The notes beneath the pieces were generated by a model. The model made no database searches. It was not told where the DNA came from and saw nothing but the letters and a program-made list of their open reading frames with translations. A DNA stretch of 64,000 nucleotides from Cycas panzhihuaensis (Eukaryota; Plantae; Cycadophyta). Shown piece after piece: positions 1 through 64,000 of the stretch. Location of the stretch: contig CM041465.1 of assembly GCA_023213395.1 (NCBI GenBank), forward strand, positions 208,513,741 to 208,577,740. Reading direction: 5' to 3'. Every line of letters begins with the position of its first letter. Within the stretch, counting starts at the first letter, position 1. Both the position numbers and the translations under genes were made by a program.

Positions 1-3000
1 AAAAGTCCATCTTAGATCTTTCTTCAGGTTTGATATTATTCCTTGTGATCAATAAATCATCAACATATAACACCGTAAAGGTTACACTGTTCTCATGAAC
101 CTTTATGTATAGGTTTGATGTAACGAACCGTTACACCCAAACCTCAAGGTGTTAGTGAACATCGTTCAGGTGTGTAACATTACCTTCTCCACAAGGTGTC
201 GATGTCTTGGCGACCCATTCTCGGTGACCCACTCTTGATAATTTCGCGCCCCATCGGTCCCTAGGTGAACATTACTATGTCGACATTCTACCAAGGTGCC
301 CTTCAAGAATAGAACCCATGACCTTGGCTCTGATACCATTTGTAACGAACTATTACACCAAAACTTCAAGGTGTTAGTGAAGATCGTCCAGGTGTGTAAC
401 ATTTGAGTTAGCTGGCAATCTTTCAAAACCAATTTTCAGAAAATACCTATCAATTTTCTTATGTCAAGCTCTAGGAGCTTGCTTCAAGCCACACAAAGCC
501 TTTTTCAACTAAACAACCATTGCCAAATCTTGATAGTAACCATCTTTGCTATTAGAGCAAAAGTTTCTTGGTAGTCAATCCCTTTCTTTTGATTAAAGCC
601 TTTGACTACTAGTCGAGCTTTCTGCTTGTCGATTATGGCATCAAATTTGTATTTGGTCTTATAGACGCATTTGCATCTGATTGCCTACTTCCTTATTGAT
701 AATTCCACCAAGTCTCAAGTGTAATTTTACTTCATTACTTGGATTTCTGTGTCCATAGCAACATTCTACTTTTTCTCTTTACTTGCCTCGTCAAAAGTGG
801 AAGGCGCATCAACATGCAACACCTATGCCATGAGACCATAGTTGACCTATTTAGAAGGTCTCATCTTGGACTTTTTCTTACGTTCTATATTTGATAACTA
901 ATTTTGAACTTCACTGATGGTTTTCAAGTCCCATTTGGGCAACTTTTTCTCATGGAGGAGGAGGAGCAACTTCAAGCTCAAGCTCCTTAAACTAGAATGA
1001 TTCTATCTCTACCAGATCATTAACTTCAAGCTCATCAGCCTCATCTATAGGTTCTGCCTCAGGTATTGCAATATAGCACAATGAATTAAATTCAGGTTAT
1101 TCCTTGACCTATTGCTTGGCATTAAAATCTTCCTTGTCATTTTCTTCAAAGATGACATCACGAGTTGTTTGCACCTTTTTGGTTTGCAACTCAAAAGTTT
1201 GCTAAACTTTACTCTATTTAGAATATCCAACCAGAACACTCTTGGAACTTTTATCATAAAATTTTTGCCTCTTGTCCTTGGGGTATGCATATACGCAATG
1301 CACCCAAATACTCTAAGACGGTTCACAATCGATCTCCTATATGACCAAGGCTCCTCGAGTGTTATATTTCAAACTGCCTTTGTAGGACATTTGTTGTGTA
1401 GATATGCTGCAACATCCATTGCTTTTGCCCACAAATATTCTGCAACATCTTTCCCTTTCATCATAGACTTAGCTTTTTCAACTAATGTCCTATTCATGCA
1501 TTTAGCCACTCCATTCTATTGTTGTGTGTAGGCAACTGAGAACTACCTCATGATGCCATAATCTTCACAGAATTGATTGAATTCATTAGATGTGAACTCG
1601 CTTCCATTATTAGTGTAAAGAATTTTTATCTAGTGCCTTGATTCATTATCTGCCAACTTCTTAAATTGTTTAAAAATAGTGAAGATATGTGGCTTCTCCT
1701 TTAAGGGATACACTAAAACCTTCTTAGAAAAATCATCAATAAATGGCAAGAAACACTTGGCTTCACCAAGTGATGTTGTTAGCACTGGCCTATAGATCTT
1801 AAAGTGAACCAACCCGAGTTTCTCCTTTGTTCTCTAGGAAATGGTTCACTATGTTGCTTACCTATAATACAAGCACAAGCAGTTTTTAAGCTTGATTTAA
1901 GGCAAGCCATATACTATATTTAATTTATGTATCAATTGAAGACTTGTGTAGTTCAAATGTGCCATATGTTCATGACATAATTTTTGTTTTGAAGATACAA
2001 TAGTGAAGGCTTTCAAAACTTTAGATTTACCATTTGGTTTGTACAAATCATCTTCTCAAGGACCTGTTTCTACAACATTTTTATTGTTGTTTATGATAAT
2101 ACATTTACCATGTTCAAACAAAACACTTACATTTTGCTACTCCACTTGTGATACAGAGATACGATTTGCGTTAAGGCTAGGTACATAGAGAACATCATTA
2201 AGATAACACTTTTCACCACTCAATGAATAAATGGGAACTCCATCAGCCCCCTAAACTTTCAATTCAATATCATCTCCAATAGTGATTATTTGTCCTTTTG
2301 CCTCCCACATGGATCAGAACCATTCCAATCTATCCATAATGTGTCTAGTTACATCAGATCAGTATACCAAACATTATGTGCATTACTCTTTATCTTGTAT
2401 ATTGCAATAAAGAGTCTCTTCCCTCTCTCATCTCCTCCAAACAAATGACTATTAGAAATGTGACCCCATTGCCTTGATTGCTTTTGTTGTTACTATTGTG
2501 GTTGCCTCTGCTATTATGGTTGCTACCTTTGTAGCTATTGTTGTTGTTGCAACTCCCAACAATCCTTCCTTAGATGCCCTTGCTTATTGCAGTGCCAAAA
2601 CTTTAGTCTTTGCACTTTAGAACTTCTAGACCCCTCTTGTTGAACATTATGTTTAGAGGATGCAGTACTTCTCTTAGAGACAAATGGTTTTTTACCATTT
2701 GCTTTGGCTACTAGCTCTCCAAATGACTCCCCACTATGGTCCTTCAACCTTTGCTTATGTTGAAACAATTGTGGCTCTAAAGCATTGAATGATAAAGCGG
2801 ACAACTTATCAGCTAAGGCAAGAGTAGCAATGAAATTCTCATATGACTATGGTAGGCCTCTTAAGACTAAAGCGATAAGTTTTGAGTCAGTTACTGTCTT
2901 TCCAATGGTGGTTAACTGGTCTTTGATTGATTTGCCCTTCTAGAGATGATCTATCATTGGCCCTCTAAGCTTTATGGTGTAAAGCTAGTTTTGCAGCGCT

Positions 3001-3360
3001 AACACCCTAGCATCATCTTTGTGTTCATACATGGATGTAATTGCATCCCTGGCTTGTTTAAAGGTGGCAACTTTTTTGACATTTATAATCAAACTTCCTT
3101 TAATAGATAGATTGGTAAACCCTAGGGCGATCCACATTTTGGCATCAAATTCTACCTTTTAATTAGGATCTTTCATTTTGGCCTCAAACTTGGCCTTATG
3201 GGCAACATCATATGGATCTCCCTTGACAGATTCATCCATATACTTCCACAATTCAGTTATACACAAAAAACCAGTCATGTGATGCTTTTATGCAATGCAA
3301 TTTTTGGCACTGATCAGCCTCTCAGCTACAAAACCCATTATTCCACTTCCACTTACCATT
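1..3360 (-). mobile_element. Degenerate Ty1/copia gag-pol remnant, runs off the window start; interrupted by the TRIM at 119-401
   Basis: Minus-strand RT motif VLYVDDLLIT near 45-75; integrase fragments (ORF 1630-1812 FLPFIDDFSKKVLVYPLKEK; ORF 1045-1326 LRVFGCIAYMH); Gag zinc knuckle WHCNKQGHLRKDC (ORF 2535-2804). Order gag-PR-INT-RT is copia. Many stops and frameshifts. Confidence 0.92.
119..401 (-). mobile_element. Miniature TRIM, 283 bp with 61-bp LTRs
   Basis: Direct repeats 119-179 and 341-401 (TG..CA, 6 mismatches by eye); PBS TGGTATCAGAGCC (tRNAiMet) on minus at 326-338; PPT GGAGAAGGTAA on minus at 180-190; TSD TTTGA at 114-118 and 402-406. Confidence 0.95.
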
Positions 3361-4256
3361 TTTCAAAGAAATAAGACACAAAATAAACAACAAACACACA
3401 CAAAAGCACACCTATGAGCTTAAAAACAATGCTGTTACACAACACAAAATCTTATTTTATTGATTTTTGCAAACCAGTTTCTTAGTCATTATGCATAGTG
3501 CCAAAATTCACTAAAACCTCCTTGGTCTACACAAGTAGCTAGAGTTATCTACTCAAAATATTTAAATATGAATTTTACATTACAAGTTGCATGCCTTGGC
3601 CCATGTGACAATCACAAAATGAAAGAGTGTTATATTCTGAATGGGTTGATGTTTTCAAAAATTAATTCCAACTAAAAAATAAACACTAAAAACATCATCA
3701 ACACTTTTTCTAGCTAGGCTAAGTGAAACAGGGGCTAAAGTGGTTTGTGAACTACTCGGATTTAAAAAATTTATACAATCTAGTTTGATTAAAATCAAAC
3801 TATAGAAAATTAAAATTTTTTGAAAAAGGACCTACTTGTGTCTACGATTCCAAATTCGAATATGCATTGCTCATATTTGATTTTTGTTGTCAAATCGGTG
3901 TTTAAGTTTGAAGGAATTCCTCCTCAATGGCTTTTGCAACCTTTCACACTCATGTCTAGAATTTGCATATAAGGGGCAACTCAAATTTGTGAATTTTGTC
4001 CATTATGCGTGGTCGTCTCTATCGTTGAATCTTTGCCAAAGGATTTGAAAGGGTGACACTTAATTTGAATCATTCCCACTCGAACCTCAACCTATCATCA
4101 TGCTTGCAGGAGTCCACAAGTCGACGTCTTAACTCAACCTACCATCGCTCAACTGAATGGTCACCAAGACAATTAGGTTCAAGTAATAGGGGTCGAAGTC
4201 CTATCTACTAGTCATTGCCAAGAAAAAGGTAAACCTCTATCATCCACTGTTGTAGC

Positions 4257-8377
<4,121 letters not shown>

Positions 8378-11300
8378 GTAGCAAAATTCACTCCTCAACA
8401 AAATTGGAGCCAGTCCCTCGATAGTCCTTTAAAGTGTCTCCTGCTTTTTCTTACATGTGGATGCCTTCTCTTCTAAGTGGGACAACCATGGATTTTCCAT
8501 AGCAAGCGGCTGCTTTCTTAGTCTCTCTCCAAATTTTTTTTTCCTAGGAGAAACTAATCCTTGCAAAGATGTTATGTTACATTTTTTTTTTTTGACGGGT
8601 AAAATCCTCATGAAATGGAGTTGACTCTTCAACATAAGGTGCTATAGGATAGGGGGAACTATTCTGCCAAAATCGCCTAGGACTTGCACCTAGCCCCACC
8701 CACTTCAGAGAAATTGACAACACACAACTTCACGCCCTCTAAAAGCATGAGTAGAAACACAAGGCTAAATAACATAATATTAATGCACACAAAGTCTAAA
8801 AATACTAGCACACTAATACATTAAGTCATAGCCATTATGAACTCCATGAAATCTTGTGCAACATATTTGCATGCATGCCCAACGCCGTTAGACATGCCTC
8901 AGATCTTCATTCTCCCTTCCACATGCCACACCACTAGCACCCAATTTTGAAACAATTCATATAACTTAACCACCAAAAACTCTTGAAACTTGTGATTGAT
9001 GCTGTTAACACTTCTGCAGAGCCCAAGTAATGCATAGGCCTTAAAGTGCTGAAAACCATTCTTAATTAACTGCTAGGCAAAAGGAACCATATGCCATGCA
9101 ATGCCCTAACATTGTTCCCTCCTTCATCATTAGATCCATAGCAACACTCCTTGCATTCCCATAATACCCATGTGCATTAAAGATGCCAAAACAATCCAAG
9201 CCATTAACCATTGCTCCATCCTTCCATTAGGAAATAGAGAGATCATAGCTAACGTATAACAAGATGGATGCTCCCCGCCCAACATCTCAACCACATTAAG
9301 CTGTCCAAGGTCACACAACCTAACACTCGCGGCATCCCTTATGTAAACAGACCCCTGAAGCTAACCAACAGCCCAAAATATCTCCTATCGGAATCCACAC
9401 CTACACCTCCAGAGAAGGGCCTAGATCCTCATGTGACCATTGGACTTTGTAAGCTATGCACACACACGAAGACCCCAGCAAAGAAAAAGACCACAATGAT
9501 TCCTGATCTTCTTCAACTCTCCCGATCATTTCTGAGTATTACCCATACCACTAGGAATAACGACCAACCTTGAGATTTTTCTGTCTATTTAGGAACCAAA
9601 CAGGAAACTTGGAATGTTGTGGAATTCCAAAGACGAGACTCGCCATCTCTCTTGTTCAACACTTCGGATTGGTTGCACTTTATCAAGCTTTGTAGGAAAT
9701 AAACCAATAAAATGCTCTGGGTCCTCTATCCATCTAGATATAAACATTGCCTTCAAATGTATAGCCGTAGCTCATCCATCTCACATCGCGTAAAGAGACT
9801 GAATCTGTATTAATGTCGATCAACCAAGATAGGAAAAGTGGATCGCACTCCGTCAAGCCACAGATTTGGTTGCCACGGGAATGCTTCGTTGATGGAAGGA
9901 TCAACTCTTATAGAATCTCCCTTGCAATGGATGGAGACAAAATTGCCAGAGTGTTCTTCGAGCCAAATCCAAGTCGCAAAGACAACCCACATTCTTGCTT
10001 CAACAACAAAAAATAATTTGAGTAATTCGATGCATTGTGGGCCCTTCTGGTGGAAACCTCCTTACGAGTTAGGCAAGTCAATCGACACGACAACCTACGC
10101 TTATTATCATTGGGACAAATAAAAGGGTCGGTTGAATGGCCTACACTTATTATCGTTGAGACAAATAAAATGGTTCGTCGACCCAAACTGGGTCTTGGAT
10201 TGGCCCATCCACCCATTTGCTTAATCACCATCTGCCCTGAAGCCATGAAGGATACGAGAGACTGCCCATTACAGAGCAAGGTCAATAATCCACAAAGGCA
10301 CCACCTCAACACTCCAATCAAGGATATAAGGAGCAGGCAAGGGTCAGGCAACCATACTTGGGACCGACATCATCGAAGACTCATAACCTACAACCCACCA
10401 TACACCTGGCAGCAATTGCCAGAAGTACTCTTAGATTCCACAAGACCCACAACATCCCCATCAAAGAACTCAGCGGCCACCCTAAAGGCAGGTAAAAGCT
10501 CATCAAACTATAGCGTGTAATTGCACTATCCAAAGTTGGTAAACAAGTAGCTACATGCAACTTTGCATCACCATGTTCTATATTCAGCCTCTAATCACAA
10601 CTTTGCCATACATCAACTTTACTCCAGAATTAACCATGTCGTCTAGTTAAGGATTGTAGCTTCTCAGGATGTGGTGGAAATCAATACTTTGGAATCTTTG
10701 AACAAGACCAATTACCTCCTTGTAGTGCACTTTCAAATGTAGTCTTTTAGGCTCGTCTTTTTTTAGCAACTTTAATAACTACTTTGGAGTCGCCCATTAC
10801 TATCAGATGATCCAGGTTGGCATTGGAAGCAATCACCAAGCCTCTAACTAAAGCCATAAATTTTGCTTCATTATTAGTTGTCGAGCCAACCCCTTCTACA
10901 TATTCAATCAACACTTTTTCCTCATCATCACAAATGACTCCCCCAAATGTAGTGCAATCGGGATTATTTTTGGAGTGCCATTAAAGAATGGGTGGTGATG
11001 ATTTTTTTTCCAAATGGGCCAATGTTCGACCTGCTTATTGTTCACCCCCTCACCTTTTTCACTAATTTGCAAAAGGTTCAACATTGTATATTTTTCGATT
11101 ATTGACACCTTCATCTTCTTGATTGCCAAGTGGTAGGCAACAACAACCTCCCTCATAACCTGAATTGAGTGTTGCCAACACCTACCAATTGATCTAGTTT
11201 TCTCAAAGAAAATTGATTCATTTCGAGCTAGCTAGATACACCAACAGATCACTCGAGGAAGAAGGGACCACGCTTTCTAGAGTGTAGAGCCCCTTTTATG

Positions 11301-12635
11301 CGGGCACTTGCTGGCCTAACTAGGGCCAAATAAGTCCAATGTCTAAAGCTCAGAAGCTTGAACCACAAATGTATTCATATTCCTCCTTCCTTCGTTCCAC
11401 ACTGCCTGCAAGTAGGGACACTTCATGAAAAGATGGTCGATGCTTTTAGACTCTATTTTACAAAGCATGCATTTGGAGGGCCCCATAATACCCCTTTTGC
11501 ATAGATTTTCGGAGGTTAATATTGCTCTATGCATAACAAGCCAGACGAAACAATTGATTTTAGGGAGCAATAGAAGACCCTAGGTTTGGTTCCACTTCAT
11601 GGAGGAAGAAGAAGACATTTGTAGGGTCGTCACTCTATAAGCTTCCTTTACAGTGAAAACACCACTCTAAAAGAAAGAAGCCCACATGGTCTCATCCTTA
11701 CCATCACTTATTTTGATTTTACAGTTGGCTACTAACTGCCTAAATAGCACATATTCAGGGTGGAGGGTAAAAGGGAGGTTTGGAAAATCACCTATTTCTT
11801 TGATGACCCAAGAGCTAACTTGGGGGTAATCTCTCTTGAAATACTTGAACACCTCATCAATCTCATGGGACAAGAAGAAAACATTTAGTCTTGCAACAGT
11901 TGTGTTGCAGGTTAGTGGTGGGAACCTGTGTATTGGATTCATCCACATATTGGCCTTTGTCCCATTGTTGATTCTCCGTGACATTCTAGACTAGATCAAA
12001 TCTAGATTGGCGCAAATCTTTTTCCAGATTGGGGATCTTGCTTTGCTTAATGTAGTGATATGGTTCTACTTTTATAGCAGTTTTCCTCAAAAACACAAAT
12101 AATAATCCACAGAAAGGCAATAACTAGATGCTTTCAATAGAAAATTGAACAAGGAATAGAAATTACAGAATCCATAGAAGTAAACAATAATCTTTATTAT
12201 CAAATAATACTAAAAATAGAGTGAAATTACATCAAAATACCAGTCTTTCCTGAAGAAGTGAGCTTCCCTCTTCGAGGCGAGGAACCCTCCAAACTGCAGT
12301 CCCCAAATGGGTGAGCTAATTGCAGCCCTAGAACCGAAAATACGCAGCCAAAAGAACCTTTGACGATGGTTTGGGATGTGGCCCAAACTTCCTATATATA
12401 GTGATCAAAATACTTCAATTAGAAGCCCGCTAGACTGAGTGATATTATCCTTAATACTATTTAAATAGAAGTCGGCTAGAACTTCTCCAAAACTGGCAGG
12501 CTACCTTTAAATGGTCATAACTTTTGTTAGAGATGTTAGAATTGACTCTCATCTGAACTGTTGGAATCCTCGTTCAGAGGCCTTCAATTTGAATGGTTAC
12601 ATGGCATAGTTTTGACTAGATTTTGGAATGCTACA

Positions 12636-14380
12636 ATTCCCCTCCCCTTAAAATAATACTTCGCCCTCGAAGTATTGAGAAATGCTTGTAGCTCGATCTA
12701 ATCTTCCAACCACCTCCTGCTAGATCTTGTAGGTCATAAAGATTTGGTTTGATCTTGTGTCTTCTATGGAGCTTTACTAGCAGGCATCTTGAATTTGCCA
12801 ATGTTTGTTCCTGTGACCAGGTACATGCTGTATCTTGTTTTGCATCAGGAGGATCCTGGGACTTGTGATGTGTCTCAACTGTCTTGTCCCTGTTTTGCCT
12901 TGTGTTTGCACATTTGGTTTTCAAATGAAATGGTTTATAGAAGGTGAAGTGAGGATTTTGTAAAAAGAATTGATCATAAGGGTCATGGACCGGCGATTGC
13001 TTATTGAGAAAAGAAAAAGAAAAGGAGGAATTGTGAATTGAGATCAAGCATAGCTTTGAAGGTATAGGAAGAAAGGATAAATTTTGGAATATGCCCTGGA
13101 TGGGGATGATAATTTGTGTAGGTTTTGTTGGACCACAATCCTTTCTGGGAGAGAAGGATGGATGGGGAATCAACGATAGATGTTCTTTATGAAAAGAAGG
13201 CTTTAATAGGTTTTTAGGAATGATATTTAGACGAAAGAAAAGATTTAACGGAAAAAACAATATTGACGATATGAAATTAAAGGGGTTTAGGAAAGGTCGA
13301 ATGGGGTTTTGTAAGGAGTAATACTAAGAGATGAAACGTGATGAACAGATTGAAGTTGTAGAGTATCCTATTGAGGATGATTTATGGGGGGTGAAAAAGT
13401 ATGTAAATAAAGGGATGAACTAGGGTTACAAAGAGGGATTGGGATTTGACCTACGAAAAAACTAGAGTTAAGGAGATTATGATTATGGCTAAGTACAAGA
13501 TTTGGAAAAGAAAATTTTGCTACAACTACTAAGCGAGGAAAAGAGAGAGGACAAATGATGCTACCAAAAGAGATGTGCATGTGCAACATAGGATTAATGA
13601 GTACCTTGCATGAAGTTTTTTGTGATTCTTCTTCAAAATCAACTTGTTCTTCCTTGTCTTCGTGATGCCCCTGTATAACTTCACTTTGGATTTCTTTTCT
13701 GATATTGACTTGAGATTCTTCTATCTCTCGAGCTTGCTTCAAATCTTCTATGTAGTCATCTTGTTCCCTTTGGATTGGTTCTTGTTTTAGCTCTTGCAAA
13801 ATCTTTGCTTCTTCTCCTTCTACTTACCGCCTTCGTCTGGTTGCTTTGATGCTTTGGTACCCTCACCTTGCTCGTGGGTCTGATGGTCTTTTTGTTGTTG
13901 TCCAAATGTTTTGATAAATGCATGTCAAAACCAAAACCAATCGGTGTATCCTATTGATTGGTTGGACCAATTATTGAACCAATCCGAAGCCTTTTCTCCC
14001 AAGAACAATTCTAAGTCTGCCCAATAATCATCAATTTTTGTACTCCCTGTGAATTGATTTTGAGCTTCAACCCATTCTACCCATTCTCTTGCATCGATGC
14101 CTTCATTGGGCTCAAAAAGGTCAAACATCTTTTTTTGTCTAAAAATACTGCTCTCAACTGTCTTTTTGTCAATAAAGACTGTGACTTCAATGATAAAAAT
14201 CTATATTCTCTGCTAGTTAAAACCATCACATATGACTACTTGCTATGAACGTCTCCTTTGCGAAAGAGCACCTCTTCTTATTTGCAAACAATTGTGCTTT
14301 ATCAAGAATGAGCAGAACTACCTCTATATGTTCCAAGTGTTCCTTGCCCTTTCCCTTCAAAACGAAACTCTAATACCACT
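12636..14380 (-). pseudogene. Second internal domain of the composite: decayed Gag-like fragment, Glu-rich and Phe/Pro-rich segments, gypsy-type 3' end
   Basis: ORF 13925-14128 (DAREWVEWVE..LELFLGEKASDWF) resembles a Gag capsid N-terminus; ORF 13368-13799 begins E/Q-rich; the end TTCGAGGGCGAAG..AAGGGGAGGGGAAT parallels the FEGKACFEGEG terminus of the first unit. Confidence 0.6.
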
Positions 14381-14802
14381 TGTAGCGATCTAGTTCTACT
14401 TTTACAACAATTTTCAAAAATAGAGAAAAATTACAACAAAATACCAATCTTTCTTAAAGAAGTGAGCTTCCCTCTTCAAGGCGAGGAACTCTCCAAACTG
14501 TAGCCCCCAAATGGGCGAGCTAATTGCAACCCTAGAACTAAAACTGTGCAACCAAAAGAACCTCCAAATGATGGTTTGGGATGCGGCCCAAACTTCCTAT
14601 ATATAGTGATCAAAATACTTTAATTAGAAGTCGTCCAGACTGGGTGACATTATCCTTAATACTGCTCAAATAGAAGTCAGCTAGAACTTCTCCAAAAACT
14701 GGCAGGCTAACTTTAAACGATCATAACTTTTGATGCAGATGTCAGAATTGACTTTCGTCTAAACCGTTGGAATCCTTGTTTAGAGGCCTTCGATTTGAAT
14801 GG

Positions 14803-16728
14803 TTACATGGCATAGTTTTGACTAGAGTTTTGGAGTGTTATAAGTCCCTCTCCTTCAAAACATGCTTTGCCCTCAAAGCATTGGTAAGGGCCTATTTTTC
14901 TACATCTATTCTTCAAACTCCTACGTTGCATCTTTATCTCCAATGTCTTCCATTTGATGAGATATTCTTTCACTATCTTGGATTGCAAATTCTTGTCCCT
15001 AGTCTTCAACATTCCCTCAGGTTCCACTATCATCATTCCTTCTTCATCTAGTGTTGGTAAATTCGTTTGTGGAGTCTCCCCTTCGCCTAACTTTTTCTTT
15101 AAACAAGACACATGGAAGATATTGCGGATTTTGCTTTTTGGTGGCAATTTTAACTGATCTATTACGTGTTCCAATTCCCTTTTCGGTGGCACTCCTTGGG
15201 GTTCTTCAAAAATTCCTTGATGTTCTTCTAAGATTGCCTGAATATCTAGAGGAATGTTTTTTATTTCTAGTTTGTAACATGACATTATGTACGCTTGTGG
15301 ATTCTTCTTTAGAATCTGTTCCATTCTGTGAGATGATATAAGCTGAACTGCAGGTGTGGCTGGGGCTTGCAGTTGATATTTGCGTCCTTTTTGTCGGAAA
15401 CACATAAATCTTGTCCTATAATTGGTAATGATGTTCCGTAGCGTTTGTAGCCATTGAATTCCCATAACTATGTCTACTCTGCCTATGGGCATAGCAAACA
15501 TACAAGTTGTGACCTTGTAATCGTTGACCTGGAGAGTTGTGTCTTTGCAGTATCCTCCACACAACGTTGTTCTCCCATGTGCTATTGACACCTGGAATGT
15601 GTTGAGGGGTTTCACTTGTAATCTCGTTTTTTCTGTCGATGCCTTGTTTATAAAATTTTGTGTACTCCCACTATCTACCAAGATTGATACTGGTCTCCTC
15701 TTGATTTGTCCTTGGAATCTTAGGGTTTGCAGGGATACTTGTTGCCCTGTAATGCCTTGCAAGGGTATTTGGACATTCCTTGTATCCACTTCGAGAAGTT
15801 CATCTGCCTCCCTTCCTACGCTTTGGTCTTCTACTTCTTCCTGTGCTGCTTCTGGTATTTCTACATCGTCATTATTGATCATGAAAACCTTCTTTGCTAG
15901 GCACCAGTGTTCCTTATTCCATTTCCCTCCACACTTGAAGCACATCCCTTTCTTTATGTTCTCCTCTTTTGTTGTTCCTGAGCTTCCTATCGTATTTCTT
16001 ATAGCTAATGGGGGGTTTTCTTTTGTTCCAAATTTGGCCCCATTAAGATTTTGGGTCTGATATGCTAGTGGCCCATATTTCCTTGTATATGTCGGTCTAC
16101 TATCTCTAAGTTCTGCCTCCACATTCCTTGCTATTTGAATTGCTACTTGGAGTTGTGGTGAATCTGCTGTTTTAACTCTAAATTTGATTTGATTTTTCAA
16201 TCCACTAATATAAGTCTCTAGTAAACATTCTTGTGGTGTCTTTTCTGAGACCATACATTGTAGTGTTTGGAACTGTTCTGTGTACTCTTGGATTATTCCT
16301 TCTTGATGTACTCGTGTTAACTGAGCATAGTAATCTGTATTCCAAGAATCGTCATATTGCTCTACTAATCTTGCTCTTAGATTCTCCCAGGTCTGTTGCA
16401 TTGGTAAGTTCATCTTTTTCCACCAGTAGCACCACCTTAATGCCCTTCCGTTTAAGTGTAAGGATGCTATTTCCATCTTTTCCTTAGATGTGGAGTTATA
16501 GACCTTGAAATAGTTTTCCATTTGTAAGACCCAATTAGTGATATTCTTAGATACTTCTGGATCAAAATTTTCCAAAGATAATTCTGCCCCTTTCCATCCA
16601 TTATCCATGTTGGGAGTTCTCCTTTCGTAAGCTCGTCCATCGAATCTCTTGGTCTCATTTCCTTGATTTTCTTGATCCATCTGATCTATCCCTGATGTAG
16701 TGTTATTATCCATTTCTCTACCTAACAC
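14803..16728 (-). CDS. Gag + aspartic protease fused in frame to integrase C-terminus/chromodomain; RT, RNase H and integrase core absent
   Basis: 641-aa open frame: Gag (ASLHLNGRALRW..LETYISGLK), CFKCGGKWNKEHWC knuckle-like motif, protease ILVDSGSTQNFI..DIVMGIQWL, then ..KRELEHVID|QLKLPPKSKIRNIFHVSCLKK..EPEGML..KEYLIKWK. Confidence 0.88.
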   Translation of the reverse strand: MLGREMDNNTTSGIDQMDQENQGNETKRFDGRAYERRTPNMDNGWKGAELSLENFDPEVSKNITNWVLQMENYFKVYNSTSKEKMEIASLHLNGRALRWCYWWKKMNLPMQQTWENLRARLVEQYDDSWNTDYYAQLTRVHQEGIIQEYTEQFQTLQCMVSEKTPQECLLETYISGLKNQIKFRVKTADSPQLQVAIQIARNVEAELRDSRPTYTRKYGPLAYQTQNLNGAKFGTKENPPLAIRNTIGSSGTTKEENIKKGMCFKCGGKWNKEHWCLAKKVFMINNDDVEIPEAAQEEVEDQSVGREADELLEVDTRNVQIPLQGITGQQVSLQTLRFQGQIKRRPVSILVDSGSTQNFINKASTEKTRLQVKPLNTFQVSIAHGRTTLCGGYCKDTTLQVNDYKVTTCMFAMPIGRVDIVMGIQWLQTLRNIITNYRTRFMCFRQKGRKYQLQAPATPAVQLISSHRMEQILKKNPQAYIMSCYKLEIKNIPLDIQAILEEHQGIFEEPQGVPPKRELEHVIDQLKLPPKSKIRNIFHVSCLKKKLGEGETPQTNLPTLDEEGMMIVEPEGMLKTRDKNLQSKIVKEYLIKWKTLEIKMQRRSLKNRCRKIGPYQCFEGKACFEGEGLITLQNSSQNYAM

Positions 16729-19700
16729 ATTTTGTGTTGCTTGATCCGCTTTTGCTAGTAACTTCTAGATTAGGATTGTTAGAGCCCTTATGCTCTGGTT
16801 TAATTCTGATGCGCCTTCAATTTTTTCCTCTGAGGTTCTAGATTGGGTTGCCATCTTCTTGTGAATGAGCTTTTTCCTTAACCTCAATTCTGTTTCTGCT
16901 TCCCTTGGGGGGAAATTTTGACCTTTCTGAGCTTTTACCTCTGCTGTTTCCCCTTGAAATGAAGCTTTGATACCACTTGTAGCGATCTGGTTCTACTTTT
17001 ATAGCAATTTTCCTCAAAAACACAGATAATAATCCATAGAAAGGCAATAACTATATGCTTTCGATAGAAAAATGAACAAGGAATAGAAATTACAGAATCC
17101 ACAAAAGTAAATAATAATCTTTACTATCAAATAATACTAAAAATAGAATGAAATTAGATCAAAATACCAGTCTTTCCTGAAGAAGTGAGCTTCCCTCTTC
17201 GAGGCGAGGAACCCCTTCAAATTGTAGCCCCAAATGGGTGAGCTAATTGTAGCCCTAGAACCAAAAATACGCAGCCAAAAGAACCTCCGACGATGGTTTG
17301 GGATGCAGCCCAAACTTCCTATATATAGTGATCAAAATACTTCAATTAGAAGTCGGCTAGACTGGGTGATATTATTCTTAATACTGCTTAAACAGAAGTC
17401 AGCTAGAACTTCTCCAAAACTGGCAAGCTACCTTTACATGGTCATAACTTTTGTTAGAGATGTCAGAATTGACTCTCATCTAAACTGTTGGAATCCTCGT
17501 TCAGAGGCCTTCAATTTGAATGGTTACATGGCATAGTTTTGACTAGATTTTGGAATGCTACACTTAACCTGGAGCATGGATTTAGGATAGCCTGACCCAT
17601 ACCCCCCAACTACATATGTGTCATAATTTTGCCAACCAAGGAGGCTTAGTAAGCATCCTCCATAATATTTTGGCTCTAGTGACCTAGGCCACCCATAACA
17701 CAGGCCTGAGACCAAGACCTCCCATATCCTTAGGTTTACAAACCTCTTATGACTTAACTAGGTGGAACTTTCTGCATTTTGGGTTGCGGGCTCCTTTCCA
17801 AACAAAATCTCTTATTTGCTTGTATAATAGGTTTAATATTAGAGTAGGCATGTGGCAGAGAGCCAACATATACGTTGGAATGGACCCTAAGATTGCCTTT
17901 ACCAGGACCACTCTCCTTGTTAGGGATAGCCATCTTAAGGACCAAGACTTCATCCTAGCATTGATTTTGTCAACAATGCCTATCCACTAGGGCACCCCTT
18001 GTTTGTGACCAATTGGTGCCCCAAGGTAGGTGAGGAATTGTTTATCTTCAAAAAGTTGGAATTCCAGATGGGAATTTAGTTTGCAAGGGGGGTAGTTGAA
18101 AGGCATAACTTTTGATTTCCTAGTATTGATCTTGGCTCTAGCCACTACGCAAAAGGAATCCAAGATTTTCTTGATAAATTTTGCTTCACCAATTGACATG
18201 TCTCTAAAGAGTAGAGCATCATCAACAAATTGAGAGTGGGTAATGTGGTCCAGTCTTGAAGTCACTGCAACCCTGTGTAGTGTTCCATTTCTTCAAGCTT
18301 CAAATAGAGTCCAGTTGAGAGCCTTTGCCATAATCACAAAGAGGGTAGGAGATAAGGGGCATCCTTGTCTAATCCCTCTTGATGCATTGAAGAATTTGGT
18401 TGGGGTGCCATTGATGATAATTGCAAACAATGTAGTATTGATACACACTCTAACCCACCTCATCCAGATCTTATCAAACCCCATCTTGTCCATAATCCTC
18501 ATAAGAAAATCCCAGTTGAGTCCATTGTATACATTCGCAAAGTCAAGCTTGATCATCGTCATCCTCCTTCTGGAATTGACCACCAAGTGAATGACCTCTT
18601 GAGCCATGATCACTTGGTCAATGATTAGCCTCCCTTTTACTCTACCACCATGTCTAATTGAGATCAACAATGGTATGATTTCCTCGAGCTTGGTAGCCAT
18701 GAATTTCATGACAATTTTGTATGAAAAGTTACACAACGAGACAGGGTCTAAACCTATTGATAGTGGAAGTTCCCTTGTCCTTTGGGATGAGGGTAAGCAA
18801 GTTGGAGTTTAAAGCTTTCAACATTTGCCCAGACTTCCTTGATTCCTCTAACATCTGGAGAAGGTCGTACTTAATACTGTGCCAAGTTGTCTGGTAGAAA
18901 TTTGCTTGGAGCCCATAAGGCCCTAGAGATTTGTTAGGCTGCAATGCAAATACAGTCATCCACACTTTGTCCATGGTCGCTTCTTTAATTAATCTGGAGT
19001 TCAACTCTCTGGTGACCATTTTAGGAATGGCTTTGGCCATCTCAAGTTGGGCATTTTCTCTATATAAATGGTCTTCTGAGAATAAAGTGGCAAAATGTTC
19101 TTTGGATGTAGTCTTAATTTATTCTTGGGAACTGACGATTTGGCCTGTATCAAGCTTTAGTTCGGCTATCCTATTCTCCATCTGACGAGTAGAGATGGCT
19201 TTGTGGAAGATTCAGGAGTTGGTATCCCCTTGCTTGACCCACAACATTCAAGATCTAAGCCTTGGAAGGGCATCTTGGTCCTTCTCAATGGTTTCCAATT
19301 TGTTCAACAAGGCTCCTTCTTCTCTCTTAACTTTTGAAGAATCGTATCTGATGCTTACCTTCTCATTAAGAGTGTTGATCTCTCTTTTCATTTGTTGGAC
19401 TCTGAGTTGGCCTCATTCATCACTCATCATTGCCATTGTTTCAAATTGTTTTTGATTTGCTTCAGCTTGTAGTGGAAGACAAACATTTTCGTACTCGTGT
19501 GCTAGGCTTCTGCCCACTACTTCTCAATCAAAGGCATAGATTCATTATAGTTCATTAATACTGGGTTGAATTTGAATGTGATTTTTTTTACGGGTGTGCA
19601 TGCCTAATAACTTAAGGAGAATGGGAGCATGGCCTGATTTGCTCCTAGGAAGAATTGTGGATTCAACTTCAATGACATCCAAAAGTGGTTCAAAGATTAG

Positions 19701-22700
19701 AAACTTGTCAAGCCTTTCCATGATTCGTGAAGCTCCCACTCTTCTATTGGATTGTGCAAAAACTCCATTTGTAGGCTCAACATCTATCAATCTTCTATCT
19801 TCTATAAGATCTAGAACCATCTCTGCCTGTTTGCTTAGGTAGAATTGGCCTCCTTGCTTCTAATTCAGATGCAACACCACGTTTAGATCACTTCCTATGA
19901 TCTAGTTTTGAACATTTCTATCCTTGCCATCCCACCATACATTTGCCCAACACTCTTGACCTAACTGGAAGTGGTTAGGTCCATACATGTTTGTGAAGTC
20001 AATATCCATGTTGCAATTTGCTACATGGATTTTGGTCCTAACCCAGTCTCTTCCTTTAGTTGTTTCCACTATCTTGAGGGTCTATTGTTCCATAATGTAA
20101 TTAATCCACCTGACTGATCCCTTGCACCAATGCTCGCACACGAGTATGAATTACCAATCCACTTGAGAAGCCTACTTTCAACTTCAACTTTAGAAATTTT
20201 TGTTTCCTGAAGAAAGAGAACATCAAGTCTCTAGTCTTTGATGTGGCCTTTTAGGGTTCATTTAGTCAAGGACGAACCCAACCCCCTTATGTTCTAAGAG
20301 ACTATGTTCATTTTTGACTAGGCTGGAAAGGACCATTTCTGGATTTTGACTCGCCTTTGGATGTACTAGGGTTTTCACTCTAGTGGACATCATTGATTTG
20401 CTTACCATGTTGATAGTCCTTGGGTTGTTTCCCATGCAAGAATTAGGTCATCTAGGCTTGAGATTTGCATGCAACCTCCTATATGTTGCATACTTATTAA
20501 TTCATCTCTCAAATAATTTCTCTAGGCTTAGTACTAGAGGTGTCACCTCAAGCATTCTCCACTAACCATGGCAACTTATATTTGCTTGATCTACTCAGAT
20601 ACCATATTGAAGTCAGAGTTTACCACTAAGAACTACAAGAAAGATTTGCAAGTAGAATTAGTCTACCTCATCAATCAATTATTTTTCATTAATACTCAAC
20701 TCATCTTTGTACAATAGTTGATACAAAAAAATAACTATACAAATAGACTCACATGTCAACTAATTAAATGCAAAAGAGGGGGGTTTCATGCCATTAAGTT
20801 ATAAGCCTAAACAATAAATATTAATAATTTAATATGTGGCCTCTTCTTCCTCCTACATCCTTGGACTCTCTACTTGCTTCTTGGCCTTCTATTTGACTCA
20901 ACCTCATGGAAGTGTGAGTGTCACTTAGTAGAACCAATCCACAATTTGTCGTTATGATGCTGCTACTTGTCCCTTAATGTCTAATGATATGACATCATGT
21001 GGGAACAATTTCATCCACTCCTATAATGTTGACACATTTGATTGGATTTCCATCATGGGTGATTTTGCAACTAGTCACTATAGGAGAAACGAAGAAGGGT
21101 GCTGAAATATTTGTTTCCTTTCTTGAATTTCCTAGACTTATTGTTTGATCAACAATGTTAGGTTGAGTGCTTCTCCTTATAGTACTTGTTGTAGAACTGA
21201 AACCTTCCTAGTTGGATAATAAGTGTACTTCTTCTTCCCTACAAATTTCATCACTACGACCTTTGCAAACAATTTTAATTGCAAGTTCATAACACTATCA
21301 ATCCTAATACCTTTGGAAAATAATGGTGTGCGAGGCACACAAATTACTTGAGATATCACAACATGGTCAATTTCCCCCTTTTTGTCACCATATGGATTGT
21401 CACCTTTCTTAGGCAGCCTAGTCAATCTCCATAACATGTCTATTGATATTTCTATCAGGTACTATTTTGGGCTACCTATCTTATGATTTCCTTCATTAAA
21501 TTTTATCCCAATATAGTGACATTAATTGGATAAACTTACTCCTTTTTGCCCTAATCAACATGCGTTTGAACTCATCTATGGCCTCCTATACAATCTTAAG
21601 AGTGGGTACATAGGTCTCCTAAATGGTCATCCCTTAGAGTTCTTGTGTTCAGTAATTGACATTCTAACTTTTATAATGTTGTAGCAGGAATGGTAATAGG
21701 AACTCTAAAATTGTGCCATGGAACATTGGAACTATGGTTTGGAATGCTAGAGCTATGCTTTAGAACACTAAAATTGTACTTTGGAATGCTAAACATCATT
21801 CAAGGTCACTATGGAATGCTAGGATGTTGCTAGAACATTGAACTACTAGGGTAGAATGCTAAGATGCTTGAATCTTGTTGAATTTCCCATTGAAAATGCT
21901 TGAAAGATACGGCCCTAACTTCGTATTTTTGGAATGGTCTTTAGAATGCAATTGTTGTGTTCTTGAATGATTGGCTTTTCTCGTTGTGCTTTGGAATGAT
22001 TATGAGAATGCTAACATTGCAAATGGTGACTCTCATGTTGGAAAGATGGTTGGAATGGTGGTTTTCTCACTAGAATGATGGCTTAATGTGGGATAGCAAT
22101 TGCTTTCCACTATTTGTTAAGGCAGCTTACATGATTATTTCACATGTCATTTATTTGTAAGATTGAGTTATGGTTAGTTTATACATTTTTATTTTTTATT
22201 TTCTTGTTTATGTATCAAGTAGTCTTGATGATATGACAACTTTTGTTGTCCTCAAAACATTCTTAGTAATGGTGGTTACCTTATGAACCAATTATAGCAC
22301 ACATAACATTCACTTGTGTTGGGAAAATACCCCTATCTTAGTCGTGGTAGGGTATCAATTTGTTGCAAATACCATTTTGGGCAGCAATTGGCCTATTGAC
22401 TCCCTTAGCTAGACAAAGCCATTTTTATAAATCTCTTTAATCATGTAGGGTCCTTTCCAATGCATTTTTTACTTTTCCTAGCATGTTCAAAGTCTACTAT
22501 CATACAATGATACTAGGTCCCTTTTTAAAAACATGTTGTTTTGCTTTGACAATCATGCAATGTCTTTTTTTATTTTTTTTATGGTTTGCTTTGCGCATTT
22601 GCTTTTGTTGCCTTTTAATTGATCTCTCGACCTTTTAATCGATCTCTCAATTTGCTACTATGATGTGTAAGATTGTAGTTAATAACACATACTTCATTCT

Positions 22701-24282
22701 CTTTATGACTTTTATCATCCTTAGAGTGACTTCCATCAAAGTCATCATAAGCATCACAATATTTGTCTTTACATTGATTTGCTTTTATGTTTTCTCCTAG
22801 ATTAACATTATTATGCCATTTCTCCTTATCTGTGATGCTATGAAAGGCCTCAACACTAGTTATGCTTATGTATTCATCCCTATCATCCTCATGATAATGT
22901 TCTTTTGAGCTTTGACAATTACCTATACTCTTCAAACTCCTTACTATGGTTAATATCATGGATAGTTCTCATATTATAACAACTAACATTAGGTTCATTT
23001 GCTTTGTATGCTCCTTGCAAACAATTGCTTAAGTATGTATTTGTATCACCTCCCTTAGAGTTCAAATATGGATGGAGCTCTCCAAAGCGGTTTAGCCCTG
23101 CTTATAGGGATTATTCATTATCATTGCCTCTTCCACACAATAGCGTGCGGTTGCCTTGACATATGAATTGGAAGCTTATTCATTAGCGATGATAATGAAT
23201 GATACCTTGGTTGGTATCTTTTCAATTATTGTCAACATTGGTAATGTCATGGATTTTCCATTATGAGCAAGAGTGAAGGTTTTCTTCTTCTAGTTTTGTG
23301 GGCTTTTTCTATCATATAACTAGGGTCATCCCAACAGTGCAATATAGGATGCTCTTCCTTCCACCATTTTGATAATAGTTAACTTGAGGCTCACCACTAT
23401 GATAGGTCTTAGTTTTAAGTAACATTGTAAAAAGGTACTTAAGTGTACCCCATTTCTTTACATTATAAAAGTTACTTAGGGGAACCTAATTAATAATTAG
23501 GTACATAGGTGACATGCATACAAACTAACTCAAGTTTGTATAAAAATGTGTAATGCTGAAAGGAAGAAATGAAGAAAAGAAAGTGACATTCTCTCTCTCC
23601 TCTCTTGAGGCTTCATTCAGGCTCTGTTTCTTTCTTGAAAAACACTCTCAGACCTGAAGAATTTCTCATTTTTGTGAATAATCTGTGTCTAAACTAAGGA
23701 GGGTTGAGACCAAAATCATATCAATTGGTATTAGAGCTAGTTGGTCTCTTGGAAGGAGACTTCGGAACAATTTTCCGGACCTTGCAGAGGCGTACGGACA
23801 CCGTACGGACTTGTACGAATATGAAAAAAAGTGCTCGGATTTCGATGAAATTTTACCAAAAGGAGCGCAAGAGCGCGTACATCAAACTTCTCTACAGGAT
23901 CAAAGTCCAAATCTCATTCAAAATTGGAGAAAAAAACAAAAATTAAAGGGGGCGGGTTTGAAGCTTCAAAGGCAGATTTCTTCAAAAATACTTAGGCAAA
24001 TCTCTCCAAACTGCCCATGAAATCTTTGTTATAAACAGATCTATCCATCAAGTATAGATTCATAGCATAAAATTTCTTCATTTTTGTAAAATGAACAAAA
24101 ATAACTTTCAAAACCTAGTCGCAAAAATTGATTCAGCAGTGAATAACTCCACAAATAAAGATCTGATTCCAAAATGGATTGTAGATTCTTAAAGGTGCCT
24201 CAAATACCTTTCTTTTGAGACCCACTTTGATTTTGGTCGTACAAATTCCGTCTGACCCGTATAGTTAATCTGGTCCAGTACA

Positions 24283-24412
24283 TGGGTTGAATTTTGTCAT
24301 TTTTTTAAGTTCTTCTGCAATTTCTCCATCAATGTATAGATATATATATATATATCTATACATTGATGGAGAAATTGCAGAAGAACTTAAAAAAATGACA
24401 AAATTCAACCCA
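24283..24412. repeat. Perfect 130-bp palindrome with (AT)8 centre and no spacer, with imperfect flanking arms
   Basis: The sequence 24283-24412 equals its own reverse complement; looser complementarity extends from about 24257 to 24439. Confidence 0.97.
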
Positions 24413-24488
24413 GATGTACGGATCCATACAACTGTACGGTTGTATGGCATATATATACACACGTTGTTAAAAAAAAAAAAAAAAGCCA

Positions 24489-24713
24489 AAAGCCCTCTCT
24501 GCAGGCATGCACATTTCATTAAGTTTTCTCTTGGGCATATTGCCATAAGCCCTTTTCACAGGTAGGCGTATCCCATTCACATTGCTCTTTTCATAAGATC
24601 TCCTCTTGGGGCATATTCCCATAAGCCCTTCTTCTACAGGCAGGCGTACCCCCATACAAATACAATTGTTCGGGCATATTGTTGTAAGCCCTTCTTAAAG
24701 GCAGGCGTGCCCC
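24489..24713 (+). repeat. Three full and one partial ~45-bp GC-rich direct repeats with unique spacers, directly before the gag ATG
   Basis: Core GGGCATATT..TAAGCCCTT..AGGYAGGCGT.YCCC at 24531-24574, 24606-24653 and 24669-24713; partial copy at 24489-24512. Confidence 0.85.
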
Positions 24714-24722
24714 GCTCCAATC

Positions 24723-27700
24723 ATGTCTCCTGATCAAGAAGATCAATCACATTTTGACCTCACAGAACTCTTAACAAAAGAGCTTCAAGAACAGCATCAA
24801 GATGCACAAACCTTTCAACAAAATTTAGTTTCCAGCATGATGACAATGTTTCAACAAATATTGCATCAACAAAGTATTCCAACAGCCATTCTGATTCAAC
24901 CAACTCCGTTCAAGTTGGACGCTAAAATTAGTATCCCACTTTTTGAAGGTACAATGGATGCTAACAAATTAGATGCATGGCTTCGAAGTCTAGAAGCCTA
25001 TTTCAAAACACAACAACTCACGGAGGCACAAAAAATAATGGTTGTTGAAGTGCATATGGCGGAACAAGCATTAACATGGTGGCAGTCATACTCCCATGAT
25101 AAACCATTTATTTCATGGGTAGAGTTCAAAAATGTTGTCCACAGTCGATTTTATCCCTTGGGATATGTCGATGGACTCACTACACGTTGGCTTCATCTCC
25201 GCCAAGTTGCAGGCCAAACAGTTCAGCAATATATTGATGAGTTTGTTAAGCTTTCTATATGGTTAGAAATTTTTGATTCTGACCACATTCTCAAGCTAAA
25301 GTTTATTGGTGGACTCTTTTCATCCTTACAGCGTGAAATGGAACTTCTTCAGATTTCTACGCTTGAAGCAGCTTATCAATTTACTCTCAAAATTGAAAAT
25401 AAGCTATAACAAAGACCACAACCACCTTCATCGAGGACATTTGTACGTCGAACAAATAATACGAAGAATTATTGTTCTTTCTACAAAAGTCAAGGCCATA
25501 CAGATGCAGAATGTCAAGAACAGCAAAAACCTCATACCTTGGTCACAAAAAACCAGGCTTCGACTGAATCCATTGACATCATAGAGGTACCCAACCTATA
25601 GGCTCCTGATCCTCATCTTGTGTTAATGACTACTGAATATTCTGCTTCTCAGAGAGAAAAACTTTTCACACAGAAATGCCAAATTAAAAATCGCTTGGTT
25701 CTCTATATCATTGATAATGGAAGTATGAAGAACTTGATTTCTGAAGAACTTGATTTCTCAATCGATATTGGATTCTTTACAATTAGTAACCAAGCCACAC
25801 CCTAAGCCATATACTCTTGGATGGGTAAAAAAGGATGGCCAAACAACCGTGGTCGATAAAATGTGTACTGTTACTTTCGCTATTCCACCATTTACGGATC
25901 TTGATTGTGATGTCACTCTTATGGACTGCAGCGACATACTCTTGGGACGACCCTATTAGCATGATCGACGAGCATTATATGATGGGTATCACAATACCTA
26001 TACACTACATAAGAATGGAAAGGCATATAGGTTCTCTTCTGCAGACAATGTTTCTCCATCTTTGGCCATCATTACAGGGAATCCTGCAGTCAAACTTGCC
26101 AACACCTCTAGGCCAAAGACGCTTTGTGTAATTCATCAGGCAACAAAAGAAAATTGTACAAAGATGCCTCCTAAAGCAATAAAATCTCTTTTGGATGCGT
26201 ACTCTAATGTTTTTGCAGAACCTAAGGGGTTACCTCCCATCTGTGTTGTGCAACATTCTATTAATCTTGTTCTTGGATCTCCACTTCCTAATCAGGCTCC
26301 TTATCGCACGACTCCACTTACTCGTGCAGAATTGGAAAAACAACTAACACAGTTGATTGATGAAGGTAAAATTCAACCTAACTGTTCTCCTTGTGGTTCA
26401 CCTGCCATTCTCATTCCAAAGAAAGACAAAGAATGGCGTTTATGCATTGATTACTGGGCCTTAAACAAAATTACTGTTAAAACTCGATATTTGTTGCCAC
26501 ACATTGATGACTTATTAGATCATCTTAAAGGAGCCACATATTTTACAAAATTTGATTTGGCTTTTGGGTAACATCAAGTTTGGGTCAACGCTCAGGATAC
26601 GTGGAAAACAACTTTCAAGACTCAAAATGGCCTGTATGAATGGTTTGTCATGCCCTTCGGTTTGACTAATGCTCCTACAACTTTTATGCGACTCATCAAT
26701 GATATCTTTTGGCCTCACTTAGGTAAATTTGCCATTGCCTACCTTGATGATATCTTGGTCTACAACAGCAATTTGGATGACCATCTGCAACATGTTAATA
26801 CCGTTTTGGCTTTGTTGCGACAACATCAACTCAAAGCCAAATTCAAAAAATGTTTCTTCGCGTAGGACTCCATCTCTTATCTAGGGTTTCTCATCGACAA
26901 GGACGACATCCATGTCGATCCAGATAAAATATGAATAATCCAGCAAAGGCCAACTCCTTCCACTTTAACCGAGCTCAAAAGTTTTCTTGGTTCTGTCAAC
27001 ATTTATTGAAAATTTATTTCTCACTTTTCTAGCATTGCTCATCCTCTTAATGTCCTTACCAAAAATTCCTCAAGTTTAATTTGGAACTCCTCTGCTGAAT
27101 CAACTTTTCAAAAACTTAAGGTAGCCCTCTGTACTGCACCTGTTCTTCATGTTCCCGATCTCTCACAACCTTTTAAACTAGAAACTGATGCTTCTCAATA
27201 TGCCCTTGGCGCAGTTCTTAAGCAGGGAGGACATCCTATTGCTTACCATTCTAAAACCTTCTCTCACGCCATAATTACAGTACTTACGACAAAGAATTTT
27301 ATGCTCTTGTCCAAGCCCTGCGACACGGGAGACACTTCCTCCTTGGCAATGAAACCATTGTTCATATTGATCACTAGCCCTTACAGTTTCTTAACTCTCA
27401 ATCCAAAATCCAAGAACATAGACATCTTAAATGGGCTTCTTATATCCAACAATTCCAGCTTGTCATTAAATACAAAAAAGAAGCTTCCAATAGAGTCGCT
27501 AATTTCCTCAGTCGACCTCCTGCCTTATCCTTAGCCACCTTTCTCACTTCCTCCTTCAATCCATATTCTGACTGGCAACATCTGCTTCCCTCTGACCCCT
27601 ACTTTGGTCCAGTCCTTACTGCCTTATCTCAACCAACCCAATCAGATCTTGAACCCTTCATGGATTACCATCTCAAAAATGGACTTTTGTACAAACTAAA

Positions 27701-29005
27701 TCGTTTGTGTGTACCAGCAGGCACTCCACAACAACAGATCCTTAAGGAGGTTCATTCTTCAACTTGTGGAGGACACTTCGGCACGCATAAAACTCTTCAT
27801 CATCTTCAACGATATTTTTATTGGCCTTCTATGTCAAAGACAATTGAAGATTATGTATGACGTTGCTCTCTCTGCAGTCAATCTAAACCATCTAATCGCA
27901 AACTTGGACTTTATCAACCACTTCCTGTTCTTAGCCAACCTTGGGAATCTATTTCAATGGACTTCGCCAGCGGACTTCCTACAACTTAGCATGGTCACGA
28001 CTGCATCTTCATCGTTGTTTGTCAGTTCTCCAAAATGGCTATTTTCATTCCTTGCACCAAGAACATTTCTGCTTCCCATGCTGCAGATTTATTTTTTAAG
28101 CATATTTGGACTCATTATGGACTTCCTCTTTCCATAATCTCTGACAGGGATAGTCATTTCCTTAGTTATTTTTGGAAAGCTCTATGAAAAATGCTCTGTT
28201 GCCAACTTGAGTATTCAACATCATTCCATCCTCAGACTGATGGACAAACATAAGTGGTTAACCGCACTTTGGTACATGCACTTCGCATTTATCAGCATAG
28301 TAATAAACAATGGGATACACATCTCCATCATATCCAACATAACTCTAATTGGACAAATCACGTTTCTCTTGGACGATCTCCTTTTGAAGTCTATTATGGT
28401 TATCGACCACTTGCTCCTTATGAACTTTCACTAGTTGTACCTTCTCCTATCACAGAACATGAACAAAAAGAACAACAAAAAGTTGTTTCTTTTATTGATC
28501 ACATGACTAAGCTTCACTCTAAGATCAATTAGATTCTTCATCAGACACAAATCAAATATAAATGCGTCCAGGATCAACACTACTCTACAGGTACTTTTGA
28601 ATTGGTGATAAGGTTGGCTCCACCTTGATCGTAAAGGGTTTAAGAATCACCATAAGCTTAAAGCTATTCAGTTTGGCTCATATACTATTCTCAAGGCAAT
28701 TGGACCAAATGCATTTTGCCTTGATCTACCTGCACATTTGGGAATTCATGACATGGTTAATGTCAATCAATTAAAATTATATGAGCCACCACATTTGGAA
28801 GCTGAACCTCTTCCTATTCATCCTATTGACACAATTCTAGATTTCCAGCCTCTTCTTTTTGAAGACACCATTCTTGACATTAGACAATGTTGTATGTGAC
28901 AACATACTACGACCACATATCTCCTTGGACGTAAAGGAACTCTACCCACCAATGCTAAATGGATTTATGTGTCAAGACTCCAAGAGCACTTTCCTCATCT
29001 CTAAC
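24723..29005 (+). pseudogene. Disrupted gag-pol of the CRM-like element
   Basis: Gag 24723-25409; PR IIDNGS..DILLGRP; RT WRLCIDY, MPFGLTNAP, YLDD (26062-26865); RNase H ETDASQYALGAVL; integrase HHCC region GGHFGTHKT; C-terminal YLLGRKG..AKW motif. Multiple stops and frameshifts. Confidence 0.9.
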
Positions 29006-30243
29006 AAAAATTGGGGTCAATTTCTTCTTAAGTAGGGAGGAAATGATAGGTCTTAGTTTTAAGTAACATTGTAAAAAGGTACATAAGTGTACCCCATTTC
29101 TTTACATTATAAAAGTTACTTAGGGGAACCTAGTTAATAATTAGGTACATAGGTGACAAGTATACAAACTAACTCAAGTTTGTATAAAAGGAAGAAATGA
29201 AGAAAAGAAAGTGACATTCTCTCTCTCCTCTCCTGAGGCTTCATTCAAGCTCTGTTTCTTTCTTGAAAAACACTCTTAGACTTGAAGAATTTCTCATTTT
29301 TGTGAACAATTTGTGTCTAAACTAAGGAGGGCTAAGACCAAAATCATATCACACTATGCTAGCCATATTGGCCTTTAAATTGGGTACTAGGCCTAAGGGT
29401 GTGATCCTCAATTGATTTCCTAATTTGATGGAGTAGGTTGTAGCAACCATTTCAGGGCAACTAGCTTCAAGTATGTTTAGGCAAGACGGTCACCATCGAT
29501 TTGCTATCCATGATCGTTGCCTTGACTATTTCTCCTGGTATTGTCATAGTTACCTTGGGGTCCTCATCTAGTAATGACAAGAGTTCATTAACATTTTGGA
29601 CATCACATCAAACCATTTTATAACCTTTATGAGTGGAATTGTAAGCTTGAGTTGCTTTGCCTAGTGTTTAAGCAGCTTAAATGTTTTTGGGATCAATTCA
29701 TTACTTGGGAGTGAAGCAAATGGAATTCCTTAGTACTCTAGCTCTTATGGCCTCTCCTTTGGTGATGGGCTTGGCAAAATCTTTGTTAAGTTGCTCCTAG
29801 GAGATCCCCTTCTTCTATAAACTTTAATTGTAGATCTAGGCATGGTTGAACGATTTCCATCTATCTTTTTAGCAGTTATTTCTAGAGCTTTCTTTGTTGC
29901 AATGAATTGGTTCATTGCCACCTTAGGGTTTGGATAGTCAAACTCATCAACTTTAGCCTCCCCCCTTGGTCTATTGCATGTTTGTAGGTTTAAGGGCCTT
30001 GTGGTCCTCAAATCATTTGGCACTATTATTGCTAGATTGCTAGTTTTGATGTTGTTGGAATAGTTTTTTGAATCATGATTGCTAGGACCATATTTCTAGC
30101 ACATGTGAGCACTCTTGTTAGTGCTTCCTCATAAAGACATTTGGATCTCTAGTGACCAAATTCTAGGCAAAACATGCATCTACCAGTTGGTTTCTTCTTC
30201 TTTGGTGGATCATGGGCCACCTTTGTTGAATAGGAGGGTGAAG

Positions 30244-32850
30244 TGATTCTAAATTGGATCTACTTTATAAAAACAAGAAATGAAGATCCTAAGAGTCAAA
30301 TGGTCAAGAGACCTTAAATGGCTTAACTCACAAAAGATGAGTTACAAATGAATGATAATTCTCTATTTATAGGTGTCAAAATTGATCACCTTTTAAAAAA
30401 CCCACTGCCTAATAATAATAAAACTAGCTTTTAATAATTATAATTGAGGCTGACTTCTATTAATCCATGATCTAGCCATAGTTATGGCCGACTTCCATTA
30501 GTGGTATAGGTCCACAATAATTTCCGCTCTTTCAAAACACGCTTTGCTCACAAAGCATCAATAATGGCACATGTTGCTCCCTTAAGGTAGGTCAGTGAAT
30601 TGGGCAATCATCCCTTGTTTTCCAGAATGTTCCTCCTTTGGCTCCTTGGTTTGGAAAAATAGCACGATGAAGAAACCAACCTAGTCTTAGTGAGTCATTC
30701 TTTATATTGCTTTCTACAAGTATGATCTTTGAGCTTGGGGTGCAGATCTTAACATGTTGATATTTTTGTCCAATGACTCAATCATTCCTCATGTTGCCTC
30801 CCATGGTTTCAAATTTTGGTGGTATGGTGTGACTTCTTATTAGTTGGTATTTCTGCCCATCAATTTTTAACTTGATGAAGACCTTGTTATGATTCAAGGC
30901 ATAAGTTCCAAGCACTTATAGCCATCTAACGCCTAAGATTACATCAAATCCTTTTGTAAGAGTGGGGTAGTAATGGGTTGAAAGCTCATAATTGCCAATA
31001 TGAAATCATTGGTTCTCAATTCTACCTAAGCTCTGTTCTCCTTGGCATGAGATATAGGGCTTCTCTCTCTTCATATTCAATCATATTCTTGGCTATCTGA
31101 GTGTCAATCAAGTTATGGGCACTGTCTGGATTGATGAGAATCATAGCCTTTTCCTTACTAAGGTAACCAAAGAGCTTGATGGTGTTGGGATGTGGCACTC
31201 TAACATGGTTGGTGAGAGAAATTTAGGTTGGTTGTCCTTTACTTCTACTTCTGCAATATGGGTTGATTCTATGGCAGGAGATTGCCACCCCTCTAAGTCT
31301 TCTTTGCATTATTTTCCTTCATCAACTTTGATATCGATCTCTTCATTGGTATTTGTATACTTGTTCCTTTTGCCCCATTGGTTTTTGAATGTGTGGTAAA
31401 TGTCAAGTGCCTTTTCCCTAGCCTTTTTTCCTTGTTGCTCCCTTTGTGTGATGCTTGGGCCTTTAACTATATTAGAACTATCATCTTGATAGCTCAAGGT
31501 TCCTTGCTTGCTAGGTTTGACTTTCTTGGATCTCGAGCTTGGAATTTTGGGCGGTGTCATGACATTGAATCCTCTTTGAGTGATTTGATATTTAGCCTTC
31601 TTTTGCTGCATCATGCTACTCACTTCATTTGATGTATTTGTTCTAGAGTAAAAGACCTGTGTTTGCATCACGGGTTGTGGATTACTAATATATGGTGGAG
31701 ATGCTTAGTTAAAGAAGTGCTAGCCTTCATAGGGAGCTTCTTGAGTTCTTTTGTTTGTTCTTTAAAGGCTTCCACAAAATGTTTGAAATTGTGAGTTTTA
31801 CCTCCCCTTTTCTATAATGTAACCCATGTGTATATAAACCTTATAAGGTAGTCTATAGTAAAGTTGATTTGATCCTTGACATCATTACTATGAAGTGAGT
31901 TGATGGAATTTTCCATTTTTGCTAGCCATTTGTCTGTTTCAATTTCACCACCCTCTGAAAATAGTGGTGTTTTAAAATTGTGATGGAATATTAGTGGATG
32001 GACATCATTGTGTCTTTTATATTCTCTTTGATCTTTACTGTATCCTTTATATTCTTTTCTATTCTCTTTCTTATCAAGATTGATTCCCTTCTTAAGAGAT
32101 GAGTCTTCTAATATTTGTTTTGTTACGTTTATGTTGATTATCAAATCATTGAGTCTTGTATTAGTACTAGCCCATTCTTGTTGAGCCTTGGCAAGATCTG
32201 CTCTAAGTGTTGAAGTTCATCGAAACTTCTATCCATTTTCCTTTTTCCTCGTGAGGACTCAACTATTTCAAACTTTAGAAAACCTGAGCAAAGCTCTAGT
32301 TTAACAACTTCCCATTGATCTCTTTAATCTACATCAATTTAGCCCCAAAATGTTCCAAATTATAACTCAAAATGATGGCCTCTAAATCAAAATTCCAACA
32401 CTTTAGACGGAATCAAATTCTGATACTTGTAGCAGAAGTTATGACCCTTTTAAGGTGGGTCACAATTAGTATTTTTTAGGGAACTACAACAATTCCTCTT
32501 ACTAAAATGTTGATAACCTTTTATGTTGATATCCAATGGATTTAAAACTACTTCGAATGGAAAGTAGATGCCAAGACACACAAATTCAAAAAAAAATTGT
32601 GGTCAATTGGACACTTTTAGCTAAAGTTATGGACATTTGAAGTTTCAGTAGCAAATTTTGGATGTTGAAGATAGTGACAAATAGTAGGCCAAATTCAAAT
32701 TCCCTGTAATTTTCACAATTTCGCTCCAAAAACTATGGTATAACCACTCAAAATTTGTAGAATGCGCTTGGTCGACTCAAATTTGTGATTCTTTTTTCTG
32801 AAATTCTTTTATTTATTCTTCTAAAAATGCATTTCCTTGATAGGCCAATA
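30244..32850 (-). mobile_element. Decayed Ty3/gypsy gag-protease remnant with probable 3' LTR; 5' LTR missing
   Basis: Gag-like ORF 31812-32144 (FKTPLFSEGG..DKWLAKMEN); protease remnants (ILINPDSAHNLID, FDVILGVRWL) at about 30920-31150; terminal SKACFER-type motif and purine tract at about 30520-30550, followed by an LTR-like AT-rich block. Confidence 0.65.
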
Positions 32851-33135
32851 ACGATGTTTTGGTGTGATGGTTCATCACAAGTGGTATTAAAGCCAAGACC
32901 TGAGTTCAAATCCCTTTAGGGGCAATGCTGTTTATGAGGGTGAGGGAGTGACGTGCATGAACACTATCGATGCCAATGAATGTTGCTTTAGTCAAGGTCC
33001 TTGAGGCGCTAGAATGTTTGTGAAAGTAGGGCTAGATGGGGCTGGCCTATTCAATTTGTGGGGGAGGTCATGGTCTACTTGGTGGGGAATCCTCCCCACT
33101 AACAACTCAAGGTTTCAGTGTGATAGTTCATCACA
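32850..33135 (+). mobile_element. TRIM with truncated 5' LTR
   Basis: LTR end GTGTGAT(G/A)GTTCATCACA occurs at 32879 and 33135; PBS TGGTATTAAAGCC 32882-32894; internal region about 70 bp; PPT GAGGGTGAGGGAG ending 32948; 3' LTR 32949-33135. Confidence 0.78.
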
Positions 33136-34721
33136 AAGGGTCTCACTTGTCCTCCCTCTTAACCTCACCCTCTCTGCCAAGTTTTATTAGGATGAGGATT
33201 ATAATAGCAATCTTGTGTGTTATGTGTTGTAGCTTCACATATGGCACACCACTTCTGAGTCTCTTCTTTCTGCTCTTTACGTGTTTCATTACTATGGCTA
33301 CTTTGTGGTTTGTGTTCTTCCTTTCGCTCCATTGGCTTCTCTTGTGCTTTGGCCAAATCAATCTTTAATTTGGTGATTTTGGAGTGTAATGTTGCTAGTT
33401 ATGTATTTCCCTCTGTCATTGCAAGACCATTGCACAACTTTCTTGCTTGAAACTCTTGAATTTCCTTTTTGATTGACTAAAACATGTTATGTTGGTGTGA
33501 AGTACCTTCTTTAGTATTTATTTGGGCCTCAAATTTCAATGTTGGGTGTCTAGCTTGGGCATAGTTGTTAGCCAAATGTCTTAGTTGATCTCGTAGTTTT
33601 GCAGACATCCAACCCACAAAGAAACTCCACACCATATAATCTAGCATATGACCACATTGCTTGTCATGTTGGCAGTGATGATATGTCATGAAACCCTCCC
33701 CAACTAGTTTGTCGCCACATATAATAATAGGTCTAGTTAGCGGTTGGTTTTATTTTTGAGCCTTAGTAGAAATAAGTTACCTCAATCAATATCACATAGA
33801 CAAGCAACAATTATTGAGGGAGTGTTTCATTAGTGGGAGTTAGAGGTAAGAATCTTACAGCCATAATCTCGTGAACCCACCATAGGCATCTTAATGCACA
33901 TTGCCCCCATCTCCCATTCGGAATCTAGTTGCCACTCATAAAAGTGAATTTCGCCTAATCACTTCTTGCAATGCTTTGATTCATCGGGTGGCACAACCTA
34001 CTCTACCAATAAGAAAATGGCGTTCAGGCCTCATTTTTGGCAATGGGATGACCATACATGGTAGTCCATCCTCCTCCAAATTGATCATCCAATTAGGGAG
34101 CCATCCATGAGCTCGTAGGCTCATCTTAGAAGCATTGGTCATGTGCCTATCCAAATGGTGGCAATGTTGGAGGAGGTCACAACTCATTCATCTTCAATGG
34201 GCAATTGATTACCACTTCTTTGAGCTTGGCCTCATACCAACCCAAGACTGCCAACGAAACTTTCATCCCATACAAGATATGTCTTTGTAGGACTTCTAGT
34301 CACACAAACATGCTTCAGGCCACTATCCAAGGGACTTATGACCCACATTGTGTATGCCTAGGCCATCATTAGGTCTTACAGTCCAATTAGGACATGCCTA
34401 GTCTCTCATGAGCCCGCTAATCACCAACGTAAGAGACATGGATGTTAAATAAGCATCTGGCACTCCTTATATATTGTTCACCATGCTGTAGTTATCTCAT
34501 ACTTGGGGTCTCTCTACATAAGACCGTAGGTTCATATATCATTGTTCATTCATTTAGCACATAAACAAAGTATGTATAGCATAGAAGTTACTGTGATCAC
34601 ATGTACATACCCTCTAATGTTCAATCATGCATGTCCATATTTATCAAGAGTAGAAATAGCCATAGAAACATAAAACTTACTAAACTAGGGTTTCATTACT
34701 CATGCATGCACATACCCTAAG

Positions 34722-37700
34722 TGACGTGTAAACGAAGGTGATTGTAGACTCAGAGAATGCTACCCAACTAATAAGGATTATGAAAGAGGTGATAAATAAT
34801 GAATTCTCTTCTATAATCTCCAAGTAATGCCTTTCAATCACATTACACACTTAAAATGATTGTACAATGATGTGCCTCTCATTTATATTGAGGGCTTTGT
34901 AACTACTTGAAACCTACCTAACTAATTGTCCAACTAACTGGCTTAGTTAGTTTTACAAATCACTAACTGATCTCTAACTATTTAACTAATTGACAGATTA
35001 ATTAATTGACCAACATACTAACTTAAGTGTACTTTACATATAAGTACAACATTTTGTGCATTAAATTACATAATGTCATAATATATGGATGAGTAATATT
35101 CATCATTCCTCCCTATTGTAAAGGAAATTGTCTCCAATTTCTTGGTCCTCAATGAATAGGCAAAAGGTAATTTGCAATGGCTAGGGAAAACCCTGTTTTC
35201 TCCTTATTTACCAGGAAGAGAGATGATGTCGTATGAGGTTGCTTGGTACCAAGAAGTGATGTTGATAAGTATGGGGACAAGGAATCCCACATGACAATCT
35301 TCAATTGCACTTTGGGTATCTCGTTGATAGTTGTCAATTGGAATGCCTCGAAAGGTGTGTGTCCAATGGACATTGAAGGATCATCACATGGAGTAGGGTC
35401 TATGTGATTGTCCCTTCCTCAGTGTGGCATATGCTCAGCATAATGCTATGCTATGTTGCATGTGTTGGGTGCAAACCTATTGGGATGTCTAGGATACATG
35501 TACAGTCATTCAAAACCATGGTTGTATGTGCATCCATTAGTAAGGTGTGAGAATGATCTAACTATTTCCAAATAGGCCTCTCTAATGGTGTTGCAATCTT
35601 GGAATCTCTTAGCTTTGGTGACAAAGCTGACTGAAGAAGCATTTGTATCTGTGGAGTGCTTGATTTGGGCTCCTGTCTCACAAATAGGTTGGTGCCTTCT
35701 CGAACAAGGCTGGTGAGTCTGGTTGCTTATGTACCCATTCTCAAAGTGATTAGGGATGACGAAGAGTCAATCACATAATATGTGTTGTCTTTCTACAGGT
35801 GGTAAATGTTTGTGAGCCCATGATATACTGTCTCTCTATCATATTGATAGGGTCTCCTTAAAAGTAACTCACAACAATCCATGGGAATTGCATCACAAAT
35901 AACTGTGTCTATATAGGGATTCATTGCAAAAGTTACATGATAGATTCTATCAATCTTTGTTTGTGACAGTCTTTCTTTTTTTAACCCATCTAAGTGTATA
36001 AGGATTAGGATGAGGCTCTATAGGGAGATTAAGATCCTTAACAAGTTTATCCTATACCAAAATTTTCATACTGCCATTATCAATGATGCACAGTATCGTG
36101 TGGTCTTTAATCTAGCAATTTTGAATAAAGAGAGATTCTCTAGTCGAAGCATTGTAGTCCTTTGTCATCAAGACCAAATTGGGATCTACTACCATTTGAT
36201 TAGTGACAAGTATTATTAGTGTCTCTATTGAATTGCTTTACGTGCTAGCCTCTTCATTTGGTGTGTTGATTTCTTCTTTAGCTACTAGGATCTTCCCCTT
36301 GGCTTTGTACTACTCCTTTTGCTTCTAACATTCCTAGTTGGTGTGACTTCTAGTCTTGTGCAACGTGCAGTACTTGGCTTTTTCCTTCTTTGCTACTAAA
36401 GGATCTATTGCATCGATTTCCTTTCCCTAATTGAAAGGCTACTTTGATGGTTGTTACAATTGTTGTTATTGTTGAGGTCTGGTAGGAGGTTTTCTATGGA
36501 GCTTGCTTTCCACTTTCAGTGCGAACTAAAAAACCTCTTCTAGGGAGGAGACTTTTATTAGGTCCAACTCTTGTTGTGAGGATGGGAATAATCCACTCAA
36601 TAATTTGAGCATGAGGGTGTGCTCAGAATCCTTGGACTCTACCATTATGACCATTTTATTGAAAATGTCAATATATTGTTAGACAAATTGTTCAGTTTGT
36701 TGTCACAACTATAACTGCTTCTTTTCCCTTTCATATTTGTATCCAATGGGATAAAATTGCTTTTGAAAAATGGTTTTAAAATTGTCCCATGTTGTTACTT
36801 TGACATGGGTGTTTACATACGTTTGCTACCATACTAAGACTTGTTCTTCCATTTGTATTTTTGCCACCGATTTTCTCTTCATCAATCAAGCTCTAACACT
36901 TGAAATAAGACACTAAGCTTCAGATTCGATTGTCCAAGGCTTCGGCATTTACAATGTTATAAAATTTTGGTATAATGATTTGAGTATCCAATTTAAACTG
37001 TGACTACTAGATGGGAACTGCTATGTGAACCTAGGCCTATTGAGCCTATAAAAGCAGTTGAGTCTATTGGGTCTAGTGCACCATCAATGGTTGAAACACG
37101 GTCATCATCTTCTACATCATATGCTCCATTACATGTGCAAAAGTAAGAGATGGATCTTCTAATCTTCGCTTAGTGTCTTCAACCATTTCTTCTTTTGAAG
37201 ATTCTTGTTTTCTATTGCGATGCATGTTGTGCTCAAGAAAAATCATTGACACTAAAAATTATTTTCTCTTGTGAAAGTCAATAATTTTTTGTAGATTTTA
37301 AAAGTTCTGTCATCGGTTCCAATTTTGGCGAACTTGATTACAATTAGTTGAAAATGTGAATTTTCACACTTTACAAATGACTTTTTAGTCACTATGTTAT
37401 TAACCACCTTTAGCAATTTTATGGAAAATAATAGTTTTTCTTACCATCACACCCATAAATAAGAAAAATGACTATGTTCGGAATTTCTTCCAAGTAATTT
37501 ATAAAAATGGGGGTCTTTCTCCTATTTTTAGCCCTTGTAAATGATGAAATGCAATGTATTTTGTGTATCTTAAGAAAAGAAGAAATATGCTTCTTTTAAA
37601 TTAGAATCTACTAAAGTAAATTATTTTTGACTTCAACCTTATAAAATTAAAAAATTTTTGTCCCACCTTTATGTGTTTGTGTTTTTCTTCACACAAGTGT

Positions 37701-38790
37701 TGATTTTTAGTGTCAATTCTCTATCTTTTGAGGTGTCTTCGTGGACATTTGTTGATCTTTGTGATGCGAGCATCTCAACATTGGCAATTTTTGTAGTCTC
37801 AATGTGCTTCATGTTGATTAATCTTGTCTTTGCATGGTCTTTGGTGTGACATCGTCTATCCTTCTCTGGTGTCTTCGTGAGCAAATGCATGGACATTTCT
37901 TTAATTGAGTGCCCTCTCAACATCTCTTCGTGGTGTGACTAATCTTGACATTGCATGTTTTTCTTTCCATAATTGACCTCCTCCTCTTGTATTATGTTCT
38001 CTATAATAGTTTTTCGTTTGTACTACTCTCACTTCTAGCAGATTTAAACAAGAGGTTAGGTCAAAACTCAGAATATTCACATCTTCAGCATTTGGAAGCT
38101 CTAATACTCTAATCAATTGGGAGAATTTTGTTCCTAAAATGGCTTAGAGGATCTTTCAATGCTTAACTTGCCTATCAAAATTACTAGCAAGTAACTAACA
38201 AGACATACATAGGAATACGAAGGTGGTGGTCCTCATGTGGCTAAGCATCATTCGATTTTTTTGTTTTTTTTGAGTGCTAGATTTGTAATTGTCTGAGTTT
38301 CTTAGTCTTCATAGATGCTAGGGCATCAAACTCTAGATATCTACTTTGAAGTCTCTTGTTTGCATATGGCAGTCTTGCAATTAGTTGGTCTGATTGTAGG
38401 CTATGATACCATTTGATGTGTAAATGAAGGTGATTGCAAACTCAGACAATGTTATCCAACTAGTAGGGATTGTTAAAGAAGTGATGAATAATGAATTCTC
38501 TTCTGTTATCTCCAAGTAATGACTTTCAATCACATTACATACACTCAGATGATTGTACAATGATGTGCCTCTCATTTATATTGAGGGCTTTGTAACTACT
38601 TGAAACCTACCTAACTAATTGTCCAACTAACTGACTTAGTTTTACAAATCACTAATTGATCCCTAACTATCTAACTAACTACTTAATTTATTGATTAACA
38701 TATTAACCTAAATGTACTTTATGTATAAGTACAATGATTTACACATTACATTACATAATGTCATAATATATGGATGAGTAATACTCATCT
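34722..38790 (-). mobile_element. CRM-like deletion derivative: gag-PR plus integrase tail, RT/RNase H/most integrase missing
   Basis: LTRs 34722-35105 and 38414-38790; PBS TGGTATCATAGC 38400-38411; PPT next to 35106; near-TSD CTAAG/CCAAG. Decayed FKLDTQIIIP (Gag) and RESLFIQNC..IIDNGSM (PR) are homologous to the 23400 element; SIGHTPFEA integrase tail in ORF 35149-35373. Confidence 0.85.
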
Positions 38791-40599
38791 CCAAGAGAAT
38801 AATAAATGGTAAAAAATCATTTCATTCATCAAAACACCCTGTTAACACACAAGTTGGGTCTACTTCTATCCACGATAGTTGGCCAAACATGCCAAAATTG
38901 CCCAACTAGGTTTTGGAGATCACTTGTGGAGTTTTAATCATGGAGATATAGTTTTAACCATTAAAATTAATGGTTTTCATATTTCAGTTCACCTAAATTA
39001 TTAAAATCTAAAATTTAGCCATAGCCATAAAGTTTTAGAAAATTTCATTTGAAAACTCTAAGTTTCTCTCATGTTTTTCCCCTTAGTTTGCTCTAATTTT
39101 CCATTGCAAGCTACGGCTAAATTCATAAGCATTTATTTTCCATACTTCTAGGATTGTTTTACCTCAAAAAACCTATCATTTTTATTACAATTCAAACTCT
39201 AAAAATTAGGCCGAGTTGGACTCATGTGGGCCCCATAGATCATATGGTTTGTATACACAATCATACAATTTAGGGACGATTGTGTACATGCTATGGCAAG
39301 TCTATATGGCCTATAAAGGGTCATATGGTTTGCAAATAATCTATGCTTACTCAATTTGGGGTTTATTTATATCTATGGGACCCATTTGGCTGCATATATA
39401 GTGAGCAACCACCTTAGGATAGGTTGCAAAAATATTTAGAATTAAAATTTTGAATTATCTAACCATAGAAGTATGATTTCTAGAGTTGCAATGATATATT
39501 TCAAGAATTTGAAGGAAAATTATCCACAGAAAATTACATGAAACTTCAAACCCTAGTGGGATTAGGCCACTTACTTACCTTCCTCTTTTTGGTATACCCG
39601 TGGATTCATGTTAGTGTGGATGGGTGGTTGAAATGTAGCTCTCCTACCTCTTCAAGCACTTTTCTAAAGCTCTAATGGCTCCTTGATGGCTTGAGATTTG
39701 TTCTACACTCTCTCCTCTTGGCTTTTATTGTCTTCACCTATGACATGAGATAATAATCTAACTTATGCTCCCTTGACTTTTATTTATGTAGAAGATAATT
39801 GTTCAAAAGCCTTCTTTGTGCACTCTTATAGAGTTAGTGCGGTGAGGGTCTACTATTAACAGTTGTGCACCACCTTGTGCACTAGGCCAATGATGTTTCA
39901 TACCTTTTTGACCCTCTTTTGAGTAATATGAGAGGCTAAATTTTGTCTTGTGACATCTCCCCTACTCTAGGAGATCATTGTCCCCATTGAGCACTACTTC
40001 TATTGTAAAAGAGACCGATTCCCAAGTGCCCCCTTCAATGGGTTTGTTAGACCACTCAACAAGATACTCATGGATTTCCCTTTTCTTTAGCTTCCTTGTT
40101 CTTTCATCCCATACCCTTACCGGGTTATTAATATCTCGCTCCAATTGTTGGACATCTACACACATTGCTATTTTGTTGCCAAACCTTGATAATGCCTTTT
40201 TAAGGAACCTTAACATAGAGTACATGATGCATTTTAATTTGTGAGGGAATCTCTATTTTGTATGTAGCATCATTCACCTTCTCTACTATTTGAAAATGTC
40301 CATGATATATTGGGAACAACCTAGCACACTTGCCTATGGAAAGGGATGAATTGGGTTTAGCCCTCAATTAAACATTTTCCCCAACCTCAAAGGTTTTTAA
40401 GGATCTTTCTTGATGAGCATGTAGCTCATGTCTAGATTGCGCCCTTTCCATGTTTTTTGGCATTGTTCTAACTTTTCTTTCATATTTTGTAATATTTTCA
40501 ACGATATTTGAGCTTTGTTGAAATAGGTATTCAGATCTATTTCTAATGGAATTACTGAATCATAGCCATGCATGGCTTTAAATGGTGTCATACCAATTG

Positions 40600-43500
40600 T
40601 GGGACGTTTCTTCTTGCCAATACTCTTGAGATAGCAGAGAATTTGACAATCGCAACAACGTCTTCTTATCCAACAGAGCAAACAAGCTAACCAAGAGTTT
40701 CACAGGAACACCAGAGCGCTAAATGATCACCAAAAGATAGAAAGTACCGTAGCACAATTTTTATAAAAATGTTCTATCAAGATAACCATCATTTATAATT
40801 TATGACCCTTATATAGATAAAATAGGGTCTTATACATGTAATCCTATTGGTGGCCTAAGCGGCCTTACATTCTATTGGACGGCAACGCCCATGCATACTA
40901 TTGGCCCGCTAGACGGCACATGCACAAAGTTCCATAGTGGTTTACATAACTTAGCCGGATAAGTTATGTAACAAGTCCCCTCCCCTAAGATGCCGAGTTC
41001 TCGAGGTAGGTGAGATGCGGGTGCTTTTTGACAAACTCATCAGACTCCCAAGTTGCTTCGCCGGAGGTGCAGCCTGTCCACTGTATCAAATATTTTGAAA
41101 TGGACCGATTCTGGAGACGCCATTGTCTGGTAGCCAGGATACGTTCTGGAGGTACGGACAAGGTTTGCTCTTCATCCAAAATTGGAAGGGTTGTCTGGGG
41201 AGTATGGGTTTTGCTTAGACACTTCCGAAGACAGGAGACATGAAAAACATTATGGATGTTTGTGGTGGGGGCAAGGTCGAGAGCATATGCAACTTCACCA
41301 ATACATTTAAGGACTTTATAGGGGCCATAATATCGAGGGCTAAGTTTGTGGTTGTTATGATGGCGAAGGGATTGTTACTTATAAGGTTGAAGATGAAGAA
41401 ATACCATATCCCCAATATTGAAGCAGCGATCAGAGCGGTGGCGGTCAGCTAATTGTTTCATTCAATTTTGGGCCATGGATAGGTTTTGTTTAAGGGTGTG
41501 GAGAATTTGGTCCATATGCTGTAATTTTTGTTGCACCGCCACTGCATTTGAGGTTGGCAGCTAAGGTGTGGTGGGACGAAGGGGGATACCCATAGAGAGC
41601 CAAAATGGGGACATTCCAATGGCTGAATGGTGTGAGGAGTTGTACCAATACCCAGCTAGAGCTAGCCATGATGTCTATTTAGACTGGTGGTCAGATGCAA
41701 AGCAATGTAAGTAGGTCTCCAGGGTTTTGTTAAGGACCTCAGATTGGCCATCGGTCTGTGGATGGTATGTAGAACTCATGTTGAATGATGTACCTGATGC
41801 GCGGAATAGATCTTGCCAAAAGGAGCTAGTGAATTTAGGATCGCGATCGCATACAATGGTGGATGGAAAACCGTGCAAACGAAATATTGTTTGGATGTAG
41901 ATGTCAGCGATGCGTGGGGCTTTATAGGTTGTGTGGATGGGTAAGAAGTGGGCATATTTTGTCAACCGATCTATGACTACTAAAATGGAGTTAGATCTAG
42001 TAGATGGTGGTAGGCCCATTATAAAGTCCCTGGCAATATCTTGCCATTTACCTTGTGGGATATGCAATGGTTGAAGGAGGCCCGGTTGGGGTTTTGTATC
42101 AACTTTGTTACGTTGGCATGTATCACATTTTGAGACAAAGGTAAGGATGGTGGATTTCATTTCTGGCCAAAAGAAGTCAGAACGAATCCTACGATAAGTT
42201 TTATCAAAACCAGAGTGGCCGCCAAGAGGGAAGAATGATATTCTGATAAAATCATGGATAAAAGTCGAGAGGGATGTACGAATATGCGATTTTGGTATAA
42301 GAGAAGATTATTATGGATGGACCAATCCTTATGAGTGTGGACCTTATTGGCCCAGTGCGCAAAATCATGTTGGTTTTGGTTAGCCATGGCTAAATCCTGT
42401 AGCCATGTCGGTTGTGGGGAGGAAATGGCATAAATGGTGGGGTCCTCAGTATGACCGATGTTATCGCCAAGTGTAGGTGAAGGCAACCTCGAGAGAGCAT
42501 CTGCCACAATGTTATCTTTCCCCTTTTTATATGTGATTGTAAAATCAAAAACTTGGAGGCGGTCGACCCATTTCGCCTACTCTTCCGAGAGGACTGGTTG
42601 ATGTAGTAAACGACGAAGGCTATGATGATCAGTGAGGATAGTGAATTTAGACCCAAGTAGAATCACGCCACTTGTCAACAGCATGGAGGATGGCCTGCAT
42701 TTCCTTTTGATAGGTAGAAAGTCTACACTCATGATCTTTGAGTTTTCAACTTTTGAAGGCAATGGGGTGGAAGTCTTGCATTAAGACTGCACCTAATCCA
42801 AACCCAGAGGCATCGCATTCTAATTGCAAAGGCTGAGAAAAGTCAGGGGAGGCTAAGACTGGGGTGGTTGTCATGACCTCCTTTAAATGGAGGAAGGCCT
42901 CATTAGCTGAGGGGGACCACTGGAAGGAATCCTTCCGAAATAAGTGGGTTAAGGGAGTGGAGAGTGGCATAATTTCGAACGAACCGTTGGTAGAATCCAG
43001 TAAGTCCTAGGAAAGCCCGCAATTGGGTCAGGGTTTTCGGGGTTGGCCAATTAGTGATGACAGAGATTTTATCGGGATCCACCCGAACCCCTGCAAAGGA
43101 TATAATATGCCCAAGGTATTGTAATTCAGATTTCCCAAATTCACATTTGGAGAGCTTAGCATACAATTTATTCTCAGCTAGGATTTGAAGGACTGTTTCT
43201 AGATGTGGGATGTGGGCCGGCATATTTGAGCTATAGATAAGAATATCATTGAAGAAGACGATGATAAATTTTCGTAAGTATGGGGAGAAGATCTTGTTCA
43301 TGAGAGCCTGAAAGGTGGCTGGAGCATTACATAGGCCAACAGGCATGACCTGGAACTCAAAGTGGCCATGGTGGGTTCAGAAAGCTGTTTTATGTTGATC
43401 CTCTGGCAAGATGGGGATTTGGTAGTATCCTGACTGTAAATCAAGCTTGGTGAGAATTGCAACGCCATGGATTTCATCTAACACGTCATCGATTCGTGGC

Positions 43501-46500
43501 GTGGGAAACTTATTTTTTATGGTGATTTTATTGAGCGCACGATAGTCAACACAAAGTCGGAAAGAGCCATCCTTCTTGCAAACTAAGATGATGGGTGCCG
43601 CATACGGGCTTTTACTAGGTTGGATGATACCTATGTCCAACAATTCCCGCGTGAGTTTTTCGATTTCATTTTTTTGGAAATAGGAATTTCTATATGGTCG
43701 AAGGCTTATTGGTTCGTGTGAACTTTGTAACTCAATAATATGGTAAAAGCCTTGATCAGGTGGGGGGCTAGTAGGTAACGGAGCAAATACAGATTGGTAT
43801 CGATCCAATACTTGCTGGATATCAGGGTGGATACCCGAGGGGGCCTGGATATGATTAAGACAAACGATGTATTTGATGTTACTGTTGAGTTGGTGGCGCA
43901 TTCTTGAGGGTGAGATTACTTTGTTTGGGGGGGCTTGCATCCCATAAAGTTTATGAGAGCGGCCCATGTGATCTTTAAACATAATAAAGGGGGCCGTGGG
44001 TGAGTTATTGGTGCTCTAAGTCCCTAGAGTCTGGAGCCATTGTATGCCAAGAATTGCATCTGACCCACCTATAGAAAGGGCATAAAAATCAGAGACAAGG
44101 GTATATGAGCCAATGTGGACCGTGAGGTTTTTTATTGTTCCTGCACAATGGAGTGTGTGATGACCAGGTAAGGAGCAAGTGAAGCCAGTTTTAGGTTCTA
44201 TGTAAAGATTCAATTGGCGTGCAATGGAGATGTCGATGAAATTTAGCGACGCGCCATCATCGATCAAAATGGTAATTGGGGTTTTCCTAAGTATTCCTTT
44301 GACTCGAAGTGGTTCAGGACATGCAATGGAGGTAACTGTGGATAAGGAAACTTTAGGCTCAGGGTTTGAGGGTAACGCATCAACAGGGTGGTCTTGGGGT
44401 TCATCATCATATTCATGCTCAGTATCAGGGTCATCATCCGAGGGTAAGTCTGGGTCAATTGTGAAGACCATCTTCCTAGCTTTGCAGATTCTATTGTGAC
44501 CAGTGGTCCATTTTTCAGAACATTGCATACATAGACCGGCTTCCCGACGACGCCAGCCTCAGAGGAGTGATGTGGATGGACTTCGATGATTCCTCGCTAC
44601 CGCCGAGAGATGTAGCTGGGGTGTCCTCTGGTCGTGGGCGTGATCGTGGTCTCTGGGACCAGGCCGTATCAGCTTGTCGGGATCGTAAAAACCACGTGGA
44701 GTCTCGTCTGAATGGAGGAGGTCTTTCTGTAGCAAATTCTGCTTCGACTGCTTTAGCCATATTAATTGCATCCTTTAGAGTGGATAGGGAGATTGTCTTC
44801 AAGTGCATTTGGATACGTTCTTTAAGTCCGGACACGTACATATCTATCTCTGTTTGTTTATCAAGTTGCTGATCAACCCGATTACGTAAAGATTGGAACT
44901 CGTCTGTGTAAACTTCGACAGAGGATACTTGCTTCAAACGTGTTAGCTCTATAAAAAAAGATTGACTCCAAGTGTCTTCATACTGCTCGAAAAAACAGGT
45001 AGAGAAGTGCGCCCAAGATTGGCTGGAGGGGTACTCCCGTTTCCACCATCGGAACCAATGATGTGCCTTCCCATCTAAGTGAATGGAAGCAAATGTAAGT
45101 TGCTCATTCACTGACATTGGGTTGAGTGCAAAGTAAGACTCTAGTTTGCTAATCCAACTTCATGCACTATCCCTGTTGAGATCTGGATCAAATGTGGGTA
45201 TGTTGATCTTATGATGGAATGGTTGTTGCTGACGTGGAGGTGGAGGCACGGTTTGTTGTTGTGCAGGGCCAACTGGTGGTGGAGGAGAGAAGCTGTTCAA
45301 CCTCTTAATTATATCTTGGATATCAGCATGAGATGCTAGGTTTTGCAATTTTGAGCTAAAGTCTGCGCGCAAGGTAGCTACTTCGGTTTTAACCTGATCG
45401 CGTATGTGGCCGAGATCCTCTATTGTATCATTAATTCTGTGGACTTCAGTCTCGAGTGTCGAGATTTTGTCACTATTACTTTGAGGAGCCATGGAGAAAG
45501 GGCGTAAAGAGGTGGGAATAAGTAGAAAGAAGGGGAATGAACGAAGTGGGAAAGATCAAGAAAGAATGGGACGTAAGAAAAAGGGGGTTGTTAAGGGAAA
45601 GAGAGGGGGGTGAATAGGGAGATTGTGGGGTGTCTATAGCTTGTTGACCCCAAAGAAGGTTACATAAACAAGATATCAAGTTCTTTCAACAGTGCGAAAA
45701 GCTTGTTCGAATGGGGCATGTGAAGTGTAAAAAGGGAGGGGGGGGTGTGAAAATTTATAGTATATACCAACCCAGTGCAAATGGACCAGTACGATGTGCT
45801 AACCAAAATGAGGTATATCCCTGTAAGGGTAAATTTTCTCACTGAATTAAGTGGATTTTTTTTTTTTTTTCTTTTTTTTTTTTTTTTCAAATTGTGAGGT
45901 GGCTTACAGTCTTAACCAAAGTATCCTACCAACCACTAGACAAGGTGTGCTTGGTCTTATAAGCTGGCCAATAAACTGTACAAGTTTGGGGCAGGTAGCT
46001 TTGTGGCACTAACCGCTAATCACTGCACTACAAGACTTCAACGGTCGATAGTTGCCTATGCTGGAAAAGGATTGGGACCTGAAGGTGGGGTTCTTCCTAT
46101 ATACCCGAAGGTACGTGGAGGCGCCCTGCAGTAGCCAGGTTCTGTCTAGGGCTTGGCTCAGGAGTGATACTCCAATCCTTCACGCAAAGGGCAGGAGGGC
46201 CACTATGCGCTTAGCCAAAATGATAGATCCCTGCGATGCCCAGGAAAGGACGTGGGAGGGAGAAAAAGTAACCGCCTAGCGATGTTATCTACCCTTAAGA
46301 TATAATTCAATGCCAAAATCGAAAAATAGGAATGAAATTTAAAACCAGATGAAAGACAAGGGATAAAGTACTAAAGTTACCTGGGAAAAGAATTTCCCCT
46401 TTCTCCTAACTCTTGGACTGTCCCGATACCGTTCCTCAATCTCCGTGGAGAGAGTACTAAGCGAAGGTCTTTCCTCGATCTCTACTAGGGTAGAGAGAGT

Positions 46501-46954
46501 ACTCGATCTGATAGGGAAAGAAAAAAAATTCTGGACTTTTGGGCAGCCTCCCACGATCGCGACGCAGCTCTGATACCACTTGGGACGTTTCTTCTCGCCA
46601 ATACTCTTGAGATAGTAGAGAATTTGACAATCGCAACAACGTCTTCTTATCCAACAGAGCAAACAAGCTAACCAAGAGTTTCACAGGAACACTAGAGCGC
46701 TAAATGATCACCAAAAGATAGAAAGTATCTAAAGACAATCTTTATAAAAATGTTCTATCAAGATAACCATCATTTACAATTTATGACCCTTATATAGATA
46801 AAATAGGGTCTTATACATGTAATCCTATTGGTGGCCTAAACGGCCTTACATTCTATTGGACAGCAGCGCCCATGCATACTATTGGCCCGCTAGACGGCAC
46901 ATGCACAAAGTTCCATAGTGGCTTACACAACTTAGCCGGATAAGTTATGTAACA
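40600..46954 (-). mobile_element. Full-length Reina-like chromovirus (Ty3/gypsy)
   Basis: 374-bp LTRs 40600-40973 and 46581-46954 (about 15 differences by eye); perfect PBS TGGTATCAGAGC 46567-46578; PPT 40974-40988; TSD AATTG at 40595-40599 and 46955-46959. Confidence 0.95.
40985..45492 (-). pseudogene. gag-pol of the Reina-like element, broken by several stops and frameshifts
   Basis: Gag (44515-45492), PR ILIDDGASLNFI, RT FRLCVDYRALN and FFNDIL, RNase H ECDASGFGLGAVL, integrase VVIDRLTKYAHF..YHPQTDGQSE, chromodomain KYLIQWTG..EATWES. Confidence 0.92.
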
Positions 46955-49299
46955 AATTGCTAGGTGTTTACTATTATTGTAAGAGAACTCAACATATGGA
47001 AGACTTTCTTTCCATGCTTTTTGCTTAGTTGCAACATGTGACCTAATCATGTCTTCCATTATTTAATTTACTCTTTCTATTTGTCCATCTGTTTGTCTAT
47101 GATCTCCACTATTAAATTGCAGTTTAGTTTCAAGTGCTTTCATGAGTTCTTGCCAAATTTGGGTAGTAAAGTTTGTATCTCTGTACCCACTATAAACTTA
47201 AGAAAGCCAAATTTAGAAAACACCTCATCTATTAACAACTTAGCAATATCCATTGCTCTGTGTCATACAACATGGAATGAATCTAGCCATCCTAGTGAGT
47301 TTATCCACTACCACTAAGATTTGATCACTTTTTTTATGGAGTTTTTGGCAAGTTAGTCACAAAATCCATGGATATGTTTTGCCACTTTGCTTGTGGCATA
47401 GGTAGACCTTGTTCTTCCCTGCCAACTTTATTAATATAACATTGATCACATGTTTTTATAAAGTGTACTATTTGCTTTTCATGCTTTTCTAATAAACATG
47501 CTTCTTTGTAGGCTCTCTAGTTTTATCGATGCCCACATGACTAGAGAAATGGTTGTCATGAATCTCATATAGGATTTTATACTTTAGTTCTATTATGCTC
47601 ATAACTACTATCCTACTGCACTTCCGTAGAGTATTTTTCGTTACCTCAAGGTTTTTGAACAAAGGATCTTATTTCTTTGTAAATTCTTTTATTTTCCAAT
47701 ACCATTCATCTTGCTTTTGTGCCTCGTCAATCTCTTACCCGAGATTGCCTTGAATGATCATCACATTACTATCAAAAGACATACGAGAAAGTGCATCTAC
47801 AACTAATTCACTTTTCTTGCCTTATACATAATCTTGGGCCTAAATTCCTTGAACAACATGGCCCATTGATATTGTCTCAAGGGTAACTCTCCTTGGGGAG
47901 GGAAATTCAATAGAGGTTTGTGGTTTCTAAGCACCTCAAAATCATTTTCTTCTAAATAGTGTTTACATATTTTAATTGTGTGTATCACAAATAGTAGCTC
48001 CTAATAAAAAATATGATATCTATATTCATCTTCCTACTTTTGTAGGCAACTACTTTACCATTTTGCATAAGCATTGTTGCTCTACTACAAGCACTAGCAT
48101 CCATGTGGACCCTAAGGTGTGAGTTAATGTCAACATAAGATCTTTAGTTCAAATAAATCTTTTTAATTTCTTTAGTTGTTGACTAAAGCTCAACACATTG
48201 GTTGTTCCAAGACTGCTCATTTATGCTTCAATTTTACTTCAATGCCGTCCTTGATACTTTCAAGCCTTGCTCACCTTACGATTAGTTGTTGCATGTTACT
48301 ACACATATGCACACAAATGTGTTGTGAAGGAAATACTCGTACATGCATACTCCTATACAACATAGACAAGTTTTCCTTATTCATAATTTCATTAAATAAT
48401 AGCCAAGTACAGTGTTTTTCCACTAGCTATACTTGAGTAGGTAATCTCTAATACCAAAACTAGCATGAGAATGCCCTCTATTTACACCCATTTTACAACC
48501 TTTTGGACCCAAAAGGTACAACCACTACATGTGACTTTTGGTCTTTTCATAACAGATCATAATTACAATTCAATAATTACATTGCTTCTATATCTCCATA
48601 CACTAGTACAGCTATATGTACACCTTCCATTGTAGTCATTGGATCTTCGGGGAACTATTCCCTTCTAGTAGTGTTATGGTTATGTGATAGTTTATCAACT
48701 ATTCCCTAAGAGTTGTAACGCCAAACTGAATTTGTTCTAACCATTCTTGCAATTGTTTTGACCATTTCCAGGTAATATACTCATTGGTTTATGCTCTCAC
48801 GTTTGCCATTTCATTGGTGGAACTATCTCTAAATCCATTGCTGATCATTCCAAGTGTCCTTTGTCAGTTTCCATGCATATGTCTATCTCAAGGTTTAAGA
48901 ATGGTTGAGAATCCTTGCCTAACTACCCAAAAGTGACCAAAATGCTAAGATGCCACAAAAATATTTGTTTTTTCAGTGGGCTATTCTTCCCCACCTCTTC
49001 TCTTGAGCTGCCCTTGTAGTTAAACGACTTGCACCTCTCTTTTGTGCACGTCATCTCTCAACTATTATAGTGTGTTCAAATTTAGTTGTCATGCCTTCAT
49101 TAAGATTTGTTAAATTTTCAACCTTGATGATATTTTAGCTAATGCTTGCTCCAATGATATCTTTTTTCATTGTCATTTATTATATTACGTGTGCATTCCC
49201 TTTAATAATTCTCTCATTTGTTGGATCGTGCTGCGTGGGCCTACCCTTGCCTACGATGTAGGGTCTCCGCGCATTGGTGATGGTAGTGATGATGGAGTT

Positions 49300-50150
49300 A
49301 ACTCTAGTTCTTCTTCAAAATCCAAGTTGACCATCCAATGACTGCACTGTATGGCCTTCTTTTTTGGACTATGATGGTATGTTCTAATACACTCCCTTAG
49401 AATCAATCAATTATTTGCCTCATAGTTACATTTACCCTTTGCTTCACCTCATATGATTTTGTATCATGGGGGAATGCTCTAGTCCATTATTGTATACATG
49501 CCTACTTTTCTTGTATTTATTCATGTCATGGTCTAGCTATTGGTTTTTATGTGAACAACCCCCCTAACAACAACAAGGGGTATTAAAAAAATGGGATTCT
49601 CTCCTTGAAGTTGTTGTAACTATTTTTTGATGGATTGGGCAAGAAATTCACCCCAATTAAACACCATGCCTTCCTGTACTTCTTGCATGGTACGCAACAT
49701 TCTTGTGGGGCAATATGCGTATTTCTTCTTTGCCAAGAACTTTATCATTAGAATCCTGGCTATCCATCGTAGCTCCAAATCACATAAGTCATCGATCTTG
49801 GTGTCACCTAAATACTGTGGTGCACCTTGTTTATAAAATACCCTATTAATCAACTCCCAATCCACCTCATTCCTTCTATCTCCTAGCAGTGCCCTCCCAT
49901 GTCGAGGTAACTTTGTTAATCTCCAAATTAAGTTTATTGATATCTCCACGAGATTAGGGGAAGGCCCCTAATCTTATTGTGGTCTCCATCGATTGTTTGT
50001 TCTAGTATAGGGGTAGCAATAGTATGAATCTCCTCCACCTTGCCCTAATAATTGCTAGCTTAAAGTCATTTGACATATATGCAAACTCTTCCCCCAAATG
50101 AGGCAATTAGGGCTACAATAATTCCATTGGCATTTCAATTATTATTATTA
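49300..50150 (-). pseudogene. Remnant of an Athila-type 3' extra (env-like) ORF
   Basis: ORF 49620-49949 aligns with 21177-21437 (WRLT.LP..G...GD...E.D..KF..KKKY.Y.PT) and ends in the FNWG motif also seen near 60440. Confidence 0.65.
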
Positions 50151-52749
50151 TTTTAACAATACACTTGGAAGGATGAAAATAAACCTCATAAAATGCATAT
50201 CAATGCTCAGAATCCGAAGTTTCTGCCAAGGGATTATGAGGAGCATTGTTGGACATTTTTTGGAATGTTGGATTCTACTAGAACACTTCTTTTTGGATGA
50301 GTCATTTGCAGTATCATTTGGTTGGACACTTAAAATTATTCAGATGACTACCATCCATTGTTAGGGCATCTTCAATCCAATTTGATCTTTGATGAATTTT
50401 GCTAAAAAACTAATGAAGACCCTTCTTCTTGGCAATCACTCAAATTCTGGAATGTTTGGTGTTGGGTTAAAGTCCAGTACTTGGGCGATTTTGGACAATG
50501 TAAATATAGGAATGCATTATCCTAACTCGAGGAATGTAGGAACACATCAATTGATGGGCATATGGAGGAACACATGCTAGAAAGTAGAGAAAATGGCCAA
50601 AGCAGAGCTCTTGAGGAATGCATGAAAGGTTGCATTCTAGAATGAAACGTAACATAGTTCGGAACACATGCAGAATGCATTTCAGGGAATGCATGCCCAG
50701 ATTGAAGTGATATGTTGTAGATCTATTGATGTCATCTTTAATGGTATGTTTGTATAGTCATACAGACAAAAAGTCATGATTAAGAGGCATAATGAATGTA
50801 TTAATGAAAAGATGTTATTTGTCATTGAGAGGTATGGTTGTGACTAGAAGTCACAACTAGTCCTCAAATGGGTACACATAAGTGTATTTATTGTCATTCT
50901 TTCACCATTCCAATGGTGAGAGCCAAGTAAATCAACTATATGGCATGTTGTACTATGGAATGCGTATGGAATGTTCCCCCTGGTGATGTAAAATACATTT
51001 GACATTTGATAGTGATATTGCTTAATGGAATTAGAGTTATGTGGAAATTTGTGTACTTTGTGCATGATTACAACTAATTTATGAGTTTATATTGATGTGA
51101 TGGCATTATGATATGATGGTGACTAGTAGTATGGCATGTATGTAATTTATGATGACATTATATGTTGACTAAGCCCTAACTGGACTATCAAATAGTGATC
51201 CCTCTTGACAAGTGTACTTTCATAGGGTGAAAGGGAAGTCAACATTGGTTTAGTTGCTTATGTCCATTGAGGAGGGACTAGGCTAGAGTTTCATCAAATA
51301 TATTATGCTCAAAGACTAAGGAACCTTGGTTGTCGTCATGATGGTAGGCTGCCACTAAGCCTTTGATAGCTAGAGGACCTTCCAATGCCATCAAAACAAC
51401 CTTTGAAGGTGGTTAAGCCACCAAAAAGGCCTTCAACTAAGGGAATACCAAAATCTAGTAGATAAAGGGCTTTACGATGGTCAAAAGAGGCAAAATTGAG
51501 AAGGGCTAGGAGGTTAAGCCTCAATAAAAATGACGAGACTAAGAGACAATCCATCAAAGGGTCTAAGGCAAGTGATGCCCAAACACCCTAAGAACAAGAA
51601 ATTGAAAGACATGGAGACCAAATGGTGATAACACCTGCCCCATTTGAAACAAATATACTCAACCCAGAAAAAAAGAAAAAAAGGAAGAAAACTTGGAATA
51701 GAAAGAAAATCCAAAAGAGAATGGCACTTTAAAGGAGGAAGGTGAAACCCTAGGGAAGGAGGAAGGAGTAAGTTCAGAATCTACTCCGAACGACTTAAGT
51801 GATCACAAAGAAAAGGCAAAGAGAGGTCCCTTGGCATATTGGGAAAATCATTTGAGGACTTGCCAAAGAAGGGATCTAAGCAATCATTCTAAATAGCAAC
51901 ACCACTAATAGTGCAAATATCGAGAATTCCATAACTTATTCATCTAAAGACACCCTTAAAGAATGCCTTATTTAGAAGGGAGAGTATTGGGAGAAGCATC
52001 AAACCCAATATAGAAGAGGAGGAAGAGATACATTCAAAATAAGAAACTAAACCACTTAAGTCTCCAGAGGTAGAAATTTCACCACCTAATTCTCTAGAGT
52101 TGGGGAGTAGACCACTAGAGTCACCAAAATTGGATGATTCAAGGGAGTTTGGCAAAATGATCGTCAATGGGACCTAAAATGCTACCGAGCACATCTATTT
52201 ATTTCCAAATTTGATAAATGTCAAAAGGATCATAGATGAGGCAAAGATCAAGGCCAGATTCGCATGTACATTAAGGGAAGTACTGTTGGCATGGTACAAA
52301 GAGTTAGATAAAACAAACTCTTGGGAGAAAGTGAAGAAAGAGTTTGAGGAAAGATTTCAAAAGTTCCACAACAATGAAGTTGTAGAAACTACATTAAAAG
52401 AAATTAGATAGAGACTTGGAGAATCGATGAGACATGAAAATCATAATAGCTAACATGATGGACGAAAAAGTAACAAACCACAATATGAAGAACTACTTTG
52501 TTAGAAGATTAAATAAGAAGTTAAGGTCAATGCTGCAAATGTATCAATTAAAATCCTTCAAGAATGCTCAGGAGTTAGCCTTGGAATTTGAACTAGAAAT
52601 GAATGGCAAAATAGGAGGGCATAACCTATTACGATTAAGATTACAAGAAATAAAACAACAATAGCACTAGTAATTTTGTGTGCAAGGGATGAGTCAAAAA
52701 AGAATTGGGGGTTTTTGAGGACAAAACAAAGTCTAGTTTTAAGTTGCAA

Positions 52750-52980
52750 TTCAAGTGCAACCAAGTACAACCAGGTGCAACCAAGTACAACTTGAAGCAT
52801 GATCAAGTGCGACTAGGTACAACTTGAAGTGCAACCAAGTACAACTTGAAGTGTTACCAGGTACAACTTGAAGTATGACCAGGTGTGATTTAGAGTGCGA
52901 TCAGATTGCAAAGATTGTAATGCAAGTACAATCAAATCATAAGATTGCGATCTAAGTGCAATCCAGATTGCAAGCCAAAC
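52750..52980 (+). repeat. Degenerate 10-bp tandem array (CAAGTGCAAC/CAAGTACAAC, with 22-bp higher-order units) inside the LTR; counterpart at about 61890-62095
   Basis: Units are directly visible in both LTRs, with different copy number. Confidence 0.85.
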
Positions 52981-55900
52981 CCCTTATTATAATTAAAAGA
53001 TAGTTGAAGACTTATGTTCCATGTGAACATCATGTAATAAGGCACTTAAACAGTTAGAACGGTTAAGTCATTGATGTAACAAAATGTGATATACTTTGTA
53101 TAAGTAAGTCTGATGTATGTAATAGACATATTATATAGTTTAGGATTTTCTCTTCCATCTTTTGTTGTAATAGCTTCAAGCTGCAACTTGTAAACAACTG
53201 ATTGTACTATTTGGCCTACAACTAGTTGTGAGAGGACTAGACATAGAGCCCTTTATGAGTGATAAAGATTTGGATTGCATTCACAACAATGTAATTCCAC
53301 CTTGTGCCTGATTTATCAGTGTAATGTGCATAAACTGAATGTAAGATAACGCAACAACACACATTGGTTTTGTTGCCCAACTAAACCAAATGGAGAGAAA
53401 ATAAATCAAGATTGAAATGGCCAAAGCTAGGTAAATGGAGATCTTTCTTCCATGCAACCAAGGGTTGTGGTGAAGAAAACTGAGACGCACCAAGAGCAAG
53501 GAGAATATTGGGCAAAGGATAGAATACAAGTGGGGGTACGAAAACCGAGGTTTTCCATGACATCGAAGAGGTAGGTGAAGAGGCGATTGCCTACAAAATT
53601 GACTGAAGTAAGAAAATCAATTTCAAAAGATAAGACGGAAGAGGAAGACTAGGTTGACACAACAACAGTTGGGAGTCCAACCCAAGAATTGGTGGTCCAG
53701 ATAGAGGAAGACCAATGGTGTGTATTGGAAGAAGATCTTGTTATCAAAGAACAAGTACAAATGAAGGCAATTGAGGAAGAACTAGAACGCATGGTAATAA
53801 CACCAAGTGGTGAAGGTAGTGCCATAGTTTTAGAATTGTATAGTACAACATGGGAGGTTGGGACCATCATCTGGTTGAGGTTAAAACTCCCCTCATTATA
53901 AATCCTCTTTATGATAGAATGAGTGGAAAACTCATTGGATTGATTTCATCAGGACCTTGCCCCCTAGCAATAGAAGAAAGTCTAGAGCAAATAGCAAGCA
54001 TGGCAAGAGTTAGTGGCAATTCGCCACTATTTGGAGGAAGCATGAGTGGAGGAGGAAGTCCATTGCAAAACACATCTTTGTTGATAAATATAGGTGGTGG
54101 TGGTAGCCAAACACCATCAGGTGGAACTCTAGGAGGAACTACATTGGGAGGAGCCGGACAAGGGGGTTATAATCCTATGAGTGGAACATCAATAACCTCC
54201 AATGTCATTGTACAAAATGATGTAACATTTACCAATTTGTAGTCTGATGGATCCATGGATCTCGGTGACCATCTTACACCATTCCTAAACGTGTTGCAAA
54301 TCAAAAGGATTCAAGATGTAGATGTGATAAAAGCCAAAATTTTCTTGACATTGATGGGAGTGGCAATTTCTTGGTTTCAATATGCCTTAGCATAAAATTT
54401 AACATGGGACCAACTGCAAGTACATTTTTTAGATCAATGTTAGAAGAGGGATCCAATGGCCATACTCCAAGCACTGGAAGAAATTTGACAATTTCCAAGA
54501 GAATTAGTGAACAATTTTGATGGTCGAATGAGGATCATCATGAACAAAATGGATGCATTGACATCAATTAACTTGATGCTGGCAATAAAATATTTTGTTT
54601 AGGGATTAACTCTTCAATTAAGGGATAAATTTATGTTACATCTAATACATAACTATGAGCAAGTTCAGGAATTAGTGTTGAAATTTGAAAACCAAATGAA
54701 GACGGCGTATTCCCAACCAACAATGCATTTGAATTCAGCTTTTCACTTGGGACTTGCCTTTACTTAAGCACCTCAAATAGATGTGAATGTGCAACCTATA
54801 ATGGTGAATGAACAACAAGCAATGTAGACTCCACAAATGGGAACTAATCTAGAAATTGAAGCCTTGAGAAGGGAGGTGGAAGCACTAAAACAACAACCAT
54901 CTGTGTCGGTACCAATAAACATGCAACAAAATCAAGAGATAGAAAAGTTGTGCGAGGAACTAGCCTATTTGTGGTTAGAGAAGTCCAGAGACAACATATG
55001 GTGCCCTCCACCTTGCAATCAACAAGGACATCTTAGAAATGAACATAAAGGATTGGCAAAATGGTGTGAAAATTGTAGAAGGATGAATCATTATACATGG
55101 GAATGTTTTTTCAAGCAAGGACCCTGAAATCCAGAAGGAGAAGTCCACAATGCATTTTTCCAAAAGACAGAGTAAGGATTGGGGAGGTAATATGAAGGAA
55201 AAACGAAACCAATCCGATGTTTTTGTGCTAAAGATGGGGGCACTATCAATCTAAATGTCCACTGGAAAAGAAAGGTGGTGAATTAATTTGTGAAGACTGT
55301 GGATAAACATAGAGCAGAGATTCAAAGGATAAACATACAAAAGAAGAGTAGCTCTTCCTAAATATTCACCATAAAAAGAAGGTTTGAATCTTTGGCAACG
55401 ACTTCAACCAGTTAATGATTTGTCGACTGAACTAGGAGTCTCCATTCCACTTGCTGCAGTATTTAAGTGGTGGGAGGCATACTATTTTCAACAATTCCTA
55501 CTGGATCAAATTGAAAATCTAGTACTCATAGTAATAAAAGACAATGGAGTGGACCCTCGGTTACCAATGATTATTTTAGGGACAACACTATGCAAAACTA
55601 TTATAGATGGAGGATCGTGCATAAATGTATTGCCAGAATCTTCATGGATAACACTGGGAAGGCCGGAAGTGGTTGTCCCAAACTATTCCATAAGATTGGC
55701 TAATCAACTTCAAGTGAGGCTGATGGGGACATTGATGAACATCCTAATCATAGTTGCAGGTATCACTGTTCTTACGGACTTTGTAGTAGTCCAAATGTAA
55801 AGCTGGAAGAAAATGTATCCAATTTTGCTTGGTAGGCCTTGGATATTGACCACCAAAGCTATTTAGGATTGGGGAAGATTTACATTTACACTATCAATTG

Positions 55901-56280
55901 GAAATAAAACAGTTACCCTACCCCTATGGTCAAACGGACCCCACATAGAAAAGATTGAAGATGAAGAGAAAGCCTCCTCTACAACAACAAAAATAGAGCC
56001 AACGGTGAGCCCATGTTCAAAGATGGCATACTAGATATAGTCCACCATACCCAGTGAAGCATCCTCTTCCTATAGGCTTAATTGGTTACAAAACACATGG
56101 CAAGAAATAGAACCGGCAAATTGTTATCAGTCAGAGATGTGTCTAAACTCCTTGGACAACAAAGAAGAAGAACTAGAGGCAGAAGAGGGCCTATCCCAGA
56201 TGTCTACCAAAGGATAAGAAAAGATCCAACAATTGCAGACAGTCCAAGGTAACCCAAAAATATTCAATGAAATTGTTAAA

Positions 56281-56720
56281 GAGTTCCCATAATTTTGGGT
56301 TAAAAGGATGATGCTAATGGCCATTTGGAACAATGCACTCAAATTTTAAAGAATAAAAATTGGCAAGAAGATGCTTGGATGTACTTGTTTCACTTATCTT
56401 TGTCTGGATAGGCTTTTGCTTGGTATGTTGCCCATTATAATCAATTTAAAAGCTAACAGAATATGGGTCAGAATTTTTTTGTTTAGATTTTAGAAGAAAG
56501 AATTAGAATTCCCATAATTGCATAATGGGAATAATCCCCATAAACATGTTGAACGATGTATGGAAATTTGGAATGAGAACCAAATCTCCAAACAAGAATG
56601 GACTTAGCGCTGGTCTCAATCCTTTCAAGGAGTTTGTCTAACATGGTACTAGTATTATGAAAAGACACAACTGGTAGATTGGAGTTCACTAACAGAAAAC
56701 TTCTATCATATTTTCTCATA
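56281..56720 (+). pseudogene. Two tandem Gag capsid-like domains between protease and RT
   Basis: Manual translation gives EFP*F..KDDANGHLEQC..WMYLFHLSLSG*AFAWY..FKS*QNMGQNF and EFP*LHNGNNPHKHVERC..W..WSQSFQGVCLTWY..VDWSSLTENFYHIF. Confidence 0.7.
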
Positions 56721-59700
56721 TCAAAGTAAAAACTGTAACATCCAAAAGATCTTGTTTGTGTTGAAAGATAAATTAACAAATCTGGATGTGAACTGTTATC
56801 AAGCAGAATTAACAGAATAGAGTTTTGAAACTGAATCCAGTGCAGCAAGGGAAAATTGGAAAGAAACACAGAAATTTCCCACAAATTACTCTTCAACAGA
56901 GTATGGGAATAGATTAATAGATAGAACTCTAGCATACATCCTAAATGAAGATGGTAAAGCAGTCTAGGGTAAGTAGTTGAAAGTAAAATAGATCAATATA
57001 GAATTGGAAGAGCAACCCCAGTTAATCACTATGGAAGATTACTGGGATGTTGAAATGATTCACTAGGCTATAGTCTTATTTTTTGAGTACAAGGATGTTT
57101 TTGTCTAGTCCTACAAGGGCTTGAAGGGCATTCCCCGAAATTGGGGAAACATCGAATTGAATTGGTGGAAGTGCAAAGCTAGTTAGGCAACACCCATATA
57201 GAATGAACCTCAAATGTAAAGAAAAAATGAAGATGGAGTTAGATAAACTGCTAAAAGCAAACTGCATTTTAAAGTAGAGAATAGTGAGTGGGTCAGTCCT
57301 GTGGTTGTAGTCCCAAAGAAAAATGGGAAACTATGTGTGTGTGTGTGGACTACAGAGCCTTAAATAAGGCTAAAAAAAGGACCCCTTTCCCATTCCTTTC
57401 ACTGAGGACATCCTAGAGAAAGTGGTAGGCCATGAAGTGTATTTATTCATAGATGGGTTCGACATCTATAATCAAGTCCAAATAGCTCTTGAAGGCCAAT
57501 TAAAAACCACTTTCGACAAACCATTGGGAAGACAATTGAAGTATTCTTGAATGATTGGATACCTTGTTGAAAGACCATATGGGGAATTTGAAATTAATGC
57601 TGGAGACTTGTAGGAGAAGCAATATGTGCTTAAACCCAAATAAGTGCATCTTTTTGGTTCTGTTTGGAACATTATTAGGGCATATTGTATCAAAAGAAGG
57701 ATTGCTAATTGGCCTAGGGAAAGTAGTAACAGTCTTGAATTTTCCAACACCAAAGATAGTGAAGCAACTTAAAGGCCTTTTGGGGATGGCAGGTTATTAT
57801 AAGAAGTTTATCAAAGAATATACCTAGATAGCAAATCCCCTAGAGATGCTGCTAAAGGAAAAAATACAATGGCAATGGACATTACAATGATAGTTAGCAT
57901 TTGGCTTACTAAAAGAGAAGGTGGCACAGGCACCAATTTTGAGGTTCCTTGATTGGGAAAAGCCTTTTCATGTACATGTGGATGCCTCTCTTTTTGCAAT
58001 AAGATGTGTGCTAGCATAAATAGGAGAAGACAACATAGATTTGCCAATCTATTTTGCCATTTGGAAGCTAACATCAGCTGAACAAAATTATTCAGTAATT
58101 AAGAGAGAAGGCCTAGGTATGATCTATGCTCTACAAAAATTCAAACATTACTTGTTAGCTAATCCATTTGTTTTTTTTGTAGATCATCTGTCTCTCTAGT
58201 TCTTGATTAATAAGCCAATGCTACAAGGAAGATTAACATATGGCTAATGTTGTTTTTAGAATTCAATTTTAAAATCATTGTCAGAAAAGGGGAGAAGCAT
58301 ATCATTCTTGATCAACTGTCTTAGAACATGGAGGGAGAACCCACTATGGAAATTCACGATGATTTCGCTAGCATGAATTTGTTTTCAATTGATGTGGTAC
58401 TAACATGGTATGAAGGGGTAGCTCAATATTTGTCAATAGGACAAACACCAATTGGATTGGATTGAGCAAAACAATGGAGTTTGTTAGGAAGACCTTTCCA
58501 TTCTAGTTGATCTAGGGTATGCTATACAAACTTGGTACTGCATATTAGAGCATGAAGTAGAAGTAGTAGTTCATGAAGCCCACAAGGGAATGGTTGTTAG
58601 ACATCAAGATATAGAAAGTACTGCCAAAAAATTTTTGCTAGCAGGATTGTGTTGGCCCACATTATTCAAGGATGCAGAGAAATGGGTCAAGGCTTGTGAT
58701 GTTTGCCAAAAGGTAGGCAATCCTAGCAAATTTCACTTCATGTCGTTGCATCCGATTTTAGCTCAAGCCCTATTTGAGAAGTGGGGATTGGCTTTTATAG
58801 GACCAATTAGCCCACCAACTAGGAGAACAAATGGCAGGTACATTTTTCTTGCAACTGACTTTTTGACTAAATGGACAGAAGCAAAACCTATGAAAACCTA
58901 TAATGCCTAAAGCACAAAAAGGTTTCTTTATGAAATGATAATCATCCTCTTTGGATGCTCGTTAGAGATTGTGTCTAATCAAGGAACTAGTTTTTTGAAT
59001 CAAACAATCGAACATCTGATAGCAAAATTCCATGTAGAAGGTTTGACGATAGCAATCCTGTTGCAGATGGAGGAGGTGGACTTCAAAGAGAAAAGGCTCA
59101 TGGAATTGATGAAGTTGGATGAGTGGCGGGCTAGGGCATTATCGAAACTCAAGGTTGAGAAAAACTAGAGAAAGGCTTGGCATGACAGGTAGTTGAAAAC
59201 ACTCCAATTTCAAGTTGGTGCTTTAGTGTTGTCATATGACAAGAAGTTTTGAATGAAGCAAGGGAAAATGAAACTTCAATGGTTAAGTCCATATAAAGTG
59301 GACTGAATTTGGAAAAATGGAGTTGTTCAACTCAGACAACTCACTTGATGGTTCCCCCATGGCAAAATTTTGTCAATGGTAGCCGACTCGAGCCATACAG
59401 TTGTTAATAGGTTCAAAAAAAGAGAATGCAAACTAGGTGGACAAATTTGCTTCCTCATGGTAACATTGTAACCTGATAGGTTATGATTACAACTAACGGT
59501 CGTAGTCAAAGAAGAAAGTTGCCAAATAGAATCATGATTGATTGAGACTAAGGGTTAAGATTGAAGCGGCAAGTGGAATGATGGTTGGGATTCCATGAAG
59601 AAATGTCAATTTAAGCGTAAGATCAATATTGGGATGATCGCAATATGGTATTAAAAGTACAATGTGTGAAAGTTATATTGTAATCATGATTTAGTAATCA

Positions 59701-60020
59701 CAACCAACGATGTGACAAGGCTTAGTAGAAGCCATTAATAATAACGATGAATGTTGGATCACATCATTGCTTGCACAAAAGATCATCATAACTTCTGGAA
59801 TCAATGTTAATAAATTCACTTCCCTTTTTCTTCAAGAGGTAAGGATTGCTCCAATCTATGAAGCATGGCATAGGAGGGTGCTTTTGTGAATTGCAACTAG
59901 CGGGAAGGAAAAGGAAACAACAAACTCTATAAGCAGGATGGTTGATGGATATGATATCTTGTAGATCAACATTAACTTTCGAGAAACTAATGATGCAAGA
60001 ATCGTACAAAATGGGTAGTC

Positions 60021-61392
60021 ATGAAGTCAAATGATTCTCAGAAGAAAATATTAACATACGCAGGCTTCTCTAAGTATATCATGGTAGGCATATTTTCAAT
60101 GGCATTCAATTTTTTATCTATGGTAATCACAATGGTAGCCATGCATCCTTCCATTTTGGACTACTCTATGGAAGCAACTGCAAAGTTGATAGGCCTATTG
60201 AATGAAGATGATTTTTCACAGGATAAACAGATTCTGAGAGGGCAAGTGACTAAACAAATAAGAGCCATTGTAGTAGATGTTTCCCGCTCAAGTATTAGTA
60301 TGTTGGGAATCCGTTCTGAGGAGCAAAAGTGGATTGCTCACTTTCTCTTCACAAGAGTTATTTTGAGCCAAAAGAATTTATTCATACCAACCAATCTCTA
60401 CTCGACATTATTGCGAGTTGCTAAGGGGGTGTAGTTTAATTGGGCCAATTTTGTTTCTAAAAGACTCCAAAAAAATCTGGAGAATGTAAAAAATACAGGA
60501 TAGTCAATAATGTTTTTCCATTCAACATTACTACAAGGTTTGTTATTTTCACAATGCCCAAATGTCCAGCTACCAACCCCTATGGAAGATTAAACACCAT
60601 TAGCAAAATGGACCGAGGTTTTTTGGCAAGGACAATTCCTAGGACCCTTTGTTAATTCAGATGCAAGAAAAAGTGAAGACTTGGCTTCATTAGCAATGGC
60701 AGAAGGCAACTCAGGAGTCATCTCCAACTAGGATAATAATTACTGAGGAAGAAGAAGCACCACCAGAAGAGGTGTCCTCGTAGGTCAAGACGAGACAACA
60801 AGAAGAGGAAATGAGGAAGGAAGAAAAGAAGATAGAGGAAGAAAAATTGGGATAGACTAGAATACAGAAATAGAAGGTGGAACCAGAGTTGTCAACTATT
60901 ATGGAAGAGGAAGCACAATGATAGCTTGGACTAGCACAAGTAAACATTGAGCTAGTGGAGCCAGAATATGATCGACGACAACGCAAGAAATTAATAGTAG
61001 AAAAGCGAAGGTAGAAGATTATTGAGCACATCAACCAGCAGCATGCAAAATTTGAGCATTGCTCAGATGAGCAAATCTTGGAGGAAGGTTTAGACCCAAT
61101 GGTTTGCGATTCACAAGATGTTTTACAATGGAAAACATCCATCTTGGGACAAGTGATCCGGCAATTGGTCACGCAACTAGAGGAATGTTCACGTAGGTTG
61201 CCACCGGATTTGCAACAGATTGCTCGATTGGAGGATAAGATGGAAGTGACTAATGGGAGGTTAGAAATTTTGAAAAATTTTATTATTGACTGGGTAGATG
61301 ATATTAATGAGGTGATTCCCCAATTAAAGAAATTTAAGGAGCAATTTGGCCAGCAAATTCCCATAGATTTACAAGATGTTGTGTATAACTGA
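60021..61392 (+). pseudogene. Sense 3' extra ORF (Athila env-like type) followed by a Glu-rich coiled-coil region
   Basis: ORF 60021-60434 continues *FNWANFV; E/K-rich tract about 60740-61020; heptad-like ORF 61078-61392; located between integrase and PPT. Confidence 0.65.
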
Positions 61393-64000
61393 GGCCTTGG
61401 ATATTGAAAGGCGATGAAGAATCTGAACAATGCAGCAAATTGTGGAGTCATATTCATGCTTATAAGTCTGACCTATAAACCATGCAGGATATCAATTAAG
61501 AACTATACATGGAGATAACACAACTATAATTTGGAGAGTTACCTAATATGAGGCAGCTAGATGCACTCTGTGATGTTATGATTCTGTGCGATTACGTCAA
61601 GTCCAAGGGTTTGTTGCTCTCTCCTACTATTGTATGGTTGGATCCTTTGTATATTAAGTGAGAGGTTGCAAAACTAAAAGAAGCTTGCAAGGAAGTGTGA
61701 GAAAACATTCGATAACAAGGGCAAAGCTCTCAGCATTCATAGTTTCAAAATTTGGGGAGGTAAGGGATGATGAAATTTTGTACAAGTGAGGACACTAGTT
61801 GAATTTTTGATGGGGGAGATGTGTGTAGGGGATGAGTCACAGAAGACTTGGAGGTTTTGTAGGACAAAACAAAGTATAATTCAGTTGCAATTCAAGTGCG
61901 ACCAGGTACAACTAGGTGCAACTAGGTACAACCTAAAGTATGATCAAGTGTGACCTAGTACAGCTTGAAGTGCAAATAAGTACAACCTGAAGTGCGACCA
62001 AGTGCGATTTGGAGTGCAACTAGATTGTAAATATTTCAATACAAGTACAATCAGGTCGTAAGATTGCAACCTAAGTCCAACCCAAATTGCAACCCAAACC
62101 CCTAATTGCAATTAAAAGATAGTTGAAGACTCATGTTCCATGTGATCATATAATAAAGCAGTTAAGTAGTTAGAATGATTAAGTGATTAATGTAACCGAA
62201 TGTGATATACTTTGTATAAGTAAGTCTGATGTATGTAGCAAACATATCATAAGTTTAGGATTTTCTCTTATATCTTCTGTTGTAATGGCTTGAAGCTACA
62301 ACTTGTAAACAATCGATTGTACTATTTGGCTCGTGTTTAGTTGTGAGAGGATCAGAAGCAGTGCCCTTTGCGAGTAATAAGATTTGGTTTGTATTCACAA
62401 TGGTATAACTCCACCTTGTGCCTGCTTTACTGGTGTAATGTGTATAAACTGGATGTAAGATAATGCAGCAACACAAATTCTCCTAAGAGGGGAAGATAGA
62501 GGAGGAATATGAGGTGGAAACCCTTAGAAAAGAGGTAGCAAGATTAAAGATGAAAACAAAAAAAAGAGGAGGAAGATAAAGGAAAGAAGAAGGGGAGAAA
62601 AATTTTAAGTTGAGAAATGGTGCCATATTTGTGAAGAAGACTTTCATTCCACAAAAGAATGTGAATTGAACCCCAAAAACAATGCGATAAGAAAATAGGA
62701 TAAGTGGTGTCATATATGTGACATTGACAACCACAATACCAAAGAATGTTATTTTAATCCTCAAGGGAAAAGCTATAGAGGAAGAGTTAGAGGTAGAGGT
62801 GCAAACTCAACTAGGCACCTTTATGCCGCCAAAATGCACCAGAAGCATCAAAGAAAAGGGCACCCATTGGAAGATGCTTGGTGTGCTTAGAATTCGACCA
62901 TTGGAAGTCTGATTGTCCAACAACCAAAGCACATGAGAAATGCCCTTTTGTGTGTAAAGATTATGGCCCAAGAAACCACCATACAAAATATTATAAAGGG
63001 AAGGATAAGGTCACAAATCTAATGACCCTAGTCCCCAGGCACAATAAAAATGTAAAGTTACAAACAAAAATCCAAATAAAGGGAAACGAGAAAGTAGCAG
63101 AGAACTACTCTAATCCAAAGATGGAAATAGATTGTTTGAAATTGCAAAGAGAGTACTAGAAGAACTGGCAAGAAAGGGGGAGGAGAAAAAGTTGCCTATG
63201 GGCAAACCTACAATGAAATATGTATACACAAGAAGGAATAAGACTAAGGAAAAAGAGTCAGCAATTCTAGAAACACCAGTACAACCACAACCGCACATAG
63301 TCCAAGCCGAAGAGCTATTTAAAGAATTACCAATGGAGGATATACTGAGAATATTGTTGTCAATGGAAAATTTAGTGAAGCAGTTGTAGCTAACCATCCC
63401 ACTTGAGCAAGTTATTGATTGGATTAAAATGGTAGTGTTGCAACATAAAGAATCCATCAAGAGCTTGAAGAAGGTGATGCCCTCTTTTGATCTTGATCTT
63501 ATAATTACTGTAACAATTTTGGGAGTAGTATTCCTTGGGGTGATTATTGATGGAGGTGCTACAGTTAACGTGCTACCCATAACAACATGGAAGATATTAG
63601 GGAGCCTAAAGTTGGAAGCAACAATGTATTTGTTGAAATTAGACAACAAATTCTTGGTAAAACGAATGGGAAAACTATCAAACGTTAAGGTGAACATAGC
63701 AGCTATTGTGGTGCTAGTTGACTTCACCATTATCGAGACGATAAAGGGCATGGTGGTCTATTTAGCATTATTGGGTCGTCCATGGTTATACAAACTACAG
63801 TGCCTTCAAAGCTAGAGGGATGTGACCTTTACATTGCAAGATGGAGGAAGTGAAGTGGTCCTTCTTATGCTAGGGAAAGGAAAATATTCAATCTAAATGA
63901 TTTGGACAATGCCTCCAGCACAACAATTGCCAACAATGAAATGTAATCATCTTTTGAATAGACCAATTTGTATCATGCAACAGAAGAAGCAACTAGCATG

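What the first reader, a model, noticed from the sequence alone, without database searches (positions are those of the whole stretch)
12051..17562. Three-LTR composite retroelement that inserted as one unit; the middle LTR lacks the putative poly(A) segment
Seen: the layout is LTR-PBS-unitA-PPT-LTR-PBS-unitB-PPT-LTR under one TSD (CTTAA). Units A and B are different sequences. The outer LTRs are both 585 bp and share diagnostic bases, while the middle LTR is more diverged and 123 bp shorter. The missing segment (about 12086-12210 in the 3' LTR) contains minus-strand AATAAA at 12193-12198, downstream of the TATA-like box near 12395. Inference: loss of termination in the middle LTR allowed read-through, so two non-autonomous elements are now copied as one RNA, with only the outer LTRs re-homogenised each cycle. 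This suggests a stable two-partner element in which A supplies Gag-PR and B rides along.
Basis: partly seen in the sequence, partly recalled or inferred. Interest (0 to 1): 0.78.

Follow-up and report, generated by a model that had tools for sequence, protein, structure and literature searches.

The report
Two retrotransposons fused in one insertion
Two different defective jumping genes of a plant, sharing one type of end repeat, sit fused in a single old insertion, likely because the copying enzyme jumped between their two RNAs once; such fusions are already described in plants, and a self-propagating two-partner element is not supported here.

Summary
The anatomy is real. On the minus strand lie three LTRs (585, 462, 585 bp) around two unrelated internal units, each with PBS and PPT, under one TSD (CTTAA), inside a LINE. 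The outer LTRs differ by 6%, the middle by 12-13%, and the outer pair share an allele rare in the family: one insertion event fits. This matches the published 'complex' or tandem LTR-retrotransposon insertions. The stable two-partner idea is not supported. In four other genomes' contigs A and B are both abundant, while the middle LTR's deletion junction carries at most 2-5% of the depth beside it. The middle U3 is a common family type, not a decayed copy. The one listed contig crossing that junction runs into non-PBS sequence. The deleted piece plausibly holds a poly(A) signal, but exact AATAAA is in only one outer LTR and no RNA data test it. Best reading: a rare template switch between co-packaged A and B RNAs (0.5); read-through of a young tandem (0.27) cannot be told apart from one copy. 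The scan's index showed no earlier finding of this structure. New member of a known kind; interest 0.27.

The parts
12046..12050 (.). Target-site duplication, left copy (CTTAA)
   Evidence: chance about 0.001-0.002
12051..12635 (-). 3' LTR, 585 bp, TG...CA ends
12086..12211 (-). Segment of the outer LTRs absent from the middle LTR (126-bp gap); U-rich, probable R/U5 region (inferred)
12193..12198 (-). AATAAA, candidate near-upstream poly(A) element; AGTAAA in the 5' LTR
12391..12401 (-). TATA-like box, invariant in all three LTRs (also at 14596 and 17318)
12636..12650 (-). Polypurine tract of unit B
12636..14380 (-). Unit B: non-autonomous internal region, unrelated to A, abundant in other genomes
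13925..14200 (-). Weakly Gag-like open frame of B (91 aa)
   Evidence: 4.6 bits on a profile of A's homologues, 0 of 1000 shuffles as high; no Pfam hit; library and atlas searches gave nothing firm
14229..14342 (-). Short RT-like scrap just behind B's PBS
   Evidence: tblastx E 0.001 to RT regions of two other Ty3 elements of the window
14364..14378 (-). PBS of unit B (iMet type; label recalled)
14381..14842 (-). Middle LTR, 462 bp; begins TA instead of TG on the element strand; deletion junction at 14415/14416
14843..14858 (-). Polypurine tract of unit A
14803..16764 (-). Unit A frame, 653 codons stop to stop: Gag, aspartic protease, linker, then at about 15160 a jump to the integrase C-terminal SH3 and a chromodomain-like tail; RT, RNase H and integrase core absent; a stop at 16765-16767 separates it from the probable start and the tail shifts frame
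   Evidence: Pfam; tblastn; tail 51% identical to the integrase tail of the Ty3 element at about 40600-46950
16961..16975 (-). PBS of unit A (iMet type; label recalled)
16978..17562 (-). 5' LTR, 585 bp, TG...CA ends
17563..17567 (.). Target-site duplication, right copy (CTTAA)
11343..12045 (-). Host site, downstream half: degenerate LINE ORF2 with zf-RVT
   Evidence: Pfam zf-RVT E 1e-17
17568..18292 (-). Host site, upstream half: degenerate LINE ORF2 with end of RT
   Evidence: Pfam RVT_1 E 0.002 (below curated cut-off)

Best explanation
This is a three-LTR Ty3/gypsy insertion made of two different non-autonomous elements under one target-site duplication, likely formed once when reverse transcriptase switched between two co-packaged RNAs, and likely not a self-propagating two-partner family. 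Shown: the anatomy, the TSD, the LINE order on both sides, the likeness of the outer LTRs, the abundance of A and B, the rarity of the short junction. Inferred steps: (1) A and B belong to a modular group of defective elements that share one LTR family and borrow RT and integrase from an autonomous element. (2) One A RNA and one B RNA were packaged together. (3) Minus-strand DNA primed on A jumped to the 3' R of B, copied B through its 5' end, then jumped at R to the 3' end of A. (4) The product has two identical outer LTRs (U3 of B's parent, U5 of A's parent) and a middle LTR made of the other halves (U3 of A's parent, short U5 of B's parent), so the middle differs along its whole length from the day of insertion. 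(5) Integrase inserted it into a LINE, and all three LTRs then decayed.
For: All four diagnostic marks of Sabot and Schulman's template-switching complexes are met: internal LTR, two cores, TSD, similar outer LTRs (PMC1950507, whole text). The middle LTR differs from the outer pair in every part: 10-12% in U3, 10-12% from TATA to the gap, 9-17% in the last 35 bp, against 5-9% between the outer LTRs, with diagnostic sites within 2 and 12 bp of the two termini. About 25 of the 38 differences predate insertion if the middle decayed like the outer ones (38 minus about 12.5; inference). Both outer LTRs carry C at 12548 and 17475 where more than 96% of laid depth reads the middle LTR's T in all 4 runs. 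The middle U3 bin draws 373k summed depth against 243k and 114k for the outer bins: it is a common family type. Depth falls to 1.7-4.7% of the adjacent bin across the middle LTR's junction in 4 of 4 runs, and the loose ends there read the long form. Other recombinants exist: an A-to-B joint (15300 to 13611) in 2 of 4 runs and other 155-156 bp deletions from the same LTR position in 3 of 4 runs. Conifers show low unequal recombination (PMC5751070, passages), which lowers the prior for a recombination-made tandem if it holds for this host.
Against: Read-through of a pre-existing tandem gives the same structure, and Yin et al. favour that route for pear Cassandra (PMC4079214, passages). The predicted U3/U5 swap could not be tested: no genome is held and contigs were too short to link U3 with U5 type. 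Sabot and Schulman found switching complexes rare (2 against 20 recombinant complexes) and between close family members. Summed contig depth is not a copy number, only 46-52% of the deep runs was read, and the two layings used different likeness thresholds (85 and 92). The A-to-B joint could also be a deletion product of a composite. The junction bin still allows some tens of copies.
Confidence: 0.5

Rival explanations
1. A young tandem arose first in the genome by recombination between an A and a B element; a read-through RNA from the first to the third LTR, helped by a weak or deleted terminator in the middle LTR, was then copied once or a few times.
For: Gives the same TSD, outer-LTR likeness and uniformly divergent middle LTR. 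Proposed for pear Cassandra (PMC4079214) and, with a weak terminator, for rice tandems (PMC11899658). The deleted piece holds a plant-like UGUA...AAUAAA layout in the 3' LTR. The RNA would be only about 5 kb. Short LTRs at terminal places could be daughters started from the middle LTR.
Against: No parent tandem seen (no genome). The middle LTR keeps the UGUA and an A-rich hexamer at similar spacing; exact AAUAAA marks only 7-10% of plant poly(A) sites (PMC2396415). Low unequal recombination in conifers.
Confidence: 0.27
2. One reading: a stable, multi-copy two-partner element. The middle LTR lost its terminator and drifts; only the outer LTRs are renewed each cycle; A supplies Gag-PR and B rides along.
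For: The middle LTR is twice as diverged, has lost its terminal TG and lacks the candidate poly(A) segment. The junction bin depth (268-597) leaves room for a small subfamily. An A-to-B joint exists in 2 of 4 runs.
Against: The short junction carries at most 0.5-1.3% of peak LTR-end depth and 1.7-4.7% of the adjacent bin, while B's interior carries thousands. 1 of 32 listed pieces crosses the junction, and it runs into non-PBS sequence (only 22 letters on one side, short of the tool's 31-letter rule). The middle U3 is nearer the family's bulk than the outer U3s. A's frame is interrupted here and both units lack RT and integrase.
Confidence: 0.1
3. An ordinary element was already in place with its TSD and LTR pair; a cDNA of the other unit was later added by integrase-independent recombination at an LTR or PBS.
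For: Keeps the TSD and the likeness of the outer LTRs. Shown for Tf1 into Tf2 in fission yeast, with hybrid tandems in wild isolates (PMC11042837, passages).
Against: It predicts a crossover inside an LTR. Outer-versus-middle differences run to within 2 and 12 bp of the termini and no outer LTR has a middle-type tract, so both exchanges would have to fall at the extreme ends or in the PBS leader.
Confidence: 0.1
4. Assembly artefact: an A and a B element from different places were joined through their LTRs.
For: No contig spanning the whole structure was available.
Against: A mis-join would not give matching TSDs, LINE domains in order on both sides, a shared rare allele in the outer LTRs and a 12% divergent, shorter middle LTR.
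Confidence: 0.03

Closest known systems
Template-switching complex insertions (Angela, Squiq, Opie; Sabot and Schulman 2007, PMC1950507, whole text read)
   Same: Third LTR shared by two cores, flanking 5-bp TSD, outer LTRs more alike than the middle one.
   Different: Here the cores are unrelated non-autonomous units, the middle LTR is a rare short variant, and the host is probably a gymnosperm.
Tandem LTR-RT structures of rice, Arabidopsis, almond, cotton (Morales-Diaz et al. 2025, PMC11899658, parts 1-4 of 6 read: all main text)
   Same: Alternating LTRs and internal regions under one TSD; gypsy bias; read-through from a weak terminator is named there as one possible route.
   Different: Their two described loci have internal regions 94-99% identical; A and B here are unrelated.
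Three-LTR Cassandra TRIMs of pear (Yin et al. 2014, PMC4079214, passages)
   Different: TRIM cores are about 70 bp, non-coding and alike; here about 2.1 and 1.7 kb with coding remnants.
Modular non-autonomous families and chimeric tandem copies of sugar beet (PMC13570524, passages)
   Same: 97 tandem copies, 65 with three LTRs, 73 with TSD; reshuffling of LTRs and cores between families; families keeping Gag/protease plus integrase or chromodomain remnants, like unit A.
   Different: No terminator-less middle LTR or stable two-unit composite appears in the passages read.
Tf1-Tf2 hybrid tandems of fission yeast (PMC11042837, passages)
   Same: [quoted passage not shown]
   Different: Made by Rad52-dependent recombination with crossovers inside the elements; no such tract is seen in these LTRs.

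Membership tests
Template-switching complex (Sabot and Schulman 2007) | An internal LTR between two cores, each with PBS and PPT | tested here: met
   the cores are structurally whole but not coding-complete
Template-switching complex (Sabot and Schulman 2007) | TSD around the whole structure | tested here: met
   CTTAA
Template-switching complex (Sabot and Schulman 2007) | Outer LTRs more alike than either is to the middle | tested here: met
   0.063 against 0.121 and 0.130
Template-switching complex (Sabot and Schulman 2007) | LTRs are chimeras of the two parents' U3 and U5 | not testable with these tools
   No genome held; contigs too short to link U3 and U5 types
Recombinant complex between two adjacent insertions (as described in PMC1950507) | No flanking TSD; outer LTRs from independent insertions | tested here: not met
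   TSD present, outer pair share 38 sites against the middle and a rare allele
Tandem LTR-RT (Morales-Diaz et al. 2025) | Three related LTRs alternating with LTR-RT internal sequence | tested here: met
Tandem LTR-RT (Morales-Diaz et al. 2025) | Highly similar repeated internal regions, as in TLI1 and TLI2 | tested here: not met
   A against B: best internal blastn E 0.13
Gag/protease non-autonomous elements (TR-GAG-like; second group of PMC13570524) | Unit A keeps Gag and protease and lacks RT, RNase H and integrase core | tested here: met
   an integrase C-terminal remnant remains
Ty3/gypsy chromovirus branch | Chromodomain at the integrase C-terminus | tested here: inconclusive
   Pfam finds only SH3_Tf2-1 (E 0.0004); the tail is 51% identical to a neighbouring Ty3 integrase tail; chromodomain likeness is recalled, no RT for a tree
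   Short junction rare (at most 1.7-4.7% of adjacent depth); a large family is unlikely, a small one is not excluded
   Only DNA contigs were laid

The most novel reading that the evidence does not exclude
A lineage of two-unit retroelements is copied as one RNA because its middle LTR has lost the terminator; it sheds daughters (short-LTR B elements from the middle promoter, A-to-B deletion chimeras) and so acts as an intermediate in the modular evolution of non-autonomous families in a giant plant genome.
Probability: 0.1. Interest if true: 0.6.

Novelty: new member of a known kind. Interest (0 to 1): 0.27.

Why it matters
As read here it is a clean example of a known rare event, useful because the two parents are so unlike that each LTR half could be traced to its parent in a full assembly. 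That would decide between template switching and read-through, which Sabot and Schulman, Yin et al. and Morales-Diaz et al. leave open. It also shows that unrelated defective elements sharing one LTR family recombine in this genome. If the composite proved to be a multi-copy lineage with a terminator-less middle LTR, it would be a unit of retrotransposition not found in my searches.

Tried and rejected
No whole genome is held, so no copy census or LTR tree. An exact 22-nt LTR motif found 0 stretches in metagenome contigs. No other copy of A, B or the LTR lies in the window, apart from a 90-bp 76% match at 32367-32456. The idea that the 126-bp segment is an internal duplication in the long LTR failed (367 of 500 shuffles scored as high). 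Mutation context did not separate middle-specific from private changes (20 of 36 at CG/CHG against 8 of 12 and 5 of 16). Identity of B's 91-aa frame: 2 library hits, both spurious repeat proteins with no tblastn match to the window; atlas hits unnamed or under 0.9. The loose end joining an outer-like LTR end to A's tail (run X7, 6 contigs) was set aside as proof of stand-alone A, because the middle LTR's end alleles may be private decay. End-to-end ligation of two cDNAs with later collapse was rejected: it would make the outer LTRs differ. A solo LTR nested in one element was rejected: the middle LTR has a PPT before and a PBS after it and no TSD of its own. The element at about 40600-46950 looked like a second three-LTR case (PBS-like letters beside its 3' LTR) but has its own TSD AATTG and no third LTR. 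Clade assignment was not attempted, as RT is missing.
Full report
Observation. The layout is as reported, on the minus strand: 5' LTR 16978-17562, PBS, unit A, PPT, middle LTR 14381-14842, PBS, unit B, PPT, 3' LTR 12051-12635. CTTAA flanks the whole structure; a chance match has probability about 0.001-0.002. The site lies in a degenerate LINE ORF2: the end of RT is on the upstream side (RVT_1, E 0.002, below cut-off) and zf-RVT on the downstream side (E 1e-17), both on the minus strand and in the expected order, and one frame on each flank reads the TSD in the same phase (flanks translated separately). K2P distances are 0.063 between the outer LTRs and 0.130 and 0.121 to the middle one. Of 454 three-way sites, 38 join the outer pair against the middle, while 14 and 11 are private to one outer LTR (binomial P 1e-5). 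The differences are spread over U3, the TATA-to-gap part and the last 35 bp and reach within 2 and 12 bp of the termini. The middle LTR lacks 126 bp (12086-12211), is net 123 bp shorter and begins TA instead of TG.

The two units. A encodes Gag and an aspartic protease (Pfam E about 2e-9 each). Homologues align up to about 15160-15184 and stop where RT would begin; the frame goes on directly into the integrase C-terminal SH3 and a tail 51% identical to the integrase tail of another Ty3 element in the window. RT, RNase H and integrase core are absent. A stop at 16765-16767 interrupts the frame near its probable start and the tail shifts frame. The 48 homologues found were 24-37% identical over their best alignments; named ones come from pine and angiosperms. 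B is unrelated to A in DNA. It holds an RT-like scrap behind its PBS (E 0.001) and a 91-aa frame that scores 4.6 bits on the Gag part of a profile of A's homologues, above all 1000 shuffles (697 were scored, best 4.1). No library confirmed that frame. Both units are non-autonomous. The host is a plant with very large chromosomes, probably a gymnosperm; the label cycad comes from an earlier scan note and was not tested.

The poly(A) idea. In the 3' LTR a UGUA is followed 33 nt later by AAUAAA in a U-rich tract, the order of plant far- and near-upstream elements (PMC2396415, passages); an exact AATAAA arises in 3.3% of shuffles of the segment. This is plausible. Against it as proof: the 5' LTR reads AGTAAA and has lost that UGUA; the middle LTR keeps the UGUA and has GUAAAA about 30 nt later; exact AAUAAA marks only 7-10% of plant sites. 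No RNA data test it.

Is it a family? No genome is held, so I laid contigs of public DNA runs. Summed contig depth is a rough measure, not a copy number, and 46-52% of each deep run was read. At 85% likeness (4 runs) A's bins carry 16,000-59,000 and B's 4,400-22,000 in the three deep runs, against 200-490 at a LINE flank position: both are abundant. At 92% likeness over 14356-14460 (4 runs, 1741 contigs laid) depth is 5,700-36,000 at 14412-14415 and drops to 268-597 at 14416-14419, that is 1.7-4.7% of the adjacent bin and 0.5-1.3% of the peak. Part of that remainder is long-LTR pieces starting at 14415-14417, and the loose ends at the junction read the long form. Of 32 listed pieces (1712 not shown), 1 crosses the junction: run X5, 14380-14437, 2 differences, depth 6.9, with 28 further letters that do not fit the PBS. 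That suggests the short form at a terminal or solo place elsewhere, but it has only 22 letters on one side, under the tool's 31-letter rule, so it is a weak sign, and such a copy could also descend from a composite. The middle U3 bin draws 373k summed depth against 243k and 114k for the roughly matching outer bins, and at 12548 and 17475 both outer LTRs carry an allele that more than 96% of laid depth lacks. So the outer pair came from one template and the middle U3 is an ordinary, common family type, not a long-decayed relic. One search also shows other LTR deletions of 155-156 bp from the same position (3 of 4 runs), an A-to-B joint from 15300 to 13611 (2 of 4 runs, depth 30-35), and depth in B roughly doubling left of about 13645 in all 4 runs. 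The picture is a modular set of defective elements that share an LTR and recombine. A small composite subfamily of some tens of copies is not excluded, because the junction bin is an upper bound well above single-copy depth and short contigs rarely link PBS to junction.

Mechanism. Shown: one TSD, LINE order kept, outer LTRs from one template, middle LTR different end to end. Inferred: co-packaging of an A and a B RNA and two inter-molecular jumps at R, giving outer LTRs of U3(B parent)+U5(A parent) and a middle LTR of U3(A parent)+short U5(B parent). This explains the middle LTR's divergence without many cycles; about 25 of the 38 differences would predate insertion. It also fits the middle U3 being the commoner type, since A is the commoner unit. 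Read-through of a young recombination-made tandem gives the same product and cannot be separated with one copy (0.27). Later addition of a cDNA by recombination needs exchanges at the extreme LTR ends (0.10). The stable composite lacks its predicted abundance and decayed middle (0.10). An assembly join is unlikely (0.03).

Comparison with what is known. Sabot and Schulman (PMC1950507, whole text) define complexes with an internal LTR, two cores, a TSD and similar outer LTRs, all met here; the chimeric origin of the LTRs could not be tested. Morales-Diaz et al. (PMC11899658, parts 1-4 of 6) find tandems common in plants and name a weak terminator as one route. Yin et al. (PMC4079214, passages) count 182 three-LTR Cassandra copies with TSD and propose recombination followed by RNA-mediated transposition. 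The sugar beet survey (PMC13570524, passages) reports 97 tandem copies, reshuffling between families and Gag/protease families with integrase remnants. A pine paper expects such chimeras in conifers (PMC7602945, passages). Also read as passages: PMC7215508, PMC11042837, PMC5751070. No supplements were opened; lists of tandem copies there may hold closer cases with unlike cores. Searches gave no paper on a multi-copy composite of unlike units with a terminator-less middle LTR. The scan's index returned no earlier finding of this structure.

Verdict. Real, one insertion, a new member of a known kind. What is mildly unusual is that the two cores are unrelated, which makes the locus a good test case for telling template switching from read-through once a full assembly is surveyed. 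Interest 0.27; the bold reading has probability 0.1 and would deserve 0.6.

Noticed in passing
window 12638 to 16976 (joint, table 5c, run X3, depth 47.8): A contig joins an LTR end directly to an LTR start with about 6 letters between, matching the few bases that lie beyond each LTR end on the PPT and PBS sides. It looks like a two-LTR circle or head-to-tail cDNA junction held at more than single-copy depth in DNA.
   Followed up: no
window 15300 to 13611 (table 5c, runs X1 and X3): A joint with 11 letters between links A's Gag-protease part to B's 3' half with no LTR between; B's depth roughly doubles left of about 13645. A third, chimeric A/B family is likely.
   Followed up: partly
window 14842 (loose ends, 4 of 4 runs, 58-86 contigs each): A's PPT and tail are often joined to an LTR start that differs from this LTR family after the first bases, so the tail seems shared with another LTR family, perhaps the autonomous partner.
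   Followed up: no
window 17012-17170 (table 5): Other copies of the LTR lack 155-156 bp from the same start point as the middle LTR's gap (3 of 4 runs, depth up to 218): this position is a recurrent deletion point.
   Followed up: partly
window 14229-14342: A 37-codon RT-like scrap lies directly behind B's PBS, upstream of its Gag-like frame; one run shows a 114-bp skip next to it (14132 to 14247).
   Followed up: partly
window 24283-24412: A perfect palindrome with 69-nt arms around a TA run, inside the 5' part of the LTR element at 23399-29351.
   Followed up: no
window about 40600-46950: A Ty3/gypsy element with 95% identical LTRs and TSD AATTG, nested in the integrase of an older Ty3 element.
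   Followed up: partly
window 4257-8377, 23399-29351, 34722-38789, 52677-62479: Four more LTR pairs (84, 91, 87 and 80% identical); the first is flanked by GTAGC on both sides and the second by CACT(A).
   Followed up: no
window 32367-32456: A 90-bp stretch 76% like the U3 of this LTR family, in the opposite orientation; perhaps a conserved LTR motif of a distant family.
   Followed up: no
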